NCBI GenBank assembly: GCA_017608045.1
Contig: JAFCGN010000002.1
Span: 116,151-180,150, forward strand
Reading direction: 5' to 3'
Origin: Candidatus Parvarchaeota archaeon
GTDB lineage: Archaea > Nanobdellota > Nanobdellia > JAFCGN01
DNA: 64,000 bases
Shown: one piece after another, positions 1 to 64,000 of the stretch
Position numbering within the stretch: the first letter of the stretch is position 1
Layout of the letters: the number at the start of each line of letters is the position of its first letter
Translations under genes and position numbers: made by a program
The notes under the pieces: model-generated
The model's database searches: none
Told to the model about the DNA's origin: nothing
The model's input: only the letters and a program-made list of their open reading frames with translations

Positions 1-504
1 CTTATAACTATTAGTTTTGTTAAAAGTTTATTTGATTATGGTGTTTTTGCAAGCATGACTGCTGTTTTTGGAATTATTGCTTCTTTGTTATTAGGGAGGT
101 GGTCTGATAAGATAAGGAACAGGGTTGTTTTTGCCAAATTTTCCTTGATTATTACTGGTGTCTTAACTTTTTTAAGCTCTTTTAGCACTAATTATACAGC
201 ATGGATTATATCAAGAAGTTTTTATGGCTTCTTTATTGGTGTTGCATTTCCTTTTGTTTTTACCATTGTGGGTGATTGCATTGAAAATAAAGAAGATGGG
301 ATGGTCGCAAGAAATCTTTTAATGAATTTTGGTGCGGTTATTGGAAGTATTATTTCTTTGCTGATTTTTTATTTAACAAATAATTTAATGAATATTGTTG
401 TTGTCAGTTCTTTTATGCTTTTCTTAATGGCTTTTTTGGTTCAAAAGAACTCCAAACATTATGCTCTTGTTTTGAAAAAGCCAGAAAAAGAAATTATAAA
501 ATAA
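1..504 (+). CDS. Multi-pass membrane protein, C-terminal part; the frame is open back to the window start, so the gene is 5' partial (possibly a transporter)
   Basis: Frame of ORF 55..504 has no stop back to nt 1. Several hydrophobic helices (GIIASLLLG, IITGVLTFLSSF, FIGVAFPFVFTIVG, VIGSIISLLIFYL). Confidence 0.4.
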   Translation, partial: LITISFVKSLFDYGVFASMTAVFGIIASLLLGRWSDKIRNRVVFAKFSLIITGVLTFLSSFSTNYTAWIISRSFYGFFIGVAFPFVFTIVGDCIENKEDGMVARNLLMNFGAVIGSIISLLIFYLTNNLMNIVVVSSFMLFLMAFLVQKNSKHYALVLKKPEKEIIK

Positions 505-558
505 AGAAACGAAAATATTATTTTTTTGTTAATTAGAAACAAAATAATTCTATTAAAA

Positions 559-3066
559 TTAAAACAATTTAAGAAATTTTTCAGCTGTTTTTGTTAATTG
601 CTTTAAAGGAACTTTCCAATGCTGGGATACTTCAAATAATTTGTTTTCCACTTTTTGAATTTCTTCAATTGTTTTAAGCGGTTTTAAGGTTTCTGATTCT
701 TCTTTGATAAATTCTGCTTCTTTGCCTTTTCTTTTCTTTTTCCATTTTTCAAATAATTCTTTTGATTTTTCAGGCAAGTTATCTATTTTACATCCTAATA
801 ACTCGCAAAGTTTGTTTGCTTTTTTGACTAATTCATCTGAGAATTCTTTAACCCTTTTTCCTGCTATTAATTCAATTCTTACAACACTATCACTTATTTT
901 ACTTGAACCTATTATTTTTATTATTTCCGCGTCTTTTGTATTATCAAGATGCGTGCCACCGCATGCTTCAACATCCCAGTTCGGGATTTCCACAATTCTT
1001 ATCATTTTTCCAGGCACTGCTCCTCCTTGGTATATTGTGAATCCGTATTTTGCTTCAGCTTCATTTCTTGGAAGAACGAACTTGTTTATGCGTATTTTTT
1101 CTTTTATTATTTTGTTTGCTAAAGTTTCTATTTCAATTATTTCTTTTCTATTCAAGGATTTATAATGCGTGATGTCTAATCTTGCTTTTTCAACTGTTTT
1201 TTCAGCACCTGCCTGCCATACGTGTTTTCCAAGAACTTTTTTTGCAGCACCATTGATTATATGCACGCTTGTATGATGTTGTGTTAGTTGTTTCCTTCTT
1301 TGAATATCTACTTTTCCAATAACTTCTTCATTTTTTTCAGAATTAAATTCTCCTTCAATTTCATGAATGAAATGATTGCCTTGTTTGAATACTCTTACAA
1401 CCTTGAATTCTTTTCCATTTTTGATTAAAATGCCTTTATCACTATCCTGTCCGCCGCTTTTGCCATAAAATAAGGTTTTATTAAGAATAACATATTTCTT
1501 GTTTATCACTTTAAGAACTTTTGCTGTAAATTCAAGGTTTTCAAATGGTTTTTTGTCATAAAATAAGATTTCTGTTTCAGGAATGTCTCTTAAATCAAAT
1601 TCTTCTCTTTTTTTTATAATCTGTTTTTTTTCATGCAATGAAGTTATTTTTTGATAAAAATTAGTTGTTTTTGGTATCTTAACACCATTATTTTTTAAAA
1701 TCTCAGGACTTATTCCATGAGAGTCATATAAAATAATGAGGTCTTTTAATTCCAATTTCTTGTTTGCATATTTTTTAATTATTTTTTTGAATTTTTTTCT
1801 TGTTGCAATGTATTTTTCAATTTCATTTTTTAATATTTCTTTAACATCACTTGTTTTATCTTTAATTTCTGGGAATAGTTTTGCTGTTTCCTTTGTTTGC
1901 CATTCAATAATTTTTAGGAAGTCTAAATCAATTTTGTTTTTTCTTATAAAATCAAAAGCTCTTCTGAAAATAACTCTTAAGTTATAACCCCCCCCGCTAT
2001 TTGAAGGAAGAGTGCCGTCACCGATTGATATTATAAGACTTCTTGAATGTTCAGCAATACTATAAATAGCTTTTATTTTTTCAACTGCTTTTTTTAATTC
2101 ATTAACATCTACAGAAATTTTTTTAGAAATTTTTTTCCACGTTTTTTCTACATCTCTTGCTTCATCAATATTTAAAGAACCTGCTAAAAGAAAATAACGA
2201 TTTAAAACTTCGTTTTCTTTAAAATCAAATTCTTTTTTTAATTTGCTAATAGTATATGGAAAAACTGCATCATATGCAGTATTCGTGCCTTGCGTGAACC
2301 ATGGTATTCTTTCTAAACCCATTCCCATGTCTAAAACTTTTAAATTAAGATTTTCATACCCTTTGTCTGTTTGTTTGAATTGCATGTATACTTGATTTGC
2401 TAATTCAAGACCATGACTGAAGATTTCAATGCTTGGGCCAAAATTTCCACTTCCCGCCCATACATCTTCATGAAATTTTAAGTTTTCAAAATTAATGCCA
2501 ATACTTTTATTAAACCATGAAGAAAGATGGTCTAAGTATTCAGAAGGAGAGTAGTTTCTTGGTTTTTCAAATCTATGCTGACCAACCATGACAAAGCCTG
2601 TAAAATGTTTTCCTGTTACACCCACATTTTCAATGTCATTAAATCTTAAACAAAACTGAGGAACAATAAGTGGATTAGCAGGGGGTTCGCTAATTCCTTG
2701 TACTACAAATGGAATAAAATCATCAATACTTGCTTGTACAAAATATAAATCCTTTCTCCATCTTGCATTTACAGGATAACGTTTAATTTCTGCATACCCT
2801 AATTTTTTAAAATAATTGCTGAAATCTTTCCAAGCACTAACATATGTTAATTGTTTTTTACTTATTCTTTTGTTAATGAAGGAATATTTTTCTTCACAAT
2901 CGCCGCAAAATTCTTCATTTTTAATACTCCAAAAATATCGCCCGCATTTTTTACATTTTTTTCTTGTTAATCCATTCTTTTTAAAAAAATTAATAGGATA
3001 ATATTTTTCAGCATTTTTTGTAAAAATGTTTCCATATTTTTTTTTTAATTCTTTATCACTAAGCAT
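559..3066 (-). CDS. alaS: Alanyl-tRNA synthetase, archaeal type
   Basis: 835 aa. N-terminal Cys-rich zinc motif (CKKCGRYF...CGDC), class II core. C-terminal editing and C-Ala region with HHTSVH...H and CGGTH motifs. Confidence 0.88.
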   Translation of the reverse strand: MLSDKELKKKYGNIFTKNAEKYYPINFFKKNGLTRKKCKKCGRYFWSIKNEEFCGDCEEKYSFINKRISKKQLTYVSAWKDFSNYFKKLGYAEIKRYPVNARWRKDLYFVQASIDDFIPFVVQGISEPPANPLIVPQFCLRFNDIENVGVTGKHFTGFVMVGQHRFEKPRNYSPSEYLDHLSSWFNKSIGINFENLKFHEDVWAGSGNFGPSIEIFSHGLELANQVYMQFKQTDKGYENLNLKVLDMGMGLERIPWFTQGTNTAYDAVFPYTISKLKKEFDFKENEVLNRYFLLAGSLNIDEARDVEKTWKKISKKISVDVNELKKAVEKIKAIYSIAEHSRSLIISIGDGTLPSNSGGGYNLRVIFRRAFDFIRKNKIDLDFLKIIEWQTKETAKLFPEIKDKTSDVKEILKNEIEKYIATRKKFKKIIKKYANKKLELKDLIILYDSHGISPEILKNNGVKIPKTTNFYQKITSLHEKKQIIKKREEFDLRDIPETEILFYDKKPFENLEFTAKVLKVINKKYVILNKTLFYGKSGGQDSDKGILIKNGKEFKVVRVFKQGNHFIHEIEGEFNSEKNEEVIGKVDIQRRKQLTQHHTSVHIINGAAKKVLGKHVWQAGAEKTVEKARLDITHYKSLNRKEIIEIETLANKIIKEKIRINKFVLPRNEAEAKYGFTIYQGGAVPGKMIRIVEIPNWDVEACGGTHLDNTKDAEIIKIIGSSKISDSVVRIELIAGKRVKEFSDELVKKANKLCELLGCKIDNLPEKSKELFEKWKKKRKGKEAEFIKEESETLKPLKTIEEIQKVENKLFEVSQHWKVPLKQLTKTAEKFLKLF

Positions 3067-3158
3067 ATAGTGAGATATAAAAATAATTTATTTTAAAAAT
3101 ATTGTGAATCAATATAAAAAAAACATATTTAAAGAAGCTACGTTTATTATTAAATCAG

Positions 3159-3626
3159 GTGATTATAATTATGACAAAAAAAGCACAAGCAGCACTTGAA
3201 TACTTAATGACCTATGGTTGGGCAATATTGATTATAGCAATAATTGCAGGAGCACTTTATTATATGAATGTTTTCAGTAGTAGTTGTGATTCTCCAATTT
3301 CAACAGGATTTTCAGGTGTGGAAATTTTAAGCAATGATTTTGCCTTTACTTCAGAAGGTGATCTTGAGATTATACTGACAAATGCTGCAGCGGAAACAGT
3401 GCATATTCTAAATGTTACTGTTCAAAACGGAACATCTACAGATGTAGCAAATACAACAGCACTAACTCTTGACGCAGGAACTACAATAACATATACTTTT
3501 TCAGGATTAACAAGTCCTGGAAGTAAAGGAAGTTGTTATACAGAAGATGTTGCAATCTATTATACAAGAGGAGACTTAAGCACAATTTTCAAGAGCACAG
3601 GTTCATTAAGGCACGCAGTGCAGTAA
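3159..3626 (+). CDS. Archaeal type IV pilin-like protein (class III signal peptide)
   Basis: N-terminus MTKKAQAALEYLMTYGWAILIIAIIAGALYY is a classic archaeal prepilin signal (KK-AQAALEYL, then a hydrophobic helix). Small Thr/Asn-rich mature domain with N-x-S/T sequons. Confidence 0.75.
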   Translation: MIIIMTKKAQAALEYLMTYGWAILIIAIIAGALYYMNVFSSSCDSPISTGFSGVEILSNDFAFTSEGDLEIILTNAAAETVHILNVTVQNGTSTDVANTTALTLDAGTTITYTFSGLTSPGSKGSCYTEDVAIYYTRGDLSTIFKSTGSLRHAVQ

Positions 3627-3706
3627 AAAACCATTCTTTTTTTATTTTTTTTAAATAATTTGGTTAATTAGAAATGTTATTATTTCCAAATTAATTAAAC
3701 TACAAT

Positions 3707-4117
3707 ATGAAAAATAAAAACTCTCAAGTTGCTGTTGAATATTTGATTATGTTAGGCATAGTGCTTCTTGTATTTTCAGTTATGTGGGGTAGAGTAAGTC
3801 AGGTTGCCCAATTAACAAGAATAAATGTTCGCATAAGTAATGCAGAAACTTATCTTGAAAAATTGAAAACAAACATAGATTTAGTTAATTTTTATGGTGA
3901 GCCAACTAAAATAGAAATGATTGCTTATGTTCCTGATGGTATATCTTTTGTTAATCTCTCAAATAATGAAATAATTTTGGGTGTTGAAACAACAGCAGGA
4001 CAAACAATTATGGGTGTAAAAACAAGAGCCAATTTAAGTGGTATCCTGCCGTATAAGAGAGGGACTTACAGGGTTTTAATAAAAGCAGTTGGAGACGAAG
4101 TAAATTTAAGTTATTAA
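3707..4117 (+). CDS. Pilin-like protein (class III signal peptide)
   Basis: MKNKNSQVAVEYLIMLGIVLLVFSVMW: charged tip, Q-x-A-x-E-Y-L, hydrophobic helix. Second gene in the pilin run. Confidence 0.6.
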   Translation: MKNKNSQVAVEYLIMLGIVLLVFSVMWGRVSQVAQLTRINVRISNAETYLEKLKTNIDLVNFYGEPTKIEMIAYVPDGISFVNLSNNEIILGVETTAGQTIMGVKTRANLSGILPYKRGTYRVLIKAVGDEVNLSY

Positions 4118-4530
4118 TGGCGGGGGTTATAATGAAAAATAAAAAATCACAATCAACGATTGAGTTTATTGGTGTTTTTTCAATATTTTTAATTTTAACA
4201 AGTACTTTTTATTTGCTTTTTATAAATTATTCAAATAACATAATTAAAAAAAGAGCATATTTTCAAACAGAAAATTTATTAGAACTAATCTCTTCAAAAA
4301 TAAATACTGTTGTTTTAGAAGGAGATGGGTATAAAACAATATTGGATGTTCCGCATAAACTTCTTGGTTCTGATTATAATATTACAATTGAAGGAAATGT
4401 TCTTGTTTTAACACTTGACAAATACGGCATTTCTTTAACAAAAGAATTCCTGCCTGTAAATATTTCTGGAAAACTTAAGAAAGGAACCAATAATCTTAAA
4501 AATTTTAAAGGAGGAGTTGTGATTGAATAA
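4117..4530 (+). CDS. Pilin-like protein (class III signal peptide)
   Basis: MKNKKSQSTIEFIGVFSIFLILTSTFYLLF. Start overlaps the previous stop (TAATG). Confidence 0.5.
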   Translation: MAGVIMKNKKSQSTIEFIGVFSIFLILTSTFYLLFINYSNNIIKKRAYFQTENLLELISSKINTVVLEGDGYKTILDVPHKLLGSDYNITIEGNVLVLTLDKYGISLTKEFLPVNISGKLKKGTNNLKNFKGGVVIE

Positions 4531-5023
4531 AAAATCTCAATTGTTTAGCATTGATGTTGGAATAACATTTTTGGTTTTTGTAGGTTTTATTGTTATTTTT
4601 GTTAATTTATGGAATCAAAATGTTAGACAATTAGATGAAAGTTTGTTAAAACAGAATCTTCAAGAAAAAATTTCGTTTTATTCAGATTATCTTGTAAGAA
4701 CGAAAGGGTATCCTGAGGATTGGAATGCATCTAATGTTTTGCTCATTGGTTTTGCAGGAGATGAAGAAAACATTCTTTTAATTTCAAAAATAGAAAAATT
4801 TATGACACTCAATTATACTTTTGCGAGAAGTAAGATGAATTTAAATGGAAAAGAATTTTACTTAAAAATTATTGATGTTATAAACAACAAAACACTTTAT
4901 TCTTATGGAAACTTGAGTTATCAGAGTGCAACAAATTTAATTCAGATTACACGTTTTTGTCTTGTAAATGACAGTACAAAGTTGATTCCTTCAAAACTTT
5001 TGTTAGGGGTGTGGCAAGATTAG
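4523..5023 (+). CDS. Pilin-like protein (class III signal peptide); TTG start overlapping the upstream gene
   Basis: MNKKSQLFSIDVGITFLVFVGFIVIFVNLW: N-terminal KK plus hydrophobic helix. Confidence 0.5.
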   Translation: MNKKSQLFSIDVGITFLVFVGFIVIFVNLWNQNVRQLDESLLKQNLQEKISFYSDYLVRTKGYPEDWNASNVLLIGFAGDEENILLISKIEKFMTLNYTFARSKMNLNGKEFYLKIIDVINNKTLYSYGNLSYQSATNLIQITRFCLVNDSTKLIPSKLLLGVWQD

Positions 5024-5033
5024 AAAAACATTT

Positions 5034-6917
5034 TTGCATAAAAAAGCATTTATTTTTAGTTTAGAACTCCTTGTTGCTTTAAGCATAATTTTTTCTTCAA
5101 TTTATCTTTTAACAACTACAATTCCTTTTTTTGAAGATTCTTTAATAAAAGAAGAAAATCTAAATGTTATGGGGCAAGACTTGATGCAATTTATTACAAA
5201 AACAAGGATAAGTGATTTGCAAGACTTACAATTAGTTCAAGATTATCTCAATCTTGGTTTGATTGAATATAAGGATATAAATGCTTCGTTTGTTGATGTT
5301 ATAGGCACTTTTATGATACAAAACAAGTTTGATTATGCCAAGAATTTAACAGAAGAGGTTTTCGAAAAACTTATTCCAGATAATGTTGGTTATCAAGTTT
5401 ATTTTGATAATGTTTCAATAGCAAACAAGACAATAAGCAATCCTTCTTCAGAATTGACTTTAAAAACATTGTTAAGCGGGTATGCCTTAAATCGTTCTCT
5501 TGAAGGATATATTGCTCGCGCGTGGCTCAATCTTGCGTCATTCAATGAAACAAAAATAATAAGCATTTCTCCAATTGGAAGCGGGTTCAAAAATAATACT
5601 TGTGTTAAATGGTTATGGTGGTGGTGTACAAAAACTGTTGAAGGAGGTAATTTGACTATAGTGAAGAGTTTTGATATTCCTGCGGATATAGAAACTGTTG
5701 TTAATGCTGAACTAATGCTTTCAATTCATGAAGAAGGCGGAAGAGTCTGGATTTATGTGAATGATGTTCTTCAACACGAAGAATACTATGACGACAAAGT
5801 TTATGAAAGAATTCCAATACACAATGTAACTTCTGGGACTAATGTAATTAAAATTATTCAAGAGATGCCATCAAACTATCATGCGCACACACATCCCGGG
5901 TTTTTGTTGAAAGTGGATTATGTGAGAGTAAGAAGGTTAGGTTATAAAGAAAACAAGACAGTTGTTATTGATAAAAGATTTCCCGAGATAATTGCTTCTC
6001 CATCAGTTTGGGAAACTTTTTCTTTTGATATACCAAGAGGGGATAACATAACTAATGCCACTCTTCATTTAGAAGTTTTAAATGTTGATGATTGGGGGGA
6101 AATATGGGTGAATGATAATCAGGTTTGGGTAAATTCATCAGCACAAGGAAATATGACAATTGATTTGGATATACTTCCTTATGTGAATCACGAAAATAAT
6201 GTTTCAACAGGGGAGACGAATGTCATTGCCCCTTATTTTGATATAGAATCTCAAAATGATTACCCAACAGAAAATGCAAGAGGAAATATTATAATTTCAA
6301 ATAATTCATTTGTGCATCTTGAATATCAAAAACCTGAAACAATTCAAAAGTATGGACTCATACCCATTACGCATTCTTTTGAATTTGGGGGAACAGCAGA
6401 GAATGACAAGAGCGTGGAGTTTCCATTAAGTTATCATGAATTAATTAATGCATATGTGCATTTAGCCCAAATTTATAGTTGGAAAGTGGCGTTAGCTGCA
6501 TGGAATGAAAATCAAACTGCTCCAGTTTGGGATAATACATTAAAAGAATGGGTTCCTGAGGAAATGCAGTTTTTTAAATCATCTACTGGAAGAAATGTTC
6601 CTTCTTCTATATACATTCCAATAGACATGCTTGTTAAAAATTCAACAAATTATGTTGAGGCAAGAGATTTTGGAGGAACAGGAAACAAAATATTACCAGA
6701 AAGCACTATTGAATACACTTATTTAGCGCCAGCCCAAGTTGGTTACGCTGATGTTTATGAAACAGAAATACAAGCAATAAATGATGCTATAAATAGACTT
6801 CAAGAGTTAGTTGCTCCATATAACATTACAGGAGAAGTTAATTATTCTGTGTCCTCTGTAACAAATGTAAGATGGCTGTGGGGTCCTGCAGAGGTTAAGG
6901 TGGTGCTTTCAAGATGA
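5034..6917 (+). CDS. Large pilin-like surface protein or adhesin (class III signal-like N-terminus with ~600-aa sequon-rich ectodomain)
   Basis: HKKAFIFSLELLVALSIIFSSIYLL at the N-terminus. Very many N-x-S/T sequons (NAS, NLT, NVS, NKT, NVT, NIT, NAT, NSS, NMT...). TTG start. Confidence 0.5.
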   Translation: MHKKAFIFSLELLVALSIIFSSIYLLTTTIPFFEDSLIKEENLNVMGQDLMQFITKTRISDLQDLQLVQDYLNLGLIEYKDINASFVDVIGTFMIQNKFDYAKNLTEEVFEKLIPDNVGYQVYFDNVSIANKTISNPSSELTLKTLLSGYALNRSLEGYIARAWLNLASFNETKIISISPIGSGFKNNTCVKWLWWWCTKTVEGGNLTIVKSFDIPADIETVVNAELMLSIHEEGGRVWIYVNDVLQHEEYYDDKVYERIPIHNVTSGTNVIKIIQEMPSNYHAHTHPGFLLKVDYVRVRRLGYKENKTVVIDKRFPEIIASPSVWETFSFDIPRGDNITNATLHLEVLNVDDWGEIWVNDNQVWVNSSAQGNMTIDLDILPYVNHENNVSTGETNVIAPYFDIESQNDYPTENARGNIIISNNSFVHLEYQKPETIQKYGLIPITHSFEFGGTAENDKSVEFPLSYHELINAYVHLAQIYSWKVALAAWNENQTAPVWDNTLKEWVPEEMQFFKSSTGRNVPSSIYIPIDMLVKNSTNYVEARDFGGTGNKILPESTIEYTYLAPAQVGYADVYETEIQAINDAINRLQELVAPYNITGEVNYSVSSVTNVRWLWGPAEVKVVLSR

Positions 6918-8167
6918 ACAGAAGAATAAATAAGAAATCTTTTATGTACAGTGTTATTTCAGTTGCACTCATATTCTTGGTTGTTAATTTAGTTTTGATT
7001 GAAACAGAGTTTTCAAAAAATTCTTTTGAACCAAGAAGAACAAAACTTCTTGGCGATCAAATACACCGTTTTGAGCTTAATGTTGAAAAAGACCTTGAAA
7101 AAAGCGTGGATGTTGTTGCAAGAAGAGCTATTGTTAGTGTTATTGATTATTCAATAAATGGAGAACACTCTATTGATAACGCCACGCTTGCTCTTAAAGA
7201 ATTAATGATGAATGGCACAGTGAATGGCGAGCCAATGTTTTTATTGGAAAACAATACTTTAAATTTTTGGTCTCAAAAAATTGATAATCTTGGGAAAAAA
7301 ATGGGGTTTGATTCAAAGTTGAATTATACTGGGATTGAAATCAAGCTCGTTGATTCTTTTGATTTAGCGTTTATTGTAAATTCAACTATAAAAATTACAG
7401 ATGAATTAACAAATTCATCTCAAACAAGAAATGTAAGCACAACTGTTGTTGTGCCTTTAGATGGTTTTGAAGATCCTCTTTATCCTATGAATTCTTTTGG
7501 AAGATTGAGAAAACTTATTTCTCCTTCTCCATATTTAACTTATACTTCAAAAATAGCAAATAGTTCTCAAATACAAGGAAGTATTAGGGGGACAACAATA
7601 ATTGTTCCTTCAAACAATTTAACTGAAATTCAGAATATAAATTCAAAGATTACAAAGATACTCATTGTTCCTGATGCTTCTTTAATTAATGATTCTTTAT
7701 TGAATCAATTTAAAGGATTTATTTCAGAAACAAGTTTTTCTACAACAAGCACAGCAGCGTATATGCTCGGTGTTAAAAATGCTACAAAGATTATCCCAAA
7801 CAATACTGCGCTTGTTATTGACGAAGAAACAGAAACGCTTTGGAACTTAAATAATTTTGATAATCTTATAACAAATAATTATTATGTTGAATCAACAAGA
7901 GGACCAAGTTTTCTTGATAGGATTGAAGGACGTTTATATAATACAAGAGAATATGGTTTAGCAAGCATGGTTAATTTAGTTGAATTTGAAAATGCATATA
8001 TAATTATTAATGACACGCGTTCCATAATTGATTATGAATATTTTAATGAAACAGGCCCTGTTGGAAAACAAGTTAGGGGTTCTTATTATGAGTGGTTGCG
8101 CGTAAGCAATAATCTTGATGGTAATGTTACTCAAACACAAAAATATGGTGTGGAGGAATTAGTATGA
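6914..8167 (+). CDS. Large pilin-like surface protein (class III signal-like N-terminus)
   Basis: MNRRINKKSFMYSVISVALIFLVVNLVLIE. Dense N-glycosylation sequons. Overlaps the upstream gene by 4 nt. Confidence 0.45.
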   Translation: MNRRINKKSFMYSVISVALIFLVVNLVLIETEFSKNSFEPRRTKLLGDQIHRFELNVEKDLEKSVDVVARRAIVSVIDYSINGEHSIDNATLALKELMMNGTVNGEPMFLLENNTLNFWSQKIDNLGKKMGFDSKLNYTGIEIKLVDSFDLAFIVNSTIKITDELTNSSQTRNVSTTVVVPLDGFEDPLYPMNSFGRLRKLISPSPYLTYTSKIANSSQIQGSIRGTTIIVPSNNLTEIQNINSKITKILIVPDASLINDSLLNQFKGFISETSFSTTSTAAYMLGVKNATKIIPNNTALVIDEETETLWNLNNFDNLITNNYYVESTRGPSFLDRIEGRLYNTREYGLASMVNLVEFENAYIIINDTRSIIDYEYFNETGPVGKQVRGSYYEWLRVSNNLDGNVTQTQKYGVEELV

Positions 8168-9669
8168 AAAAAATATTCCTTGTTGTTATATTATTATGTG
8201 CGTTCCTTTTAGCAAATGCAGAGAGCGAAGACGTTTACATTGTTGATGATTTTTCAGATATAAGTGATTGGAATTTAGCTGTTGATAATGGTGCAAATAT
8301 AAGCACAAGCAGTAATTTTGGAGGTAATACATTGCTTTTTAATAATCAAGAAAATTATGGTGATAACCTTCAAAAAATAACTGAAATATACAATCCTTTT
8401 CTTGATTACAATCAAATATTTTTTTATTTTTATAATTATGAACCTTATTCAGATTTGCTTTTAAGAATAACAGATAGGGACGGAGTTAAATCCTGCATAA
8501 GTTCAATATCCTATGGGTTTCCAACAAATAAATGGATTTTATATAATAGGTCTTTAAGATATTTTCAGGATTGTCTTGACAAAAATTTTAAGACAATAGG
8601 TAAAATTGAATTAATAATTAATAATTATCCGACAAAAGTGGAAATTACTCCAATTAAAATACTTTCAACTAATGCAACACTTATAAATAAGACGCAACAA
8701 CCTGGCAATATATCAATAAATAACATAGAAGTGAATCCAAGTATTGCTCCAAAAGGAAGAGGCATTTCAATAACTTCTACAATTAATGCAGATTCTTTTA
8801 TACATTATGTAATCCTAAATCTTTATTCTCTAAATTATTCTAAATCTTTTTTAATGGAAAGAATAATGGGGAATGATAGTTTGGCAGTGTATAGATATGT
8901 TTTCATTCCTCAGTCAGAAAATCCAACAGGAAATTACAATTTTACAATAAAGGCAATTGATTATGGAGGTAATGAATCTTTAACAAATTATTATAAATTT
9001 ATTGTGAATGATAGTTTAATTATTAATGCGTCTTATAATCATACTATTGGACCGGGTAAAACACTTGTTATAAAAGGCAATGTATTTGATTGCAATAATA
9101 TGACAACGAATGGTGTAATTACTTTAACAATAGATAATTTTACAGAAACAAAAGAGTTTATTAATGACTTTGCTTTTTTTTATGAACTTCCTTCTGAGGC
9201 TCCAATAAAAAAAATCAAATATTTTAATTTAACAGTAAAAGATAATAAGGGAAACAAAGGAGAAAATATTTTTCCATTTTTTGTTTCGCCTGAACTTGAA
9301 ATTTCTTCAACAGCAGTCCCGCCTGAAGGTTCTCCAGGAGATGAAATTCATATCAATGTGAATGTAAGTTATAAGAAAACAAAAGAACCTGTTTCAGGTT
9401 TAAATTTGACAATTAATAACAAAAATTCTTCTTTAAAAGAAAAAGAGCCTGGAGTTTATGAAGGAACAATGATTTTAACAGATGATGATATTGGTGTTTT
9501 AAAACCGAAAATATTGTATGAAAGTGCTGTTATTCAGGAATTAAATACGACTATTCTTGTAAAGAAAAAAACATTTTTAGATAGGAAAGAATTATTGTTA
9601 ATCTTTACTATTATTGTTTTTATTTTTTTTATATTTTTAACAATAAAAATTTTTAGAGAAAACCAATAA
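8164..9669 (+). CDS. Secreted, C-terminally membrane-anchored surface protein
   Basis: N-terminal Sec-type signal MKKIFLVVILLCAFLLANAESE. C-terminal hydrophobic anchor LLLIFTIIVFIFFIFLTIKIF followed by a basic tail. Sequon-rich. Confidence 0.45.
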   Translation: MKKIFLVVILLCAFLLANAESEDVYIVDDFSDISDWNLAVDNGANISTSSNFGGNTLLFNNQENYGDNLQKITEIYNPFLDYNQIFFYFYNYEPYSDLLLRITDRDGVKSCISSISYGFPTNKWILYNRSLRYFQDCLDKNFKTIGKIELIINNYPTKVEITPIKILSTNATLINKTQQPGNISINNIEVNPSIAPKGRGISITSTINADSFIHYVILNLYSLNYSKSFLMERIMGNDSLAVYRYVFIPQSENPTGNYNFTIKAIDYGGNESLTNYYKFIVNDSLIINASYNHTIGPGKTLVIKGNVFDCNNMTTNGVITLTIDNFTETKEFINDFAFFYELPSEAPIKKIKYFNLTVKDNKGNKGENIFPFFVSPELEISSTAVPPEGSPGDEIHINVNVSYKKTKEPVSGLNLTINNKNSSLKEKEPGVYEGTMILTDDDIGVLKPKILYESAVIQELNTTILVKKKTFLDRKELLLIFTIIVFIFFIFLTIKIFRENQ

Positions 9670-9702
9670 TTAATTAAATTCACACCACTTAATACTTTTA
9701 TA

Positions 9703-10155
9703 ATGATAGAAACAAAAATTGACAAGTTGCTTTCTTTAGTTAATAAAAGCAAAAAAATTTCTTTAAGCGATGCAGCTGAAAAGTTAGCTGTTAGTGAAGA
9801 GCAAATTGAAGAATGGGCAATTTCTTTATCAAAAGACAATATTGTAAAGCTTGTTTATCCAACTAATTTGTTTGAACAGCCATATTTGGAAAGTGTTAAC
9901 GAAATAAGAAAACCTAAAATAAAAAAAACGCGTAAAAAGAAAAAAAATGTTCAAATCAAGGATACAATAAAAAAGGTTGTTAAAAGAGAGGAAAAATATA
10001 GAAAAGCAAGAAAAAAAGTGCATTTCAAAGCAAAAAAAAGAAAACTTGTTTATTTATGGTTTTTCACATTTCTTTTGCTTATAATTTTGTTATTTTTTAT
10101 TTTTAAAGAAAAAATATTTTATTTTTTAAAAATTTTAATTCAAAAGGTGAGATGA
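9703..10155 (+). CDS. Membrane-tethered winged-helix protein (N-terminal wHTH, Lys-rich linker, C-terminal TM helix)
   Basis: N-terminus KIDKLLSLVNKSKKISLSDAAEKLAVSEEQIEEWAISLSKDNIVKL is wHTH-like. Lys-rich linker KPKIKKTRKKKKN...KAKKRK. C-terminal helix LVYLWFFTFLLLIILLFFIF. Stop abuts the ATPase start. Confidence 0.4.
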   Translation: MIETKIDKLLSLVNKSKKISLSDAAEKLAVSEEQIEEWAISLSKDNIVKLVYPTNLFEQPYLESVNEIRKPKIKKTRKKKKNVQIKDTIKKVVKREEKYRKARKKVHFKAKKRKLVYLWFFTFLLLIILLFFIFKEKIFYFLKILIQKVR

Positions 10156-11724
10156 GTGATTATAGATTCCTATGAAATAAAATCCGAATTTTTTAAAGCG
10201 AAAGTTAATATTGAAGATTCACCAAAAGATTTTGTTCCAAATTATTTGTTGAGAACGCCTGTTGTTGGAAAAGCAACACTTTCTGTGCTTGAAGATGTTA
10301 AAGATGAATTGATTTCAAAAATAAGAATTGTTTCTTCTGAATTTCTTGATTCTAAAAAAACAAAGGAGATTAAAAATAATTTTATTAAAAGAGCAAAAGA
10401 ACTTTTATCAAAGAAATTGACTGATGTAAATCCTCAACTCATTCAAGTGCTTACAGGAATGCTTGTTGATGACATGCTTGGGTTAGGAATAATTGAAACA
10501 CTTTTGCGTGATGATTATCTTGAAGAAATTGTTGTAAATGGAGCTAACAATAATATTTGGGTTTATCACAAAAAATATGGGTGGCTTAAAACGAATATTA
10601 TTGTTCCTTCTGAAATGCAAATAAAAAATTATGCTGACCTTGTTGGAAGAAGAGTTGGAAGACAAATAAATAATCTTCATCCATTAATGGATGCGCATAT
10701 GACAAGCGGTGATAGAATAAATGCTACATTATACCCGATTTCTTCTCATGGCAATACAATTACAATAAGAAGGTTTAGTAGAAGTCCTTGGACAATAACT
10801 GATTTTATTGAAAATAAAAGCATTAGTTTAGAATTGGCTGCTTTTCTCTGGATGGCTATTGAGAATGAAACTTCGATGATTGTAAGCGGAGGAACTGCAA
10901 GCGGAAAAACGAGTTTATTAAATGTTCTTACACCATTCATACCTCCAAACCAAAGAATCATCTCTATAGAAGACACGCGCGAACTTCAGTTGCCTGAATT
11001 TCTTCATTGGGTGCCTATGACAACAAGGCAACCAAATCCTGAAGGAAAAGGAGAAATTAGTATGCTTGACATACTTGTAAATTCTCTTCGTATGCGTCCA
11101 GACAGGATTGTTGTAGGCGAAGTTAGGAGACAGAGAGAAGCAGAAATACTTTTTGAAGCAATGCATACAGGGCACAGTGTTTACGCCACATTGCATGCGG
11201 AAACTGCAGAACAAACAATTAGAAGACTCATAAATCCTCCAATAAATATTCCAGAAAGCATGATACAAACACTTCCTCTTATTTGTGTTGCTTTTAGACA
11301 CAGAAAACTTGGTATAAGAAGGGTTTTGCAAGTTGCTGAAATTTTAGATGAATCTTCAGAATACATTTCAAAGAAAACTAAAAACAAAATACGCAGCGCT
11401 TCAAACATTAACATTCTTTATGAATGGAGTCCAAAAACAGACAAAATAAAAAAAGTTGGTGAGAGTAAGAGGATTTTTAATGAATTGTCTCTTCGTTCAG
11501 GAATGACGCGTGAAGAAATAAAAAAAAGTTTGAAAGAAAGGGAGATTGTTTTAAAATATTTGGTTAAGCACAATATTAGAACTGTTAATGAAGTTGGAAA
11601 AATAATTAGTAAGTATTATGTAATGCCACAGAAGATTTTGAAATTAATAAAAAAAGATGCATCTCCATTAGATGTTCTTGAAGCAAAAAAAGAAGAAAAA
11701 CATGCAAAATCAAGAAGAAAATAA
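10156..11724 (+). CDS. Type IV pilus/archaellum-family secretion ATPase (FlaI/PilB/TadA/VirB11-like)
   Basis: Walker A GGTASGKTSLLNVL. Walker B/Asp box IVVGEVRRQREAE. His box ATLHAET. GTG start immediately after the upstream TGA. Confidence 0.85.
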   Translation: MIIDSYEIKSEFFKAKVNIEDSPKDFVPNYLLRTPVVGKATLSVLEDVKDELISKIRIVSSEFLDSKKTKEIKNNFIKRAKELLSKKLTDVNPQLIQVLTGMLVDDMLGLGIIETLLRDDYLEEIVVNGANNNIWVYHKKYGWLKTNIIVPSEMQIKNYADLVGRRVGRQINNLHPLMDAHMTSGDRINATLYPISSHGNTITIRRFSRSPWTITDFIENKSISLELAAFLWMAIENETSMIVSGGTASGKTSLLNVLTPFIPPNQRIISIEDTRELQLPEFLHWVPMTTRQPNPEGKGEISMLDILVNSLRMRPDRIVVGEVRRQREAEILFEAMHTGHSVYATLHAETAEQTIRRLINPPINIPESMIQTLPLICVAFRHRKLGIRRVLQVAEILDESSEYISKKTKNKIRSASNINILYEWSPKTDKIKKVGESKRIFNELSLRSGMTREEIKKSLKEREIVLKYLVKHNIRTVNEVGKIISKYYVMPQKILKLIKKDASPLDVLEAKKEEKHAKSRRK

Positions 11725-12639
11725 GTGATTTTTATGAATAAACTCAATAATGTAATAAAAATACCAATGGCTTTATTTCCTTATAGTGTTTTAGAATCTT
11801 TGTCTAAAAGATTTCTTGAAAGAAGCAGAATTCTGCTTAAAGCATATCCTGAAATAAAGATGGCAATAATACAATCAAATTTTGAAATTGAACCAGAAGA
11901 ATATTTAAGTGCAGGCATTTTTTCATCAATAATTAATGCGTTTTTAGTTTTTTTCTTATCTTTCTTTTTTTCTATGATATTTAAATTAAGTATTCTTAAT
12001 TCTTTTTTAATTTCTTTATTGTTCTTATTTGCTGTTTTTTTTATTAATTTTTTTATTATTATGAACTACCCTAAAATATTTGCTCTTAAAAGAGGAAGAA
12101 GAATGGAGGAAAACATGCTTTATGCTATGCGAGATTTGTTGATTAAACTTAAATCCGGGGTTAGTTTATATGACTCTTTTGTTGCTCTTTCAAGAAGAAG
12201 TTATGGAGACCTTTCAGAAGAGTTTAAAATAACAACAAAAAAAATGAGTGCAGGACAACCGCAAATTAGTGCTATAGAAGAAATGGCGTTGCGTAATCCT
12301 TCTCAAAATTTTAGAAAAATACTTTGGCAGATAAGCAATGCTATGAGAGCTGGAGCAGATATATCTAATACTCTTGAATCTATAATTGATAATCTTTCAA
12401 AAGAGCAAAAAGTTAAAATAAGGAATTTCGGTGGAGAATTAAATCCAATTGCTATGATGTATATGGTTATTACAGTTGTTGCACCCACAATGGGAATAAC
12501 TTTATTAGTTGTTTTAAGCAGTTTTGCTTCTTTACCTATTGGCAAGAATACTTTTTATGCAATTCTTGGCGTAATCTCTTTTTTTCAATTAATTTTTTTG
12601 ACAATAATAAAATCTAAGAGGGAGGCAATAGGCATATGA
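11725..12639 (+). CDS. Pilus platform membrane protein, TadB/FlaJ-like (T2SS-F domain)
   Basis: Polytopic. Cytoplasmic T2SSF-like segment YAMRDLLIKLKSGVSLYDSFVALSRR...ISAIEEMA. Directly downstream of the ATPase. Confidence 0.6.
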   Translation: MIFMNKLNNVIKIPMALFPYSVLESLSKRFLERSRILLKAYPEIKMAIIQSNFEIEPEEYLSAGIFSSIINAFLVFFLSFFFSMIFKLSILNSFLISLLFLFAVFFINFFIIMNYPKIFALKRGRRMEENMLYAMRDLLIKLKSGVSLYDSFVALSRRSYGDLSEEFKITTKKMSAGQPQISAIEEMALRNPSQNFRKILWQISNAMRAGADISNTLESIIDNLSKEQKVKIRNFGGELNPIAMMYMVITVVAPTMGITLLVVLSSFASLPIGKNTFYAILGVISFFQLIFLTIIKSKREAIGI

Positions 12640-13661
12640 AGATTAAAATGAATAGGATTTATTATCTTTTATTTAATTTAGTTCCTATTAATTTTTTTAA
12701 CAAACTCAAAAAATTATACACTTATTCTAACATTAATGTTGAACCAAAAAAATTAACAGGTTTTTTTGTTTTTTTCAGCATTTTTTTCAGCATAACTTTT
12801 GTTTTTTTACTTTTTCTTTTTATGCACTCAAAAAAAATTGTTTTAAGTTTTTGGATTCTTCTCCCTTCAATTCTTTTTCTCTCAATTATTTCTATTTTTA
12901 GCATTTACTTAGTGCTTTTATTAATTTCAACGAAAAGAGGAAGGTTTGTAGATCAAATTCTTCCAGATGTTCTGCTTTTAATTTCAACAAATCTGAAAAG
13001 TGGTATGAGTCCTGATAGAGCAATAATGCTTGCTGCGCGCCCTGAATTTGGACCTCTTGAAAATGAATTCAAAAGAGTTGCTAAAGAAACTATTGCAGGA
13101 AAAGAACTTGTATACTCTTTATCAAAACTTCCTGAAAATATTCATTCTAAAACTTTGAGAAGAGCTATTGATTTAATAATTGAAGGATTAGAAAATGGAG
13201 GGGAACTTTCTTCTCTTCTTGAACAAATAGCTAATGACATAAGAGAAATCGATATTCTTGAAAAAGAGCTTCAAGCAAATGTAATGATGTATGTTATGTT
13301 TATCTTAATTGCAGTGGGTTTTGGAGCACCGCTTTTATTTGCAATAAGCACGCATCTCGTTGGGACACTTACAAGCGTTTCTTCTACAATTTCTCTTCCG
13401 CAAGAAGGTGTTCCAACAGCAGGTAATATTCCTATTAATATTAATTTTAATAGTTTGTCAGTGTCTCCAGAATTCATAAAATTTTATTCTGTTCTTGCAA
13501 TGATTTTTGCATCAATATTTGGTAGTTTAATCATTGGTGCTATAAGAACAGGGAAGTTAAGAGATGGATTAAAGTATATGCTTCCTCTCATAATTGTTTC
13601 ATTAGCCTTGTTTTTTTTGACAAAAAAAGGATTAGCAACAATAATATTTGTAGGAAATTGA
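12636..13661 (+). CDS. Pilus platform membrane protein, TadC/FlaJ-like (T2SS-F domain)
   Basis: LISTNLKSGMSPDRAIMLAARPEFGPLENEFKRVAKETIAGKEL is T2SSF-like. Multiple TM helices. 4-nt overlap with the upstream gene. Confidence 0.65.
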   Translation: MKIKMNRIYYLLFNLVPINFFNKLKKLYTYSNINVEPKKLTGFFVFFSIFFSITFVFLLFLFMHSKKIVLSFWILLPSILFLSIISIFSIYLVLLLISTKRGRFVDQILPDVLLLISTNLKSGMSPDRAIMLAARPEFGPLENEFKRVAKETIAGKELVYSLSKLPENIHSKTLRRAIDLIIEGLENGGELSSLLEQIANDIREIDILEKELQANVMMYVMFILIAVGFGAPLLFAISTHLVGTLTSVSSTISLPQEGVPTAGNIPININFNSLSVSPEFIKFYSVLAMIFASIFGSLIIGAIRTGKLRDGLKYMLPLIIVSLALFFLTKKGLATIIFVGN

Positions 13662-13766
13662 TGAAAATTCAAACATTATGTATTAAATGTGAGTATAATT
13701 CTTCTAAGTTTTCTCCTGTTTTAGCGCTTAAAGGAATAATTTTTTGTTCAGGAAAAACACTTTTTA

Positions 13767-14279
13767 TTAAATCAACATTTGATTTTTTTGAACTTCAAGA
13801 TTTGTGATTAAAGCAAGATTCAAATCTGCAAGAGGGGTTTTCGTGCTATCCATTACAATAATTATGTTATCCATTTCTTTAAGTTTAGCCATGCTTTCAA
13901 TAATTCCTTCCATTGCTTCCTTGCTTCTGTTTTTTGCTTTTTTACCTCTTATCCCGTATTTGTAAAATTTTCTTGCTTTTACTTCTGCACTTAAGCCCGG
14001 AGTGTCAATAAGATTAAAAAAGAGGTTTCCATATTTTGTTTTCATTTTTACATTCTCTATTTTTTGAATTTTTCTTGTTTCATGAGGTATTTTTGAAACT
14101 TTTCCCATTTTTTGATTTATTAAATCCTTTAAGATTAAGTTTGCAAGAGTTGTTTTTCCTGCATTTGGACTTCCATAAATTGCAATATTTAATTTTTTTC
14201 TTCTAACATAATTTCGAAAAAAATATTTTAATCTTAATTTTATTTCATTACTCGCGTGCTTTAAAAGCCAATCAGTCAT
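13767..14279 (-). CDS. Small P-loop GTPase-like protein (TRAFAC-type G1/G3, degenerate G4)
   Basis: G1 IAIYGSPNAGKTTL and G3 DTPG are present. No clear NKxD motif. Confidence 0.5.
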   Translation of the reverse strand: MTDWLLKHASNEIKLRLKYFFRNYVRRKKLNIAIYGSPNAGKTTLANLILKDLINQKMGKVSKIPHETRKIQKIENVKMKTKYGNLFFNLIDTPGLSAEVKARKFYKYGIRGKKAKNRSKEAMEGIIESMAKLKEMDNIIIVMDSTKTPLADLNLALITNLEVQKNQMLI

Positions 14280-14308
14280 AAATTTAATTAACTAATTTGC
14301 ATATAAAT

Positions 14309-16162
14309 CTATTTTGATAAATTTTCATAATACGCATTAATTGGGTCTTCAACCATGCTTCTAATGTTTTGAGGTAAGAATATTTTGTTTATTGATTTTA
14401 AGTATTTTTCAGGATTTCTGCTATAATTATTTGTGAGTTTTTCCAAAATTTTTATTTTATAGTTTTTAAGTTTTTCAATCTTTCCACCATTATCTAAGTA
14501 AGCATTTTTTTCAAAAGAGTTTAGTAAATTTAGTGTTGAAACTATATAATCCATAGAATTTTTTTCTATTATTGATTCAATTTCTTCACTTATGTCGTAT
14601 CCGCTGATGAATTTATCATATAATGAGTTAAAATTATTTTCTAAGATTAAGCCTTCTTTGATTGTCTTTTTTAACTTATTTATTTCTCTTATGCTGTTTT
14701 TTGTATTTTGATTTTTTGTATTCTCTTTTAAAATATTTTCTAATGAATTAAGCAGGATTATTTGGTTTGTTGAGTGATCTCTGATTTTTGTTTTCTCTTC
14801 TATTTTTTTCAAGATCATTCCAGTTAATCCTTCTCTATAAAGATTGTTTATTGATTGATTTAAGCTTTCTTTATTCTTTTCTAAAATATCGTCGTCCTGC
14901 TCTAAAATCCATTCTATTCCCTCATTTATAAGTTGTTTGTCAATAATTACATAAACATCATTGATTTCATTATCTTTTGGGTCGGATGTCTTTTTATATG
15001 AGATAAAGAAATTGTTTTTAGATAATTTTTCTTTTAAATCTTCAAATTTATCCTCGTTTGTTGTGGTTTCTTTGTTTATTAAGTATTGAATTGTTAAAAC
15101 ATTAGATAATAAAGAAAAACCTTTTTTTTCAATTAATTTTTTTCTTGCTTTTGGGAGCCAATATTTTTTAGTAAAGTATTCTAATGGCATTGTGTTTTTA
15201 TTGCCTCTTTCATCAAGAGCCCATACAAGTGTTTGAACAAAATCTTTATACGCACTGTGGAAATCTTTTTCCTCCATTTCTTTTCTCGCAATTTTTGAAT
15301 ATAAAAGGGAATCATTTAAGTCTTCTGCAAATTTTCTACTTAAAGTTTTATCTTTTTCAACAAGTTCTGTGCTTAAATAATTTAGATTCTTGCGTATTTT
15401 ATTCCATAAGTTCTTATCTCTTTTTCCTTTAAGGTGTGAATTAAAACTTGTATTAACTAAATAACAAAAACCAAGTTTGTCAAACAAATCTTCTTCATTT
15501 ACAGAATAATTTTCTAATCCGTCAAGAAAAGAAATAAGACCCTCACTGAACTCTTTTTTAATTTTTTTGCGTTTATTTTTTATTTCAATGTCAAATGCTT
15601 TTTTTAAACTGCTTATTTCTTTTTTATTCAAGTTTTCTTTGAATGGTTCTATTATGTTTTTAACAAGATATTTCACTCCTTCTTTTTCAATTTTTTTTAT
15701 TTCATTTAATTTGTCAGTATTTTCAGTTCCAATAAAAACAAGCATGTCCTCTAAAGAAGGTGTTTTTATAATCCCATTTTTTTCAATTTTTTCAGAAATT
15801 TTATAATTAATGCCAGGAGTTGGTATTGATTTAATTTCTTTTTTTAACAAAACATCTTCATGTTTTTGTGTTAATTTCTTTGGTGTTATTAAGTTATTTT
15901 GAGAAAATCTTACTCTTTCTAAATCCCATTGTAACAACTTCATTTCATCTTCATTCAATTTACTTATGTCTTCGCTATCAACTATTTTTTTCAAATATTC
16001 AGGTATTTTAATTGTGTCAAAAGGATCTTTAGACATTAATTTTGTGTAAAAATTTATAATTTCTATGATATCCTCCATACTAATATTTTTAGTAGCAATA
16101 TCTTGAGAATTAGCATTAGTTGAAATCATGTTAGTTAATTCATTCAATGCATCTTTGCTCAT
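14309..16162 (-). CDS. Hypothetical Lys/Glu-rich 617-aa protein, co-operonic with the GTPase-like gene
   Basis: Long ORF with consistent coding bias and no recognisable catalytic motif. 29-nt gap to the downstream GTPase-like gene. Confidence 0.4.
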   Translation of the reverse strand: MSKDALNELTNMISTNANSQDIATKNISMEDIIEIINFYTKLMSKDPFDTIKIPEYLKKIVDSEDISKLNEDEMKLLQWDLERVRFSQNNLITPKKLTQKHEDVLLKKEIKSIPTPGINYKISEKIEKNGIIKTPSLEDMLVFIGTENTDKLNEIKKIEKEGVKYLVKNIIEPFKENLNKKEISSLKKAFDIEIKNKRKKIKKEFSEGLISFLDGLENYSVNEEDLFDKLGFCYLVNTSFNSHLKGKRDKNLWNKIRKNLNYLSTELVEKDKTLSRKFAEDLNDSLLYSKIARKEMEEKDFHSAYKDFVQTLVWALDERGNKNTMPLEYFTKKYWLPKARKKLIEKKGFSLLSNVLTIQYLINKETTTNEDKFEDLKEKLSKNNFFISYKKTSDPKDNEINDVYVIIDKQLINEGIEWILEQDDDILEKNKESLNQSINNLYREGLTGMILKKIEEKTKIRDHSTNQIILLNSLENILKENTKNQNTKNSIREINKLKKTIKEGLILENNFNSLYDKFISGYDISEEIESIIEKNSMDYIVSTLNLLNSFEKNAYLDNGGKIEKLKNYKIKILEKLTNNYSRNPEKYLKSINKIFLPQNIRSMVEDPINAYYENLSK

Positions 16163-16249
16163 TTTTTACCCTTTTTCTAAATTCATTAAAAGAGCTTATT
16201 CTACCCAACTATTTAAACTTTTCTCTACTAAAAAGTGATAAAAATTTTT

Positions 16250-17707
16250 TTAATATGTTCTACCAAAATACATCCAATGTTTAGCTTCTTTTCCGCATAT
16301 TATGCATTTTCCTTCAACTTTTTCATTTTCTTTGTATCCAATGGCACTCCCTAAAAGTTTGTCTGCAATCTTTTTTCCGCAGTTTTCATCTCCGCACCAT
16401 TTAACTCCGACAATGCCTCCATAATTTCTAAGTCTTTTTAATGCATCTTTTAATGTTTTGTGCTTTGTTATCATTTTTTTATGCCATTCTTTTGCTTCTC
16501 TGTAAATTGTTTTATCAATTTCTTTGATAATTTTTTTCACACTTTCTTTTATGTTTTTTTCTTTGATTTTCTCTTTTGTTAATTTGTCTCTTCTTGCTAA
16601 AACAAGAGTTTTGCTTTTAACTTCTTTTTCTCCAATTTCTAATCTTATTGGAACGCCTTTTTTCTCCCAATCATTGTATTTTTCACCAGGTCTTATCTCT
16701 CTGTTATCTATTTTTACTTTAATTTCTGCTTTATATTTGCCGCATTTTGTTCCTTCAAACATATTTTTTATTTTTTCGCAATATATCATTATTTTTTTAT
16801 CATTTTCATTGTTTTTTTTAATAGGCACGATTACAATATGTATTGGGGCGAGATTGCTTATCATTCTTAACCCTTTATTATCTCCATGCAAAGAAATTGC
16901 AACACCTAACTCTCTTTCAGAAATTCCGTAGCATGTTTGATAAACATATTTCTTTTTTTCGTCTTTATCCATGAATTTTATATTAAATGCTTTAGCAAAT
17001 TTTTGCCCAAGATTAATTACTGATGCAAGCTCTATGGCTTTTCCATCAGGCATTGTTGTAAAAAAATCATAATTATATTGCGCTCCTGCAAAAGTTTCCC
17101 ATTTTGGCGTTTTGAAAATATCATATGGAATCCTTATTTCATCAAAAAATTTTTTGTAAATTTCTATTGCTTCTTTTATTTGCTTTTCTGCTTCTTCTGC
17201 TGATGCATGCGCTGTATGAGATTCATTGAATGCAACAAGCTCTCTTACTCGAAGTAATTCTTTTGTCATTTTTGTTTCCCATCTGAATACATTAACTGTT
17301 TGGTATATTTTTAATGGAAGATCCCTCCATGACCTTATCCAAAGAGAATACATTGGGTACATTGCTGTTTCACTTGTTGGTCTTATGATTAATTCTTCAT
17401 CTAATTCTTGCAGAAATGTTTTTGTTGCTCTCAGTGTTTCTCCACCAAAACCTTTTAAGAAATCTTTTTCTTTTTTGAAAATTTTTTCAGGAACTAATAA
17501 TGGAAAGTATGCTTCTTCATGACCATAAGAATCCAACAATTTGCTCATAATGTTTTTCATTTTTTTTAGTGCGGAAAACCCATATGGCATTATAACATAA
17601 CTTCCTTTCATAGGATATCTCTTATCAACTATTTTTGCATATTGCAAAACATCTTCATACCATTTATTGAATTCATCGTATTTGTCATATCTTTTCATTT
17701 GAAACAC
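16250..17707 (-). CDS. proS: Prolyl-tRNA synthetase, archaeal/eukaryotic type
   Basis: Class II motifs (RPTSETAMYPMY). C-terminal zinc domain (CGDENCGKK...CIICGK). Conserved terminal Tyr (…FGRTY). Confidence 0.9.
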   Translation of the reverse strand: MFQMKRYDKYDEFNKWYEDVLQYAKIVDKRYPMKGSYVIMPYGFSALKKMKNIMSKLLDSYGHEEAYFPLLVPEKIFKKEKDFLKGFGGETLRATKTFLQELDEELIIRPTSETAMYPMYSLWIRSWRDLPLKIYQTVNVFRWETKMTKELLRVRELVAFNESHTAHASAEEAEKQIKEAIEIYKKFFDEIRIPYDIFKTPKWETFAGAQYNYDFFTTMPDGKAIELASVINLGQKFAKAFNIKFMDKDEKKKYVYQTCYGISERELGVAISLHGDNKGLRMISNLAPIHIVIVPIKKNNENDKKIMIYCEKIKNMFEGTKCGKYKAEIKVKIDNREIRPGEKYNDWEKKGVPIRLEIGEKEVKSKTLVLARRDKLTKEKIKEKNIKESVKKIIKEIDKTIYREAKEWHKKMITKHKTLKDALKRLRNYGGIVGVKWCGDENCGKKIADKLLGSAIGYKENEKVEGKCIICGKEAKHWMYFGRTY

Positions 17708-17860
17708 CTTTAAATTTTAAACACCACGCCCTTTTTAATTTTCTTAAAAATAAAAAGAACATTCCCATGCAGAACTAAATAAATTAGATTCTGCTTTTAT
17801 CTGGGCAATGCAACCATGTTTTTCTATAAAAAAAATCTCTTTAAAAACTTTTCTTGGTTA

Positions 17861-18214
17861 TTAACAGCAATATAATTCTTTTGGAATTTCACCCTTTTTT
17901 ATTTTTCCATAAGGATTCCCGTATTTTCGTATATTTTCAATCATTTTTTTGTTTGCTTTTGTTTCATTGCCTTTCTTTACAAGTTCTTCTCTTGCCTTTA
18001 TGATAATCTCTGAAAGGTTTATTTTTGCAGGGCAAGAAAATTCACATGCTTTGCATAAAGTGCAGTTATAAATCGCTTCTTTTTCAAGAAAGTTGTTTTT
18101 AATTAAAATCGCTCGCCCTCTTGGTCCTTGTGTTTCTTCTAATAAAATCTTTAAAACAGGACATACTCCTTTGCACATCCCGCATAGCACGCATTTTTTA
18201 ATGTCTTTGCTCAT
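17861..18214 (-). CDS. 2x[4Fe-4S] ferredoxin-domain protein (GlcF N-terminal-half-like Fe-S subunit)
   Basis: CVLCGMCKGVCP and CTLCKACEFSCP cluster motifs. Overlaps the upstream FAD oxidase gene by 4 nt. Confidence 0.7.
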   Translation of the reverse strand: MSKDIKKCVLCGMCKGVCPVLKILLEETQGPRGRAILIKNNFLEKEAIYNCTLCKACEFSCPAKINLSEIIIKAREELVKKGNETKANKKMIENIRKYGNPYGKIKKGEIPKELYCC

Positions 18215-19407
18215 ATCACCTTTCCCTCGTTGAGTATGTTGTATGGATCATAAATTTTTTTCATTTTTTTGAAGTTTTCAATCATTTTTTTATTCAAAAA
18301 TTCTTTTTTAGTTATGCCAATCCCGTGTTCTCCACTTATTTCTCCGCCAAGTTTTTTAACTTTTTTAAACATTTTTTTAACAAGCTCTTTTTGGTTTAAT
18401 TGAAATCTTGGATGTAGGATTCCAATGCCTATGTGCCCAAAACAAGGAATTTTATTTTTTTCTAAAAAATTTAAAAAATTGTTCATTTTTTTCAAAGGAA
18501 TTTTAGGGTCTTCCATAATAATCCATCCTTTTTGTGTTAGGACAGGACCGCATGATTCTCTTATCTTCCATATTTTTTCAATTTTTTTCTTTGATTTTAT
18601 TTCTCCTTCTTTGCTTTCATATTCAATTATTAAATAGTTTTTTGCTTCTAAGTTTATTAATTCAGCACAATAAGGGTTGATGAATTCTATAGCAGATATG
18701 TTTTTGTTTTTTATGATTTCTTTTATTTTTTTGATTATTTCTTCGTTTTTTTCAAATTTTAAAAAATTCAAACTTCGTGTTCTTGTTTTTTCCTTTAATC
18801 TTAATTCTGCTTTTGTTATTATACCATTAAGGCCTTCTTTTCCAGCAAAATCTTTTATCTTGTTGTTTTTGGCTTTTATTTTTTTTCCATTAGGTAAATA
18901 AACTTCTAAACTTTTTATCCAATCAATTGTTTTTCCATATTTGATTGCTCTTTCACCAGCTGCATTTGTTGAAATCATGCCTCCTATCTCGCATGTTTTA
19001 TGGCTTGCAGGAATAACTGGAAAGATTAAATCAAATTTTTTTAATAAAGAGTTTAAATTGTCAAGCACTACTCCTGGTTCTACTATCACGACTTTTTTTT
19101 CTTTGTTTAAAGATATGATTTTATTCATTTTGCTTAAATCAATCACAATTGAATTAAAACCAGCACTACCTCCAGTAAGCGATGTGCCCCCGCCTCTTGG
19201 TGTTATGGGTATTCTATATTTATTGCAAATCTTTAATAATTTTTTTACTTGTTCAGGATTTTCAGGCCATGCAACCCCTAATGCTTTTCCTTTAAACTCA
19301 CTTGCATCAAATGAATAAACAAGACAATCTTTTTTATTGTTACTGAATTTACATATTTTTTTTAATTCTTGAATTGTTTTTTCATTCAAATTTTTCTCAT
19401 TATTCAA
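18211..19407 (-). CDS. FAD-linked oxidase (GlcD / D-lactate dehydrogenase family)
   Basis: FAD-binding PCMH-type motif PRGGGTSLTGGS. C-terminal FAD-oxidase fold (GEHGIGITKKEF). Confidence 0.75.
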   Translation of the reverse strand: MNNEKNLNEKTIQELKKICKFSNNKKDCLVYSFDASEFKGKALGVAWPENPEQVKKLLKICNKYRIPITPRGGGTSLTGGSAGFNSIVIDLSKMNKIISLNKEKKVVIVEPGVVLDNLNSLLKKFDLIFPVIPASHKTCEIGGMISTNAAGERAIKYGKTIDWIKSLEVYLPNGKKIKAKNNKIKDFAGKEGLNGIITKAELRLKEKTRTRSLNFLKFEKNEEIIKKIKEIIKNKNISAIEFINPYCAELINLEAKNYLIIEYESKEGEIKSKKKIEKIWKIRESCGPVLTQKGWIIMEDPKIPLKKMNNFLNFLEKNKIPCFGHIGIGILHPRFQLNQKELVKKMFKKVKKLGGEISGEHGIGITKKEFLNKKMIENFKKMKKIYDPYNILNEGKVI

Positions 19408-20194
19408 TTCTTTCCACCATCGCTTCGCTGAATTCTTTAACCTTTATTTTTTTCTTTGAACTAAAATCCAAGTGTTTTGTGCATAAAGGGCATGTTGTTG
19501 ATAAAATGCTAACCTTTGTTTCAATTGCTTGTTTAATTCTTTCATTTCCTATTTTTCTGCTTAATTTTTTATTATTGCTTCCTACCCCTCCTCCTGCACC
19601 GCAACACATGGAATTTTCTTTAGTATCTTTCATTTCTATAATCTTGTATCCTGCAAGTTCAAGCAGTTTTCTTGGTGAATTATAAATATTAGAATATCTT
19701 CCAAGATGGCAGGGGTCGTGATAGGTTATTTTTGTTGGGTTTTTGCAATTTCTCCATTTTTTTTTGAATTTTATTTTTCCTTTTTTAACAGCACTAAGCA
19801 TAACTTCTGTGAAATATTCTGCTTTTATATCCCATTTTGGAAAATATTTTGGATATAATTTATTTAATGTGTAAAAACACGCAGGACAGTTTGTAATTAT
19901 TTTTTTAATGCTATGCATTTTAAAAATTTCATAATTTTTTTTAATCAAATTTATAAAATCTTCTTTGTATCCTGCATTAATTGCTGGAGAGCCGCAACAA
20001 TTTTCTAAATCACTTAATTCTATGTAATTAATACCCATTTTTTCTAAAAGCATTTCATAATTTTTTTTTATATCTTTGATTACATATTTTGTAAGACAAC
20101 CTGGATAATATAATGTGTTACCACTAAAAAATATGTGTTCTATTTTTTTCATAATTTCTTTTTTAAACTTTTTAATTTTTTTCATCATTTTCAT
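19400..20194 (-). CDS. CCG-domain Fe-S protein (GlcF C-terminal half / HdrD/LutA-like)
   Basis: Two CCG motifs (NCCGSPAINAGY; MCCGAGGGVG), each with CPxC (TNCPACF; TTCPLCT). 8-nt overlap with the FAD oxidase gene. Confidence 0.7.
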   Translation of the reverse strand: MKMMKKIKKFKKEIMKKIEHIFFSGNTLYYPGCLTKYVIKDIKKNYEMLLEKMGINYIELSDLENCCGSPAINAGYKEDFINLIKKNYEIFKMHSIKKIITNCPACFYTLNKLYPKYFPKWDIKAEYFTEVMLSAVKKGKIKFKKKWRNCKNPTKITYHDPCHLGRYSNIYNSPRKLLELAGYKIIEMKDTKENSMCCGAGGGVGSNNKKLSRKIGNERIKQAIETKVSILSTTCPLCTKHLDFSSKKKIKVKEFSEAMVERIE

Positions 20195-20262
20195 ATTTGC
20201 ACCATAAAATTTATTTGTTTTTTTAGTTCATATTTGCTTAATTTTTTCTGTTATCTTATTTA

Positions 20263-21420
20263 TTAAATTATTTTTTTGAACATTGCGAGAGCAATCAAAA
20301 GCATTATAATTCCTGAAACTAATTTCATCCACTTTTTTTCTTTCCCTCTCCATTTTTCTAATTTTTTTGGATTCCCTCCTTTATATACAATTAAAAGTAT
20401 TAAAAATAAAGGCAGGACAAAAATGATATTGTAAATGAAAAGATAAAATATTGCTTTTGTTCTTATGTTTGTTGCTAATAATGACAGAATTGCAAGATAC
20501 ATTCCTCCTGTGCAAGGAAGTTCGAAAAGGGCAACGAAAGCACCAAGAATTAATGCTGCAGGAAAAGTTGCTTTTTTAATATATTTTTCTATTAATGGTT
20601 TTTTATTTTCAGGTATCTTAAAACTTATTCCTTTCCCATACCAAAAGAAATCCTTTATGTTAATTATGCCAATTATGATTAAGATAATTATTGCAATATT
20701 TCTTATAATAATTCCTATTATTGATATTTGGATTGCTTTAAGCAAACCAAGGCCTGCAAAGAAATAAACAATGAAGACCATAAAAATATAAGTCACACCT
20801 ATGAGGAGTATCTTCTTTTTTGCTTTTATACTAAATAAATAAACAAGAAGGAAAATAAGCACGCCAAATGCGCAGGGATTAAAACTATCAGCAAGAGCAG
20901 CAGATAAAATAGCAAATATTGTAATATTTCTTTTTGAATTAATTATTGTTGTTTCTTCTTTTAACGTGTATTCATATGGATTAACAACGCCTTCTTTGTA
21001 TTTTTTAATTGCATTGTTAATAATTAATTTATCTTCTGCAGATGGTTTTGGACTTGAGCACCCAACAATATAGTCTTCGCCTATAATTAACGTTGGCACT
21101 CCACCTTCTTTGTAAATATCCTTTCCATATTTTTTTGAAATATTTTCAAAAAATTTTAAATTTGTTTCATTTTGGTAAATTTCAAAATATTTAATGTCTA
21201 ATTTAGGGTTTTCTTTTTCAAGTGTATTCAAATACTCTTTTAAAGCAGCACAATGAGGACAACCCAAACCCCAAAATAAATACCCATGAATTAATCCATC
21301 ATCTGGAATGTTGCTTTGATTTTCTAATGCAGAACTTAAATTAAGAGTATTTAAGATTAGAAAAACTATTGGAAGTATTCCTAAAATCCTGTTGTGATTT
21401 TTTTTTATCATTTTAATCAC
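20263..21420 (-). CDS. Thiol:disulfide interchange membrane protein: secreted thioredoxin domain fused to a CcdA/DsbD-type transmembrane domain
   Basis: Signal-like N-terminus. Trx active site GCPHC. TM region with conserved Cys in NPCAFGVLIF and ELPCTGGMY (CcdA signature). Confidence 0.7.
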   Translation of the reverse strand: MIKMIKKNHNRILGILPIVFLILNTLNLSSALENQSNIPDDGLIHGYLFWGLGCPHCAALKEYLNTLEKENPKLDIKYFEIYQNETNLKFFENISKKYGKDIYKEGGVPTLIIGEDYIVGCSSPKPSAEDKLIINNAIKKYKEGVVNPYEYTLKEETTIINSKRNITIFAILSAALADSFNPCAFGVLIFLLVYLFSIKAKKKILLIGVTYIFMVFIVYFFAGLGLLKAIQISIIGIIIRNIAIIILIIIGIINIKDFFWYGKGISFKIPENKKPLIEKYIKKATFPAALILGAFVALFELPCTGGMYLAILSLLATNIRTKAIFYLFIYNIIFVLPLFLILLIVYKGGNPKKLEKWRGKEKKWMKLVSGIIMLLIALAMFKKII

Positions 21421-21460
21421 ATAGCAATATTTTTATTTATGTGTAACAATATTTAAATTT

Positions 21461-21946
21461 ATGTTTCAAAAAATGAAACCAAAAAATAAGTCTGTTTTTA
21501 CTCTATTAAGCATAGTTGTTTTTATTTTTCTTGTTTCAACCATAAGTGCATACTATGATATTAAAGCGAGAGAAGGACAACTATGTGGTTGCAAGCCATC
21601 TTTATCAATTATCATAACTTTGTTGTCTTCAGCGGGCATTGCTGTTGGAATTGTTTTGTCAAACGTTATCACACAAGGAGAAGAAATAAAAAAACAAGAA
21701 ATAGATACATTACCATTTTTGGATTTTCTTGAAAGTGATGAAAGAATGATAATTTTAAAATTAATAGAAAACAAGGGGAGAATACCTCAAGCAAAGTTGA
21801 ACAAACTAGATGGTTTTAGCAGAGTAAAGGTTCATAGAACAATAGAAAAACTTAAAGCAAAAGGGATTATTCTTAAGGAAAGAACAGGTAAAGTAAATAA
21901 AATTATTTTAAACTCTAAATATAATCTGCTTTTAAAAAAAGATTAA
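21461..21946 (+). CDS. Membrane-anchored wHTH regulator (N-terminal TM helices, C-terminal winged helix)
   Basis: TM segments (VFTLLSIVVFIFLV; IIITLLSSAGIAVGIVL). C-terminal LKLIENKGRIPQAKLNKLDGFSRVKVHRTIEKLKAKGII is MarR/TrmB-like. Confidence 0.45.
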   Translation: MFQKMKPKNKSVFTLLSIVVFIFLVSTISAYYDIKAREGQLCGCKPSLSIIITLLSSAGIAVGIVLSNVITQGEEIKKQEIDTLPFLDFLESDERMIILKLIENKGRIPQAKLNKLDGFSRVKVHRTIEKLKAKGIILKERTGKVNKIILNSKYNLLLKKD

Positions 21947-22254
21947 TATTTTCTTATGAAATTGCAGTTAGTATCTACTTCTACAAAATGTTTTGCAGTG
22001 CCATTTCTAAAAGCATCGCACTGATTCTCAGGAAGGTTGTCAATATCTTCTCTTGGAGAATGCGCAACATCGCAAACCCATCCTTTATAAATAAAATTAT
22101 TAATGCATGGCCCATTGCTTAAATCAATATTTTGTCTTTTGAAATCAAGGCATTCTTTTTCGCATTTTTTTATAATGTCTTCTCTTGTGCATCCAAGAAT
22201 AAAGCAGGAAACAATTATGCATAAAACAAATATTTTTTTCTTCATTTTAATCAT
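21943..22254 (-). CDS. Small secreted Cys-rich protein (lipobox-like ILGC)
   Basis: Signal peptide MKKKIFVLCIIVSCFILGC. At least 8 Cys in the ~80-aa mature part. Confidence 0.35.
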   Translation of the reverse strand: MIKMKKKIFVLCIIVSCFILGCTREDIIKKCEKECLDFKRQNIDLSNGPCINNFIYKGWVCDVAHSPREDIDNLPENQCDAFRNGTAKHFVEVDTNCNFIRKY

Positions 22255-22255
22255 T

Positions 22256-23269
22256 TTATTGTGGGATTATGGATTTTACTCCAATCTTTTGGTTTTTGAA
22301 AGAATTGAACAATTTTTCAACAATTTTTAATTTTGTTTCAAATGCATTTTCATAATTATCAACCCAGAACCTCACAAGCAGGACAATGTCATCTTTTTCA
22401 ACTTTAAGATAATCAATTTCTGTTTTACTTCCTTTATCAAAGTGCTCTAATTTTTTGATTTCTTTATTTATTATTCTTTTTATTTTCATTATTTCTGAAT
22501 CTCTTGGAACAGAAATCTCCATTTCAATCATTAGTTTTGGATTTGGTCTTCCATAATTTTTTACTATCATGCTTGTAAGTTTGCTATTTGGAATGTTTAA
22601 TATTTCATTTTTAAATGTTTTTATTTTTGTGCTTCTAAAACCAACATCATAAACAATGCCCACATCTCCTTTTTCTGTTTTTATTTTTTCACCTATTTTG
22701 AATGTTTGGTCTGCAATTAATGAAACGCCACTTATTATATTTGCTAAGGTGTCTTTAACAGCAAGGCTTACAGCAATTCCAGCTATGCCAAGTCCTGCAA
22801 CAAAAGCGGTTATGTCAAATTCCCATATTTTTAAAATAGACACAAATGCAAGAATCCATAATACCCATTGAGATGTTTTTTTAATAAAAGGTTTTAAACT
22901 TCTCTGAATTGTTTTTGGTTTTTGTTTAAACCAAAAATTTAAACCAACTGTTGCGATTTTGATTATCATTCTTGTTATTATGATTACAATTATTGATAAA
23001 AGCAGGTTTATTAAAACAAAATTATAATTTTTTGGAAGATTAAGGTATTTTATGCCTAAAATTAAACCAGTTATTAGAAATGAAGAAGTTATAGGACCTC
23101 TTGTTACATCAAATAAGAAATCATCTACTTTTGTTTTTGTTTTTTCTATTTTTTTCTTTAAATATATTTGAAAAAAAGCAATTAGCATCTTTGATGCTAA
23201 GAAAAACACAAATACAATACCAAATGCTCTTATATATGGCAACAATTTATTCAATTCAACTAAAACCAT
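22256..23269 (-). CDS. Small-conductance mechanosensitive channel (MscS family)
   Basis: Three N-terminal TM helices then the MscS beta-domain signature GIAGIAVSLAVKDTLANIISGVSLIADQTFKIGE...GIVYDVGFRSTKIKT. Confidence 0.75.
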   Translation of the reverse strand: MVLVELNKLLPYIRAFGIVFVFFLASKMLIAFFQIYLKKKIEKTKTKVDDFLFDVTRGPITSSFLITGLILGIKYLNLPKNYNFVLINLLLSIIVIIITRMIIKIATVGLNFWFKQKPKTIQRSLKPFIKKTSQWVLWILAFVSILKIWEFDITAFVAGLGIAGIAVSLAVKDTLANIISGVSLIADQTFKIGEKIKTEKGDVGIVYDVGFRSTKIKTFKNEILNIPNSKLTSMIVKNYGRPNPKLMIEMEISVPRDSEIMKIKRIINKEIKKLEHFDKGSKTEIDYLKVEKDDIVLLVRFWVDNYENAFETKLKIVEKLFNSFKNQKIGVKSIIPQ

Positions 23270-23302
23270 ATTTAATAATTAAAACTTTTTTAATTTAAAT
23301 AT

Positions 23303-24625
23303 TTACATAGTTGGTTGGTTTTTGCAAGCGTATTCTCCTTCAAAACATTTTTTTAAAGAAAGACAGGTTGGAGCACTTAATTTGGCAAGATAGGTGTTTT
23401 TACTTTTAATTTCTTTATTTAATAAATTAAAAAATTCTCTTATTGATTTTTGAGCATTATTGCACGTTCTTACTCTGCTAACACGCACGTAATTATCAAA
23501 AGTTGTGGTACCATAGATTTCTGGAATAATTGTTCCTTGTGGGAATATGCTTGTTAAACAGTTTTTAATTTTTTCAAATCTTTTAGAATTAATAATTTCT
23601 TCAATAATATTTCTTGTTTCTTCTTGCATAAATTCAAAAAATTCTTCAATTAAATTAAAATTGGACATATCTAATGTGCTAAAACTCTTTGGAGTTGAAA
23701 AATGGTAATTTTTTGCAATTTCTTTGTTTTTTGTTCTTATAAGATGAAAACTTCTGTGTCTTATTAGTTGATTATATGTGAAAAAAGGCATTTCTTTAAA
23801 AATAAAAGATAATCTTCCAACTTTAAAAAACTCTGGAATCTTTTCTCTTGAAGAATTTACAATTTTTTCAAGATTAGTTTCATTTATTTCATAATTATTC
23901 ATCAAGCAATAATTTTTGAAAAGTTCTTTTTCGTCATCCATTGTTAAAATTGAACTTCTTGGTTTCCCATCTAACAAAAAACATTTATGCTCTTTAACTT
24001 CTATTTTTCTTTTTAAAATTAAAGGATATTTTGAATTGTATTCTTCGAAAGATTCAATTATTTCAGGCAAGTAATCCCTTGTTTGCTCCCAAACTTTATT
24101 AATAATCTTTTTTGTTTCCAAAGGCACCTCTAATAAATCTACTTCTCTTTTTAATGCAGCAATTTCTCTTAAACTCATATTTTCAATAATATTGCTTTTT
24201 ACTGCTTGCGGCAGAACCATTCTTGCTTCTTCAGAAGGTATCTTTTCTTTTAATTTGTTGTAAAGCGTTTCTGCTTTTTTAAAAAATTTTTTACAATCAA
24301 CAATGTCTTCAAGTTCATATATTTTTTCAAAAAATATTTCTTTTGATTCAAGTGCCTTTCTTTGACTTTGTTGTCCTGCAAAGTAATACTTGCTGTTCTC
24401 AAGTAATCCAAGAATTCCAGCACGACTTCCTATTATGTAAAAAGGAATTGGAACCTCTGCTGGTTCATGATGTCCAGCACAGATTGTTTTTAAGATAAGA
24501 GGGAGATTTTTTTCTCTATTATATGTTTGAGGCATTTTTTTTGATTGGCAGGTTCTTGTATTAATAAAAATTCTTTTTTCAATCTCGCGAGCTCTTGCTT
24601 TGCTTAACAAAACTTTGACTTTCAT
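23303..24625 (-). CDS. ThyX-like (flavin-dependent thymidylate synthase family) protein with two tandem ThyX-like domains. The first has lost the RHR motif.
   Basis: Domain 2 keeps the RHR motif (FTYNQLIRHRSFHL; compare ThyX WFRHRIASYNELS). Domain 1 has AGHHEPAEVP and ARMVLPQAV…NMSLREIAALKR, which parallel ThyX HGHETPFEH and ARIVLPLNLYT…NARSLMNFLNLR. Confidence 0.4.
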   Translation of the reverse strand: MKVKVLLSKARAREIEKRIFINTRTCQSKKMPQTYNREKNLPLILKTICAGHHEPAEVPIPFYIIGSRAGILGLLENSKYYFAGQQSQRKALESKEIFFEKIYELEDIVDCKKFFKKAETLYNKLKEKIPSEEARMVLPQAVKSNIIENMSLREIAALKREVDLLEVPLETKKIINKVWEQTRDYLPEIIESFEEYNSKYPLILKRKIEVKEHKCFLLDGKPRSSILTMDDEKELFKNYCLMNNYEINETNLEKIVNSSREKIPEFFKVGRLSFIFKEMPFFTYNQLIRHRSFHLIRTKNKEIAKNYHFSTPKSFSTLDMSNFNLIEEFFEFMQEETRNIIEEIINSKRFEKIKNCLTSIFPQGTIIPEIYGTTTFDNYVRVSRVRTCNNAQKSIREFFNLLNKEIKSKNTYLAKLSAPTCLSLKKCFEGEYACKNQPTM

Positions 24626-24704
24626 TTATTAATTTTTATTATATTCTTATTAAAAAGAATTTAGGTGTTTGATTAATTATTCTTTATTGAATATTTTTTA
24701 TGTG

Positions 24705-24980
24705 TTAATACTTTTTTTTCTTTAAATGAATGATTTTTTCTGCTATGATTTCAGAATCTTTATACTGAAATTTATTATTCTTACTAACTAATGAGTTAAT
24801 GTCTTCTTGATTATTACAATAAAAGTATTTTTTATAAAAACCTTTTTTGCAAATATTCCTTTGAATATCCAATGCCAGGTCATATCCTACCAAATTTTTT
24901 TCATTTTTTTTTGTTTTCACAATTTCTAAGTTTATTTTTTTGATATCATGTTTTTTACAGATTTCATCTAAGGTTGTCAT
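24705..24980 (-). CDS. Hypothetical 91-aa protein
   Basis: ORF only, between PurF and the ThyX-like gene on the same strand. Confidence 0.25.
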   Translation of the reverse strand: MTTLDEICKKHDIKKINLEIVKTKKNEKNLVGYDLALDIQRNICKKGFYKKYFYCNNQEDINSLVSKNNKFQYKDSEIIAEKIIHLKKKKY

Positions 24981-25034
24981 GTTAATTTATACAAAATGTT
25001 GTGTTTTTAAATTTTTTATTATGTTCATTTTTTT

Positions 25035-26453
25035 TTAAATAATTTTTTTAACAGCATTAAGCCATTTCATTTGCTCTTTTGCTTTTTCTTTTGCTAAAGG
25101 AGTAAAATATTTGTTAGTAAGGCAGGATTCACAAATATCTTCTAAACCAAGACTTTTTTTTAAGCAATCCCTACTTGCATAAAATAATTCATCAACTCCA
25201 ATATACTCTTTTATTTCTTCAACATTTTTTTCAAAAGCAACAAATTCATTGTAATTCCTCATATCTATTCCATAATAACAAGGTGCAATTATTTTTGGAC
25301 AAGTTATCCAAAGACCTATCTTCTTGGGTTTTGCTTCCTTCACCATTTCAATAATTGTTTTTGATGTGTTTCCTCTTACAATGCTGTCATCAACAAACAA
25401 GATTTTTTTATTAAAAATAACATCTTTCATAATGCTTAGTTTGCTTTTTACTGCTTTGCTTCTATCCTTTGGCATAATAAATGTTCTTGGTATATACCTA
25501 TTTTTTATTAATGCTTCTCGTATGGGCAAACCTGTGATTTCATTTATTCCTTCAGCAGCGGTTCTTGATGTGTCAGGAACAGGACTTATAAAATCGTAAT
25601 CAATGCTTTTGGGTTCTATTCTATTTTTCAAAGAATATTCTAATGCCATATTCTTTCCAAGATTAAACCTTGCCTCTCTTACGCTTTTTCCGTCAATCAC
25701 TGAATCAGGTCTGCTGAAATAAACAAATTCAAACATGCATTGTTTTGGAGTTGCTTTAACAATTTGTTTTTTCTTAATACTCCAATCTTTTATAATTATT
25801 AATTCTCCAGGCTTAACAGAAAAATATTTTCTAACATTATTCTTTATTAATGCAGGAGTTTCTGAAGCAATAATAAAACTATTTTCATTCATTCCATAAA
25901 CTAATGGATGAATGCCATATCTGTCTCTAAAAGCAAATAATTCATTATTTCCTGTAATCCCTATAACAGAATAAGCGCCTTCTAATTTGTTCATGCAAGT
26001 ATTCACTGCTTCTTCAAGAGTTTTATTATTTTTCAATTCTTCTGCTAAAATGTGTAGGATAACTTCATGATCTGCATCTGTTTGAAAAAGATTGCCTTTT
26101 CTTTTTAATTCTTCTTCTAATTCACTATAATTAACAATGTTTCCATTATGGCATAAACTTAGTCCATTCTTTACAGTATAAAGAATGCTTGGCTGTGCAA
26201 ACCTATCTATGAGTATTTCTTTTTTGCCAATTGTTGAATATCTTAAGTGCCCTATGCCTAAAATTCCTTCAGGATAATCTTCTAATTTTTTTTCAGTTAC
26301 AAGACCCTTATATTTTACTAAATTAAAGTTAATTCCGTCAAAAACAGCAACGCCATTTGCTTCTTGTCCTCTGTGCTGCAATTCAATTAATCCATAATAA
26401 AGAGTGTTTTTTACTCCAATTTCGTTTTTCCATACCCCTATAATCCCGCACAT
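25035..26453 (-). CDS. purF: Amidophosphoribosyltransferase
   Basis: N-terminal nucleophile MCGIIGVW (Ntn class II GATase). PRTase motif ILFVDDSIVRGNTSK. Confidence 0.85.
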   Translation of the reverse strand: MCGIIGVWKNEIGVKNTLYYGLIELQHRGQEANGVAVFDGINFNLVKYKGLVTEKKLEDYPEGILGIGHLRYSTIGKKEILIDRFAQPSILYTVKNGLSLCHNGNIVNYSELEEELKRKGNLFQTDADHEVILHILAEELKNNKTLEEAVNTCMNKLEGAYSVIGITGNNELFAFRDRYGIHPLVYGMNENSFIIASETPALIKNNVRKYFSVKPGELIIIKDWSIKKKQIVKATPKQCMFEFVYFSRPDSVIDGKSVREARFNLGKNMALEYSLKNRIEPKSIDYDFISPVPDTSRTAAEGINEITGLPIREALIKNRYIPRTFIMPKDRSKAVKSKLSIMKDVIFNKKILFVDDSIVRGNTSKTIIEMVKEAKPKKIGLWITCPKIIAPCYYGIDMRNYNEFVAFEKNVEEIKEYIGVDELFYASRDCLKKSLGLEDICESCLTNKYFTPLAKEKAKEQMKWLNAVKKII

Positions 26454-27224
26454 TTATCTTACCTTACAGGTTTTGAAGTATTTTTTTCCAATATTTTCAA
26501 ATTCCTCTAATTCTTCCTGAGTAAATGTTTTTTCTTTTTCATAAGAAGGGTCTAATGTTTTTATTGGTCTAAAATTTTGAATGTAAAAATTCACTTCTTT
26601 TCTTGTTTTTTCCTTTCCTATTAATTTGCTTATTTCTTCAAACATTTTTAAGATAAACTCTTTATTATGAAGTTTTGGTACGACAGTAGTTCTTAATTCA
26701 TATTTAAATTCCGGGTTTTTTTCAGAATATTTTGACAATATTAAAATGCTTTTTTTAATTAAATTCGTATTTATTTTCACACCTATTGTATTATTGTATT
26801 CTTCAAAACAATTTTTTATATCCATAGCAACATAATCAATTAGGTTTGAATTAAGTAAATCATTTAAAATGTCAGGAAAGCTTCCATTTGTATCTAACTT
26901 TACACCAAAACCCATTTTTTTTATTTCTTTACAAAAATTTTTTAATCCAGGACTTAAAGTTGGTTCTCCTCCTGTAATGCACACACCATCAAGCCATTTT
27001 TTTCTTGTTTTTAAAAAATCAAAAAATTCTTTTTCCTCTATGTTTTTTGTTTTTTCAGGATGTATAACTAATTCAGGATTATGACAGAAAGGGCATCTAA
27101 AATTGCAATAACCAAGAAAAACTGTTGAACAAATTTTTTCAGGCCAATCAATTAAACTTGTTTTGATAAATCCTTTTAATGGAAGGAATTTTTTATTACC
27201 TCCATTTTTTTCTTTATTATTCAT
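26454..27224 (-). CDS. nrdG: Anaerobic ribonucleotide reductase activating protein (radical SAM)
   Basis: CNFRCPFCHN (CX3CX2C radical-SAM motif) and GGEPTL. Immediately downstream of nrdD and the grx-like gene. Confidence 0.75.
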   Translation of the reverse strand: MNNKEKNGGNKKFLPLKGFIKTSLIDWPEKICSTVFLGYCNFRCPFCHNPELVIHPEKTKNIEEKEFFDFLKTRKKWLDGVCITGGEPTLSPGLKNFCKEIKKMGFGVKLDTNGSFPDILNDLLNSNLIDYVAMDIKNCFEEYNNTIGVKINTNLIKKSILILSKYSEKNPEFKYELRTTVVPKLHNKEFILKMFEEISKLIGKEKTRKEVNFYIQNFRPIKTLDPSYEKEKTFTQEELEEFENIGKKYFKTCKVR

Positions 27225-27484
27225 ATGTTATTATCCTCTAACCATTTTTTAATTTCTTCAAGCGTTGGAGGTTTGCCTCTCCATGCTTTTTTTTCTTCAT
27301 CATTGTGCGTTATTATTATGCTTGGCGTGCTCATTACATTATGGATTGTTGCTTCTGTAAGTCCATTTAAAGACTCTATGTCATGAAACGCAACATTATG
27401 TCCTTCATCTTTCAAAATATTTCCTATTTTTTTTGCTTCAGGGCAGTTTGGACAGCCCTCTTTCCAAAAAATTTTTATTTCCAT
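27221..27484 (-). CDS. Glutaredoxin/NrdH-like small redoxin
   Basis: 87 aa. CPNCP active site near the N-terminus. Lies between nrdD and nrdG with 4-nt overlaps. Confidence 0.6.
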   Translation of the reverse strand: MEIKIFWKEGCPNCPEAKKIGNILKDEGHNVAFHDIESLNGLTEATIHNVMSTPSIIITHNDEEKKAWRGKPPTLEEIKKWLEDNNI

Positions 27485-27487
27485 TTT

Positions 27488-30127
27488 TTAACACCCTTTT
27501 ATTTCAGTTTGGAGCAGGCTATAATTTCCTTTTTTTCTGTCTTTCAGTTCTGCTAATTTACTTTTATTCCAATTATTGTATTCTTTGTCTTCTTTTTTGC
27601 CTTTTATTACTGAATAATACCCAACAACCCTGCTCATACCATAAACATTTTCACTGCCACAATATGGACATTTCATGTTTTCTTCATTAAACCCTGCACT
27701 TACTTTATGACATTCCTCGCAAACAGTAAATTCAGGGCTTATTACGATTTGAGCAGATTGCGTGTTTTCCCATGTTCTTTTTACAAGATTAAAAATGCTT
27801 TCTGCTGAAGGTCTTTCTTCACCTACAAAAACATGTGTTATTGCACCGCTCTCAATTAGAGGATTAAATCTTGCTTGTTTTTCAATTCTTTCTAATATAT
27901 CTATATTCGCATCTGGTTCAAAATGTATGCTGTTAGTATAATAAACCTCACCTGTTTTAATATTGCCTTTAACAAGAGGTTTTGCTTGCTCAGGATAATT
28001 TCTTAAATCCATTGTTGCTAAACGCAATGAAGCGCTTTCTGCTGGCGTTTCTTCAAGACTTATTTTTAAACCTGTTTTCTTTTCTAACTCTTTTATTTTT
28101 AGATACATTGAAGAAATAATTTTAATTCCAAGCTTGTAAGCTTCTTCGCTTTCATGCAAAGCTTTTCCTGTTAAATGTTTAACGCATTCATTTAAACCTA
28201 TTATTCCAATTATATATGTGGCTTTATCTAAATCAATATATGGTTCTCCGTCAGGACCTATTTTTCCAACTTGCCATAATGGTGCTTCGGGTTTACTCAT
28301 TAATTTTTCTATAAACTTTCTTTTCTGGAAGTGCGCTTTCATTGCTAAGTCAATCATTTTGTTTAATTCTTTTAGCGTTCCATCCACTGTTTTGCCCCTA
28401 TACGCTGCTTGAGGAAGATTTATACTTACATTCTGAAATCCACAAAATCTTAATTTTTCAGGGTGTTTCAATACTTCAGGGTTTTCAACTTTTGTTCTTA
28501 ATCTGCAACACGCACTTAATACAACATCATCTCTGTCAAAAACAAAATAAGTTGAACCATTTTTGCTTGAAACCTCGCATGCTCTCATAAGAAGTTTTTT
28601 TTGCACAGGGTCTTCAAAAGAATTTTGGTTTATGTGTAAATCAAGTTTTGGAAAAGGGAAAGGTTTTCCATAAGCATCTCCTTCTTCCCAAACATCCATC
28701 AATGCTTTAGCAAAAGCTTGGGCTTCAGGTTCAAAATCTTGATAAGTTAAAACTTTGTACCCTTGCGGGATTTTTTTTGGGATTTCATCAACATAAATTA
28801 TTTCATCCCCTTTTTCAAGCATATATTTTCCTCCTTTTCCAATTGCAGGAACATTTTTTAAATGTTGAGGCACTTCTAAATGAACATTAAAATCAATAAA
28901 AAGTGTTTGCCCTCCTCTTGAAAAAGCATTTTGGCTGCACGAAAAAATAAGGTATTGTGCTTCTTGTTTTAGTTGTTTTTCTGACATGCCTTTTAAAAAA
29001 GGAGCATAAAAGATATTCACATGGCTTATGCCTAATGCTCCGGCGTAGTATGCTTGCATGGTTGCTAAAAATGTATTTAAATGACCTGTAAGAGTTTGAG
29101 CATGCTTTGCAGGAGAAGAATCAGTTGTTAAGTTTTCTAAATGCAATCCAAATTTTTTTAAATATTCTAAGCTATGCGCACTGCAATACACTCTTATTGG
29201 ATAACCTAAATCATGAAGATATATTTTTCCCGACAAATGCGCATCACTGACTTCTTCACTAAATATTTCTTGAAGAGCATATTGCTTTAATGTGTTTTCT
29301 GCAATTGCTAAATTGATTGCTTCTGGATTGTTTGCCATCACATTACTGTTTTCATTGCTTTTGCTAAAAATCAATTGATTTAAATTATAGGTTGGCATTC
29401 CAAGAAGAGTGTGTTTTTGTATTTTTTTATCATAACCCCTCATTAATAATTCATTATCTATCAGTTCTCTAATTAAATTTACAGTTATTGTCTTTATGCC
29501 TGTTGCAATAATTTTTTTTTCTACACTATCAGCAATATCTTCTGCCTGTTCTTTTTGAACTCTTACTTCTTTTATTAAAGAGCTTATTATTCTCTTTTTA
29601 TTCCAGGGAGATAAATAACCTTTGCGCGTTGTTGCTACAAGAAGCAAATCTGTTGTATCCCCTTCTTCAACTTCTTTTATAACTTTTAATTCATCAAGAG
29701 CCTTTTCATATGATTTTAAATCTGTAAATTCTTTGTACACGCTTGCAAATCTTACATAAGCAACTTTATCAACTTTTTTTAATTCTTCAATAACTAAATC
29801 ACCAATTACAGAGCTTTTGATTTCTTCTTTATCCATTTTTAAAAGTTCTTTTTCTACATTATCCACAATCTTATTTATTTGTTCAATAGTGACAGGACGT
29901 TTTTTGCAAGCTTCAATAACCCCTCTTTTTATTTTATTTCTGTCAAATTGTTCTCTGCTATTATCTTTTTTAATAACAAGTATGTTTGTTAATTCTGCTC
30001 TTTCATATGTTGTAAATCTTCTTTTGCATGAGAGGCATTCTCTTCTGCGTCTATTAGTATTAATTTCAGACCCAACACCTCTTTTATCAACAACTCTTGT
30101 CTCCCCACCGCAATAAGGACATCTCAA
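27488..30127 (-). CDS. nrdD: Anaerobic (class III) ribonucleoside-triphosphate reductase with an N-terminal full-length NrdR-like module (Zn ribbon + ATP cone). TTG start.
   Basis: Residues 1-~150 match NrdR (MRCPYCGG…RRRRECLSCKRRFTTYE…KVDKVAYVRFASVY). NrdD core follows, then glycyl radical motif SRVVGYY and C-terminal CxxC…CxxC. GGTGG sits 5 nt upstream of the TTG. Confidence 0.85.
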   Translation of the reverse strand: MRCPYCGGETRVVDKRGVGSEINTNRRRRECLSCKRRFTTYERAELTNILVIKKDNSREQFDRNKIKRGVIEACKKRPVTIEQINKIVDNVEKELLKMDKEEIKSSVIGDLVIEELKKVDKVAYVRFASVYKEFTDLKSYEKALDELKVIKEVEEGDTTDLLLVATTRKGYLSPWNKKRIISSLIKEVRVQKEQAEDIADSVEKKIIATGIKTITVNLIRELIDNELLMRGYDKKIQKHTLLGMPTYNLNQLIFSKSNENSNVMANNPEAINLAIAENTLKQYALQEIFSEEVSDAHLSGKIYLHDLGYPIRVYCSAHSLEYLKKFGLHLENLTTDSSPAKHAQTLTGHLNTFLATMQAYYAGALGISHVNIFYAPFLKGMSEKQLKQEAQYLIFSCSQNAFSRGGQTLFIDFNVHLEVPQHLKNVPAIGKGGKYMLEKGDEIIYVDEIPKKIPQGYKVLTYQDFEPEAQAFAKALMDVWEEGDAYGKPFPFPKLDLHINQNSFEDPVQKKLLMRACEVSSKNGSTYFVFDRDDVVLSACCRLRTKVENPEVLKHPEKLRFCGFQNVSINLPQAAYRGKTVDGTLKELNKMIDLAMKAHFQKRKFIEKLMSKPEAPLWQVGKIGPDGEPYIDLDKATYIIGIIGLNECVKHLTGKALHESEEAYKLGIKIISSMYLKIKELEKKTGLKISLEETPAESASLRLATMDLRNYPEQAKPLVKGNIKTGEVYYTNSIHFEPDANIDILERIEKQARFNPLIESGAITHVFVGEERPSAESIFNLVKRTWENTQSAQIVISPEFTVCEECHKVSAGFNEENMKCPYCGSENVYGMSRVVGYYSVIKGKKEDKEYNNWNKSKLAELKDRKKGNYSLLQTEIKGC

Positions 30128-30141
30128 AAAACCACCCTAAT

Positions 30142-30157
30142 ATACAATATCTTGTGT
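30142..30157 (-). promoter_or_regulatory. NrdR-box-like imperfect palindrome upstream of the nrdD start
   Basis: Reverse complement ACACAAGATATTGTAT versus recalled NrdR box consensus acaCwAtATaTwGtgt: 14/16 positions. Lies 15-30 nt upstream of the TTG start. Confidence 0.3.
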
Positions 30158-30286
30158 TCAATTTTTTGATTGAACCACAATCTTAAACAATAAATCAATT
30201 TTACTCTTTTCTTGTTTATATTCTTTTATATATTATAGAAAGCAATTATTGAGTAATAGTTACACTTAAACTGAAAAATGTTTGAA

Positions 30287-30889
30287 TTAAGAAAAATTTT
30301 TTAAGATATTCTCGCAAAAAAATTCTTCACACTCCTTAGGTCTTGTTTTGTTATGTATTGCACACCCCCATTTAGTTATAAAAAGGCAGTTTTTGAAAAT
30401 AATTTTTTTCTTACTAATATTTTTAATTTTGATTAATTCCTTGATTTTTTCATTGAATTCTTTTTTTGTATCAAAAAAGTATCCTTTTTTTGTTAATTTT
30501 TTATTTTCTTCTTTTATATCATTTAAAATTACAGGAAGCACAATAGAAAGGAATTCGTCTCTTTTATTTTTTAAAATTTCATTTGAAAGTTTTTCTGTAT
30601 TAAAAAAATTTTTTATTTTTTTCAGATACATTAAGTATTCTTTCTTTAATGAAAGTTTTTCAATTGCTTCTTCAAAGATTTTTTTCAGATTATTTTTTGT
30701 GTATTCATAGGGAACTGTTTTAAATAATTGAGTGCAGCACTTTGTGCAACCAAGAGGGCACCTGTGTTTTGCGTTTTTGTTTGAATAAGTTTCTAATTCT
30801 TTTTTGATTCTTTTTCCTTCATTTTTAACATTTTTTCTAATTTTTGAACAAAAATTTTCTGTTAAAGAAAAAAGCATTTCTGTTTTCAT
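30287..30889 (-). CDS. YkgJ/UPF0153-like Cys-cluster protein (putative Zn/Fe-chelating domain)
   Basis: CPLGCTKCC cluster. Downstream GCAIHNKTRPKECEEFFC resembles the YkgJ-family C…RP…C motif. Confidence 0.45.
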   Translation of the reverse strand: MKTEMLFSLTENFCSKIRKNVKNEGKRIKKELETYSNKNAKHRCPLGCTKCCTQLFKTVPYEYTKNNLKKIFEEAIEKLSLKKEYLMYLKKIKNFFNTEKLSNEILKNKRDEFLSIVLPVILNDIKEENKKLTKKGYFFDTKKEFNEKIKELIKIKNISKKKIIFKNCLFITKWGCAIHNKTRPKECEEFFCENILKNFS

Positions 30890-31809
30890 CTTGTCATCAC
30901 TATCAATGTAAGATAGATAACAAAACTCATAAGTAAGAATATGCCTTCATTTTTGCTTATTTTTTTGTCATTAATCATCATTATGCTAAGGACAAGTGAA
31001 CTTAAGAAAAAGAACAACCAAGATACTAAAATAAAAGTGTTTATTGTGAAATTTATTGGATTTATAACAGAGGTTATTCCAAGGATTAAAAGCACATTTG
31101 TAATATTGCTTCCGATTATGTTGCCTATTCCTAATTTTGAATTGTTATTTTTTGAAGATGCTATGCTTGTTGCTAATTCAGGCATGCTCGTGCCGATTGC
31201 TACAACAGTTAATCCGAAAAGAGTTAAATTAATCCCATAACTTTTAGCTAAGAAAACAGAGCTTGAAACAACAAGATATCCTGAAATAATTATGCCAAAA
31301 ATTGTAAATGGTGTTACAATCATTTCTTTTGCAATCTTGGCTTTTGTTATTATCTTGCCTTCAAAGAATTTTGATTTATGCATAAAATAATGGTATGCAA
31401 AATATGAAATTATTAAAATAATTCCTTCTGTTCTTGATAAATAACCGTTCATCAAAAAAATAAGCACAAGAATTGTGGAGAGTATGATTGGTATTGTCTC
31501 TTTTATTTCCCCTTTCCTTATATTTCTTATTGGTCTAATCAATGCCATAACTCCAATAATTAAAAGCGTATTTACAATATTGCTTCCAACAAGATTGCCT
31601 ATTGATAATTGATTAACTTTTAAAATACCTGCTGTTGTAGCGCTTATAAGTTCTGGAAAACTTGTTCCAAGTGCTAAAAGCATTGTTCCAAGAAAAAAAG
31701 AATTTATTCTTAGTTTTTTTGCAAACATTGAAAGAGAGCGCGTTAAAAGGTCTGACAAGTAGAAAATAAGGACTAATGAAAGGAATAATATAAATGCATC
31801 AGTTATCAT
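30886..31809 (-). CDS. Na+/Ca2+ exchanger family (CaCA, YrbG-like) membrane protein
   Basis: Two alpha-repeat signatures: GTSFPELISATTAG…GNLVGSNIVN and GTSMPELATSIASS…GNIIGSNITN. Confidence 0.8.
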   Translation of the reverse strand: MITDAFILFLSLVLIFYLSDLLTRSLSMFAKKLRINSFFLGTMLLALGTSFPELISATTAGILKVNQLSIGNLVGSNIVNTLLIIGVMALIRPIRNIRKGEIKETIPIILSTILVLIFLMNGYLSRTEGIILIISYFAYHYFMHKSKFFEGKIITKAKIAKEMIVTPFTIFGIIISGYLVVSSSVFLAKSYGINLTLFGLTVVAIGTSMPELATSIASSKNNNSKLGIGNIIGSNITNVLLILGITSVINPINFTINTFILVSWLFFFLSSLVLSIMMINDKKISKNEGIFLLMSFVIYLTLIVMTR

Positions 31810-31867
31810 TCATTATTTAAAATTTTTATGAATTAATAATGTTTTTGCAATATGTTGCAAATAAATC

Positions 31868-32437
31868 TTACACTAATTTATAAACGCCTTTTTTTGGTTC
31901 AAAAACATCACCTAATTCCATAAGTGTTTTTAGAATTTCTTTTATTTTTTCTTCTTTAATATTTAAATTCTCTTTCAAGCTTTCCATGTTCATGCCATTG
32001 TTTTCTTTAAGAAGTTTAATTAATCTTGTTATTTCATCATTTTCTGCATCTTTATTTATATTCTTTGTTAAACCTTCTTTTTTTGTCAGTATTTCCCTAA
32101 TTATTTTATGAAAATAAAATTCATTTGGGTTTAATTTTTTTATGAATTCTGGTTGAACATAAACTTCTTCATTATAATTTTTTAGGAAACCAATAACTAA
32201 TACTTTGTCAGATTCCTTAATATTTTCCACAGTTTCTACATTGTCGAATATTCTTAATCCAATAACGCCTGTGCCATCATCAATACTAAAATAACAATAC
32301 TTGTTTTCTTCACCAATAAATTTTTTTAAAATAATGCCAATTAATCGTATTCTTTGCGGTGTTTCACTGAAATAATTTTTAATATTTTCTATTTTTTCAT
32401 AAACCGCTGTTATTCTTTGAGTAAAAATACTTACCAC
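31868..32437 (-). CDS. RPA-like OB-fold protein with C-terminal winged-helix-like region, co-operonic with mcm
   Basis: OB-like core FSIDDGTGVIGLRIFDN…KVLVIGFLKNYNEEVYVQPEF. C-terminal helical region LKENLNIKEEKIKEILKTLMELGDVFEPKKGVYKL. 7-nt overlap with mcm. Confidence 0.4.
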   Translation of the reverse strand: MVSIFTQRITAVYEKIENIKNYFSETPQRIRLIGIILKKFIGEENKYCYFSIDDGTGVIGLRIFDNVETVENIKESDKVLVIGFLKNYNEEVYVQPEFIKKLNPNEFYFHKIIREILTKKEGLTKNINKDAENDEITRLIKLLKENNGMNMESLKENLNIKEEKIKEILKTLMELGDVFEPKKGVYKLV

Positions 32438-34515
32438 CCCACTTTTTTAATCATGTCTTTTTTTGGTGTAAATATCTCCCCATCTCTTTTCATTCTTTCA
32501 AGAATTTCTTCTGCTTTTTTCCTGAGTTCTTCTGCTTTTTCCTTATCAGATTCTTTTTTTTCAATCTCTTGAAGTATCTCAATTACAGGTATTGCATCAG
32601 GGAACTTTTTTTCTAAATCATCAATTATGTTTTCAACTAATTTTTTGACAGCTCTTATTTTTGTTCTTTGTCTTGTTGTTATCCCTGTTAGTATTTTATC
32701 AATATCAAGCTCTCCTGTTTCTTCATCAGAGCTTATCTTTTTTAAACACCATTTGAGCAAATCAATAGCTCTTAGTGCATCTGCACGGTTTGCTGTGTTT
32801 TTCAATCTTATTCTTGCACTTGCTTCACTCAATCTTATGAGTGCTTCAAGTTGTCTTGCACTTATAGGAATTGCTCTTACTTCACTTTCTTTTGTTGTGT
32901 TTTTATTCCTTAAATTAACGTAAAAATTCATTATTTCTTCCATTGCATCAGGACCTAATTTTGGTTTTGAATGCATTTTGGCATAAGCAATATATTTTCT
33001 TAAAAACTCTGATTCAATTTCAGGGGTTTTACTTGTAGGATCGCTTGCAGCTTCTAATACGTAGCGGGCGATTTGCGTATCCCTCTCCCTGTTTGGAAGG
33101 TCTCTTAATACAAAAATCAAATCAAAACGATTTAGCAAAGTGGGTGGCATGTCTATTTGTTTGCCAAGAGGTTCGTATGGATCAAACCTTCCAAGTTTTG
33201 GGTTTGCCGCAGCTAAAATTGTGGTTTGCGCATTTAATGTGGCTTGTATATTTGCTTTACTTATGCTTACAGTTTCTTGCTCCATTACTTCATGCATTGC
33301 AACCCTGTCATCTGGATTCATTTTATCCATTTCATCAATGCAACAAATCCCGCCATTCGCGAGCACAAGAGCTCCAGCTTCTAAACTCCATCCTTTAAGA
33401 AATTCATCTTTAACAACAGTTGCTGTTAAACCCGCTCCTGTTGCCCCCTTTCCACTTACATATCTTGTTTTAGGTGCTGAGTTGCTTATGTATTTCAAAA
33501 TCTGACTTTTCGCCACACCAGGATCTCCAACAAGTATTATGTGAATGTTGCCTCTAACACTTGTGTTATCTCTTCTTACTTTTCTAACACCGCCAAATAA
33601 TTGGAGGGCAAGAGCTAACTTAATTTTTTCATGTCCTAATATTGAAGGTGCAATGCTATGAGTGAGTTTATCATAAATATCAGGGTCTCCTGCAAGTTTT
33701 TTTATTTCTTTTTCATCCTCTGGTGAAATTACTATTTCTTCAAAATCCTTGTCAATGCTTTCAGTATTGTTTGCTTTAATAATGAGATCATAACGCGTGG
33801 TTGCACTTCCTGTCTTACTATAAACAAGAATTTCTTTAACAATTCCAATGACTTTTATTTTGCTTCCTGGCGCTGTTTTTTTAACTATTTCAGGATCTAC
33901 AAGATCTCCTTGCAAAAAAACACTTATTCTTTTAGGTTGCGCTCCACCTTCAAGCATTTCAGGTATTTCTTCAATAACAATTCTCTGAGTATCAATTAAT
34001 TTTTTGCCTACTTCTTTGAATCCTCCTCTGCGTCCGCAATTAGGACAAACTTTTGGCAGTGTTAATTTGAATTCATTTTGGGGAACAAGAATTTTTTGGG
34101 AACAACTTGGACACTCAAAAGTTATTTCTTTACTTACTGGTCTTACATCACTTGCTTGGCGAACCAAGCCATCAACAACAATGAATTTATTAATATGTTT
34201 TGCTCTTATATTTCGTATTTCAACAGTTCTGTCTTCCGGAAGATTCGTGAATCTTGGTATAATCTCTTCTTCATTTGCATCAATGTAGTATTCTTTAATT
34301 ACTTCTTTAAACAAATCAATTGTTTTTTCAGGAGAGTTTAATAATTCTTCACTTAATTCAGGGCTTTCAAGCTCTAATTCTTTAAAATCAATGATTAGTG
34401 AACGCAAACCTTTCGTAATTGCTTCTGTGAGTTTTTTTTTATAAGTTTTTTCTAAAAAATTGCTGAATTCTTTTACAATCTCTTTGTCTTCCAATAAAAC
34501 CACCCACAGGAACAA
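32431..34515 (-). CDS. mcm: MCM replicative helicase
   Basis: Zn finger CPSCSQ…CPNCG. Walker A ILVGDPGVAKSQ. Walker B CCIDEMDKM. Arg finger SRFDLIF. Confidence 0.9.
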   Translation of the reverse strand: MFLWVVLLEDKEIVKEFSNFLEKTYKKKLTEAITKGLRSLIIDFKELELESPELSEELLNSPEKTIDLFKEVIKEYYIDANEEEIIPRFTNLPEDRTVEIRNIRAKHINKFIVVDGLVRQASDVRPVSKEITFECPSCSQKILVPQNEFKLTLPKVCPNCGRRGGFKEVGKKLIDTQRIVIEEIPEMLEGGAQPKRISVFLQGDLVDPEIVKKTAPGSKIKVIGIVKEILVYSKTGSATTRYDLIIKANNTESIDKDFEEIVISPEDEKEIKKLAGDPDIYDKLTHSIAPSILGHEKIKLALALQLFGGVRKVRRDNTSVRGNIHIILVGDPGVAKSQILKYISNSAPKTRYVSGKGATGAGLTATVVKDEFLKGWSLEAGALVLANGGICCIDEMDKMNPDDRVAMHEVMEQETVSISKANIQATLNAQTTILAAANPKLGRFDPYEPLGKQIDMPPTLLNRFDLIFVLRDLPNRERDTQIARYVLEAASDPTSKTPEIESEFLRKYIAYAKMHSKPKLGPDAMEEIMNFYVNLRNKNTTKESEVRAIPISARQLEALIRLSEASARIRLKNTANRADALRAIDLLKWCLKKISSDEETGELDIDKILTGITTRQRTKIRAVKKLVENIIDDLEKKFPDAIPVIEILQEIEKKESDKEKAEELRKKAEEILERMKRDGEIFTPKKDMIKKVGW

Positions 34516-34704
34516 GTCCTTATTTATACAAGACTTTACTTCATTTTTATGTATTTATATTCTTGAATACTATACCAACTTATTGCATTAAAAAATGCTT
34601 AAGGGTTTTTAATAAAAAGTTTTGGGATTGATTAGCATGTGATGAAAAAAACCCTGTCATGCGTTGTTTGAAAATTTTAATATTAACTTAATCTCAAGCA
34701 ATAA

Positions 34705-35883
34705 TTACAAAAAGTATTTCATGTTTTCTTTGTCAATTGGTATGAGTGTGTTTTGCTTGGTTTTTAATTGTGCTTTGATTATTGGAAAATATTGTTGTTT
34801 AGCAATGCGTTTGCTCGTGTGAGCTTGTTTAGCAATCATTCCTGCAACTTCATTCATAACGCTTCTTTTTTTTCTTGATTGCCATAATTTAAGTATTTTT
34901 TTTGGAGGATTGTATTTCACCCACTGAGTTTTTAGCTTTACTTCATTTGCAATACCTGCTGTCATAAGAATTCTTGCATAAAACCAATACCTATAATATT
35001 TCTTTTTTATGCCTAACTTGTAAAATTTGTTTGCTTTGTTTAAGACTTCATAAGCTCTTGCGAGTTCTTCTTTGGTTTTGCATTGATTTTTTAAATTTTC
35101 ATCAAGCCATAAAAAAATTTCATTCAAGTCCAACCCGCAATCCTCAAAAGCATTCATCATGTCATTGAATTCTTTTGCTTTGAATAAATCCTGCATTGCC
35201 TGAAAAATTGTTTTTTCATAGTTCCTAATAATTCCTAAATTTCCAAGAGTTTGGAAGTCATTTATGGCTGCTCTTACATCCCCTTGATAATTTTTTAAAA
35301 GTTCTGTTATTATTGAATCTTCAATTTTTAATTCCTTTTTCTTAATTATTTCTAAATAAATTTGTTTAATATCTTCTTTTGTTCTTTTTTTGAATTCAAT
35401 TGCTTTAACGTGTGAACGAAGTCCGCTGAGTTTTTTATTCCAATAATCATTGCATGTTAAAATAATTGGTGTTGGACTTTTTTTTATTACATTAATAAGT
35501 GCTGTTATTCCTCCCCTATCTTGATTTCCGTTTAATCCATCAATTTCATCTATGAGTATTAACTTATTTCTATTAAAAAGCGATTTTTGTTTTACAGCAT
35601 TCCCCACTAATGATTGAATTACTTCTTTATTTCTCTTATCACTGGCATTAATTTCAATTAATTCATAATTATGCTCTTTGCAAAAAGCATGCACTAATGC
35701 GGTTTTTCCTACACCCGGAGGCCCATAAAATAAAAGTGCTTTGTTTCCTGTTTTATATGTTTTAACAAAATTTGTGAGTTCCTCCTTCTGTTTGTTAAGC
35801 CCGTAAATATCGCTCAATTTTTTTGGTGTGAATTCATTGATTAACATTTTAACATGATTACCAGAGCAGTAATAATCTTGCAA
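34705..35883 (-). CDS. rfcL: Replication factor C large subunit
   Basis: AAA+ P-loop FYGPPGVGKT, DEID box (ILIDEIDGL), sensor motifs. Larger C-terminal region than the small subunit. Confidence 0.85.
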   Translation of the reverse strand: MQDYYCSGNHVKMLINEFTPKKLSDIYGLNKQKEELTNFVKTYKTGNKALLFYGPPGVGKTALVHAFCKEHNYELIEINASDKRNKEVIQSLVGNAVKQKSLFNRNKLILIDEIDGLNGNQDRGGITALINVIKKSPTPIILTCNDYWNKKLSGLRSHVKAIEFKKRTKEDIKQIYLEIIKKKELKIEDSIITELLKNYQGDVRAAINDFQTLGNLGIIRNYEKTIFQAMQDLFKAKEFNDMMNAFEDCGLDLNEIFLWLDENLKNQCKTKEELARAYEVLNKANKFYKLGIKKKYYRYWFYARILMTAGIANEVKLKTQWVKYNPPKKILKLWQSRKKRSVMNEVAGMIAKQAHTSKRIAKQQYFPIIKAQLKTKQNTLIPIDKENMKYFL

Positions 35884-36820
35884 GCAACCCGTTTAACTGC
35901 AATATATCATCGCTTCCTTCAACTATCCTATATTCCGTTGTAGCAATTTCATTAACAATCCTTATTTTTTTATCTACAGGGAGTTGAGAATTTATAATTA
36001 TATTGCATAATTGCTTTAATAAATCAAGTGAGGATAATCCATTGCTTATCATTAAGTTCATTATTTCATCTCTTGCTTTATTAAAATCCTTTTTAGATAT
36101 GTAAATAAGCAAGTTTTTAATTTCTTCAGGCCTTAAAGCAGAACTATACCCATAAATTACATCCTGAGTTATTTCTTTGCTTAAGATTGCACTTCCTTGT
36201 ATTATATTTATTGCTTTTCTTACATCACCTTCGCTTATTTCAAAAATTATTTCTAAAACATCTTTGTTTGCTTTTAATCCTTCTTTTTCAACAATTTTAT
36301 TCAAATAATCAACTACATCTTTTTTGTCAAGATATTTGAATTTAAAAACAGCACACCTGCTTTGAATAGGACTTATAATCTTGCTTACATAATTGCAGTC
36401 AAGAATGAATCTGCAAGTATTTGAATATTTTTCCATTATTCTTCTTAATGCGCTCTGCGCTTCTCTTGTTAATGCATCTGCTTCATCAAGCAGAATGAGT
36501 TTAAATGGCACATTACTTATGGCTTTAGTTCTTGCAAAATTTTTTACTTTATTTCTTATTGTTTCAATTCCTCTTTCATCACTTGCATTTAATTCTAAAA
36601 GATTTTCTTTCCAAGAATCTCCAAACAATTCTTTTGCTATGCATAAAGCAGCAGTAGTTTTTCCTACACCCGGAGGCCCTGAGAATAAAACATTTGGAAG
36701 AGATTTTGTTTGCACAAACAACTTTAATCTATTAATAATTTCTTTTTGGCCAAGCATTTCATTCAATTTTTTCGGCCTATATTTTTCAGTCCATAATTGA
36801 GAATTATTAAACAACATCAT
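35858..36820 (-). CDS. rfcS: Replication factor C small subunit
   Basis: WTEKYRPKKLNEMLGQ, FSGPPGVGKTT, LLDEAD, SRC motif. Confidence 0.9.
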   Translation of the reverse strand: MMLFNNSQLWTEKYRPKKLNEMLGQKEIINRLKLFVQTKSLPNVLFSGPPGVGKTTAALCIAKELFGDSWKENLLELNASDERGIETIRNKVKNFARTKAISNVPFKLILLDEADALTREAQSALRRIMEKYSNTCRFILDCNYVSKIISPIQSRCAVFKFKYLDKKDVVDYLNKIVEKEGLKANKDVLEIIFEISEGDVRKAINIIQGSAILSKEITQDVIYGYSSALRPEEIKNLLIYISKKDFNKARDEIMNLMISNGLSSLDLLKQLCNIIINSQLPVDKKIRIVNEIATTEYRIVEGSDDILQLNGLLARLLLLW

Positions 36821-36875
36821 GATTTAGACATAAACACCTAATTGTTTAAAAAGATTAAGGTAAAAAATCATGTAT

Positions 36876-37979
36876 TTACAAAGACAAGAAATTCCTGATT
36901 ACTTGCATATAATATTGCATTACATTTTTGAATTGATTAAGACCCCATTTAATGCCTTTTTCTTCAATTAATTCATTTATTTCTTCATCACTTAATTCTT
37001 TGCTTAATGAATTTAAATTAACTTGGATGCTTGCAATTATTTCTTTATATTTCTTCTTATTAAGTTTTTTTTCTAATTCTTTTTTTTGAAATTGCAGTTG
37101 AGATTTTAATTCAGGACTCATTCTTATTTGTTGCATTAATTGATAAACCTTTTTAACCCAAGTATCAAGCTCATCTTTGAATTTTAAGTATTCATTAATA
37201 GATTCTTTTAATTGTTTAATCTGATTTTCCGTGCCTTTGCTTAAGTAAGGACTCTCTTTTAACATTTTTATTTTAATTTTCTTAGGTATTTTGGCATTTA
37301 TTTTGCCTTCTTTAATTAATTTTTTTTCTTCTTTCTCAATTTTTTTGCTTATCTCATCCTCTTCTATTTCTCTAATTTCTTCTTCTATTTCTCTAATTTC
37401 TTCTTCGAGCTTTTGTTTTTTGGCTTCTAACTCAGGACTTTTGCCTTGTTTTTTTTCAAGTTTTTCTATTGCTTTTATTGTTTTTTTTAATTCCTCTATT
37501 TTTTCTTCATCATGTTCTTTTATATCTTCCACATCTTTTGTTATTTCACGCATTTTTTTGTGCATTTTCTTTTCTAATTTATTGAAATCATCCATTTTTT
37601 TCTTAAGATCATACAACAAATCAATTACTCCATTCAACAAATTTATATATTTTTCAGCATATTCATAGAAGTTCTCTTTGTTTTTAGGATGTTCAAAAGA
37701 CTTAGAATTATTTATTATTTGAATAATAATTTCTTTTTTTTGATTACTCATTTCATAAATTTTTTTAGAAATCTCTAAAACTTCTTCAAGCAATTCTGAT
37801 TCTTTTTCATCAAGTTTATGTATTTTTTTTATACTTTTTTCAATATCTTTTTCTTCTTTTATTTCTTCTTCAATTTCTTCTTTTATTTCTTCTTCTTGTT
37901 TTTTTATTTTTTCCATTTCTTTAACGCTTTTTTCCAGAATTTTTTCTTGTTCTTTATTTATTTCTCCATTCTTTGCCAT
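36876..37979 (-). CDS. Lys/Glu-rich coiled-coil protein (367 aa) with internal EEEIREI repeats
   Basis: Heptad-like K/E pattern throughout. Perfect 21-nt tandem duplication in the DNA. 6-nt gap to the upstream coiled-coil gene. Confidence 0.4.
   Translation of the reverse strand: MAKNGEINKEQEKILEKSVKEMEKIKKQEEEIKEEIEEEIKEEKDIEKSIKKIHKLDEKESELLEEVLEISKKIYEMSNQKKEIIIQIINNSKSFEHPKNKENFYEYAEKYINLLNGVIDLLYDLKKKMDDFNKLEKKMHKKMREITKDVEDIKEHDEEKIEELKKTIKAIEKLEKKQGKSPELEAKKQKLEEEIREIEEEIREIEEDEISKKIEKEEKKLIKEGKINAKIPKKIKIKMLKESPYLSKGTENQIKQLKESINEYLKFKDELDTWVKKVYQLMQQIRMSPELKSQLQFQKKELEKKLNKKKYKEIIASIQVNLNSLSKELSDEEINELIEEKGIKWGLNQFKNVMQYYMQVIRNFLSL
37361..37402. repeat. Perfect 21-nt x2 tandem repeat (cttctatttctctaatttctt) inside the coiled-coil gene, encoding EEIREIE x2
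   Basis: Read directly: 37361..37381 is identical to 37382..37402. Confidence 0.8.
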
Positions 37980-37985
37980 TTTTCA

Positions 37986-38615
37986 TCACTTTTCTAAAAT
38001 CTCTTTTTGTTCCTTTATTTCATTTTCAATTTCTTCAGCACTTTTTTCAATTCCCTCTATCTCGGTTTCTTTTTCTTTAACCTCTACTTCAGTTTCTTCC
38101 TTTGATTTTTTAACCCCTTTTTTTGAAACACGCAATACTTGTTCTTTAGAAGTTATTAAATTCTTAAGATAAGTAGCTCTTTCATAAAGCTCTTTTGATT
38201 GTGATACTTGTTCATCCTGGTATTTTAGAATTCTCTCCCACACTTCTTTATATCCCGGACGCACTTCTCCTGTAGTATATTCTATTCTTTCTGAAGTAAT
38301 GCTTCCAATTAATTTTTCTATGGTAAAATCCAAATTTGCATAATAATGCAATTCTAATGCTTCTACATCTCTTAAAACATCTTCTGTCTCTGCAACATCT
38401 CCTTTTTTGATTTTAATTATTGAAGTACTAATGTTTTTTAATCTCTTATTAGCTTTCTTTAAAAAAATTTCAAATTTTCTGTTTTCTTCACCTTTACCTA
38501 TCTCTTTTGCCTTTAATCTTCTTCTTGGTAAAGGAGGCGCTATTTTTAAAAGAAATCTTATGGGAAAAGTAATCATGTTTATAATGCTTGAAAAAATACC
38601 TGCTTTTTTATTCAT
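37986..38615 (-). CDS. Coiled-coil protein with a PspA/IM30/ESCRT-III-like N-terminus (putative)
   Basis: 209 aa. N-terminal amphipathic AGIFSSIINMI resembles the PspA MGIFSR start. Basic N-terminal half, acidic C-terminal half (EETEVEVKEKETEIEGIEKSAEEIENE). Confidence 0.3.
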   Translation of the reverse strand: MNKKAGIFSSIINMITFPIRFLLKIAPPLPRRRLKAKEIGKGEENRKFEIFLKKANKRLKNISTSIIKIKKGDVAETEDVLRDVEALELHYYANLDFTIEKLIGSITSERIEYTTGEVRPGYKEVWERILKYQDEQVSQSKELYERATYLKNLITSKEQVLRVSKKGVKKSKEETEVEVKEKETEIEGIEKSAEEIENEIKEQKEILEK

Positions 38616-38789
38616 TACTTAACTTTATTCACTTTCCTACTTTTAAGATTTTTTACTAAAAATTGCGTTAATTTTATAAATAGTGTTTAATTTTATTCTT
38701 TTATGAAATTATGCGGCGATTACCCCATTAGTTATTAAAGTTCTTAAAAATATTTATAATATCATTAATTTTAATTATGCTATTGTTAA

Positions 38790-41700
38790 ATGGTGTTTTT
38801 GGAAATGAATGAAGAATATGATTTCAAAAAAGTAGAAAAAGAAATAAGAAAGTATTGGGAGGATAATAAAATACTTGAGAAATTTAGGAGAAGAGGAAAA
38901 CAAAAGTTTTACTATCTTGATGGTCCTCCTTATACAAGCGGGTTCATTCATATTGGCACTGCTTTTGGACGTTCTTTAAGAGATGCTTATTTGAGATTTA
39001 AGAGAATGCGAGGGTATAAGGTGTGGGATAGAAGCGGATTTGACATGCATGGAATGCCTACAGCAAAGAAAGTAATGAGCAAATTAGGATTAAAAACGAA
39101 AGAAGATATCTTAAAGTATGGTTTAAAGAAATTTATCAAAGAGTGTGAAGAATATAGTGTGGAAATGATGCATAATATGATAAGGGAGTTTAAGGAAATG
39201 GGTGTTGTGATGGATTGGGAAGACCCGTACATGCCTATTAAAGACGAGTTCATGGAAGGAGTGTGGTGGGCTATAAAGAAGGCATGGGAGAATAAGAACT
39301 TGTATGAAGGACAGAAAGTAATGACTTGGTGTCCAGTATGCGGTACAGCACTTGCAAAGCATGAGTTAGAATATCAGGAAGTGAGGGAGGATAGCATATA
39401 TGTGAGGTTTCCGATAGTTGGTGAAAAAAACACGTATTTGTTAATATGGACGACAACGCCTTGGACCCTGCCCTTTAATTTAGGCGTGATGGTGAATCCT
39501 GATTTAGATTATGTTAAATTAACAGATTCTGAAGAAACAATAATTGTTGCAAAAGATTTAGTTGATGATATAAAAAATCTTAAAGGAAAAAATTACGAGA
39601 TTAGCAAGTCATTTAAAGGAAAAACGCTTGAAGGAATGAAATACATTCCTCCTTTTCCAGAAGTTCTTCCTCAAAATGCTGAAAAAATTCTTGGTAAGAA
39701 GATACACACTGTTTTATTAAGCAAAGAATACGTTAATACTGAAGAAGGCACTGGTCTTGTTCATTGCGCTCCTGGTTGCGGTCCTGAAGACCATGAAGTT
39801 GGGAAAAAATATGGGATTAAGCCATTCAATGAACTTGATGAGAATGGTAAGTTTAAAAAATCTATGGGAGTGTTTTTTGGGTGGGAGGCAAAAAAAGACG
39901 ATTGCAAGTTTGTTGAAGTTGTTGATAGTAAAGGACTTTTATATGCTATCAAAAAATATTCTCATGATTACGCTCATTGTTGGAGGTGCCATAACCCAGT
40001 TGTTTTTAGAACAACAAAGCAATGGTTCTTCAAACTTGAAAACAAGAAGAGTGAGATGAGAAAGGCTAATAAAAAAATAAAGTGGATGCCTGAATGGGCT
40101 GGCAAGAATCAATTTGATTCATGGCTCTCAAATCTGAAAGATACTTGCGTTACAAGACAACGTTTTTGGGGAACACCATTTCCTTTATGGAAGTGCGATA
40201 AATGCGGGAAAATAGTGGTTATTGGAAGTAAAAAAGAACTTGGGAAGTATTGCAAACTTCCAAAAACACTGCATTTACCGTGGATTGATGAATGCACATG
40301 GAAATGTGAGTGCGGAGGCACATTCAAACGAAACCCTGATGTAATGGATGTATGGATTGATGCAGGGTGCGTGGCGTGGAATTGCCTTAATTATCCTAAA
40401 GAAAAAAACAAATTTGAAAAATTTTACCCTCCAGATTTTATTCTTGAAGCAAAAGACCAAATAAGGGGGTGGTTTAGTCTATTAATGTTTATGAATTGGG
40501 TAACAGGTTTAAGCAAGAAATACGAACTCCCATACAAAAGCGTGTACATGACAGGATGGGTTCATGACAAGCTTGGAAGAAAAATGAGTAAATCTCTTGG
40601 CAATCAAGTTCGTCCAAAAGAAATAATTGAAGAAATAGGTAATGATGGAATGAGGTATTATTTCAATAGTGTTTGTCTTCCAGGAATAGATGTGAATTAT
40701 AGTATGGAAGATACTAAAGCAGGTTTTAGAAACCTTCTTGTTCTCTGGAATACTCATAATTATTTGTTAAGATATTGCAAGCTTTATAAAATAAATCCAA
40801 GTAAATTAGGATTAAAGAAGCTTGAATTAGATACAGAGGAAAAGTTCATTCTCTCAAAATTAAATAGTGCAATAAAAAAAATTACAGAAGCATATGAGGA
40901 TTTAAGAATTCACGATGCGCCAAAGTTCATTGAAGATTTGTACTTAAATTTAAGCAGGTATTATATAAAGACAATCAGAACAAAATTGACAGAAGGCACT
41001 AAGAAGCAAAAAGAAACTGTTTTATACGTGATCTTTAAGGTTCTTTTAGAAACAATAAAAATGCTTAGCACAATAACGCCTTTTATAACAGAAAAAATAT
41101 TTTTGAATTTTAAAAAACAATTTGGTTTAAGAGAAGAAAGTGTTCAATTATTTGCTTGGCCAACATATGATGAAGAATTAATTAATCCTAAATTAGAAGA
41201 AGAAGTAGTAATAAGCAATGAAGTTGTGAGCGCGCTTCTTAATTGCAGGGATAAGGCAGGAAAAGGTATAAGGTGGCCATTGAAGAAAGCAATGATTTTA
41301 ACAGATAATGAAAACAAAGAATTAATTAAAATGTATGAAAAAAATATTAAAGAATTAGTTAATATAAAAGAAATTGAATTTATTGAATCATATCCAGAAG
41401 GCGTTTCAGTGAGTGTTAAAGTAAATTATGCTAATCTTTCAAGATTTAAGCAGGACATAGCTGAAATCGTAAGAAGACTTATAACAATGGATGGAAAGAA
41501 AATACAAAAAGAAATTTTGGAAAAAGGCAAATTTGAACTTTCTCTTGAAAAGAAGAAAGTAAGCTTAGTGCCAGATGATTTGAAATTTGAGATAAAAGTG
41601 GAGAAAGAAATAGCATATTCTAATTTCAGCAAAGGATTTGTGTTTTTGGATACGCATATGACACAAGAATTAATAAATGAAGGTTTTGCTAGAGAAGTAA

Positions 41701-41933
41701 TTAGAAGAATACAGGATTTAAGAAAAGAAAATAATTTAACAAGAGATAAAAAAGGGGTTGTTGAGTTAGGGCTTACGAACTCTATGAGAACAATGCTTGA
41801 AAACTTTTTCAAAACAATAGAAGAAAAAACAAACACTTTGTTAAGAATTGTTGATTTTGAAGATAGCAAAGGGTATGAACATAAAATAAGAGATGAAAAA
41901 ATAAAAGTGCGGCTCCTGAAAATTATAGAATAA
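38790..41933 (+). CDS. ileS: Isoleucyl-tRNA synthetase
   Basis: HIGH-region variant GFIHIGTAFG. KMSKSLGN. IleS-specific WTTTPWTLPFN. Zn motifs (WCPVCGTA; CDKCGK; CECGG). 1047 aa. Confidence 0.88.
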   Translation: MVFLEMNEEYDFKKVEKEIRKYWEDNKILEKFRRRGKQKFYYLDGPPYTSGFIHIGTAFGRSLRDAYLRFKRMRGYKVWDRSGFDMHGMPTAKKVMSKLGLKTKEDILKYGLKKFIKECEEYSVEMMHNMIREFKEMGVVMDWEDPYMPIKDEFMEGVWWAIKKAWENKNLYEGQKVMTWCPVCGTALAKHELEYQEVREDSIYVRFPIVGEKNTYLLIWTTTPWTLPFNLGVMVNPDLDYVKLTDSEETIIVAKDLVDDIKNLKGKNYEISKSFKGKTLEGMKYIPPFPEVLPQNAEKILGKKIHTVLLSKEYVNTEEGTGLVHCAPGCGPEDHEVGKKYGIKPFNELDENGKFKKSMGVFFGWEAKKDDCKFVEVVDSKGLLYAIKKYSHDYAHCWRCHNPVVFRTTKQWFFKLENKKSEMRKANKKIKWMPEWAGKNQFDSWLSNLKDTCVTRQRFWGTPFPLWKCDKCGKIVVIGSKKELGKYCKLPKTLHLPWIDECTWKCECGGTFKRNPDVMDVWIDAGCVAWNCLNYPKEKNKFEKFYPPDFILEAKDQIRGWFSLLMFMNWVTGLSKKYELPYKSVYMTGWVHDKLGRKMSKSLGNQVRPKEIIEEIGNDGMRYYFNSVCLPGIDVNYSMEDTKAGFRNLLVLWNTHNYLLRYCKLYKINPSKLGLKKLELDTEEKFILSKLNSAIKKITEAYEDLRIHDAPKFIEDLYLNLSRYYIKTIRTKLTEGTKKQKETVLYVIFKVLLETIKMLSTITPFITEKIFLNFKKQFGLREESVQLFAWPTYDEELINPKLEEEVVISNEVVSALLNCRDKAGKGIRWPLKKAMILTDNENKELIKMYEKNIKELVNIKEIEFIESYPEGVSVSVKVNYANLSRFKQDIAEIVRRLITMDGKKIQKEILEKGKFELSLEKKKVSLVPDDLKFEIKVEKEIAYSNFSKGFVFLDTHMTQELINEGFAREVIRRIQDLRKENNLTRDKKGVVELGLTNSMRTMLENFFKTIEEKTNTLLRIVDFEDSKGYEHKIRDEKIKVRLLKIIE

Positions 41934-42089
41934 TGTTTGTTAAATAAAATTTTATTAAAAAAAGTAGTTCATTCTTTTAGTTTAAAAAAATTTATGCTTT
42001 TTGGATATCTTTATAAATGAAAAAGCATTTTCAATAAAAAAGACATTTATTTAAATAATGTTTTTAAATAAATTAAAAAGTGATGAAAA

Positions 42090-42641
42090 ATGGCTTTTAC
42101 GAAAGAATATAAAATAGAAAATGTTGTTGCAAGTGCTGTACTTTATGTTGACATTCCTTTGGAAAAACTTGCAATGACTCTCTATAATACAGAGTACAAT
42201 CCGGAACAATTCCCAGGACTTGTTTTAAGGCTTTCAAGAAAAAGGATAACTGCTTTAATTTTTAGCAGTGGAAAAATTGTGTGCACAGGAGCAAAAAGCG
42301 TAGCAGATGTGAGGGAGGGCGTGCAATTAATTATTGAAGAATTAGCTAAAGCAAATATAAAAGTGACAAAAAAACCAAGCATTTCAATACAGAATATGGT
42401 GGCAAGCGGTAATCTCGGGGAAGAACTTAATCTCGTGGATTTAGCATTTAAACTCAAAACAGCAGAGTATGATCCTGAAAGATTCCCAGGCTTAGTTTAT
42501 AAAGTGCCTGACAGTCATATAACTTTCTTGCTTTTTGGAACAGGAAAAATTGTGTGCACAGGAGCAAAAAACAATAAAGAAATTAGTGATGCAGTAGATG
42601 ATTTAATAAAGGAATTAAAAAAAGTTACTAAAAAGAAATAA
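42090..42641 (+). CDS. tbp: TATA-box binding protein
   Basis: Two TBP repeats (IENVVASAVL…EQFPGLVLRL; IQNMVASGNLG…ERFPGLVYKV). 183 aa. Confidence 0.9.
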   Translation: MAFTKEYKIENVVASAVLYVDIPLEKLAMTLYNTEYNPEQFPGLVLRLSRKRITALIFSSGKIVCTGAKSVADVREGVQLIIEELAKANIKVTKKPSISIQNMVASGNLGEELNLVDLAFKLKTAEYDPERFPGLVYKVPDSHITFLLFGTGKIVCTGAKNNKEISDAVDDLIKELKKVTKKK

Positions 42642-42763
42642 ATGAGATTTCTAAAACAATTCTTTCTTTTAATTTTAAAAAATATTTAAATAATGAATTT
42701 AGAAGGATTCATAATTTTTTTTAATAGCAAACTTTAAAAAATTGCTTTTTTATAAAAAACTTC

Positions 42764-42943
42764 ATGTCCAAACCTGTTATTAATAAGGAAAAATGCACTA
42801 ACTGCGGTATGTGCATTCTTGTTTGTCCTCAAAACGTTTTTGGCAAAGAAAATGGGAGTGTTGTTGTAAAAAAACCTGATGAATGCATTGGTTGCGGGGC
42901 TTGTGAAATGCAATGCCCTGAGCAAGCGATAAAACTTGAATAA
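42764..42943 (+). CDS. Small 2x[4Fe-4S] ferredoxin (59 aa), below the ORF-track size cutoff
   Basis: Hand-translated: MSKPVINKEKCTNCGMCILVCPQNVFGKENGSVVVKKPDECIGCGACEMQCPEQAIKLE. Two CxxCxxCxxxCP motifs. Confidence 0.65.
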   Translation: MSKPVINKEKCTNCGMCILVCPQNVFGKENGSVVVKKPDECIGCGACEMQCPEQAIKLE

Positions 42944-43043
42944 AAGTTTATTATTAATAATTAATTGAAACCCTGCACTATTATTATAGCACAAGACTGT
43001 GTTAGTAGTTAATTAATGAAACAAATAATAAAAAACCTAATAT

Positions 43044-45845
43044 ATGAGGAAGTGTTTTTTAAAACATATGTCAAAATACATTAAGTGGTTGAAGGAATTA
43101 AATAAAAATTCAATACCTCAAGCAGGAGGGAAAGGCGCGAATCTTGGGGAAATGTATAATAATGGATTTCCAGTGCCAAATGCATTTGTAGTTGTTGCTG
43201 ACGCTTATTGGGATTTCATTATTAAGACAAGGGCAAAAGAGGAAATTGAAGAACTTCTTTCTGAACTTGATGTGAATAACACAGAACAATTATCAGACAT
43301 CTGCAATCAAATACAAAAAATAATTATTAATAGTAAAATGCCTGATGAAATTGCTCAAGAGATTAAAAACGCGTATTTAGAATTAGCAGCAGGCGGACCT
43401 GAACAAGCAAAAATTATTGCTAATAAAAATATTGGCGGTCTTCTTAATATGTCAAAAGAATTGCCCTTTGTTGCAATTCGTTCTTCAGCAACAGCAGAAG
43501 ATTTGCCAAGTGCAAGTTTTGCAGGACAACAAGCAACTTTTTTGAACATTAAAGGAACAAGCAATGTTGTGGATGCTGTGAAGAAGTGTTGGGCGTCCTT
43601 ATTTACTGCAAGAAGCACATTTTACAGGGAAAAAAATCACTTTAATCATATGAAAGTTAAAATTGCAGTTATTGTTGAAAAAATGGTTGATTCTGTTAAG
43701 TCAGGAGTTGCATTTAGTCATGACCCAAATACTGGTGAAAAAACAATAATTATTGAAAGCGTGTGGGGTCTTGGTGAGATGATTGTAAGTGGGAAAGTTA
43801 ATCCAGATCATTATGTTATTGATTATGATACTCTGAATATAAAGAGCAAGAAAATTATGAAGCAGAAAGTAATGATGATTAAAGATCCTATGACAGGTCA
43901 ATCTCTTATTACAGAAGTTCCTTTAAAAAAACAAGAATCTCAAGTTCTTACTGATAATGAAATAATTGATTTAGCGAAACTTGTTAGAAAAGTATCAGAG
44001 CATTATCATTCTCCGCAGGATATAGAGTGGGCAATTGAAGATGGAAGAATTTTTATTGTTCAATCAAGACCAATAACAACGATAAGAAAAAAAGAAGAAA
44101 ACAACAAAATTTCAGAAAGCAGCACAACTGAAACACCTGTTTTAGAAGGATTAGCAGCCAGCCCTGGTGTTGTAAGCGGGGTTGTAAGAATTATTACTGA
44201 TTTAGATGAGGCATCAAGAAGCTTCAAACAAGGAGAAATACTTGTTACAAAAATGACTGACCCAGATTTTGTTCCATTAATGGAGAAAGCAAAAGCTATT
44301 ATAACTGATGAAGGGGGTTCTACAAGTCATGCTGCAATTGTGAGCAGGGAGATGGGCGTGCCTTGCATTGTTGGCACTTCAAAAGCAACAATGGTTTTAA
44401 AGACAGGCGATTATGTGAGAGTTGATGCAAATAATGGAAAAGTTTATAGGGTTTCTGAAACAATTGCTGATGAAAAAAAAGTGGAGGAACCCCTTCAAGA
44501 AGTAAAGGAATTAGAAGAGCCTGAAACTCGTGAAGAAGTTAGAGAATCTTTTGAGAATTACAAAAAAGTAATAACTGCGACAAAAATATATATGAATCTT
44601 GGATTGCCAGATATGGCTGAAAAATATAAGAATTTACCTATTGATGGCATAGGATTAATGAGGGAAGAATTCATTATAACAAGTGAATTGAAAGAGCATC
44701 CTTTGGAATTAGTGGAAAAAGGAGAGACAAATAAATTTGTTCAAGCACTTGTTCAAGGAATAACAAAAGTGTGCAAGACATTTTATCCAAGACCTGTTAT
44801 TTTAAGATTCAGTGATTTTAAGACAAATGAGTATAGGGATATGGTGGGTGGGGAAAAATATGAGCCAAAAGAACATAATCCAATGCTTGGTTGGAGAGGT
44901 TGTTCAAGGTATATTTCCCCGGAATTTAGAAAAGTTTTTGAACTTGAATTAGAAGCAGTGAAAATTGTAAGACAATCATTTAAGAACTTGCATGTGATGT
45001 TCCCGTTTGTAAGAACAGTTGAAGAGCTTCAAAAAGTTATTGAAATAACTGAATCAAAGGGTTTGAAAAGAAGCGAGGATTTTAAAATATATGTTATGGC
45101 AGAGGTGCCGAGTGTTATTTTGCTTGCTGAAGAATTTAGCAAGTATTGCGATGGTTTTAGTATAGGGAGCAATGATTTAACGCAGTTAGTTTTGGGTGTT
45201 GATAGGGATTCAACTATTCTTGCTAAAACAGGCATGTATAATGAGCTTAATCCTGCTGTAATTAAAGCAATAAAACAATTAATAAAGTCAGCACACTCCA
45301 AAGGTAAAACAGTAAGCATTTGTGGTCAAGCACCAAGCGTGTATCCTGAATTCGTAGAAATGCTTGTAAGAGAAGGTATTGATAGCATAAGTGTGAATCC
45401 TGATGTTGTTTTAAAAGTAATGAGGAGTGTTGCGAGCATAGAGAGGAAAATTCTTCTTGAAAAAAACATACAAGACATACCTGGTGATGAAATTAAAGAT
45501 TATGAAGAAGTTGAGATAGAAACCTCGCCTGTTTCAGAAGACTTGTCTGAAAAGCAAGAAACCAAAACGGATGTCATTGATGAAGAAAATTATTTTGATT
45601 TAGAAAATGATTCAGAAAAAAATATGAATGAAGATTATGTTGATTTAACAGAAAATACTGGAATTTATATTGATGAAACAGAGAATATTGAAACAGAAAA
45701 TAATTCAGAAATAACTTCAGAAGACTTGTCAGAAGATATTGGAAGTAATGATACTAAAATTGAGACAGAAAATGGAAATGAAGGAGAGGAAAAAGAGAGC
45801 ATTGATGAAGATATAGAGAATTATTTTGATTTTGAGAAATTATAA
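43044..45845 (+). CDS. ppsA: Phosphoenolpyruvate synthase (PEP-utilizing enzyme) with ~130-aa acidic low-complexity C-terminal tail
   Basis: GGKGANLGEM. FVAIRSSATAEDLPSASFAGQQATFLNIKG. Phospho-His domain GGSTSHAAIVSREMGVPCIVG. ILRFSDFKTNEYRDMVGGEKYEPKEHNPMLGWRGCSRYIS. Confidence 0.85.
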   Translation: MRKCFLKHMSKYIKWLKELNKNSIPQAGGKGANLGEMYNNGFPVPNAFVVVADAYWDFIIKTRAKEEIEELLSELDVNNTEQLSDICNQIQKIIINSKMPDEIAQEIKNAYLELAAGGPEQAKIIANKNIGGLLNMSKELPFVAIRSSATAEDLPSASFAGQQATFLNIKGTSNVVDAVKKCWASLFTARSTFYREKNHFNHMKVKIAVIVEKMVDSVKSGVAFSHDPNTGEKTIIIESVWGLGEMIVSGKVNPDHYVIDYDTLNIKSKKIMKQKVMMIKDPMTGQSLITEVPLKKQESQVLTDNEIIDLAKLVRKVSEHYHSPQDIEWAIEDGRIFIVQSRPITTIRKKEENNKISESSTTETPVLEGLAASPGVVSGVVRIITDLDEASRSFKQGEILVTKMTDPDFVPLMEKAKAIITDEGGSTSHAAIVSREMGVPCIVGTSKATMVLKTGDYVRVDANNGKVYRVSETIADEKKVEEPLQEVKELEEPETREEVRESFENYKKVITATKIYMNLGLPDMAEKYKNLPIDGIGLMREEFIITSELKEHPLELVEKGETNKFVQALVQGITKVCKTFYPRPVILRFSDFKTNEYRDMVGGEKYEPKEHNPMLGWRGCSRYISPEFRKVFELELEAVKIVRQSFKNLHVMFPFVRTVEELQKVIEITESKGLKRSEDFKIYVMAEVPSVILLAEEFSKYCDGFSIGSNDLTQLVLGVDRDSTILAKTGMYNELNPAVIKAIKQLIKSAHSKGKTVSICGQAPSVYPEFVEMLVREGIDSISVNPDVVLKVMRSVASIERKILLEKNIQDIPGDEIKDYEEVEIETSPVSEDLSEKQETKTDVIDEENYFDLENDSEKNMNEDYVDLTENTGIYIDETENIETENNSEITSEDLSEDIGSNDTKIETENGNEGEEKESIDEDIENYFDFEKL

Positions 45846-45851
45846 TTTATT

Positions 45852-47771
45852 TTAAAGGTTTTCAAAAAACTTTTTTATTTCCTTCCAAGGTTCATAAGTT
45901 ATTTTTACTTCCCAATCATCAGGCATTATTGAGTTATACTTTTTCCATGCATATCTTTCATCAAGAAAAACAATAACCCCCTTATCTTTCTCACTGCGAA
46001 TAACTCTTCCTGCTGCTTGCAATACCTTATTCATTGCAGGATATACATAACCATAATCCCATCCTTTGCCATATTTTGCATCATAATAATTTATTTTTTC
46101 CTTAGTCTCTATGTCAGGCGTTTCTAAAGGAATGCCTACAATAATAACTTGTTCAATATATTTTCCTGGTAAATCAATTCCTTCTCCAAAACTCCCGCTT
46201 ATGCAAGCAAGGAGCACAGAACCTTCTGCACTTAATTTTCCTTCTCTTGAATGCCTTTTAAATTCTAAAATCAATGCTTTTTTTTCTTCAGCACTTATTC
46301 CACTTTCTTCCAAGAGCAATGGTTTGTCTGTTTTATTTTTTAAAAATTCATAAACCCTGTTTCTTAAATCATAAGATGGAAAGTATATAACTGTGTTCCC
46401 AGGGCAGGAGTTAATGCACTTTGCACAAAAAATTGCTATTTTTTCAAACATTTTTTTGTTTCTTTTATTATATTTTGTTGTTGTTTCGGGCACAATCAAA
46501 TTCAAACGATTTTTCGAAGGAAAAGGGTTTTTATAACTTTTCATTACAGGATTACTGATTCCAAGCAAATCCGCATACATTCTTAAAGGAAGCAATGTTC
46601 CACTCATTAATACTGCTGAATTAATTTCATTAAATACTTCTTTGCTTACAAGAGAGGGGTCAATAGCTATTTTTGCTAAAATTTGCCGTTCTCTATCACT
46701 TTTTTCAATTTTAAACAATCTAACAAAACCTCTCTCCTTTTCCATCCATTCTACAAGAAAATCTTTAATACTTCCAAGATAACTTATTTCTTGTTCTTCT
46801 TTTACTTTATCAGAATTAATGTCAAGAATGCTTACAAATTCTTTATAATCCAACCCTATTTTTTTTAAATTATTGTTTAAAAGTTCTATAAATCCATTCA
46901 CGCTTACTTTAGATTCTTTTAAATTGTATTCTTCAAGTTTTTCTTTAAGAAAATCAAATGATTTTTCAAGAGATTTAATGCCTTCTAATGCATCAATGAA
47001 TTCATATTTTTCTGCTTCTTTTAACCCCCTTCTTATCATAAAGTTTGTCAGTTTTGATGTAAATAATTCTCTTATTCGTCCTGGCAAATTATGTGCTTCA
47101 TCTACAATAAGAAGAATTTGGTTTAATTCTTTGTCAATTTTGTGAAGTATTGCTTTACGAATGCTCGGACTAAAAATATGATAATAATCTCCAATAATTA
47201 TTTTAGAGTTCTTACATGCTTGCAAGGCAATTTCATACGGACACACTAATTCTTTTTTTCCAAGATTAATAAGTTCATCATATGTTTGGGATTCTAATTT
47301 GTTTATAAGAATTTTAGCATTTCCTGTTAATTCTTTGTAAGGGTTTTCACCTGTTTTTCTTTTTATTTTCCACACATTGTTATAATAAGAGCATTGCCCT
47401 GTTTCCCTGAGATTTTTGCAATATTCTGAGAAATCGTGGGAGTTTAACTTGATTGAGGGCGTCATTAAACACATTTTTTGTCTGCCAACAAAACTCGTTG
47501 TTTTAATTTTTTTTTCATTCAATTTTTTATTAAGTTTTTGTATTGTTTCCACAACAATTTTGTGCTGCGTGTTTCTTGAAGTTAAGAAGAAAATAATTAA
47601 ATCATCTTTTATTGCTCTTTGAAGCATTGGTGCTAAAACTCCTGCAGTTTTTCCAATACCTGTTGGTGCGTGAGCTAACAAAATCTTGTTTTGATATATT
47701 GTTTCCTTCACATCATTCATTAATTCTTTTTGACCTTTTCTAATGTTTTCATGAGCAAAATAAGTTTCCAT
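45852..47771 (-). CDS. XPD/Rad3-family (DinG-like) Fe-S DNA helicase
   Basis: Walker A AHAPTGIGKT. DEAH box IVDEAHNL. Four-Cys Fe-S insertion (C…C…C…C between the motifs). Confidence 0.8.
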   Translation of the reverse strand: METYFAHENIRKGQKELMNDVKETIYQNKILLAHAPTGIGKTAGVLAPMLQRAIKDDLIIFFLTSRNTQHKIVVETIQKLNKKLNEKKIKTTSFVGRQKMCLMTPSIKLNSHDFSEYCKNLRETGQCSYYNNVWKIKRKTGENPYKELTGNAKILINKLESQTYDELINLGKKELVCPYEIALQACKNSKIIIGDYYHIFSPSIRKAILHKIDKELNQILLIVDEAHNLPGRIRELFTSKLTNFMIRRGLKEAEKYEFIDALEGIKSLEKSFDFLKEKLEEYNLKESKVSVNGFIELLNNNLKKIGLDYKEFVSILDINSDKVKEEQEISYLGSIKDFLVEWMEKERGFVRLFKIEKSDRERQILAKIAIDPSLVSKEVFNEINSAVLMSGTLLPLRMYADLLGISNPVMKSYKNPFPSKNRLNLIVPETTTKYNKRNKKMFEKIAIFCAKCINSCPGNTVIYFPSYDLRNRVYEFLKNKTDKPLLLEESGISAEEKKALILEFKRHSREGKLSAEGSVLLACISGSFGEGIDLPGKYIEQVIIVGIPLETPDIETKEKINYYDAKYGKGWDYGYVYPAMNKVLQAAGRVIRSEKDKGVIVFLDERYAWKKYNSIMPDDWEVKITYEPWKEIKKFFENL

Positions 47772-47827
47772 TTTAATTTAAAGAAAAAAAATTAGTTAAT
47801 AAGTCTTTAGACAAAAGATTTATTATT

Positions 47828-48172
47828 TTGTTAGTGTTCTCTAATAAGAAAATGAAAAAAATTTTAGTAAAGAAAATTGAACCAATCATGCTAATTTTCG
47901 TAATAACATTAGTTGTTTTTTTGAGCGGTTGCATAAGTTTAGAAAAAGACTTAAAGATTGAACACACTTTTGATTGGAGTGATGGGAATTGTTTAAAAAA
48001 CAGTGATTGCTCAGCAATTGAATTTGGTTGTGGGGGAGGGCATATTATATGCACAAGTAATGAGGAAGAATGGATTGGAAAAGCAAGCACTTGTGAAATT
48101 GTAGAGAATCATCCTTCTACAAAAGGGTTTAAGTGCGGTTGTTATAATGGGAGTTGCGCATGGATTAAGTAA
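47828..48172 (+). CDS. Small secreted Cys-rich protein (lipobox-like LSGC)
   Basis: Signal and TM segment MKKILVKKIEPIMLIFVITLVVFLSGC. 8 Cys in the ~85-aa mature region. Confidence 0.35.
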   Translation: MLVFSNKKMKKILVKKIEPIMLIFVITLVVFLSGCISLEKDLKIEHTFDWSDGNCLKNSDCSAIEFGCGGGHIICTSNEEEWIGKASTCEIVENHPSTKGFKCGCYNGSCAWIK

Positions 48173-48222
48173 AAACTTGTTTCAGAAGAAATGCAATTTC
48201 CACAAATCTTATTAAAAAGACT

Positions 48223-48837
48223 TTGCTTTTAATTAACATGACTTATGCTTATGTTGCAAAAACGGATATTATTGAGCTTCTTAAAAAAGTGAAAGAAGCG
48301 CTTTTACAAGAAAATTTTAGGAAGATTGAAAATTTAAGTGACCATATCATTCATTCTGCAACAATTCTTCAAGATGAATATACAACCACGCTTTCAGTAA
48401 CAGTTTATGCTTTGGGAAAAATTTTATCAAAACCAAAATTAATTCAAAACAGAAAGAAATGGAATGATTTTAAAACAAATGTTTTGAAAATAATAAATGA
48501 ACTTATTGCACTTGTAGAAGAAGAAGATTGGGAAAACTATTTGGTAAAAATCAGGCAATTGTCTGAGACAATTGAAACACTTGATGAAGATTATTCTAAT
48601 TATGTTGGGCTTTTGTTAAGAAGTGCGAAAATAAAAAAAGGAAGCAAAATGGTTGAACATGGCATAAGTAAAGGCAAGGTAGCAGAACTTCTTGGAATAA
48701 GTTTATGGGAGTTAAGCACATATGCAGGTTCAAGAAGCAAAAGATTTCCTATAAGTCCAAAAAGAAAAAGCGTTTCTAAAAGATTGTCTTTTTTAAGAAA
48801 AATATTGAGGTATAAGAAGGAGAGTGCAGATAAATGA
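48223..48837 (+). CDS. UPF0175-like antitoxin-type HTH protein with large N-terminal extension
   Basis: C-terminal GISKGKVAELLGISLWELSTYAGSR resembles the UPF0175 HTH. Start of the next gene overlaps by 4 nt (ATGA). Confidence 0.4.
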   Translation: MLLINMTYAYVAKTDIIELLKKVKEALLQENFRKIENLSDHIIHSATILQDEYTTTLSVTVYALGKILSKPKLIQNRKKWNDFKTNVLKIINELIALVEEEDWENYLVKIRQLSETIETLDEDYSNYVGLLLRSAKIKKGSKMVEHGISKGKVAELLGISLWELSTYAGSRSKRFPISPKRKSVSKRLSFLRKILRYKKESADK

Positions 48838-49544
48838 AGGATAATGATTTTTTAGTTATGGATTCTTGCACAATAATTTCTTTGAGTATGAATTGTTTAG
48901 CATCGGTTCTTAAAAAATTTGCACAACAAGGAAGAAATTTCTGCGTTCCTCCATCAGTTTATAATGAAATTTATTCACAACCTCTTAAAAGCAAGCAGTT
49001 TTTATGGCCTGCTCTTAAGGTAAAGAAGTATTTTAATGAAGGTTTTCTAACAATCTTAAAATCACCAACTCTTGAAAAAGATACTCAAGAAATTCTTTTC
49101 TGGTCTAACAAAATTTATTCTACAAGCAAGGGGAATATACATTTAATTCATAGAGGCGAAGCAGAAGTCATGGCATTAGCAAAGTATTACAATCAAAGCA
49201 CAATTGCAACAGATGAGTATATAACGCGATTGTTGATTGAAGAACCATTTACATTAAAAAAGCATTTTGAAAAAAAACTTCACATGCCTGTTGAAGTTAA
49301 TGAAAAAAGCTTGGCAGAATTTCAAAAACTCGTGAATGGAATAAATATTGTTAGAAGTGCAGAGATTATTGCTCTCGCATTCGAACAAGGATTTTTTGAT
49401 GAAGACATAAGAGTTATTAGCAAATCAATTAATAATGCAAAAGCAGAACTAATAAGAGGCATGCTTTGGGCTTTAAAATTTAGTGGTTGCAGTATGTTTG
49501 TTTCTGAAATAGAGGATTACGTTACTTTATTAACTAAAGAGTAG
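48834..49544 (+). CDS. PIN-domain protein (DUF3368-like) with C-terminal extension
   Basis: PIN acidic residues in FLVMDSCTIISL, GEAEVMALAK and IATDEYITRLL. Confidence 0.5.
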   Translation: MKDNDFLVMDSCTIISLSMNCLASVLKKFAQQGRNFCVPPSVYNEIYSQPLKSKQFLWPALKVKKYFNEGFLTILKSPTLEKDTQEILFWSNKIYSTSKGNIHLIHRGEAEVMALAKYYNQSTIATDEYITRLLIEEPFTLKKHFEKKLHMPVEVNEKSLAEFQKLVNGINIVRSAEIIALAFEQGFFDEDIRVISKSINNAKAELIRGMLWALKFSGCSMFVSEIEDYVTLLTKE

Positions 49545-49559
49545 TTTATTAATAAAAAA

Positions 49560-50726
49560 TTATTTGAATTTTTGGAGCACCCATATTTCTCTTCCAATTT
49601 TATGATCAGGGCGTTTATAATAAAAAGGCATTTCAAAATTTTTTATTATTCCAAAGAGCGGATTAACAATTTTAAGATCTATATTTTTAATTATGGAATA
49701 CATATCTATGTGAAATTTCTTTTTATTTTGTGCTATAAAGACAGGAGTTATAAAAACAATTCTTCCATACTGTTTTAATATTTTATTTGCACTAAAAAAG
49801 AATTCTTTGTATAATAATTCAAGTTTTTTCTTTATTTCCATTATTTCTTTAAATGTGAGCGGTTCTTTGATTAATGGTCCCATATAAGGCTCGCTCACAA
49901 TTGCAGCTACTTTATTTAACTTGTTTTCATAAAATGTTTGAGCAATTGCTTTTGCATCACTCCTAATAATATTAAATTTTTTCCTATCCTTATTTGTTAT
50001 GTGTTCCAAATTTTTCCGAGAATCCCTTACACAATCAAAACTTATGTCAGTGCCAATTACTTTTAATCCCATTAAAACCGCTTCTGTTAAGATAGTCCCA
50101 ACACCACAAAACGGGTCAAGAAGTGTTTCTTCTTTTTTTGCTGAAGAAAGGTTAATCATAATTCTTGCTAAACGAATGCTTATTGCTTGAGAATATCTTT
50201 TAACAGGCATTTCTTTATCTCTTTTTTCATACATTCCATGATTAAAAACGCATTTTGTAAGAAAAACACACATTTTTTTTGATTTTATTAAGTTTAATTC
50301 AATATCCACGTTTTTTTTGTAAAAATCGCTTGGAGATAAAATATTTTCTTTCTTGTGAGATGGTTTTTTTAAAAAAGCTTTAATTCCTTGGTTTTTAATT
50401 TCTTTCAGAACTTTTTTTCTGAATTTTTTAACATTTTCATTATTCAAGTTAAAATTGTTTATAGAATAATTAATTTTGTTTGGAACTTTATTGAAATCAA
50501 TTTTTTCACTTAAACTAAATTCTTCAAAATTTTTTCCTTCAAAAATAAGTTCTCCAATTCTTCTTGTTCCCGCTAACCTATGAATTGCTTCTTTATAATC
50601 CCAATTTTCTGCCTCTGCAATAACATAGTTTTTACCAACAACTTCTATTTCTAAATTAGGGTAAACAGTAATGAGCTCTGCAAGACTTAATTCTAAATCA
50701 CTGCCTAAATCCACAAGATATTTCAT
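49560..50726 (-). CDS. THUMP-domain RNA (tRNA m2G-type, Trm14/TrmG10-like) SAM methyltransferase
   Basis: Motif I PFCGVGTILTEAVLMG. Motif IV-like SEPYMGP. N-terminal THUMP-like region. Confidence 0.55.
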   Translation of the reverse strand: MKYLVDLGSDLELSLAELITVYPNLEIEVVGKNYVIAEAENWDYKEAIHRLAGTRRIGELIFEGKNFEEFSLSEKIDFNKVPNKINYSINNFNLNNENVKKFRKKVLKEIKNQGIKAFLKKPSHKKENILSPSDFYKKNVDIELNLIKSKKMCVFLTKCVFNHGMYEKRDKEMPVKRYSQAISIRLARIMINLSSAKKEETLLDPFCGVGTILTEAVLMGLKVIGTDISFDCVRDSRKNLEHITNKDRKKFNIIRSDAKAIAQTFYENKLNKVAAIVSEPYMGPLIKEPLTFKEIMEIKKKLELLYKEFFFSANKILKQYGRIVFITPVFIAQNKKKFHIDMYSIIKNIDLKIVNPLFGIIKNFEMPFYYKRPDHKIGREIWVLQKFK

Positions 50727-50909
50727 ATTTATTTCTAAAATCTACTACTATTAAAAACTTGATGCTGTTTTTTTTAAATTTAAAACAATAATTATAAATA
50801 GTTGTTTTAAATAATAATTCATAATATTTTTAGAATTTGTTATTGAAATTACAAAACGAAAAATGTGTTATAAAAAAAAGTAAAATAAAAAATTAAGTGG
50901 ATGGACTAA

Positions 50910-51731
50910 ATGAGTGGAAATAAAACTGTTTGGCAAGAAGAGAATAAATTAGAACAAAGTTTGAAAGAAATAAAACATAAAATCATAGTAATGAGTGGAA
51001 AAGGAGGCGTTGGAAAAAGCACAATCGCTACTAATCTCGCTGTTTCCTTGTCTAAAAAAGGGTTTAAGGTTGGAATTCTTGATGCGGATATTCACGGACC
51101 AAGCATTCCAAAACTATTGGGTATTGAAAATAGTAAAGCGTATGAAAAAAATGGAAAAATAACACCTATAAACATTAATGAAAATCTTAAAGTAATGTCA
51201 ATAGGATTTATGCTTCCAAAAACAACGTCTCCTGTGATCTGGCGAGGGCCTTTAAAATTGAAATTAATCAGGCAATTTTTGCAAGATGTTCAGTGGGATA
51301 AACTTGACTACCTTGTTATAGACTTGCCTCCTGGAACTGGCGATGAATCAATAAGTATAGCACAATTAATTAAAAAAATTGATGGGGCTTTAATTATTAC
51401 TACACCGCAAGAAGTTGCGCTTTTAAGTGTGCAGAAATCAATAAATTTTGCAAAAAGATTAAATGTTTCAATTCTTGGTTTAATTGAAAACATGAGTGGT
51501 TTTAATTGTCCTTATTGCCATAAAGAAATAAATATTTTTGGAAAAGGAAAAAGTGAAGAAGTATGCAAAAGAATGAAAATAGATTTTTTAGGCAAAATTC
51601 CAATAAGATGTGAAATTGCAAAAGCAAGTGATAAAGGCAAACCCTTTGTTTTAGATTATAAAGAGTTTGATTTCTCAAAAATATTTGAGAATATTGTTGA
51701 AAAAATAATTCAAAAAACGCAAATCATGTAG
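50910..51731 (+). CDS. Mrp/NBP35/ApbC Fe-S cluster carrier ATPase
   Basis: Deviant Walker A VMSGKGGVGKST. CPYC motif (FNCPYCHKEINIFG). Confidence 0.85.
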   Translation: MSGNKTVWQEENKLEQSLKEIKHKIIVMSGKGGVGKSTIATNLAVSLSKKGFKVGILDADIHGPSIPKLLGIENSKAYEKNGKITPININENLKVMSIGFMLPKTTSPVIWRGPLKLKLIRQFLQDVQWDKLDYLVIDLPPGTGDESISIAQLIKKIDGALIITTPQEVALLSVQKSINFAKRLNVSILGLIENMSGFNCPYCHKEINIFGKGKSEEVCKRMKIDFLGKIPIRCEIAKASDKGKPFVLDYKEFDFSKIFENIVEKIIQKTQIM

Positions 51732-51792
51732 AATGGAATTTGTTTAAAACTCAATATTTAAAAATTTAGATTTAATAATAAAATATGGTATT

Positions 51793-52857
51793 ATGAAAAA
51801 AGAAACAATTGCATGGATATCTTTGATAGCCACCTTTTTTTTAGCACTCTTAAAAATATTAGCAGGCATTATTGTCAAGTCAGCATCTGTTCTTGCAGAA
51901 GGACTTCATTCAGGAATGGATGTAATTTCTTCAGGAATAACTATTTTAGGAATAAGAGTTGCAAAAAAACCTGTTGATGAAAAACACCCTTATGGTCATT
52001 ATAAATTTGAAGTTTTGTCAGGTCTTATAATAACCATAATTTTGTTTTTTACAGGCGTGGGAATTGTGTATGATGCACTAAAAAGATTTATGGGTGTTTC
52101 AGAGCTTGAATCAACATATGTTGGTTTAATTGTAATGGGTGTTTCAACAGTAGTAAATTGGGCTTTGTCAAAAGCAAAAATCTCTATTGGTAAAAAAGAA
52201 GGCTCAATTAGTTTAATTACAGATGGCGTTCATTCAAGAGTAGATGTTTATGTTTCTTTTGCTGTTTTTTTTGGATTGCTTTTAAATCCTTTTTGGGGAT
52301 ATGCAGATGCATTATTTGCTCTTCTTGTTGGTTTATTCATAATTAAGGAATCATTTTCACTTGGCAAAGAAGCAACAGACTCTCTTTTAGATGTTTCAGC
52401 TGGAGAAGAGATTGAAGATAAAATAAAAGAAATTGTAAAAAAGAAAAAGATAGAACTTGCTGATTTAAAAACGCAAACAAAAGGTTCAATTTATACAGCA
52501 AATTTAAAACTGAAACTGCCTGCTAAGATAAGTGTTGGAGAAGCAACTAAGATTTCAAATAATCTTAGAAAAAAATTGATGGAAGAGATAGATAAATTGA
52601 AGTATGTGGCAATTCAAGTTGAAGGTCATGATATTGAAGAAAATTATTATCAACCTGAAGAAATTTTTGGATTTGGAAAAGGTTTTGGATGGCAGAGGAA
52701 AGGAAGGTTTATGGAAAAATTTGAAAAAGCAAGAGGTGAAGGCCCAGGAGGATATTGTGTGTGCCCGAAGTGTAAGTATAGGGTTAAGCATAAAAGAGGC
52801 GTTCCTTGTTCAACAATTAAATGCCCTAAATGCGGAGCAAGCATGGTGAGAGATTAA
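51793..52857 (+). CDS. Cation diffusion facilitator (CDF) metal efflux transporter with an appended C-terminal Cys4 zinc ribbon
   Basis: CDF signature SGITILGIRVAKKPVDEKHPYGHYKFEVLSGL and six TM helices. C-terminal GGYCVCPKCKYRVKHKRGVPCSTIKCPKCGASMVRD. Confidence 0.8.
   Translation: MKKETIAWISLIATFFLALLKILAGIIVKSASVLAEGLHSGMDVISSGITILGIRVAKKPVDEKHPYGHYKFEVLSGLIITIILFFTGVGIVYDALKRFMGVSELESTYVGLIVMGVSTVVNWALSKAKISIGKKEGSISLITDGVHSRVDVYVSFAVFFGLLLNPFWGYADALFALLVGLFIIKESFSLGKEATDSLLDVSAGEEIEDKIKEIVKKKKIELADLKTQTKGSIYTANLKLKLPAKISVGEATKISNNLRKKLMEEIDKLKYVAIQVEGHDIEENYYQPEEIFGFGKGFGWQRKGRFMEKFEKARGEGPGGYCVCPKCKYRVKHKRGVPCSTIKCPKCGASMVRD
52746..52851. repeat. Copy A of a 106-nt direct repeat (105/106 identical to 53172..53277) encoding the zinc-ribbon tail
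   Basis: Aligned by eye with offset 426 nt. Single mismatch at 52774 (a versus g). Confidence 0.85.
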
Positions 52858-53286
52858 ATGCCCAGACCAAAAAGGTGCAGAAAAATAGGTTTTCAACCAA
52901 GCATAACTTATTTTAAGCCAGCAGGAATTAGAATGCTTGATTTAGAAGAAGTGGTTTTAACTCTTGAAGAATTTGAGGCAATAAGATTAACAGATTTGCT
53001 TGATTTAAAACAGGATGTGGCAGCAAAAAAGATGGATGTATCTCAACCAACTTTTCACAGAGTGCTTTTATCTGCAAGAAAAAAAATTGCAGATTCCCTT
53101 GTTAATGGAAAAGCTATTAAAATAGAAGGAGGCACATACGTGTTTAAAAATAAAATACTTGAGGAAAAATTAGGAGGATATTGTGTGTGCCCGAAGTGTG
53201 AGTATAGGGTTAAGCATAAAAGAGGCGTTCCTTGTTCAACAATTAAATGCCCTAAATGCGGAGCAAGCATGGTGAGAAATATTTAA
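52858..53286 (+). CDS. DUF134/UPF0251-family DNA-binding protein with the same C-terminal Cys4 zinc ribbon
   Basis: MPRPKRCRKIGFQPSITYFKPAGI…LEEFEAIRLTDL…MDVSQPTFHRVLLSARKKIADSLVNGKAIKIEGG matches the DUF134 pattern. Tail GGYCVCPKCEYRVKHKRGVPCSTIKCPKCGASMVRNI. Confidence 0.7.
   Translation: MPRPKRCRKIGFQPSITYFKPAGIRMLDLEEVVLTLEEFEAIRLTDLLDLKQDVAAKKMDVSQPTFHRVLLSARKKIADSLVNGKAIKIEGGTYVFKNKILEEKLGGYCVCPKCEYRVKHKRGVPCSTIKCPKCGASMVRNI
53172..53277. repeat. Copy B of the 106-nt direct repeat
   Basis: See copy A. Confidence 0.85.
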
Positions 53287-53295
53287 TTCTTTGTT

Positions 53296-54204
53296 TTATT
53301 TTACAAAAATTCTTAAAAAATCTTTTGCAGGTCTTGTATTCTTAAAAACCTCTCTTGCTTCTGCAACTAAAGGTTTTATATCAGTATATCTTTGGCTGAA
53401 ATGAGTTAAAACAAGTTTTCCAACTCTTGCTTTTTTACCTAAATCTGCAGCTTCCTTTGCACTTAAATGATATCTTTCTCCCAATTTTTCTTTGTCTTTA
53501 GACAAAAATGTGCTTTCACAAATCAAGATTGTTGAATTACTGCAGAAATCAACAACTCTTTGGTCTATCTTGAAATCTACAGCATAAACAACACTTCTTC
53601 CAGGAACTAATACTGTAGCTTTTTTAGCACTTATTTTTTTACCATTCCATACAATATCCTTTCCTTTTTGCAGTTCTCCAAGTATTTTATTTTGCTTTAA
53701 TCCAAATTTTTTTAAATAACCAACATTGATTTTTCTTTTTGGTTTTTCTTCAAATTTATAAATTAAACAAGGCACATTATGTTTTACACTTAATGCTTTT
53801 ACAAAAAAATTTTCGCTTTCATAAATAATTCTCTCTTTTTGACATGTTATTTCATGCGCTTCTACAGGCATTTTTTTATGAAAATCATAAGTTTCTAATA
53901 TTTTCTGCACTTTTTTCTTTGTTCCTGTTGGCCCCCAAATATGCAAAGTATGTTTTCTATCAGCTGCGTTAAGAGATTGTATTATGCCTCCCAACCCTAA
54001 ACTATGATCCCCATGCCAATGGCTTAAGAATATGTTCTCTATTTTGTAAGGGCTTACACCAGCAACTCTTAATTGCCTTTGTGTTCCTTCACCACAGTCA
54101 AAAAGATTGTAATTTCCTTCATAACGAATGAGCACAGATGAATGGTTTCTTTCCCTTGTAGGATACATGCTGCTTGTTCCTAAAAAAACAATTTCTACTT
54201 GCAT
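53296..54204 (-). CDS. rnz: Ribonuclease Z (tRNA 3' endonuclease, MBL fold)
   Basis: FLGTSSMYPT. His motif FLSHWHGDHSLGLGG. 302 aa. Confidence 0.8.
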   Translation of the reverse strand: MQVEIVFLGTSSMYPTRERNHSSVLIRYEGNYNLFDCGEGTQRQLRVAGVSPYKIENIFLSHWHGDHSLGLGGIIQSLNAADRKHTLHIWGPTGTKKKVQKILETYDFHKKMPVEAHEITCQKERIIYESENFFVKALSVKHNVPCLIYKFEEKPKRKINVGYLKKFGLKQNKILGELQKGKDIVWNGKKISAKKATVLVPGRSVVYAVDFKIDQRVVDFCSNSTILICESTFLSKDKEKLGERYHLSAKEAADLGKKARVGKLVLTHFSQRYTDIKPLVAEAREVFKNTRPAKDFLRIFVK

Positions 54205-54251
54205 AATGAAATATATATAATAAGAAGGTAATTATATATCTTATTATTTTT

Positions 54252-54875
54252 TTGAGGGAAATGCTTTTAAATAGTTTTAGAAAGAAAAATTCTATGAAAA
54301 TACTTCCAATTATAACTCACTTAACTTCAAAATGGCTTTATTTAAAGGAGTTTCCAAATGGAAAGAATGTTTTCGCTTATTCAAAAAAGGTTCTTAATTC
54401 TTTTGTTCTTGAAAAAGCATACTTCTTACTACATCCTTGTGAAAATGAAAAAAAAGTTAGAAAAAGTATTGAAGATTTTTTTGAAATGAAATTTGACTTC
54501 ATTTCTTCCATAGATGGAGGGTTAAACAAAGAAACTGCAAAAGAAATGTTAGGATATGATGTTGTTCTTTCAATGGGTTGTTATTTTAATTTTTGCCAAA
54601 AGAAGACTATTAATTCTCTTTTTAACCATATAAAAATGAAAAACGTAATTATACCAACAAAAGCCAGTGTATGTAATATTAAGTTAGATAAAAGTTATAT
54701 TTTATTAGATGACATAATAAAAAAAGATATTAATCATGAGGAAAATTTAGATATTTTTGAGAGAAGCAATTATTATTTAGACGGCGAATTTTTGTTTAAT
54801 TTTATTCCTGATTTTGAAAGAAATATTTTTTATGAAACAAATTTAAGGTCTTTAAAATCAAGATTGGCGAAATAA
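54252..54875 (+). CDS. Hypothetical protein, paralog A of a tandem pair
   Basis: Shares ILPIITHLTS and GCYFNFCQKKTINSLF motifs with the next ORF. Confidence 0.35.
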   Translation: MREMLLNSFRKKNSMKILPIITHLTSKWLYLKEFPNGKNVFAYSKKVLNSFVLEKAYFLLHPCENEKKVRKSIEDFFEMKFDFISSIDGGLNKETAKEMLGYDVVLSMGCYFNFCQKKTINSLFNHIKMKNVIIPTKASVCNIKLDKSYILLDDIIKKDINHEENLDIFERSNYYLDGEFLFNFIPDFERNIFYETNLRSLKSRLAK

Positions 54876-54877
54876 CA

Positions 54878-55411
54878 ATGATACCTTTAATTATAACACA
54901 TTTAAGCACAGATTTTATTAATAAAAAAACTGCAAGAAAGATAAAACCCTTGATTGAAAAGCTTGTAGAATATGATGAGTTTTCTATTCTTCAACTTGTT
55001 TTTCCTGGAAATGAAAAAAAATTGTTTTTTAAACACAATGGAAGAATTGCATTTTCAAAATCAGGAAGTTTTCAATATTTTAATAAATATTTTAACACAA
55101 CAACTGCAGTAAGTATTGGCGCTTATTTTCATTCTTGTCAGGCAAGAACTATTGATAGTTTGTTTTCTCAAGGGTTTAAGAGAATACATATTATGGGGAA
55201 TTTGTGTTTTTTAAATAAAAAAGAAAGCCTTGTTGATAGAGTAGGTAAAGACATTAGCAAACTTCCTTTTTATTTGAATATGTTTGATTCTATTAGCGGA
55301 TACAAAATTAATTATTTTTATGAAAAAAAAGAAGACATGAAAGGAGAAAAAGAAATTTATTTTTGGAAAAATGAAGAAGAATTTTTATCACAACATTTTT
55401 TGAAAGTTTAA
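54878..55411 (+). CDS. Hypothetical protein, paralog B of a tandem pair
   Basis: MIPLIITHLST and GAYFHSCQARTIDSLF. 2-nt gap from paralog A. Confidence 0.35.
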   Translation: MIPLIITHLSTDFINKKTARKIKPLIEKLVEYDEFSILQLVFPGNEKKLFFKHNGRIAFSKSGSFQYFNKYFNTTTAVSIGAYFHSCQARTIDSLFSQGFKRIHIMGNLCFLNKKESLVDRVGKDISKLPFYLNMFDSISGYKINYFYEKKEDMKGEKEIYFWKNEEEFLSQHFLKV

Positions 55412-55469
55412 AAAAATCTTAATTTAAAAAACAAAAGATTTAAATACTACTTTTAAGTAGTGAATAAAC

Positions 55470-55892
55470 ATGGTAAAGGTGCAAAAACTTGTTAAAGTGA
55501 GGTATAAGAATGGTTCAAGCAAATTTTATAAAGGAATTACTTATGCTGTTTTGAAAGATATATACAGGAGAGCAATTAATCTTGTTAATTTTAATAAGGA
55601 GTTTTTAAGTGAAAAAGCAAGAATAGGATTAGTTGAATATTTTGAAACATGTGCAGAACAATTAGAACATGGCTCTCTTTTTTATGAAAGCCAATTAAGG
55701 CTTTTGGTTAAGATTTTTAAGGTTTTTGGAAATAATGGAGGTGATGGCGGAATTAAAAAATTATTGGATGATTTTCCAATTCCTCCTAACAACACAATTG
55801 ATGAGTTATTAGATGCGCTTCCAAATCCGCCAAAGTCTGAAAAGAATTCAAAAATATGTTATCTTGAACCAAAAATCCTTACTAAGTATTAA
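55470..55892 (+). CDS. Hypothetical 140-aa protein
   Basis: ORF only. Gly/Pro-rich C-terminal segment. Confidence 0.25.
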   Translation: MVKVQKLVKVRYKNGSSKFYKGITYAVLKDIYRRAINLVNFNKEFLSEKARIGLVEYFETCAEQLEHGSLFYESQLRLLVKIFKVFGNNGGDGGIKKLLDDFPIPPNNTIDELLDALPNPPKSEKNSKICYLEPKILTKY

Positions 55893-56698
55893 GAAATTTT
55901 TTTAAAAATTTTTTTTTCATTTTTTTCAATTTCTATTATTAATTTTTCAGCAGGGATTCTTTTTATTTCTGCAATTTTTATTACACTTCTTAAAATGTTT
56001 AAAGGAGTGTTTATTCTCTCTTTTAAACCCATATAAGGTGAATCTGTTTCTAAAAATAATTTATTTGTTGGAACAAGCTCTGCTAAAACTTGTTTTTGTG
56101 GTATTTTTTCTACACTCGTGGGTATGCTGAAATAACATCCGAGTTCCCAAGCTTCCATTACTTCTCTTTCATTTCCGCCGAAAGCATGAAAAATAGGGAT
56201 TAGTTTTTCTTCTTTTATTTCTTTTTGATATTCGCTGAGAATGTTAATAACTCTTTTTACAGCCCATCTTGAATGCATTATTAATGGCAATTTTAGTTCA
56301 ATAGCAAGTTCAATCATTTTCTTAAAAGCAATTTTTTGTTCTTCCTTTTTTTTGTTGATTTTATAGTCAATGCCAACTTCACTTATTGCTACAATATTGT
56401 TTTTTCTAATTTGTTCAATAACTTTCTTGAGTTCATTTTTCCAATCTTCTTTTTCTACAATGCTTGGATAAAAACCAAGAGCAGGAAAAAAAGTTTCGTA
56501 TTTTGAACAAATTTTAAGAACATTATTATTATCTTCAAAATTTAATCCAGCACAAATAACTTTTATTTTATATTTTTTCAATTCTTGGTTAAGTTTTTTT
56601 AATTTTCCCTCAAATTTTTCATTAGTTAAATGAGCGTGAATATCAATCATGAATAAAAAATAGTAAATTAATGATTTTAATCTTTTTGAACACAACAA
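55889..56698 (-). CDS. TatD-family metal-dependent hydrolase/DNase
   Basis: N-terminal IDIHAHL. Conserved His/Glu/Asp pattern of the TIM-barrel TatD fold (…HSRWA…; …FHAFGG…; LETDSPY). Confidence 0.8.
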   Translation of the reverse strand: MLCSKRLKSLIYYFLFMIDIHAHLTNEKFEGKLKKLNQELKKYKIKVICAGLNFEDNNNVLKICSKYETFFPALGFYPSIVEKEDWKNELKKVIEQIRKNNIVAISEVGIDYKINKKKEEQKIAFKKMIELAIELKLPLIMHSRWAVKRVINILSEYQKEIKEEKLIPIFHAFGGNEREVMEAWELGCYFSIPTSVEKIPQKQVLAELVPTNKLFLETDSPYMGLKERINTPLNILRSVIKIAEIKRIPAEKLIIEIEKNEKKIFKKIS

Positions 56699-56729
56699 GT
56701 TTAAAAATTTTTAATATTTTTATCAGTTT

Positions 56730-57338
56730 ATGAAAGGTCTTTGTTTATTAAGCGGGGGTATTGACTCTATTATAAGCGCTTATCTTGTTAAAAAAACAGG
56801 AATTAAGGTTGATTTTCTTCATTTTCGCGTATTTGAAAATAATAGAAATGAAGAAGAAAAAATAAAAAGTCTTGCAAAAAAAATAGGTGGAAAAATATTT
56901 TTTGCATCTCATAAAAAAATGTTGTTAGAATTTCAAAAAAAATGTGAAACAAAGTTTACTTGTGTTTTTTGTAAGAAGACAATGCTTATTGTTGCTGATG
57001 GATTTGCTAAAAAAAATATGTATGATTTTATTATTACTGGAGATAATCTTGGACAAGTTGCGAGTCAAACTTTAAAAAATATGAAGTTTATTTCACAAGG
57101 AATTGAAACACCAATTCTCCGCCCCTTGCTTGGATTAGATAAACAAGAAATAATAGATATTGCAAAAAAAATAGGGACATACGAGTTAAGCATAAAACAT
57201 GCTCTTCCTTGTCCATTTCTTCCAAAAAGAATTGTTACAAAAGTGAATGAAAAAAAATATGCAAAAGAAATAAAAAAAATTGATTTCAAAAAAATGGTTA
57301 ATGAATCCTTAGATACAATAGAAGAAATTTCAAGGTAA
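56730..57338 (+). CDS. ThiI-like PP-loop ATPase domain protein lacking a THUMP domain (putative tRNA s4U / sulfur-transfer enzyme)
   Basis: PP-loop LLSGGIDSIISAY. ThiI signature ITGDNLGQVASQTLKNM. Candidate catalytic Cys in HALPCPF. Confidence 0.6.
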   Translation: MKGLCLLSGGIDSIISAYLVKKTGIKVDFLHFRVFENNRNEEEKIKSLAKKIGGKIFFASHKKMLLEFQKKCETKFTCVFCKKTMLIVADGFAKKNMYDFIITGDNLGQVASQTLKNMKFISQGIETPILRPLLGLDKQEIIDIAKKIGTYELSIKHALPCPFLPKRIVTKVNEKKYAKEIKKIDFKKMVNESLDTIEEISR

Positions 57339-57353
57339 AAAGTTGGTGCATTT

Positions 57354-58334
57354 TTAAAAATCTTCAATTTTTGTTTGACCATTCACTAATGGCTTCGCAT
57401 TAAAACCTAAGTCTTTTAAATCTTTGGCAAATTCACGATTAAATCCGTGCATGGTATATACGATTTCTGGATCTGTTTTTTTTACAACTTCAATTAATTC
57501 TTTATAATCAGCATGGTCACTCATTGAAAATGTTTTATCATAATTCATTATTTTTTTATTAGGGTATCCTGTATTTGCCCAACCTGTAAAAAAAGCAGTT
57601 TTTGTTTCAGGAGTCCAATAATATTTTACCATGTGCGGGGGAACCACCATTATTGATGGTGTTGAGAGGTATCCTTTTTCTTTAGCTTCTCTAATTGAAG
57701 GAAAACCTCTTAATTCAATGCCGAAATCAGAATAAACACTATTTATTTTGATAATCTGACTATCTACAAAAATTGGATATGGCAATTTTTCAAATAATTT
57801 GCACAAGATTTGCGCTTTTCCCAAAGCATATCCAATAACCATAACATTTTTTCCTTTTTTTAATTGGTCTTGCACCCAATCACTTGCTTCCTTGTTTACT
57901 TCTTTAAATTTAGGAAAAACATAATTTGGTTTGCCAAAAGTGGTTTCAATAATTAAAATGTCTGCTTTAACAGGTTTGAATCCTTTGAGAAATAATCTGT
58001 CTCTTGTATTAAAGTCTCCAGTGTAAAGAATCTTTTTTTCATCAACTTCAAGCAATAATGATTTGCTTCCAAGAACATGTCCAGCATTAAGGAGTTTTGC
58101 ATTTTCTAAACTTTCAATGTATTTATTTGGTGATTTATTTGTTCTTGAATTTATTAACTTAACTGTTTCTTTGCTTGAGAGTATGGGGATATCTGTCTTT
58201 TTTTTAATAACATGGTCTGAGTGAGCATGGCTCACAAAAGCATAAGTGCTATTTTGGTGTATGCTGTCAAAAGAAATTATCTTATTCTTAAATTTAAGAA
58301 AAAGCCCGTTATCCTCTTTTAATTTAAGCATCAT
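57354..58334 (-). CDS. Metallo-beta-lactamase fold beta-CASP family hydrolase (RNA-processing nuclease-like)
   Basis: HxHxDH as SHAHSDHV. Later Asp/His motifs (TGDFNT; SDHADY; MHG). Confidence 0.6.
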   Translation of the reverse strand: MMLKLKEDNGLFLKFKNKIISFDSIHQNSTYAFVSHAHSDHVIKKKTDIPILSSKETVKLINSRTNKSPNKYIESLENAKLLNAGHVLGSKSLLLEVDEKKILYTGDFNTRDRLFLKGFKPVKADILIIETTFGKPNYVFPKFKEVNKEASDWVQDQLKKGKNVMVIGYALGKAQILCKLFEKLPYPIFVDSQIIKINSVYSDFGIELRGFPSIREAKEKGYLSTPSIMVVPPHMVKYYWTPETKTAFFTGWANTGYPNKKIMNYDKTFSMSDHADYKELIEVVKKTDPEIVYTMHGFNREFAKDLKDLGFNAKPLVNGQTKIEDF

Positions 58335-58400
58335 GAATTAACAAAATGCAGCACATTAATTAACTTTGTTATTATTTTTTTTAACTTATTACTTGCAAAA

Positions 58401-59306
58401 CTACTTTTCTTTAGAAAGAATTTTTTTGATATTCTCAATTATTGCATTTTCATTCATTTTTATGCCAGCATTTCTTAATTCAGATGACATTTGAGAGCCT
58501 AAGTTATCAAGAACATCAAAGAACTTCATTGGGAACACAAGTTTTGTTCCACTTCCTTTACCCATTTCTTCAAGTGCCTTTAAGTAGTAAAACATTAATG
58601 CTCTGTCACTAAGATTCTCTGCTGCTTCGCCTACAGCTTCAATCATTATTTTTTTTGCTTCTGCAGCAAATCTTTGCGCTTGAAGTTGTTGAGCAGTAAT
58701 TTCTTTTTGTTGCATTGCTTCAATGATTTCAGAATCAGGCATTACTCCTCTTAATTGTATTTTTGGCACATCTATGCCCCAATTCCATGTTTGTCTTCTT
58801 ATAGCGTTTTGAAGCAAATCGTTTAATTTAGGTAAATCTGAAAAAAGTTCTCTCATTCTCATACTGCCAATTATATTTCTTGTTTCACCAATAAGTGCGT
58901 TTTTGAGTGCTTCAACATAATTATCAATTTTAAGAACTGCTTTGTCAGGATTGCGTATATTATAATATGCAATTCCATCAATATTTAATCGCAAATCATC
59001 CTTTGTGAATGCGTTTGGAACAAGAAGGTTTAACATATGAGTTCTTACATCCAATCTTTTAAACTCTTTTTCAAAAAAAGGCACTATAATAGCCCAGCCA
59101 GGACCAACAATTCTGTTAAACTTGCCCATTCTGAATATGATTCCTCTTTCATAGTCATTGTATTCCTTAATAAAAATTTTAAAAAAAACATAAAGTATGA
59201 GAAGGAATATTAAAGCAAGAACAATGTATCTTACTCCAGGCATCATTATGAATAAGATAATAAAAAGACCTGCACCACCCAAAATTAAGTAGTCCCATTG
59301 GTTCAT
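58401..59306 (-). CDS. SPFH/band-7 (stomatin/prohibitin-like) membrane protein
   Basis: N-terminal TM helix. SPFH core YERGIIFRMGKFNRIVGPGWAIIVPFFE…DVRTH. Ala/Gln-rich coiled-coil C-terminal region. Confidence 0.75.
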   Translation of the reverse strand: MNQWDYLILGGAGLFIILFIMMPGVRYIVLALIFLLILYVFFKIFIKEYNDYERGIIFRMGKFNRIVGPGWAIIVPFFEKEFKRLDVRTHMLNLLVPNAFTKDDLRLNIDGIAYYNIRNPDKAVLKIDNYVEALKNALIGETRNIIGSMRMRELFSDLPKLNDLLQNAIRRQTWNWGIDVPKIQLRGVMPDSEIIEAMQQKEITAQQLQAQRFAAEAKKIMIEAVGEAAENLSDRALMFYYLKALEEMGKGSGTKLVFPMKFFDVLDNLGSQMSSELRNAGIKMNENAIIENIKKILSKEK

Positions 59307-59411
59307 TTCAATAAAAAGTATAATTGTATAAATTAAATAGTTTATGATAATTAATAAAAACTTTTAAACAAAAAGTTTAAATATGTTATTTTTCTACTAA
59401 AAAGTAGTAAA

Positions 59412-59915
59412 ATGATAAAAGATTATGATTTGCTTCATGAATATTTTTCATCTAATGGGAAAAGAAAAAATGGTAGCATTCCTTATAGCAAGGATGTTGG
59501 CAACTTAATAAGAGTGAATGAAAAAATTGTTGTTTTTTATCTAAATGAAAAAATAAATGGTTGCAAAACTGTTGATGAATTAAGGAAAATTCTTCAATTA
59601 GGGATGGAAGCATATGCTTTTGCTGGCAAGGATTTACACATGTGCGTTAATCAAGAAACTAAATATAATGCAACAAAGTGTTTGCTCAAAGAAAAATTGG
59701 GTGAATTCGGGAAGAAAGATTTTGAACAATGTGAAGTAAGTAATATCTTTGGAAGTTTGCAAAATATTGTATCAATTATGGAGTTTGTGAATATTGATAA
59801 AGTTTCTGAAATGTGGCATTCTAAAATGTTTTCTTTTTTTGGACAGGAGGGGTTAAACAAAGAAAATCTTTTAAAAACATTTTCTCAATGTCTTGAAAGT
59901 GTTTTAGATGATTAA
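59412..59915 (+). CDS. Hypothetical 167-aa protein
   Basis: ORF only. Confidence 0.25.
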   Translation: MIKDYDLLHEYFSSNGKRKNGSIPYSKDVGNLIRVNEKIVVFYLNEKINGCKTVDELRKILQLGMEAYAFAGKDLHMCVNQETKYNATKCLLKEKLGEFGKKDFEQCEVSNIFGSLQNIVSIMEFVNIDKVSEMWHSKMFSFFGQEGLNKENLLKTFSQCLESVLDD

Positions 59916-59970
59916 TCAATAAAAGAATAATCGATAAGTATTTAAAAACAATAATGTAATATCAAGTCTT

Positions 59971-60159
59971 ATGGGAAGGATTAGAACCAAATTTATTAAA
60001 AGCACTGCAAGAAAACTTGTTGAAAAAGCAAGGAATAGGTTAAGCAAAGATTTTGAGCATAATAAAAAAGAGATTGAGACTCTGGCAACAATAAGGAGTA
60101 AAAGATTAAGAAATAAGATTGCAGGTGCTGTGACAAGTTTAATGAAAAAAGAAGAATAG
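59971..60159 (+). CDS. rps17e: Ribosomal protein S17e (eS17)
   Basis: MGRIRTKFIKSTARKLVEKARNRLSKDFEHNKKEIETLATIRSKRLRNKIAGAVTSLMKKEE matches the eS17 pattern MGRVRTKTVKKAAR…FHTNK…IPSKKLRNKIAG. Confidence 0.8.
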   Translation: MGRIRTKFIKSTARKLVEKARNRLSKDFEHNKKEIETLATIRSKRLRNKIAGAVTSLMKKEE

Positions 60160-60165
60160 TTTTTA

Positions 60166-60714
60166 TTAATATTCATCTAATAATTTTGTTTTTCTGTTTT
60201 GAAGTAAAGATTCTAAACAAAGGTTTTTGGTTTCAACAGGTATTGTTTCTATTTTCAAATGTTCTAATCCAATTTTACCAGTTATTTCTAACCAGAGTTC
60301 ATTACTTGTTCTTTTAAACCCTATTTGGAGTCCTAATTTTTTAGAATACCCAAATGCTTGAATTCCTGTATCGCAAGAAATGATTATGGGTTCAAGTCCT
60401 TTATAAGGTGTATTTCGTTCATCTTTTGCAAATTCTAATGCAGTTTCTTTATTTTTTGAAAAATATGTTGTACCTTGCAGTGAAGCATAACCTTGTTTAT
60501 TAGAACCTCTTTGAGCGTTTATTTTTGAATGATACTCTTTGATTATTTCTAATTCAGTTTTACTTAATTTTTCTAAACCTAATTTTTCTCTTATTCCATT
60601 TATCTTGTTTAAATCATATTCATAACAGGCATAAAGGGAGCTTATGTTACATCCTCTGAAGCAATGATTTTCTTTTTTTTCAATATCAAACCTTTGTCCT
60701 AACATATAAGGCAA
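60166..60714 (-). CDS. Hypothetical 182-aa protein
   Basis: ORF only. Confidence 0.25.
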   Translation of the reverse strand: MPYMLGQRFDIEKKENHCFRGCNISSLYACYEYDLNKINGIREKLGLEKLSKTELEIIKEYHSKINAQRGSNKQGYASLQGTTYFSKNKETALEFAKDERNTPYKGLEPIIISCDTGIQAFGYSKKLGLQIGFKRTSNELWLEITGKIGLEHLKIETIPVETKNLCLESLLQNRKTKLLDEY

Positions 60715-60769
60715 TCACTATAAAGTAGTATAAATATTTTACTACAACGGGTTTTTTTGAACAAAGCGA

Positions 60770-63391
60770 TTAAGCTTTGTTCTTTATGTTTGCCTGCGCT
60801 GCACTGATTCTTGCTATTGGAACTCTATAAGGACTGCATGACACATAGTCAAGTCCGATTTTGTGGCAGAACTCAATGCTTTTTGGTTCGCCTCCATGTT
60901 CTCCGCAAATGCCAATTTTTAGGTTTTTTCTTGTTTTTCTTCCAAGTTCTAATCCTATTTTGACTAATTTTCCAACGCCTTTTCTGTCTAAGACTTGAAA
61001 TGGGTCATATTCAAAAATGTCTTTTTCAAGATATTCTGGTATGAATTTACCAACATCGTCTCTTGAAAATCCAAAAGTTGTTTGTGTTAGGTCGTTTGTG
61101 CCAAAACTAAAAAACTCTGCTTCTTGTGCAATTTCATCAGCAGTCAGAGCAGCTCTTGGAAGTTCAATCATGGTCCCAATTTTATATTTTAAATTTATGT
61201 TATATTTCTTAATAATTTCTTTTGCTTTGTTTTCTACAATCTTTTTTACAATTCTTAATTCTTCTTTTGAAGAAACAAGAGGTATCATGATTTCTGGTTC
61301 TATATTAAGTCCTTGTTGTTTTAATTCGCATGCAGCTTCAATAATTGCTTGTGTTTGCATTTCATAAATTTCTGGAAAAGTTATTGCTAATCTGCATCCT
61401 CTGTGTCCAAGCATTGGATTTATTTCTTTTAGTTGTTCTATTTTTTCAAGAAGCTTTTGAGGAGAAACACTCATGCTTTCAGATACTTCTTGAATTTCTT
61501 CCATTGTTTGAGGTAAAAATTCATGCAAAGGAGGGTCAAGCAGTCTTATAGTAACAGGAAGTTCTTCCATTACTTTAAATAATCCAATGAAGTCTCCTTT
61601 TTGCATAGGAAGCAATTTTTTAAGTGCTTTTTCCCTTTCTTCTCTTGTGTCTGATAAAATCATTTCTCTTACTGCAACAATCCTGTCTCCTTGAAAAAAC
61701 ATGTGTTCTGTTCTGCAAAGTCCAATGCCTTCTGCACCAAATTCTTTTGCAATTCGTGCATCATGCGGCGTGTCTGCATTTGTTAATACCTTTAATTTTC
61801 TGAATTCATCTGACCATAGCAATATTTTTTTAAACTCTTCTGAAAGTTCAGGTTCAACAAGAGGGAGTGCTCCAATAAAAACTTCTCCTGTGTTTCCATC
61901 AAGAGAAATAATATCTCCTTCTTTAACAAGTGTTGAACCAACAAGGAAAGATTTGTTTTTTTCATCAAAAACAATTTCCCCTGCACCTGTTATGCAACAT
62001 TTACCCATGCCTCTTGCAACTACTGCTGCGTGAGATGTCATCCCGCCTCTTGCTGTTAATACTCCTTCTGAGACAGCCATTCCTTTTATGTCTTCAGGCG
62101 AGGTTTCTAATCGCACTAAAATAACTTTTTTACCTTGTTTTGATTTTTCTTCAGCATCTTGGGCAGAAAAAACAACTTCACCTACTGCTGCTCCAGGTGA
62201 TGCTGGAAGTCCTTTTGTTAATTTTTTTGCCTTTTGTTTTGCAAGATCATCAAGCTGTTTGTGAAGTAGTTGGTTTATTTGTTTTGGATTTATTTTTAAA
62301 AGTGCAGTTTCCTTATCAATTAGTCCTTCTTTCTCCATGTCTACTGCAATTTTTATTGATGCCTTTGCTGTTCTTTTACCTACTCTTGATTGAAGTATGT
62401 ATAGTTTTTTATTCTCAATTGTAAATTCAATGTCAAGCATGTCTTTATAATGGTTTTCAAGTTTTTTTCCTATTTTTACAAGTTCTTCATATACTTTTGG
62501 CATAATTTTTTTTAATTCTTCAATCTCAATTGGAGTTCTTATTCCAGCTACAACATCTTCTCCTTGCGCATTAATTAGAAATTCTCCGTAAAACTCGTTT
62601 TTTCCTGTTGAAGGGTTTCTTGTGAAACACACGCCTGTTCCAGACGTTTCTCCTGTGTTTCCGAAAACCATTGCTTGGATATTTACTGCAGTGCCTAACA
62701 AACCTTTAATATTATTCAATTTTCTATAAATTATTGCTCTTTCATTATTCCATGAATCAAAAACAGCATCAATTGCTAAAAAAAGTTGTTCTTCTGGATT
62801 TTGAGGAAATTCTTTTCCTGTTTTTTCATAAACCACTTTTTTATATTCATTAATTATTTCTTTTAATTCTTCAGTTGTTAATTCAACATCGTATTTAACT
62901 CCTTTTGTTTCTTTTATTTTTTCAAGAATATCTTCAAAAGATTTATGTTCTATTTTCATTACTACATTTCCAAACATTTGTATGAACCTTCTATAACTAT
63001 CGTAAGCAAACCTTTCATTGTTTGTTTTTTTGGCAAGTCCTTGAACGCTTTTATCATTTAATCCTAAATTTAAAACTGTGTCCATCATTCCAGGCATTGA
63101 AACTGCTGCCCCACTTCTAACAGAAATTAATAAGGGATTTTCAAAGTCTCCAAATTTTTTGTTCATTTTCTCTTCAAGTCTTTTTAAATTAAATAGGATT
63201 TTTTCTTTTAGTCCTTCAGGATATTTTTTATTGTGTTCATTATAATATTTGCATACTTCTGTTGTTATTGTAAAACCAGGCGGAACAGGTATGCCTAAAT
63301 TAGTCATCTCATTTAAACCAGCACCTTTTCCACCAAGCAAATTTTTTAATTTTAGGTTTCCTTCACCAAAAAAATAAATCATTTTTTCCAT
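60770..63391 (-). CDS. ppdK: Pyruvate, phosphate dikinase
   Basis: N-terminus MEKMIYFFGEGNLKLKNLLGGKGAGLNEM. Phospho-His GGMTSHAAVVARGMGKCCITG. C-terminal PEP-utilizing TIM barrel (LGHRGCRL…FFSFGTNDLTQ). 873 aa. Confidence 0.9.
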   Translation of the reverse strand: MEKMIYFFGEGNLKLKNLLGGKGAGLNEMTNLGIPVPPGFTITTEVCKYYNEHNKKYPEGLKEKILFNLKRLEEKMNKKFGDFENPLLISVRSGAAVSMPGMMDTVLNLGLNDKSVQGLAKKTNNERFAYDSYRRFIQMFGNVVMKIEHKSFEDILEKIKETKGVKYDVELTTEELKEIINEYKKVVYEKTGKEFPQNPEEQLFLAIDAVFDSWNNERAIIYRKLNNIKGLLGTAVNIQAMVFGNTGETSGTGVCFTRNPSTGKNEFYGEFLINAQGEDVVAGIRTPIEIEELKKIMPKVYEELVKIGKKLENHYKDMLDIEFTIENKKLYILQSRVGKRTAKASIKIAVDMEKEGLIDKETALLKINPKQINQLLHKQLDDLAKQKAKKLTKGLPASPGAAVGEVVFSAQDAEEKSKQGKKVILVRLETSPEDIKGMAVSEGVLTARGGMTSHAAVVARGMGKCCITGAGEIVFDEKNKSFLVGSTLVKEGDIISLDGNTGEVFIGALPLVEPELSEEFKKILLWSDEFRKLKVLTNADTPHDARIAKEFGAEGIGLCRTEHMFFQGDRIVAVREMILSDTREEREKALKKLLPMQKGDFIGLFKVMEELPVTIRLLDPPLHEFLPQTMEEIQEVSESMSVSPQKLLEKIEQLKEINPMLGHRGCRLAITFPEIYEMQTQAIIEAACELKQQGLNIEPEIMIPLVSSKEELRIVKKIVENKAKEIIKKYNINLKYKIGTMIELPRAALTADEIAQEAEFFSFGTNDLTQTTFGFSRDDVGKFIPEYLEKDIFEYDPFQVLDRKGVGKLVKIGLELGRKTRKNLKIGICGEHGGEPKSIEFCHKIGLDYVSCSPYRVPIARISAAQANIKNKA

Positions 63392-63538
63392 TTTTTACGC
63401 CTCCGCTAAATATAGTGGTTGAAAAAAGCAGAAATGCTTTATAAATTTTAATGGTGGATAAAGCAAGTTTGAAGAAAAGTAAAAAATAATAAGAAAGAGG
63501 GTAATAGTTTATAAATTAGGAAATAATAAATTTAACCA

Positions 63539-64000
63539 ATGAGAAAAGCATTTATTATAATGGTATTGCTCTTAAACATTTTTACTGTTGTTAATGCAGC
63601 AACACTTTCAATAAGTCCTTCAAATAATACTCTTAAATTAAATGATGTTGTTAAAATTGATTATTATGTGAGTTTTGCAAGAACAACTGTTGCGAATATA
63701 ACTATTGGTCTTTCGTCAAGCACTTACAATACCACTCTTTTTACAAGTAAGATGAATTCTCAAGTAAAAAAAGATTCAATTACATGGAATGTAAATAAAA
63801 CTCCTGCAGGGAAATATGAATTATATATTAAGGTGTTTCCTTTAGATTCTTCAGAACAAAAAAGCAGTGAGCAAATTGTTATTGAACCTACTGCATTGAT
63901 TAGTGCAGAATATGATTCTTCTCCAATTTTTATTTTTTCTCAAGAGGGTTCAAAAATTGTTAAATTAAAAAATGAAGGAAATGTTCCTTTAAACATAATT
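63539..64000 (+). CDS. Secreted protein, 3' partial (runs off the window end)
   Basis: Hand-translated from the ATG at 63539 with no stop to 64000. Signal peptide MRKAFIIMVLLLNIFTVVNAA. Sequon-rich. Confidence 0.4.
   Translation, partial: MRKAFIIMVLLLNIFTVVNAATLSISPSNNTLKLNDVVKIDYYVSFARTTVANITIGLSSSTYNTTLFTSKMNSQVKKDSITWNVNKTPAGKYELYIKVFPLDSSEQKSSEQIVIEPTALISAEYDSSPIFIFSQEGSKIVKLKNEGNVPLNII

Follow-up and report, generated by a model that had tools for sequence, protein, structure and literature searches.

The window analysed here is a stretch of 64,000 nucleotides from an archaeal genome with a GC content of 29%. Within it, positions 3171-13661 of the + strand are occupied by a tight single operon of eleven ORFs, confirmed at the coordinates given below, in which intergenic gaps range from -8 to +33 nt, with the exception of 80 nt behind the first gene. 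No RNA family or tRNA match was found inside or near the locus. The features, with a slash marking the predicted leader cleavage site and wH standing for winged helix, are the following:

3171-3626, + strand: pil1, probable major pilin of 151 aa, beginning MTKKA/QAALEYLMTYGWA..., which passes the strict class III motif
3637-3692, + strand: intergenic region after pil1, with an oligo-T run at 3637-3652, followed at 3664-3692 by a conserved block of 29 nt that contains GAAAT-N6-ATTTC
3707-4117, + strand: pil2, small pilin beginning MKNKNS/QVAVEYL..., which passes the relaxed motif
4117-4530, + strand: pil3, small pilin (..KNKKS/QSTIEF...), called from the relaxed motif and orthologues
4523-5023, + strand: pil4, small pilin beginning MNKKS/QLFSIDVG..., called from the relaxed motif and orthologues
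5034-6917, + strand: pil5, modular pilin/adhesin of 627 aa beginning MHKKA/FIFSLE..., strict motif, with predicted tandem beta jelly-roll domains
6914-8167, + strand: pil6, pilin-like protein of 417 aa (..INKKS/FMYSVIS...), relaxed motif, with no acidic residue near +5
8164-9669, + strand: surf7, predicted type I membrane glycoprotein with a Sec-type signal (MKKIFLVVILLCAFLLANA/E) and a C-terminal TM helix (residues 477-497)
9703-10155, + strand: wH protein of 150 aa, with the wH domain at residues 2-54 (nt 9706-9864), a helical linker of 53% K/R and a TM helix at residues 115-134 (nt 10045-10104)
10156-11724, + strand: pilus assembly ATPase of 522 aa (Pfam T2SSE, E=2.9e-35)
11725-12639, + strand: F1, TadB/TadC-like platform protein with one T2SSF domain (E=9.1e-18) and about 5 TM helices
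12636-13661, + strand: F2, second platform protein and paralogue of F1, with one T2SSF domain (E=2.2e-17)

The motor genes carry the hallmarks of the TFF superfamily, namely an ATPase with all four motifs intact (Walker A 245-252, Asp box 268-273, Walker B 314-324 and His box 338-347) and T2SSF platform proteins, which agrees with the FlaI/TadA-family ATPase proposed in the first-pass annotation. Among solved structures, the best relative of the ATPase was Archaeoglobus fulgidus GspE (2OAP, E=1.4e-74), matched over residues 2-495, ahead of FlaI (6.6e-59) and CpaF (1.4e-52); the GspE structure consists of the ATPase alone, with no partner. F1, which is kept behind the ATPase in relatives, and F2 score 64.9 and 63.6 bits, respectively, against a Pfam gathering score of 25.2, and match each other at about 1e-14; no solved relative of either was detectable by sequence. 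The platform is thus indeed divided between two single-domain proteins. Such a split is no oddity: pairs of TadC-like genes have already been published, in DPANN Tad-like clusters as well as in archaeal clade 1/system 1 (Epd), in many loci of clade 2 and in subsystems 4A/4B (PMC4858521; bioRxiv 10.64898/2026.04.22.720090; PMC6393860 Fig. 2A; PMC9563170). The reported lack of a prepilin peptidase gene was also borne out: neither a Peptidase_A24 match among the multi-TM ORFs nor a GxGD[..]K motif was found within the 64 kb. Candidate peptidases located beside the Micrarchaeota loci were rejected, as they are TrkA-N channel proteins.

The products of six genes have a short basic leader ending in a small residue at -1, and a hydrophobic helix. 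When a strict rule in the manner of FlaFind ([KR][GA][..] and a hydrophobic stretch) was applied to the 140 window ORFs of at least 60 aa, two were picked, pil1 and pil5, both within the locus; a relaxed rule allowing S at -1 and N at -2 picked all six, together with six unrelated or shadow ORFs. Orthologues in higher-GC relatives exhibit canonical [KR]G-cut motifs with position-specific signatures, and such cleavage motifs characterize the pilins of the 32 related loci, in line with the six pilin-like genes noted at first. The motif quoted for them, Q-x-A-x-E-Y-L, fits pil1 to pil3 but not the others, pil5 and pil6 having F after the cut. The predicted pilin identity is based on motif, position and orthologues, not on HMM class III predictors. 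Indeed, the Pfam Class_IIIsignal model matched in the right place but always below threshold (19-23 bits against a gathering score of 23.7), both in pil2 (E=0.0014) and in four pil2/pil3 orthologues, those of pil2 (motif [KR][GA]/QVS(M/V)EYL) reaching E=1.7e-4 to 1e-3, whereas the T2SSE and T2SSF matches recommended as a parallel check were clear.

Translation of pil1 probably starts at ATG 3171 (MTKKA/Q) instead of the GTG at 3159 used by the ORF lister. Its N-terminus (G/QSALEYLMTYGWA) is kept across DPANN phyla, where the gene usually lies downstream of F2, and its 91% identity to the orthologue in the related locus L001 is the highest conservation of any gene of the locus. The pil1 family comprises 3806 cluster representatives (E<=0.001), mostly of about 150 aa and with matches spanning nearly the whole length. 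The first three pilins form one HMM superfamily, the pil4 family is present as one copy per locus in 22 loci, and that of pil6 was found in 13 loci.

The two large sequon-rich pilins of the first-pass annotation, pil5 and pil6, and its Sec-signal surface protein with a C-terminal anchor, surf7, were all recovered, and the high N-x-S/T density is real: 20 sequons in pil5 (z=5.9 against shuffles), 15 in pil6 (z=3.6) and 19 in surf7 (z=4.8), or 3.2-3.8 per 100 aa compared with 0.47 in 22 cytoplasmic proteins of the window, with a 3- to 8-fold enrichment of N-glycosylation sequons in the ectodomains. The AF2 model of pil5 (pLDDT 81.4) gave domain-level Foldseek matches (TM-score 0.1-0.2) to carbohydrate-binding or accessory beta-sandwiches of glycosidases, BcsB, Cry/Vip3 and neuropilin, and pil5 may accordingly be modelled as a modular adhesin with tandem lectin-like jelly rolls, for which a capacity to bind glycans is a guess. 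An invariant YHxHTHPG motif is present in pil5. Between pil5 and the giant pilins encoded by other DPANN loci, the N-terminal 55 aa alone are shared, a search for a shared ectodomain with those of other phyla having yielded nothing beyond them. In relatives, the giant-pilin position is occupied by proteins with a VWA domain in four cases, two of which also carry LVIVD repeats (beta-propeller, PilY1-like); pil5 of the window has neither VWA nor propeller by Pfam domain search. In surf7, the domain search gave weak Ig-like matches only, and its family is detectable in close relatives only; the same position in relatives holds an N-terminally anchored protein of 370-390 aa, of which the L008 copy has a weak PKD match.

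A shared plan is recognizable in 32 loci of Aenigmat-, Iain-, Micr-, Woese- and Nanohalo-archaeota, among them loci of Nanohalobium, Nanosalina and Micrarchaeota MAGs. The intact PilB/FlaI-family ATPase with two paralogous platform proteins, the six leader-bearing proteins and the gene order kept across DPANN phyla indicate that 3171-13661 is probably a DPANN-type type IV (TFF) adhesion pilus locus with a full structural and motor set. Pfam domains, motifs, orthologues and synteny all sustain the type IV pilus reading, and the suggested context of host attachment by an episymbiont fits, the closest genomes being those of DPANN archaea. The cluster is complete and of a fairly ordinary type IV pilus type, and its core machinery is itself ordinary. 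It resembles the DPANN Tad-like or dark-matter loci (Makarova et al., 2019, PMC6393860 Fig. 2A; PMC9563170 for Nanohaloarchaeota and Undinarchaeota; DPANN members of system 1/subsystem 4A in bioRxiv 10.64898/2026.04.22.720090) in the FlaI/TadA-type ATPase followed by TadB/TadC-like genes, in the unannotated signal-peptide proteins read as pilins, in the surface proteins and in the DPANN host. The texts of these papers and the supplements of PMC4858521 contain no mention of a wH gene before the ATPase, and the same texts none of an ordered set of five minor pilins or of module exchange in giant pilins. The system is of a known kind, and its conserved wH protein is the one component for which no description was found.

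The Epd/TFF system 1 of Methanococcus maripaludis and the bacterial Tad (Flp) pilus, which derives from archaeal system 1, are also alike in having two platform genes, one ATPase and many minor pilins, and system 1 includes an adhesin-like pilin with a galactose-binding-type domain (bioRxiv 10.64898/2026.04.22.720090). However, the short Flp/EpdE pilin of about 50-70 aa is replaced in the window by a major pilin candidate of about 150 aa with a globular part, no EppA-type peptidase is present in the locus, and the ATPase is nearer to A. fulgidus GspE than to CpaF and, with a TadA NCBIfam score of 197 bits against a cut-off of 373, is not placed in the TadA/CpaF clade. An adhesion module presented by the pilus also brings to mind bacterial PilY1, which is reportedly not itself a pilin, and the modular pilins PilB (vWA) and PilC (lectin) of Streptococcus sanguinis. 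The DPANN module sits on a pilin N-terminus, as in S. sanguinis; this likeness to pil5 is one of architecture, and no sequence homology is claimed.

Regarding the wH protein, the architecture described earlier (winged helix, poly-Lys linker and TM helix) was confirmed. A profile of the domain (alignment A1) searched against the PDB matched the LrpA HTH best (E=3.3e-7), and also AsnC, ArsR and eS25, so the winged helix-turn-helix fold is detectable by profile. Pfam matches of the family were scattered and weak (HTH_24, TrmB, MarR, PCI) and reached no curated family. A word-indexed search with the protein returned three homologues only, all near-identical, and one with alignment A1 gave no match. 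Structure prediction from a 3-sequence alignment produced a helical AF2 model (helices 5-16, 21-27 and 32-44, and a long helix 76-149), in which the wH part is of low confidence (pLDDT about 62). The suggested co-occurrence with type IV pilus ATPases was seen throughout: in each of the 30 informative loci, the ATPase is immediately preceded by a wH domain of about 52 aa, an association covering one ATPase clade, as relatives were chosen via ATPase similarity. The two genes are separated mostly by -4 to +4 nt, often with overlapping stop and start codons. Across about 0.55 Mb of the relatives' loci plus the window, matches of the domain away from the ATPase were of two kinds only: two Micrarchaeota loci contain a further copy that is transcribed divergently, and an RPA32-like protein matched weakly. 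Outside the wH domain the protein is hypervariable and has no other domain. Thus, the membrane tether emphasized at first is present here but lineage-specific, and what is conserved is the wH domain before the ATPase.

This fold raises the question of whether the protein acts on DNA. ArnR and ArnR1 of Sulfolobus acidocaldarius are membrane-bound HTH activators of the archaellum operon, and the wH protein might similarly be a membrane-tethered one-component regulator of the pilus operon, standing outside the motor. By profile comparison its domain is a genuine wHTH, whose best solved matches are Lrp/AsnC, ArsR and MarR-type regulators, the window protein combines HTH and membrane anchor beside a TFF operon as ArnR does, and the conserved 29-nt block with its short inverted repeat lies upstream of pil2. 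Such a role appears unlikely, however, because the gene is located inside the operon and in most loci its translation is coupled to that of the ATPase, whereas ArnR, compared here by description, has sensing domains and is transcribed as a unit of its own. In addition, most family members lack the TM helix, their partner regions are disordered or form a long coiled coil, which is unusual for regulators, and the 5-nt inverted repeat is weak given the 29% GC. Helix 3 has an acidic character (mean net charge of -2.4) and a conserved EE(W/C) in place of the R/K of Lrp, although this charge measure is crude, one DNA-binding AsnC segment also being at -2.

In another proposal, the machine would not be a static adhesion pilus but would serve mainly for retraction or for the uptake of DNA or nutrients from the host, with the basic linker of the wH protein handling the incoming nucleic acid. 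DNA import has been proposed for DPANN pili (PMC9563170), the single ATPase is related to the bifunctional CpaF, and K-rich stretches flank the wH domain in the window and in several relatives. Nevertheless, this basic stretch is not conserved, being P/A-rich, Q-rich, acidic or coiled-coil elsewhere, the domain search revealed no nuclease, ComEC-like channel or DNA-binding pilin in the locus, and the adhesin modules found in the place of pil5 suggest attachment, all of which makes this explanation improbable. Least credible is an archaellum or bindosome-type assembly system, for which we see hardly any chance. FlaI is the best NCBIfam match of the ATPase (296 bits) and BasE reaches 150 bits, but both are far under their cut-offs (550 and 1000, respectively). 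The locus encodes no FlaH, FlaF/G, FlaX, FlaCDE, archaellin or substrate-binding-protein domains, and the assignment was rejected on these scores and this gene content. Its split platform is also unlike the two-domain FlaJ.

Most likely, the wH protein serves the motor as a cytoplasmic accessory subunit and is not a DNA-binding regulator. A bolder proposal, which we regard as possible rather than probable, is that it constitutes an unrecognised fourth core subunit of a DPANN-wide motor (a wH-ATPase-TadB-TadC module). An acidic wH domain that does not bind DNA would dock it on the ATPase or the platform, and an interchangeable tail would set motor holding or regulation. Lineage-specific, non-enzymatic proteins, bitopic or coiled-coil, which would hold the motor at the membrane or regulate it there, are also encoded beside the ATPase in other systems, including ArlX/FlaX, GspL and PilM-PilN, as well as UpsX and AapX, which precede the ATPase in the Sulfolobus ups and aap operons. 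We know of none among them with a winged-helix domain, and no homology of the wH protein to these scaffolds was detected. If the proposal is true, the wH protein would be a functional counterpart of GspL, PilM-N or ArlX with another fold.

In the working model, the leaders would be cut by a prepilin peptidase encoded elsewhere, and an ATPase hexamer on the F1/F2 platform would lift the pilins out of the membrane. The assignment of major and minor pilins is positional: pil1 would be the major subunit, because no sequence of the locus is better conserved, its gene stands by itself, bounded by oligo-T, and its family is very large, and pil2 to pil6 may form a complex for priming and for the tip, in the manner of bacterial minor pilins. 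The lectin-like jelly-roll head of pil5 could bind host surface glycans, pil6, with no acidic residue, may be the cap, and surf7 would be an accessory membrane glycoprotein. The acidic wH domain is envisaged to bind the ATPase or platform, kept at the membrane in the window lineage by the basic helix and tail anchor and joined elsewhere to disordered or coiled-coil regions.

Attachment to other cells is the way of life of DPANN archaea, and its mechanism is poorly understood. Published genome surveys mostly describe a Tad-like ATPase plus TadB/TadC, with pilins not annotated. The locus and its relatives supply an ordered parts list: a widespread, conserved major pilin family of about 150 aa, five position-specific minor pilins, a giant pilin with a lineage-swapped adhesion head (lectin-like jelly rolls, VWA, or VWA plus beta-propeller) and a winged-helix protein coupled to the ATPase. 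Host range could plausibly be determined by the exchangeable giant-pilin head, and the wH partner is a candidate for how minimal cells hold or control their sole pilus motor.

Finally, the oligo-T run and the 29-nt block after pil1 are common to the window and L001, with indel differences in the flanking spacer, and may represent a putative terminator or an internal promoter/operator.

The pilus block of the window (GC ~29%) comprises eleven plus-strand ORFs at 3159-13661 in the ORF listing, with intergenic gaps of -8 to +33 nt except for an 80-nt spacer 3' of the first gene; no Rfam families or tRNAs were found in or near it. The block is genuine: a complete DPANN adhesion-pilus operon that is well conserved, arranged as follows:

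559-3066, opposite strand to the pilus block: AlaRS, housekeeping flank
3171-8167, +: six pilin-like genes, pil1-pil6
8164-9669, +: surf7, surface protein with Sec signal and C-terminal anchor
9703-10155, +: winged-helix (wH) protein, with the domain (~52 aa) at residues 2-54
10156-11724, +: T2SSE ATPase (Pfam E=2.9e-35)
11725-12639, +: platform protein F1, one T2SSF domain above gathering score
12636-13661, +: platform protein F2, one T2SSF domain above gathering score
from 13767 onward, opposite strand: flank with a small GTPase, a 617-aa protein without Pfam match and a probable ProRS

Relatives were fetched through the ATPase, giving 32 loci at 45-84% identity from Aenigmat-, Iain-, Micr-, Woese- and Nanohaloarchaeota. 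The closest locus ('Ca. Parvarchaeota', L001/L005) is fully syntenic, with an ATPase 84-85% identical. Fuller loci share the order small pilins, giant pilin, pil6-like protein, ~370-aa anchored protein, wH protein, ATPase, F1 and F2; those of Micrarchaeota and Nanohaloarchaeota retain mainly wH-ATPase-F1-F2, and the pil1-type pilin of relatives usually lies 3' of F2. Micrarchaeota loci L024-L028 and L031 carry an additional gene between ATPase and F1 (in L031, 11482-12045, 187 aa without Pfam match), and in them the wH protein takes a coiled-coil form of 399 aa.

The first-pass annotation had proposed six pilin-like genes with class III signals. Among 140 window ORFs, a strict FlaFind-like rule retrieved pil1 and pil5 only; a relaxed rule (S at -1 and N at -2 permitted) retrieved all six, together with six unrelated or shadow ORFs. 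The Pfam Class_IIIsignal model matched only pil2 among the window pilins, below threshold, and was again sub-threshold, at the expected place, in four pil2/pil3 orthologues. At the sequence level, the decisive support for the predicted pilin identity comes from same-position genes in higher-GC DPANN loci, which bear canonical [KR]G-cut leaders with signatures specific to each position:

pil1 orthologues: G|QSALEYLMTYGWA
pil2 orthologues: QVS(M/V)EYL
pil3 orthologues: Q.S.EA
pil4 orthologues: Q...(V/I)DF
pil5 orthologues: G|F(A/V)FS.D
pil6 orthologues: G|(I/V)(L/I)F(S/T)

The proposal thus stands on motif and orthology, the curated model contributing sub-threshold matches only; in the AT-rich window lineage the -1 glycine has become A or S.

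We read pil1, most likely starting at ATG 3171 (MTKKA|Q), as the major pilin. With 91% identity to its L001 orthologue, it is better conserved than any other protein of the locus, and at E<=0.001 its family counts 3806 cluster representatives, which are mostly ~150 aa long, with matches spanning nearly the full length. About a fifth of the best representatives are 260-713 aa long (P0024, P0031, P0034, P0038 and P0135, among others) with the pilin module N-terminal, pointing to major-pilin-like modules with extra C-terminal domains as a common fusion in the family. The sequence 3' of the pil1 stop (3637-3692) contains an oligo-T run, which is conserved, and a non-coding block of 29 nt, TTAATTAGAAATGTTATTATTTCCAAATT, that holds GAAAT-N6-ATTTC and is identical in L001, where the flanking spacer differs by indels; these elements may represent a terminator together with an internal promoter or operator.

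The ATPase, annotated earlier as FlaI/TadA-family, contains all four expected motifs (Walker A, residues 245-252; Asp box, 268-273; Walker B, 314-324; His box, 338-347). Among solved structures it is closest to Archaeoglobus fulgidus GspE (2OAP, E=1.4e-74, residues 2-495), with FlaI (6.6e-59) and then CpaF, the Tad ATPase (1.4e-52), next. Since it scores far below the cut-offs of the NCBIfam FlaI, TadA and BasE models, it is a pilus-type enzyme rather than an archaellum, Tad or bindosome equivalog. Several DPANN relatives have pilus ATPase genes of 1000-1535 aa (L032 7067-10801, L034 9989-14596, L036 9587-12592, L033 9377-12601, the last of 1074 aa). An intein (Intein_splicing plus LAGLIDADG_3) accounts for the additional length in the three that were scanned, L032, L034 and L036, with two LAGLIDADG stretches in L034; the window ATPase has no intein.

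F1 and F2 are paralogous (cross-hits ~1e-14) and, as proposed, separate; the earlier description of the locus is correct, but this split platform is ordinary for archaea. A pair of TadC-like genes has been reported from clade 1 (Epd) and numerous clade 2 loci (PMC4858521), as well as from system 1, subsystems 4A/4B and 'some DPANN' (bioRxiv 10.64898/2026.04.22.720090). Makarova et al. (2019, PMC6393860) show DPANN islands that combine FlaI and TadB/TadC with surface proteins and with unannotated proteins bearing signal peptides, which are read as pilins; 'Tad' clusters lacking annotated pilins are reported for Nanohaloarchaeota and Undinarchaeota (PMC9563170). Both the split platform and this type of locus in general were therefore already known. 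Within the type IV filament superfamily, ATPase and platform are recognized directly and the pilins through motif and orthology, not a curated HMM. The locus shares two platform genes with Epd/Tad but, unlike them, has no short Flp-type major pilin, no in-locus peptidase, and an ATPase outside the TadA/CpaF clade; an archaellum was rejected. What the present analysis adds is an ordered minor-pilin set, an exchangeable adhesin head and a strict wH-ATPase gene pair.

Counting the window, 32 loci have an ATPase ORF. In 29 of these, and also in L016, a wH HMM iterated on the fetched loci matched the gene directly 5' of the ATPase at E<=1e-17; in each of the three exceptions the contig begins within 600 nt of the ATPase, so all 30 informative loci carry the pair. 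Gaps, mostly of -4 to +4 nt, suggest translational coupling. An ATPase-coupled winged-helix/HTH gene is not mentioned in the four studies cited, a provisional result of a non-exhaustive search; in the PMC4858521 supplements, wHTH neighbours appear only sporadically, each of them once, in crenarchaea. The proteins range from 107 to 1028 aa and are hypervariable outside the domain, which lies at either end (K/E-rich, P/A-rich, Q-rich, acidic or long coiled coils); no other Pfam domains were found in them. The N-terminal winged helix, poly-Lys linker and C-terminal TM noted previously were all recovered in the window protein, where a 53% K/R helix runs into a TM (residues 115-134), predicting a tail-anchored protein facing the cytoplasm. 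Structure prediction (AF2, three-sequence alignment) returned three helices of apt length at low confidence.

We infer the function of this gene pair. The domain profile matches the wHTH of LrpA (E=3.3e-7), AsnC and ArsR regulators and eS25, single members scattering over HTH_24, TrmB, MarR, TFIIE and PCI without reaching any one curated family, and an ArnR-like membrane-bound regulator is the rival reading. Against it, the gene lies inside the operon and is coupled to the ATPase; the anchor is not conserved, TM segments occurring only in the window lineage and L012; partner regions are coiled-coil or disordered; and helix 3 is acidic (mean net charge -2.4, with conserved EE(W/C) at the LrpA R/K position), a crude measure, as one DNA-binding AsnC segment also gives -2. 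These same features are indirect arguments that lead us to favour a motor accessory subunit, which would contact the ATPase or the platform as part of the motor.

The high N-x-S/T density noted earlier is borne out: pil5, pil6 and surf7 hold 20 (z=5.9), 15 (z=3.6) and 19 (z=4.8) sequons, well above composition expectation, or 3.2-3.8 per 100 aa versus 0.47 in 22 cytoplasmic proteins. For pil5, with only eight detectable homologues, the AF2 model (pLDDT 81.4) places tandem beta-sandwiches after a pilin helix and a small helical region. Foldseek matched it at domain level only, to carbohydrate-binding/accessory jelly rolls from glycosidases, BcsB, Cry/Vip3 toxins and neuropilin, in agreement with a weak Glyco_hydro_2_N sugar-binding match. 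Y-H-x-H-T-H-P-G (residues 282-289 of pil5, window 5034-6917) is invariant in all eight homologues and may be a metal-binding site of a jelly-roll domain. Same-position giant pilins of other DPANN phyla have only the first ~55 residues in common with pil5 (hhalign 94%) and carry a VWA domain instead, with LVIVD beta-propeller repeats in two of four scanned, the domain set known from PilY1 and Streptococcus sanguinis modular pilins. The shared N-terminus and differing heads argue that this position holds a putative pilin-anchored adhesion module, exchanged between lineages. In surf7, L003 (JGI contig, same population) lacks 16 nt (9360-9375), causing a frameshift before the C-terminal anchor, and the L004 contig begins exactly at 9376; either the assembly breaks at this point or strains differ here.

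Other winged-helix proteins were encountered. The Micrarchaeota loci L015 (6671-8062, -) and L017 (6276-7970, -) encode a second, divergently transcribed wH-containing protein of 463-564 aa. The wH HMM weakly matched (E=7e-6) an RPA32-like protein (OB fold plus RPA_C winged helix; window 31868-32437, -), so the model carries generic wHTH signal below ~1e-6; this gene overlaps by a few nt an adjoining 694-aa ORF, tentatively MCM-like from its N-terminus. Another wHTH protein tethered to the membrane, with no relation to that of the pilus locus, has two TM helices at its N-terminus and a DUF7343 HTH (E=3.8e-9) at its C-terminus; it is encoded at 21461-21946 (+), divergently from an 8-TM protein (20263-21420, -) with sub-threshold SfLAP and glutaredoxin-like matches.

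What the first reader, a model, noticed from the sequence alone, without database searches (positions are those of the whole stretch)
27488..30175. Complete NrdR-like repressor module fused in-frame to class III RNR NrdD, with an NrdR-box-like palindrome upstream of its own start
The first ~150 residues of the 879-aa ORF track bacterial NrdR almost residue by residue: zinc ribbon MRCPYCGG…RRRRECLSCKRRFTTYE and ATP cone ending KVDKVAYVRFASVYKEF (compare E. coli NrdR MHCPFC…RRRRQCLVCNERFTTFE…KLDKVAYIRFASVY). The frame then continues without a stop into an NrdD catalytic core, a glycyl-radical motif (SRVVGYY) and a C-terminal CxxC…CxxC. NrdR normally acts as a free-standing dATP/ATP-sensing transcriptional repressor. 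Here it is covalently attached to the enzyme it usually regulates. Immediately upstream, 30142..30157 (reverse complement ACACAAGATATTGTAT) fits 14 of 16 positions of the NrdR box consensus acaCwAtATaTwGtgt as I recall it. A second palindrome, GTTCAAT-N6-ATTGAAC at 30156..30175, follows. This suggests either a self-repressing trigger enzyme or an NrdR module repurposed as an allosteric nucleotide sensor for NrdD. nrdG and a glutaredoxin-like gene follow in the same operon.
Basis: partly seen in the sequence, partly recalled or inferred. Interest (0 to 1): 0.72.

Follow-up and report, generated by a model that had tools for sequence, protein, structure and literature searches.

The report
NrdR repressor fused to anaerobic RNR
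An archaeal gene joins a complete copy of the NrdR repressor, which normally switches DNA-precursor genes off, to the anaerobic ribonucleotide reductase it regulates; its binding site sits in front of the gene, so the enzyme probably represses its own production.

Summary
ORF 27488..30127 (-) encodes 879 aa. Residues 1-147 match the NrdR model end to end and above its cut-off, with 45% identity to E. coli NrdR. A degenerate second ATP-cone follows, then a class III RNR core, a Cys4 site and the glycyl-radical motif.

It is not a frameshift artefact. Two independent assemblies carry the same ORF, and more than 100 protein clusters from DPANN, Asgard and Bathyarchaeia share the architecture.

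Related bacteria, and a few loci labelled archaeal, keep nrdR and nrdD as adjacent genes. There NrdD has its own canonical ATP-cone. In the fusion, the NrdR module sits exactly where that cone was.

The palindrome at 30142..30157 is a genuine NrdR box: 19.5 bits against 0.003 expected per window. Boxes occur upstream of 26 of 27 loci labelled archaeal, mostly in pairs 31-33 bp apart, as in bacteria. The second palindrome, GTTCAAT-N6-ATTGAAC, is within chance.

Best reading: a self-repressing enzyme-repressor whose single canonical ATP-cone may control both catalysis and DNA binding. DNA binding by the fusion is inferred, not shown. A separate NrdR elsewhere in the genome is not excluded.

I found no paper describing the fusion. 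I rate it a new variant of a known kind.

The parts
27488..30127 (-). Fused nrdR-nrdD gene, 879 aa, TTG start
   Evidence: An identical ORF occurs in independent assemblies L088 and L089.
30002..30127 (-). NrdR zinc ribbon, residues 1-42 (C3, C6, C31, C34; R11, D14, R16, R26-29, R37)
   Evidence: Pfam PF22811 at 49.6 bits. The DNA-contact residues of S. coelicolor NrdR (PMC9110341) are all present, and are conserved in 104 fused modules as in 118 free NrdRs.
29720..29980 (-). NrdR-type ATP-cone ('cone R'), residues 50-136. It is the only canonical ATP-cone in the protein.
   Evidence: Scores 81.9 bits alone against PF03477. It ends with the NrdR-type VAYVRFASVY motif. It occupies the position of cone A in split-type NrdD.
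29612..29692 (-). Junction and linker, residues 146-172 (LKVIKEVEEGDTTD...), where homology to the inter-cone linker of split-type NrdD begins
   Evidence: BLASTP against P0112. AlphaFold pLDDT is below 50 over residues 146-172.
29432..29641 (-). Degenerate second ATP-cone ('cone B'), residues about 163-232, lacking the K-[KR]-D-G motif
   Evidence: Scores 36.4 bits against PF03477. The consensus of fused relatives lacks the basic residues. The same degenerate cone is present in split-type NrdD P0112.
27530..29353 (-). Class III RNR (NrdD) catalytic core, residues 259-866, with the SACCR loop (S538, C540, C541, R542)
   Evidence: PF13597 at 433.6 bits and TIGR02487 at 421 bits. Foldseek to P. 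copri NrdD gives E = 4e-27. Invariant columns are listed.
27614..27721 (-). C-terminal Cys4 site (C803, C806, C820, C823) and glycyl-radical motif SRVVGYY (G836)
   Evidence: In 20 of 22 fused relatives this domain is a separate small gene.
30142..30157 (-). NrdR box ACACAAGATATTGTAT, 14 nt upstream of the start codon and immediately upstream of the SD
   Evidence: 14 of 16 consensus positions. 19.5 bits with a matrix trained on other loci, 0.003 expected per window. Orthologous boxes in 26 of 27 loci labelled archaeal.
30132..30137 (-). Shine-Dalgarno-like GGGTGG
   Evidence: Read directly from the sequence.
30156..30175 (.). Palindrome GTTCAAT-N6-ATTGAAC. It is present, but there is no evidence that it is a functional element.
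   Evidence: Unique in the window. Such inverted repeats occur in 22-32% of equal-sized stretches.
27221..27484 (-). Thioredoxin-fold redoxin (87 aa, CPNC), candidate reductant of the NrdD
   Evidence: PF13192 at 41.7 bits. The same gene follows nrdD in L087 and L088.
26454..27224 (-). NrdG activase (radical SAM)
   Evidence: TIGR02495 at 189.3 bits against a cut-off of 131.
25035..26453 (-). purF-like amidophosphoribosyltransferase, abutting nrdG and probably in the same operon
24989..25004 (-). Second NrdR-box-like site ACACAACATTTTGTAT, 8 nt upstream of a 91-aa ORF followed by thyX. Its membership of the regulon is uncertain.
   Evidence: 16.3 bits, the second-best site in the window, with 0.06 sites expected at 16 bits or above. 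ThyX is PF02511 at 3.6e-21. The site is absent in sister strain L088.

Best explanation
The gene encodes one polypeptide that is both the catalytic subunit of an anaerobic (class III) ribonucleotide reductase and an NrdR repressor.

Origin. It descends from an nrdR-nrdD operon, an arrangement still present in related bacteria and a few loci labelled archaeal. An in-frame fusion removed NrdD's own N-terminal regulatory ATP-cone and put the whole NrdR module in its place. The module is the zinc ribbon plus the NrdR ATP-cone, joined to the rest by a linker of about 27 residues that is predicted to be flexible.

Mechanism (inferred).
1. When the NrdR cone is loaded with dATP (plus ATP), the zinc ribbons of the NrdD dimer, or of a dATP-induced tetramer, clamp the NrdR box.
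2. The box lies just upstream of the Shine-Dalgarno sequence. Binding there blocks transcription of nrdD-trx-nrdG-purF, giving negative autoregulation by dNTP status.
3. This cone is the only canonical ATP-cone left in the enzyme. It probably also serves as the ATP/dATP on/off switch for catalysis.

Shown here: domain identities, replacement of cone A, conservation of the Zn-binding and DNA-contact residues, and conservation and spacing of the operators across archaeal lineages.

Inferred: that the fusion itself binds DNA, the nucleotide dependence of that binding, the allosteric role of the cone, and the position of the promoter.
For: 1. Complete NrdR module. TIGR00244 matches 1-147 of 147 at 172 bits. 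Identity to E. coli NrdR is 45%. The fold matches NrdR structures.

2. Conserved functional residues. All residues that contact DNA in the S. coelicolor NrdR-DNA structure (R12, D15, R17, R26-29, R37; PMC9110341) are present. In 104 fused modules they are conserved as strictly as in 118 free-standing NrdRs, as are the ATP-cone residues.

3. The fusion is real and old. It occurs in more than 100 clusters, in 22 continuous ORFs in GTDB archaeal genomes, and in two independent assemblies of this organism.

4. Operators are retained.
- 19 of 28 upstream regions (27 loci labelled archaeal plus the window) have a box with 3 or fewer mismatches within 200 nt upstream, against 0.33% of background windows.
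- 26 of 27 loci labelled archaeal have a box of 7 bits or more within 300 nt.
- Inter-box distances of 31-33 bp occur 17 times and 41 bp twice. These are the spacings that bacterial NrdR needs (PMC12051234).
- The window's box scores 19.5 bits.

5. Cone replacement. Split-type NrdD (P0112) has a canonical cone A, a degenerate cone B and the core. In the fusion the NrdR cone takes the place of cone A, and homology to NrdD resumes at 'LKVxKEV..D[ST]TDL'.

6. Other RNR operons next to fused genes carry NrdR boxes but no nrdR of their own. These are class II nrdJ in L011 (a perfect box with a partner 32 bp away) and class I nrdB-nrdA in L003 and L012 (a box pair). No second NrdR copy occurs in the window or in any of the first 80 related loci.

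7. Where DPANN archaea have a free nrdR, it sits in the nrdJ operon. This suggests the fused and free forms are complementary.

8. dATP-bound tetramers and ATP-bound dimers of ATP-cone NrdD are known from P. copri structures (PMC11226230).
Against: - No experiment or complete genome is available. Free-standing NrdRs 55-63% identical to this module exist in Woesearchaeota, Aenigmatarchaeota, Nanoarchaeota and Micrarchaeota, so a separate NrdR elsewhere in this genome could be what binds the box.
- Only one box is detectable upstream of nrdD here, with no partner scoring above 0 bits. Bacterial NrdR needs two boxes for high-affinity binding (PMC12051234).
- The transcription start site and the TATA box are not mapped.
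- The AlphaFold model is of moderate quality (pLDDT 73) and monomeric, so it says nothing about how four zinc ribbons could be assembled.
- The thyX-associated box is missing in a strain with 98% nucleotide identity, so a wider regulon in this organism is doubtful.
Confidence: 0.55

Rival explanations
1. The fused NrdR module is only an allosteric and oligomerisation module for the enzyme: an ATP/dATP sensor that replaced cone A. The upstream boxes are bound in trans by a separate, free-standing NrdR encoded elsewhere in the genome.
For: - Free NrdRs of about 150 aa are found in the same archaeal phyla and are as similar to this module as other fused modules are. They regulate nrdJ operons that carry box pairs.
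- The NrdR cone sits exactly where the activity-regulating cone of split-type NrdD sits.
- Only 64 kb of the genome is visible.
Against: - The zinc-ribbon residues that contact DNA, which have no known role in allostery, are as conserved in 104 fused modules as in free repressors.
- No free nrdR occurs in the window, in any of the 22 fused loci with about 6 kb of flank on each side, or beside the neighbouring class I and II operons that carry boxes.
- DPANN genomes are small (general knowledge), so two NrdR copies would be redundant.
Confidence: 0.22
2. The single ORF yields two separate proteins, through proteolytic cleavage in the disordered linker or through internal translation initiation. 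Functionally it would then be the ancestral nrdR-nrdD operon in another form.
For: - A linker of about 27 residues with low model confidence separates the NrdR module from the rest.
- In relatives the same enzyme is divided differently. nrdR is separate in bacteria, and the glycyl-radical domain is a separate gene in 20 of 22 fused loci. The parts can therefore work as separate chains.
- A purine-rich GAAGGGG followed by a TTG codon (L162) lies in the linker region.
Against: - The released NrdD part would have no canonical ATP-cone. The fusion removed cone A, which argues that cone R is used in cis.
- The linker motif D[ST]TDL is conserved as protein sequence in both fused and split forms, so it is coding sequence rather than a relic ribosome-binding site.
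- There is no evidence of a cleavage motif.
Confidence: 0.1
3. The fusion is an assembly or sequencing artefact, in which a frameshift or a lost stop codon merged adjacent nrdR and nrdD genes.
For: Closely related bacteria, and four loci labelled archaeal, do have adjacent nrdR and nrdD genes separated by only a few bases.
Against: - The same continuous ORF is found in an ENA assembly and in a Logan assembly of another run.
- 22 GTDB genomes and more than 100 clusters share the architecture.
- The fused form lacks the roughly 100-aa cone A that every split NrdD examined carries. A lost stop codon alone cannot produce it.
Confidence: 0.01

Closest known systems
Free-standing NrdR repressor (E. 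coli, PDB 9fvr; Streptomyces coelicolor, PDB 7p37 and 7p3f)
   Same: - Zinc ribbon plus ATP-cone, with an end-to-end match and 45% identity to E. coli NrdR.
- The same Zn ligands and DNA-contact residues.
- The same 16-bp box consensus. In relatives, the same 31-33 bp and 41 bp box spacing.
   Different: - It is covalently joined to the enzyme it regulates and has no C-terminal tail of its own.
- It sits on an obligate-dimer scaffold of about 100 kDa.
- In this genome the operator is a single box.
- The host is an archaeon with a TBP/TFB-type promoter.
Split nrdR-nrdD(-trx)-nrdG operons of Planctomycetota (Brocadia), Omnitrophota and other bacteria, and of loci L025-L029 labelled archaeal
   Same: - Orthologous NrdD clade, with 52-60% identity in the core.
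- Similar downstream genes: a thioredoxin-fold gene and a radical-SAM activase follow nrdD in L087.
- NrdR boxes upstream, and the same degenerate cone B.
   Different: In the split operons nrdR ends with a stop codon, and NrdD starts with its own canonical ATP-cone A. In the window's gene the stop codon and cone A are gone, and NrdR's cone takes the position of cone A.
ATP-cone-regulated class III RNRs (Prevotella copri NrdD, PDB 8p23 and 8p28; S. thermophilus NrdD, PDB 9d3x)
   Same: An N-terminal ATP-cone precedes an NrdD core with a C-terminal Zn site and glycyl-radical domain. The fold match has E = 4e-27. In those enzymes dATP gives tetramers and inhibition, and ATP gives active dimers (PMC11226230).
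   Different: - Here the canonical cone is of NrdR type and carries a DNA-binding zinc ribbon.
- A second, degenerate cone intervenes.
- By sequence the core is distant from all solved NrdDs; only the C-terminal third aligns.
Trigger enzymes such as PutA and BirA, in which one polypeptide is both enzyme and repressor (from general knowledge)
   Same: A catalytic domain and a DNA-binding domain in one chain, with the gene's own promoter carrying the operator.
   Different: - There is no homology.
- Here the sensor is a dedicated nucleotide-binding domain, not the active site.
- The bifunctional activity has not been tested.
NrdB with a fused N-terminal ATP-cone (Leeuwenhoekiella blandensis; PMC5794259)
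   Same: It is another example of ATP-cone mobility giving a new regulatory arrangement in RNR. A similar ATP-cone-NrdB lies next to the fused nrdD in L003 and L012.
   Different: That case moves only the cone, to the radical-generating subunit. It involves no DNA-binding domain.

Membership tests
NrdR (NCBIfam TIGR00244; Pfam PF22811 + PF03477) | N-terminal zinc ribbon with two CxxC pairs | tested here: met
   C3, C6, C31 and C34 are present. PF22811 scores 49.6 bits against a cut-off of 27.2. These cysteines are invariant in relatives.
NrdR (NCBIfam TIGR00244; Pfam PF22811 + PF03477) | Full-length match to the NrdR equivalog model above its curated cut-off | tested here: met
   Matches 1-147 of 147 at 172.4 bits against a cut-off of 124.65. 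PDB NrdR match has E = 1e-36.
NrdR (NCBIfam TIGR00244; Pfam PF22811 + PF03477) | Residues that contact DNA in the NrdR-DNA structure (R12, D15, R17, RRRR 26-29 and R37 of S. coelicolor NrdR) | tested here: met
   R11, D14, R16, R26-29 and R37 are present. They are conserved in 104 fused modules.
NrdR (NCBIfam TIGR00244; Pfam PF22811 + PF03477) | Canonical ATP-cone with nucleotide-binding residues | tested here: met
   81.9 bits against PF03477. K53, K54, E59, F61 and K65 are conserved. Nucleotide binding itself was not tested.
NrdR (NCBIfam TIGR00244; Pfam PF22811 + PF03477) | Cognate NrdR boxes upstream of RNR genes, normally a pair 15-16 bp apart | tested here: inconclusive
   There is one strong box at 30142..30157 (19.5 bits) with no detectable partner. 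Pairs 31-33 bp apart centre to centre are found in most orthologous loci labelled archaeal.
NrdR (NCBIfam TIGR00244; Pfam PF22811 + PF03477) | Free-standing protein of about 150-200 aa | tested here: not met
   The frame continues into NrdD to give 879 aa.
NrdR (NCBIfam TIGR00244; Pfam PF22811 + PF03477) | Nucleotide-dependent binding to the box and repression of transcription | not testable with these tools
   This needs EMSA or MST and transcription assays.
Class III ribonucleotide reductase NrdD | NrdD catalytic core above the curated cut-offs, with the NrdD fold | tested here: met
   PF13597 at 433.6 bits and TIGR02487 at 421 bits against a cut-off of 326. Foldseek to P. copri, T. maritima and T4 NrdD gives E from 1e-18 to 4e-27.
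Class III ribonucleotide reductase NrdD | C-terminal glycyl-radical motif RVxGY preceded by a Cys4 zinc site | tested here: met
   C803, C806, C820 and C823 are followed by SRVVGYY with G836.
Class III ribonucleotide reductase NrdD | Active-site Cys loop (the SCCR-type motif of T. maritima-like NrdD; PMC4493059) | tested here: met
   LSACCRL is present. S538, C540, C541 and R542 are invariant in 26 relatives.
Class III ribonucleotide reductase NrdD | Dedicated radical-SAM activase NrdG encoded nearby | tested here: met
   26454..27224 matches TIGR02495 at 189 bits against a cut-off of 131.
Class III ribonucleotide reductase NrdD | Ribonucleotide reduction, and the nature of the reductant (formate or thioredoxin) | not testable with these tools
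   A thioredoxin-fold gene lies between nrdD and nrdG, which suggests a redoxin-dependent subtype. This is inference only.
Trigger enzymes (bifunctional enzyme-repressors) | One polypeptide with a catalytic domain and a DNA-binding domain, and an operator at its own gene | tested here: met
   Met at the sequence level only.
Trigger enzymes (bifunctional enzyme-repressors) | Demonstrated regulatory activity of the enzyme | not testable with these tools
   No experimental data exist for any member of this architecture in the literature I searched.

The most novel reading that the evidence does not exclude
One and the same ATP-cone copy gates both catalysis and promoter binding. On this reading the dATP-inhibited form of the anaerobic reductase is itself the repressor.

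In organisms with several RNRs, this enzyme would also control the class I and class II operons in trans. NrdR boxes lie beside the fused gene in Woesearchaeota loci L003, L011 and L012, which have no other nrdR nearby.

In this genome a single NrdD dimer, supplying two zinc ribbons, would suffice to occupy a single-box operator placed next to the archaeal core promoter. That would be a bacterial-type repressor logic working on the archaeal transcription machinery.
Probability: 0.35. Interest if true: 0.8.

Novelty: new variant of a known kind. Interest (0 to 1): 0.62.

Why it matters
NrdR is treated in the literature as an essentially bacterial, free-standing repressor. Papers call it 'rare in archaea', or most recently put it in 22% of archaeal genomes (PMC12176259, PMC13584703).

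Three results here change that picture:
- A large part of archaeal NrdR is fused to the class III reductase.
- The fusion replaced the enzyme's own regulatory cone.
- The bacterial operator architecture is preserved in front of these archaeal genes.

If the fusion protein binds its operator, it would be a natural case in which feedback on enzyme activity and feedback on enzyme synthesis pass through one nucleotide-sensing domain in one protein.

It would also give a tractable system for two questions. One is how a zinc-ribbon repressor acts on a TBP/TFB promoter. The other is how ATP-cone-driven oligomerisation is coupled to two different outputs. The split and fused forms exist side by side, which provides natural controls.

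Tried and rejected
1. Frameshift or assembly artefact: rejected.

2. 'Fusion also in bacteria'. The tblastn table shows query residues 1-871 matched in Planctomycetota, Omnitrophota and others. ORF checking showed that all 47 bacterial loci and 4 loci labelled archaeal are adjacent nrdR + nrdD genes, not fusions.

3. Second palindrome GTTCAAT-N6-ATTGAAC as a regulatory element: no support. It is unique in the window, and such repeats occur by chance in 22-32% of similar stretches. Its C...G spacing does not fit an NrdR box.

4. A second NrdR box 31-33 or 41 bp from the first: none scores above 0 bits. My hand-read candidate TTGTTTAAGATTGTGG, 33 bp upstream, matches only 8 of 16 positions.

5. 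A wider regulon in the window.
- The second-best site lies upstream of orf91-thyX and is statistically notable. It is absent in sister strain L088, where the intergenic segment is replaced.
- The third-best site lies upstream of pyruvate phosphate dikinase and is marginal (14.3 bits).
- Neither is claimed as part of the regulon.

6. Another NrdR copy in the window or in the first 80 related loci: none found. This cannot exclude a copy elsewhere in the genome.

7. Rfam scan of the window: no hits.

8. Literature search for a description of the fusion. Seven full-text searches and thirteen papers were read for 'fused', 'fusion' and 'archaea'. Nothing was found.

9. The N-terminal protein search listed only free NrdRs, not the fused proteins. 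It therefore cannot be used to compare their abundance.

Full report
**1. What is there**

The region holds one ORF on the minus strand, 27488..30127, of 879 aa. It starts at a TTG that aligns with the first residue of NrdR proteins. A GGGTGG Shine-Dalgarno-like motif lies 5 nt upstream.

Profile searches give four parts:
- An NrdR zinc ribbon, residues 1-42 (PF22811, 49.6 bits).
- A canonical ATP-cone, residues 50-136 (81.9 bits when scored alone).
- A weak second ATP-cone, about residues 163-232 (36.4 bits).
- An NrdD core, residues 259-866 (PF13597, 433.6 bits; TIGR02487, 421 bits).

The NCBIfam NrdR equivalog model matches residues 1-147 over its full length at 172.4 bits, above the cut-off of 124.65. 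The module is 45% identical to E. coli NrdR. NrdR entries are the best PDB sequence matches for the whole protein.

The C-terminus carries C803xxC806...C820xxC823 followed by SRVVGYY.

Downstream on the same strand, with overlaps or gaps of at most 4 nt, lie three genes:
- an 87-aa thioredoxin-fold protein,
- NrdG (TIGR02495, 189 bits),
- a purF-like gene.

The host is an archaeon with about 29% G+C. MCM and RFC genes lie just upstream.

**2. The fusion is real and widespread**

- A 99%-identical 879-aa protein is encoded on an ENA contig and on a Logan contig from a different run. Both have an identical promoter region.
- A search of the 5.8-billion-protein collection returned more than 100 clusters at 90% identity with the architecture PF22811 + PF03477 + PF13597. 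Sources name them as Aenigmatarchaeota, Micrarchaeota, Asgard/Heimdallarchaeota and Bathyarchaeia.
- Among one-per-species GTDB genomes, 22 archaeal loci have a continuous ORF of 793-890 aa.

One caution arose here. The tblastn table seemed to show the fusion in many bacteria as well. ORF checking shows that all 47 bacterial loci are adjacent genes: nrdR (148-171 aa), a stop codon, a ribosome-binding site, then nrdD. These are Brocadia and other Planctomycetota, Omnitrophota, Nitrospirota and others. Four loci labelled archaeal have the same split arrangement. A neighbour-joining tree of the NrdD core puts the fused genes on the archaeal branch and the split operons mainly on the bacterial branch. 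That tree is low-resolution.

**3. How the fusion was built**

Split-type NrdD (P0112, 785 aa) begins with a canonical ATP-cone that I call cone A. It reads YIKKRDGKIVAFDKEK...SYILYRDRR. A degenerate cone B and the core follow.

In the window's protein the NrdR cone ends with the NrdR-specific VAYVRFASVY. It occupies the position of cone A but barely resembles it. Strong homology to P0112 starts at 'LKVIKEVEEGDTTDLLLV', which aligns with 'LKVRKEVREDADSTDLSLLV'.

The fusion therefore deleted the nrdR stop codon together with NrdD's own regulatory cone. The only canonical ATP-cone left in the enzyme is NrdR's. Cone B lacks the basic K-[KR]-D-G motif in fused and split forms alike.

An AlphaFold model (mean pLDDT 73) folds the ribbon, both cones and the core. 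It leaves residues 146-172 below pLDDT 50, as expected for a flexible tether. Foldseek finds both NrdD and NrdR structures.

**4. The NrdR module looks functional**

The S. coelicolor NrdR-DNA structure identifies R12, R26-29 and R37 as backbone contacts, and D15 and R17 in the major groove (PMC9110341). The window protein has R11, D14, R16, R26-29 and R37.

I aligned 104 fused modules and 118 free NrdRs. These positions, the four cysteines and the ATP-cone residues are conserved to the same degree in both sets.

**5. The palindrome is an NrdR box and it is conserved**

In the window:
- ACACAAGATATTGTAT (30157..30142) matches 14 of 16 consensus positions. It is the only site in 64 kb with 2 or fewer mismatches.
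- I built a weight matrix from 24 boxes found upstream of the other loci labelled archaeal, excluding the window. It ranks this site first in the window at 19.5 bits. In 300 dinucleotide shuffles the mean number of sites at 19 bits or above was 0.003.

Across related loci:
- 19 of 28 upstream regions (27 loci labelled archaeal plus the window) have a box with 3 or fewer mismatches within 200 nt upstream, against 0.33% of background 200-nt windows.
- 26 of 27 loci labelled archaeal have a box of 7 bits or more within 300 nt.
- Distances between neighbouring boxes are 31-33 bp in 17 cases and 41 bp in 2.
- These are the spacings (spacers of 14-17 and 24-27 bp) that bacterial NrdRs require (PMC12051234).
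- The split bacterial operons show the same pattern.

In this genome I find only a single box. No partner scores above 0 bits.

**6. Who binds the box?**

This is the main uncertainty.

Points in favour of the fusion protein:
- There is no other NrdR-like sequence in the 64-kb window or in any of the first 80 related loci.
- In Woesearchaeota, RNR operons next to the fused gene carry NrdR boxes but no nrdR of their own:
  - L011 has a class II nrdJ with a perfect box and a partner 32 bp away.
  - L003 and L012 have a divergent class I nrdB(ATP-cone)-nrdA with a box pair.
- Where DPANN archaea have a free nrdR, it sits in the nrdJ operon, with a box pair upstream of that operon.

Points against certainty:
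- Such free NrdRs are 55-63% identical to this module and occur in the same phyla.
- I could not inspect the rest of this genome.

**7. Mechanism proposed**

The protein most likely represses its own operon through its zinc ribbons when the NrdR cone carries dATP (plus ATP). The same cone most likely acts as the enzyme's overall activity switch, because it replaced the cone that does this in relatives.

NrdD is a dimer, and dATP drives ATP-cone NrdDs into tetramers (P. copri structures; PMC11226230). A dimer would supply the pair of ribbons needed for one box. A tetramer would supply the four ribbons needed for two boxes.

The box lies 14 nt upstream of the start codon, directly upstream of the Shine-Dalgarno sequence and downstream of an A/T-rich stretch. 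That is a position from which archaeal repressors typically block RNA polymerase recruitment. This positional argument is inference, because no transcription start site is known.

**8. What did not hold**

- The second palindrome, GTTCAAT-N6-ATTGAAC, is unremarkable.
- The second-best box in the window lies 8 nt upstream of a 91-aa ORF followed by thyX (16.3 bits; 0.06 sites expected at 16 bits or above). It is attractive biologically. It is absent in the sister strain, whose flanking regions are 97.5-98.5% identical at the nucleotide level but whose intergenic segment there is different.
- The third-best site lies upstream of pyruvate phosphate dikinase and is marginal.

**9. Novelty**

Full-text searches and targeted reading of the NrdR and class III RNR literature found no mention of an NrdR-NrdD fusion. 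Recent papers describe NrdR as bacterial, as 'rare in archaea', or as present in 22% of archaeal genomes.

The architecture is visible in public annotation. Sources name these proteins either 'anaerobic ribonucleoside-triphosphate reductase' or 'transcriptional regulator NrdR'. The sequences are therefore not new, but the arrangement appears undescribed and untested. I rate it a new variant of a known kind, with moderate to high interest.

Noticed in passing
window 24989..25004 (with ORFs 24705..24980 and 23303..24625, minus strand): A second NrdR-box-like palindrome, ACACAACATTTTGTAT, lies 8 nt upstream of a 91-aa ORF that is followed by a 440-aa ThyX (Thy1) homologue. It scores 16.3 bits, second best in the window. 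It is absent in sister strain L088, where the purF-orf91 intergenic segment is replaced by unrelated sequence.
   Followed up: yes
window 63403..63418: The third-best NrdR-box-like site, CCACTATATTTAGCGG (14.3 bits), lies 12 nt upstream of the start of an 873-aa ORF that reads like pyruvate phosphate dikinase (60770..63391, minus strand; identification by eye only, no profile search). Its significance is marginal: 3 sites at 14 bits or above are observed in the window against 0.19 expected.
   Followed up: partly
L002-L023 (fused archaeal loci), immediately downstream of nrdD; window 27614..27721 for comparison: In 20 of 22 fused relatives the C-terminal glycyl-radical domain (CxxCGS..VYGxSRVVGY[FY]) is a separate small gene of 52-99 aa with its own start codon. 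It occurs in any of the three frames relative to nrdD. In the window and in L001 it is fused in frame. One literature search for a separately encoded glycyl-radical subunit of NrdD turned up no description.
   Followed up: partly
L024 (uncultured archaeon LFW-252_1), about 1557 nt into nrdD: An in-frame TGA sits at the first cysteine of the invariant SxCCRL active-site loop (...TLSA-TGA-CRLKTK). It could be selenocysteine, a recoded codon or a sequencing error.
   Followed up: no
L003 2568..5674 and L012 (Woesearchaeota): A class I RNR operon whose NrdB carries an N-terminal ATP-cone (461 aa) lies divergently next to the fused nrdR-nrdD. It has its own pair of NrdR boxes 32 bp apart in the shared intergenic region.
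   Followed up: partly
L011 2370..2417 and 2414..5596 (Woesearchaeota): A perfect NrdR box, ACACAATATATTGTGT, overlaps the start of a 1060-aa class II RNR (NrdJ) directly upstream of the fused nrdR-nrdD. A weak partner box lies 32 bp upstream. There is no separate nrdR in the 14.8-kb locus.
   Followed up: partly
L023 9963..9978 (Heimdallarchaeota): An NrdR-box-like site (14.9 bits) lies 53 nt upstream of a eukaryotic-type topoisomerase IB gene (Pfam Topoisom_I_N). This recalls the NrdR box reported at topA in Pseudomonas aeruginosa (bioRxiv 10.1101/2025.03.28.645925).
   Followed up: no
proteins P0083, P0089, P0099: Some fused NrdR-NrdD proteins are 1323-1383 aa long and carry intein and LAGLIDADG domains (PF14890, PF14528) inside the NrdD core.
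   Followed up: no
window 25035..26453: A purF-like amidophosphoribosyltransferase abuts nrdG with no gap and seems to belong to the nrd operon. This is an unusual partner for RNR genes in what looks like a small-genome archaeon. The sister strain has a 484-aa version against 472 aa here, because the 3' end differs.
   Followed up: no
(protein search with residues 1-151): The search with the NrdR module alone listed only free-standing proteins of about 150 aa. It listed none of the fused proteins, not even the 99%-identical P0001. The hit list is therefore not a fair sample of fused versus free forms.
   Followed up: no

Follow-up and report, generated by a model that had tools for sequence, protein, structure and literature searches.

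The cation diffusion facilitator (CDF) exporters, among them YiiP/FieF, CzcD, ZitB, MamM/MamB, and MntE, are composed of a six-helix membrane domain followed by a cytosolic ZT_dimer domain, and accessory metal-binding regions that regulate transport are frequent among these proteins. DUF134 (UPF0251, PF02001) ranks among the oldest domains that lack an assigned function, and our literature search found no functional study of this domain or of DUF5320. Zinc ribbons and rubredoxin-like knuckles, such as those found in the N-terminal Zn finger of Trx2, the Zn ribbon of MCM, rubredoxin, and the Zn domain of HypA, share two CxxC knuckles that are displayed on short beta-hairpins. The bacterial tuf gene pair serves as an example of gene conversion and concerted evolution.

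In this report we describe a pair of adjacent archaeal genes that can be compared with each of these systems. The genes are found in the window, which is the entire 64-kb stretch of DNA that was analysed. The CDF protein encoded here shares the six-helix membrane domain and the cytosolic ZT_dimer domain with the known exporters, but it differs from them in having an extension of ~75 residues after the ZT_dimer domain, which consists of a linker with the motif GFGWQRKGRF and a ribbon with six cysteines and one histidine (Cys6-His). The neighbouring DUF134 protein has a C-terminal Cys6-His ribbon, as do many DPANN members of its family. Unlike its DPANN relatives, it carries a ribbon of the CDF type and lacks the Gly/Arg-rich linker. 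As in tuf-type gene conversion, a short and nearly identical tract with sharp borders is set within diverged surroundings, and the orthologous segments have diverged elsewhere. However, the tract at this locus is a single domain-coding segment within two otherwise nonhomologous neighbours, and the exchange was apparently a one-off. We consider it likely that the ribbon is an old module of both families, and that it was copied once and recently, probably from the CDF gene to the DUF134 gene; a functional link between the two proteins is plausible.

Organization of the Locus

The features of the locus, all of which are on the plus strand, are as follows:

50910..51731, +, Mrp/NBP35 (NUBPL-type) P-loop ATPase, putative Fe-S cluster carrier (Pfam/NCBIfam)
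51793..52857, +, CDF (cation diffusion facilitator) metal exporter, 354 aa and stop (Pfam/NCBIfam)
52627..52745, +, CDF linker, aa 279-318, with the conserved GFGWQRKGRF motif and GPGG (alignment of relatives)
52746..52851, +, repeat copy 1, Cys6-His ribbon G319-R353 of the CDF protein (105/106 match to copy 2)
52774..52774, +, single difference between the copies, A (Lys) versus G at 53200 (Glu)
52858..53286, +, DUF134/UPF0251 putative HTH DNA-binding protein, 142 aa and stop (PF02001)
53143..53171, +, atypical short DUF134 linker FKNKILEEKL (the usual linker is Gly/Arg/Met-rich)
53172..53277, +, repeat copy 2, Cys6-His ribbon G106-R140 of the DUF134 protein (105/106 match to copy 1)

The CDF protein was found to match Cation_efflux (PF01545, aa 8-199, E=3.4e-45), ZT_dimer (PF16916, aa 205-277, E=8e-7, 29.5 bits against a cut-off of 26.7), and TIGR01297 (E=6e-62, 209.6 bits against a cut-off of 82). 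The AF2 model of this protein contains six long transmembrane helices within aa 3-198, followed by an alpha/beta C-terminal domain in which the ZT_dimer region has an alpha-beta-beta-alpha-beta arrangement. An alignment of 63 relatives shows no variation at H39, D43, H147, and D151. These residues form an H-D pair in TM2 and a second H-D pair in TM5 at the transport-site positions, which is the usual signature of Zn-type CDFs. With the substrate-specific NCBIfam equivalogs, the best of which were MntE, MamB, and FieF, the scores were far under the cut-offs. The C-terminal extension lies outside both of the CDF Pfam models. Within the linker, W300 is invariant and F298, G299, Q301, R302, G304, and F306 are nearly so. 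Residues 280-305 are probably flexible, because the AF2 pLDDT of this segment is <50.

The start codon of the DUF134 gene immediately follows the stop codon of the CDF gene. The PF02001 domain spans aa 3-95 of the DUF134 protein (E=4e-28, 98.4 bits against a cut-off of 27), and its HTH weakly resembles sigma-70 region 4 (Sigma70_r4_2, E=0.014) and the HTH of DeoR (profile E=2e-4). When solved structures were searched with DUF134, the DeoR HTH was the only match. The first gene of the same-strand cluster that holds the CDF and DUF134 genes encodes the Mrp/NBP35 protein, which matches Pfam ParA/NUBPL (E=6e-103) and NCBIfam MrpORP (E=2e-113, under the cut-off of that model).

The Repeat Pair

A preliminary description of this locus had claimed that the 3' ends of the two genes are identical at 105 of 106 nt, with a single Lys/Glu difference at 52774. 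Both statements were confirmed by direct comparison. The segments 52746-52851 and 53172-53277 are the last ~35 codons of the CDF and DUF134 genes, respectively, are in frame in both, and are spaced 426 nt apart. The sole mismatch is an A at 52774 (AAG, Lys) in the CDF copy versus a G at 53200 (GAG, Glu) in the DUF134 copy. The borders of the repeat are abrupt. The base just 5' of the copies differs, and the two copies are followed by GAT TAA and AAT ATT TAA, respectively. The near-identity includes the synonymous sites and is confined to the tract, since the flanks of the two copies are unrelated. The self-BLAST comparison that had been proposed as a check was run on the entire 64-kb window; the repeat is real, and there was no second long repeat of this kind. 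The GC content of the repeat is 43%, versus 31-33% in the remainder of both genes, and this is most simply explained by its richness in codons for Cys, Gly, and Pro. Both copies have at their start the sequence AGGAGG, followed after 7 nt by an in-frame GTG, which is the pattern of a candidate internal translation start; this AGGAGG is simply two Gly codons (GGA).

Three other origins of the repeat were considered and rejected. Chance or convergence is excluded by the identity of the synonymous sites, by the absence of any match to a 44-nt repeat probe in 100 shuffles, and by the ~60% nucleotide identity of the corresponding segments in other genomes. An RNA-level element was rejected because the repeat folds no better than shuffled sequences do (z=0.07) and the window has no Rfam match and no tRNA. 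A mobile element or additional copies are excluded because the domain profile finds two instances in the window and there is no further long repeat.

The Ribbon Domain

The ribbon was originally reported as a Cys4 ribbon, and this assignment must be revised. The conserved pattern is C-x-C-x2-C-x5-H-x5-C-x4-C-x2-C over ~35 residues. The six cysteines are invariant in both the CDF and the DUF134 alignments, the two CPKC (CxxC) knuckle pairs are likewise invariant, and the histidine is usually conserved (176 of 196 domain instances). A joint profile of both tail types scored the CDF copy at 73 bits and the DUF134 copy at 71 bits. The AF2 model of the ribbon alone has a pLDDT of 87 and short strands beside the knuckles, and in the full-length CDF model the ribbon has a pLDDT of 77-88 per 10-residue block. 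The nearest folds identified by Foldseek are zinc-ribbon/rubredoxin-like knuckles (best PDB E=0.53, query-normalised TM-score 0.5-0.66), although these matches are not significant. The domain differs from the zinc ribbons named above in having two more invariant cysteines (C-x-C..., ...C-x4-C) and the conserved histidine, for a total of six or seven potential ligands at fixed spacing. The six invariant cysteines and the histidine suggest that the ribbon may hold a second metal site, a binuclear site, or a cluster.

The domain profile matched 2,301 protein clusters (50% identity) at E<=1e-3. The ribbon defines a large family of at least this many clusters with a fixed Cys6-His signature. In a scan of Pfam and NCBIfam all zinc-ribbon matches were under the cut-offs and no model covered the domain, and a sequence-profile search of the PDB returned partial CxxC matches only and no solved relative. 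Among the best 150 of the 2,301 matches there are many free-standing proteins of 44-115 aa, tandem arrays, and fusions of the ribbon to Nitro_FeMo-Co (NifX-like), PDZ, rhodanese, and DUF5320 regions. The family members that were sampled are annotated as "hypothetical protein". A free-standing protein of 95 aa (P0274) aligns with the linker and ribbon of the CDF protein (57% over 72 aa, E=2e-28), and its N-terminal part matches the N-terminal half of the DUF5320 model (PF17253) with E=1e-8. P0274 joins a DUF5320 N-terminal region to a linker and ribbon like those of the CDF extension. In canonical DUF5320 proteins a coiled coil forms the C-terminal end, whereas the CDF extension ends in a ribbon, and the CDF protein of the window has no match to the DUF5320 model at E<=1.

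Ribbon Tails in Other Genomes

For the top listed relatives of the CDF protein (55-63% identity) and of the DUF134 protein (45-70% identity), nearly every alignment spans 90-100% of the query and takes in the tail. In this CDF subfamily the ribbon is the normal C-terminal end, and the same holds for many DPANN DUF134 proteins. Tail-less DUF134 proteins are found in CPR bacteria and in some DPANN archaea, and thus the regulator has no strict need of the ribbon. The preliminary description had allowed that the ribbon could be a conserved part of all DUF134 proteins, with independent nucleotide divergence of the tails elsewhere. The first part holds for many DPANN members of the family, though not for all DUF134 proteins, and the tails do diverge elsewhere (~60% nt). 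Ribbon-bearing CDF proteins, ribbon-bearing DUF134 proteins, and free-standing ribbons, for which a search of other genomes had been suggested, were all found.

Among 80 other loci, which come from DPANN archaea and CPR bacteria, 64 have a DUF134 gene within the 4-kb flanks of the CDF gene. A CDF gene with a ribbon followed by a DUF134 gene, itself with or without a ribbon, is a conserved gene pair in these two groups, and the earlier suggestion of a module common to the exporter and the neighbouring regulator is borne out. The Mrp gene adjoins the CDF gene in a few other loci (L035, L064, and L065). In L064 the ribbon is found among ZIP, Mrp, DUF5320, EncFtn-like, and NifX-like genes, and a canonical DUF5320 gene adjoins the CDF gene with the ribbon. 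The two tails were compared in 24 other within-locus pairs, 20 of which are CDF/DUF134 and 4 of which are CDF/free-standing ribbon. These tails are 45-74% identical at the nucleotide level (maximum 73.5%, mean ~60%) and 38-74% identical in amino acids.

Probable Origin and Direction of the Copy

The ribbon would be an old C-terminal module that was inherited independently by the CDF and DUF134 families in DPANN archaea. A single non-reciprocal event between the neighbouring genes, either gene conversion or segment replacement, would then have overwritten one of the two copies, and in the most likely course of events the DUF134 gene downstream lost its native linker and ribbon to a copy of the CDF 3' end. 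At the ~60% identity of the ancestral copies, recombination between homologous segments would be inefficient, which is a difficulty for the molecular route.

The direction of copying was probably from CDF to DUF134. This direction is favoured by the profile log-odds, the nearest neighbours, and the anatomy of the linkers. In a comparison of 34 residues by CDF-versus-DUF134 log-odds, the shared tail scored +8 to +15 bits toward the CDF-tail profile. The DUF134 copy scored +14.7 bits, more than any genuine DUF134 tail (highest +8.8, median -42), and it carries the CDF-type residues KHKRGVPCSTIKC. The six nearest neighbours of the shared tail are all CDF tails (74-82% aa identity). The CDF protein keeps its canonical linker, and the DUF134 protein of the window is without the usual Gly/Arg-rich linker. 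Its linker between the EGGxY motif and the first cysteine is 14 residues long and has a G/R/M fraction of 0.14; the linkers in 56 DUF134 relatives have 8-74 residues (median 26), are Gly-rich, and mostly end in GPxG. In the leave-one-out test the CDF tails have a 10th percentile of 8.3 and a median of 33, so the shared tail falls inside the CDF range but is low for a CDF tail. Its last five residues, GASMV, favour the DUF134 type by ~9 bits. The weak total and the DUF134-leaning GASMV leave room for a mosaic or for the reverse direction.

The ribbon could also be a new gain, in which a tail-less DUF134 protein first acquired it by duplication of the CDF 3' end onto its own 3' end. Many loci, some of them archaeal (L004, L020, L027, and L058), have a tail-less DUF134 gene directly downstream of a CDF gene with a ribbon. 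In the DUF134 protein of the window the Gly/Arg-rich linker is absent altogether, and the FKNKILEEKL segment before the ribbon is like the short C-terminal ends of the tail-less forms. However, this protein retains IEGGxY, a motif found ahead of the linker in DUF134 proteins that bear a tail, and the tail-less proteins mostly end before this motif or are without it. Conversion between homologous segments that were already in place is also more probable than an exact in-frame fusion by nonhomologous duplication, and we regard a new gain as unlikely.

The reverse direction, in which the CDF ribbon was overwritten by the DUF134 ribbon, appears quite improbable. The GASMVR end does resemble the DUF134-typical G[AST]xM[TV]R (-9 bits over five positions), and because the tract has its 5' border precisely at GGY, copying in either direction would leave the CDF linker intact. 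Nevertheless, the core residues KHKRGVPCSTIKC are of the CDF type and the overall log-odds favours CDF. Some of the six CDF tails that are its nearest neighbours also end in G..M.R (P0124 and P0146), and the abnormal linker belongs to the DUF134 gene. Copying from the CDF gene onto a DUF134 gene that already had a ribbon is the reading we prefer.

Sister Strain and Timing

A sister contig from another assembly (L001, JGI, 102,769 bp) is 98.06% identical to the window over 7 kb and has the same layout. The two tails of L001 differ from one another at two other sites. The A at 52774 is a private, derived change of the window strain, because L001 has G in both copies at the K/E site. From the pattern of the L001 tails it follows that the common ancestor of both strains had identical tails. 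Three substitutions are found across the four copies of the two strains; all are private, none has been homogenised, and two are synonymous. The density of substitutions since the strain split is 1.4% in the tails versus 1.7% in the flanking DNA. Scans of genomes and metagenomes for an intermediate relative that would polarise or date the event identified nothing in the range from 63% aa to 98% nt identity.

Since the other within-locus pairs are only 45-74% identical at the nucleotide level, the identity of the tails is best read as the result of a single recent copying event, one that predates the strain split and has not been repeated since. The identity had been attributed initially to a very recent duplication or to ongoing gene conversion; recent copying is upheld, and ongoing conversion is not, since the private changes have not been homogenised. 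The event may be placed shortly before the split of the window strain and its 98%-identical sister, after which all four copies would have drifted independently.

Concerted evolution, in which frequent and selected conversion keeps both ribbons identical, is very unlikely. The tails are nearly identical in two strains, and in 18 other genomes the nucleotide identity of the tails is slightly higher within than between genomes (59.3 vs 57.0%, permutation p=0.004). However, this small excess fits a shared base composition and is absent at the amino acid level (52.6 vs 51.4%, p=0.087), no other genome exceeds 73.5% nt, and the three substitutions since the split are private and about as dense as those in the flanks. 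An assembly artefact, in which contigs were joined chimerically or a contig end was duplicated, is scarcely credible even for a metagenome-type assembly, since both in-frame copies recur in the independent JGI contig (~2% diverged), where they have unique flanks and other private SNPs, both open reading frames are intact and match full-length homologues, and a 106-nt repeat is shorter than typical reads.

Functional Implications

The locus provides a clean and datable natural case of a domain-coding segment that was copied between two otherwise unrelated adjacent genes, and the event would show that one ribbon can stand in for the other in the transporter and the regulator. The ribbon appears to be a small module on a flexible tether, predicted to bind a metal or a metal cluster. 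A ribbon-bearing transporter and a ribbon-bearing putative transcription factor could respond to the same cytosolic metal or to the same ribbon-binding partner, and such a common ligand or partner would account for the tolerated exchange. Judging from the sequences, a common metal-sensing or metal-handling role of the CDF and DUF134 proteins is plausible, and the conserved pairing of the two genes offers DUF134 a concrete candidate job, namely that of a metal-exporter regulator.

A broader proposal is put forward more tentatively, as a possibility that we doubt somewhat more than we believe. As a widespread metal-binding or metal-cluster-binding module, the ribbon might link a metal-handling network of CDF, DUF134, NifX-like, DUF5320, Mrp/NBP35, and ribbon-only proteins among anaerobic archaea and bacteria. 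The exporter ribbon and the DUF134 ribbon might share a ligand or might bind one another, for example by way of a bridging metal, and DUF134 might be a metal-responsive regulator of the adjacent exporter, with the ribbon swap being either neutral or favoured. The Mrp gene adjoins the CDF gene in a few other loci (L035, L064, and L065). In L064 the ribbon is found among ZIP, Mrp, DUF5320, EncFtn-like, and NifX-like genes, and a canonical DUF5320 gene adjoins the CDF gene with the ribbon.

The Repeat and Its Two Genes

Comparison of the window with itself by BLAST recovered the near-identical direct repeat that had been claimed in the preliminary description. The two copies (52746–52851 and 53172–53277) are identical at 105 of 106 nucleotides, and the sole mismatch is A at 52774 (AAG, Lys) versus G at 53200 (GAG, Glu). 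The borders of the repeat are abrupt at the 5′ and 3′ ends. No second repeat of this kind was found in the self-comparison of the whole 64-kb window (29% GC). Both copies are in frame and constitute the final ~35 codons of neighboring genes on the same strand, a CDF (cation diffusion facilitator) exporter and a DUF134 protein. The window contains only these two copies of the ribbon, and the metal-related genes around the CDF are just the following three:

50910–51731, plus strand, Mrp/NBP35-type ATPase, upstream of the CDF
51793–52857, plus strand, CDF, 354 aa (Cation_efflux, E = 3e-45; ZT_dimer, E = 8e-7; TIGR01297, 210 bits)
52858–53286, plus strand, DUF134/UPF0251 protein, 142 aa (PF02001, E = 4e-28)

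The tail had been described as a Cys4 zinc ribbon, but alignments of 63 CDFs and 57 DUF134 proteins contain six invariant cysteines and a histidine in the common pattern C-x-C-x2-C-x5-H-x5-C-x4-C-x2-C. Among the 63 CDFs the histidine is also invariant, and a conserved linker, GFGWQRKGRF...GPxGY, is found. Each copy of the repeat (52746–52760 and 53172–53186) opens with AGGAGG, with an in-frame GTG 7 nt farther on. Separate translation of a ribbon peptide of ~31 residues could in principle be conceived; more simply, AGGAGG represents two GGA codons for glycine.

A Conserved Gene Pair with a Native Ribbon

The search for the ribbon elsewhere, which was proposed in the preliminary description, found it as the tail of other CDF and DUF134 proteins and as free-standing proteins. 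The top CDF matches listed are 55–63% identical to the query and almost all cover 99–100% of its length, including the tail; the top DUF134 matches listed are 45–70% identical and almost all cover 90–100%, again with the tail. The named hosts are DPANN archaea (Pacearchaeota, Woesearchaeota, Diapherotrites, Aenigmatarchaeota, and Nanoarchaeota), with one named match from a Heimdallarchaeote, outside DPANN.

When a single genome per species was scanned, 80 loci with a full-length CDF and ribbon were recovered, in DPANN archaea and, at 53–57% identity, in CPR/Patescibacteria. A DUF134 gene is located within the 4-kb flanks of the CDF in 64 of the 80, its start usually within a few hundred bases, and thus the CDF with ribbon followed by DUF134 is a conserved gene pair. 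In CPR bacteria and some archaea the partner is a tail-less DUF134 protein of ~95 aa, and therefore the DUF134 ribbon is optional: common among the listed matches, it is not standard in all DUF134 proteins. The CPR loci L022, L043, L054, and L073 (among L012–L081) have this arrangement. At this level of identity, the arrangement suggests that the gene pair has passed between DPANN archaea and CPR bacteria. Among these loci several MAG labels look unreliable ("uncultured Gammaproteobacteria", "Saccharibacteria", and "Methanosarcinales").

More distant CDF relatives (L121–L131; 35–39% identity) have matches spanning 1.4–1.56 kb (e.g., L123, 2501–4009), or about 480–520 codons versus 354 aa in the query. 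The greater length suggests that the CDF core and the ribbon are separated by an insertion or by a neighboring tail-bearing gene.

Origin and Age of the Near-Identity

The identity of the two tails was compared with that of 24 other within-locus pairs (20 of CDF tail with DUF134 tail and 4 of CDF tail with free-standing ribbon). These pairs are 45–73.5% identical in nucleotide sequence (mean about 60%) and 38–74% in amino acid sequence, versus nucleotide identities of 99% in the window and 98% in L001, the sister contig. In 18 genomes the CDF tail is 52.6% identical to its own DUF134 tail and 51.4% to those of other genomes at the protein level (p = 0.087). At the DNA level the values are 59.3 and 57.0%, a slight excess explicable by shared base composition. 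The tail identity in the window is a lineage-specific event and no general property of the CDF/DUF134 pair. The ribbon itself is native to both families elsewhere; what is particular to this lineage is the near-identity of the copies.

L001 is an independent JGI contig of 102,769 bp that encodes a DUF134 relative of 98% identity and, across 7 kb, has the gene order of the window and 98.06% identity to it. It too has two tails, and these carry changes other than those in the window: the CDF tail has CAC in L001 and CAT in the window, the DUF134 tail has AAA and AAG, respectively, and the Lys/Glu site is G in both L001 tails. Each of the three differences is private to one of the four copies, and hence the two 106-nt tails were identical to each other in the strains' common ancestor. 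Two of these differences are synonymous, and all ligand residues are intact in the four copies. The copying event would therefore date to shortly before the split of the two strains. Substitutions have accumulated in the tails at about the density of the flanking DNA (3/212 versus 120/7003), and being private they argue against frequent ongoing homogenization. Of the "very recent duplication or ongoing gene conversion" proposed earlier, the recent copy is retained and the ongoing process is not.

The direction of copying was scored over just 34 residues using position-specific profiles of the CDF and DUF134 tails from the nearest relatives. The scores toward the CDF type were +8 bits for the CDF copy and +15 bits for the DUF134 copy. 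For genuine CDF tails (leave-one-out) the 10th percentile is 8.3 and the median 33; for genuine DUF134 tails the median is –42, the 90th percentile –22, and the maximum +8.8. The six nearest neighbors of the shared tail are CDF tails (74–82% amino acid identity), and the best DUF134 tail is 71% identical. The canonical linker is retained in the CDF, whereas that of the DUF134 protein is atypical, with 14 residues (VFKNKILEEKLGGY); in its relatives this linker is rich in Gly, Arg, and Met, 8–74 residues long (median 26), and usually ends with GPxG. Because of these scores, neighbors, and linkers, the favored reading is that the CDF was the donor and DUF134 the recipient, whose old linker and ribbon would have been replaced.

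The reverse transfer, of a DUF134 ribbon onto the CDF, is possible: the last five residues (GASMV) lean toward the DUF134 type by ~9 bits, but the profile scores as a whole and all six nearest neighbors favor the CDF type. It is also possible that a tail-less DUF134 protein gained a ribbon for the first time; searches for relatives found none of intermediate distance. Assembly artifact is rejected since L001 independently has two tails with different changes, and chance since a 44-nt probe from the repeat had 0 matches in 100 shuffles. A mobile element is unlikely, with no further copies in the window, as is an RNA element (fold z = 0.07); the window has no Rfam match and no tRNA. The repeat is real: a segment was copied once, recently and in the manner of gene conversion, between adjacent genes that natively share a ribbon domain, an event of a known kind.

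The Cys6-His Ribbon Family

The ribbon domain is a more valuable result than the repeat. It represents a large, unannotated Cys6-His family that ties the CDF exporter to DUF134, NifX-like, and DUF5320 proteins. From 81 tails a profile was built, and its search of 1.84 billion representative proteins matched 2,301 clusters (E ≤ 1e-3), of which 495 reach E ≤ 1e-10. Among the best 150 of the 2,301, about half are free-standing proteins of 44–115 aa, and others of 450–1,500 aa have 2–5 copies in tandem when motifs are counted (HMMER gives as many as six stretches). In this set, 194 of 196 domain instances have 11 residues between the third and fourth cysteines, and 176 have the histidine. The Pfam partners in the same 150 are Nitro_FeMo-Co (NifX-like; 25 proteins), PDZ (19), ZT_dimer/Cation_efflux (6/3), DUF134 (4), trypsin-like protease (3), DUF5320 (3), and ferredoxin domains (2).

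Proteins P0241–P0247 (600–1,430 aa) combine PDZ, three to five ribbons, and 1–3 NifX-like domains, with rhodanese in place of PDZ in P0245; this architecture has no name in the source databases. P0244, P0251, and P0257 have an N-terminal hydrophobic stretch resembling a signal peptide and then two or three tandem ribbons, suggesting that the domain also exists in extracytoplasmic form. The free-standing protein P0274 (95 aa), with a DUF5320 N-terminal region (E = 1e-8), aligns with the entire C-terminal extension of the CDF (57% identity over 72 residues, E = 2e-28), and the extension thus resembles a small protein that has been fused to the CDF.

No Pfam or NCBIfam model matched the ribbon at threshold, a PDB profile search found no sequence relative among solved structures, and nothing relevant was found in the literature searched on DUF134, UPF0251, and DUF5320. 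Names in the source databases, where given, are "hypothetical protein", with one exception from JGI, "predicted Zn-ribbon and HTH transcriptional regulator". AlphaFold2 predicted the ribbon alone with confidence (pLDDT 87), and in the full-length CDF it is preceded by a low-confidence stretch (aa 280–305, pLDDT <50). Foldseek matches to the model were weak (E > 0.5) and were zinc-ribbon or rubredoxin-like knuckles, those of Trx2, MCM, rubredoxin, nigerythrin, and HypA.

The ribbon also occurs in a metal-related gene cluster of an archaeal MAG (L064, 1188–7610), with these genes in order:

1, ZIP transporter
2, DUF134 with a different ribbon (CxxC...CxxC) and a Gly/Arg tail
3, Mrp/NUBPL ATPase
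4, free-standing Cys6-His ribbon protein, 51 aa
5, CDF with ribbon
6, DUF5320
7, methyltransferase
8, EncFtn-like ferritin
9, protein with two NifX-like (Nitro_FeMo-Co) domains

Proposed Function

Residues H39/D43 (TM2) and H147/D151 (TM5) are invariant in the alignment of 63 CDFs and occupy the positions that form the transport site in this family. The H-D/H-D arrangement is typical of Zn-type CDFs. Substrate-specific models all scored far under their cut-offs with this CDF, and hence no metal was assigned. The ribbon would hang on a flexible tether of ~40 residues below the cytosolic domain, and its six cysteines and one histidine would suffice to build a structural Cys4 site along with a second one, a binuclear site, or a small cluster. 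The domain is found on an exporter, an adjacent HTH protein, and NifX-like carriers, as well as free-standing, a distribution that suggests a module for metal binding or metal transfer. With the ribbon, the exporter and the putative regulator could read one signal or dock one partner, which would explain why replacement of the ribbon was tolerated, the ligands being intact in all four copies. The family provides a testable function for DUF134.

Other Features of the Window

A gene that reads by eye as a TATA-box-binding protein (42090–42641) contains a perfect internal repeat of 28 nt (42270–42297 and 42543–42570) that encodes GKIVCTGAK once in each of two half-repeats. Either a small intragenic conversion or simply a conserved motif with codon bias may account for this repeat. 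If the gene has been read correctly, it would also identify the organism as archaeal. Two large PEP-utilizing enzymes (pyruvate phosphate dikinase/PEP synthase-like; 43044–45845, plus strand, and 60770–63391, minus strand) share only 25% protein identity. An imperfect (83%) direct repeat of 58 nt (37825–37880 and 37979–38036) lies where two minus-strand genes meet, in Glu/Lys-rich low-complexity coding sequence.
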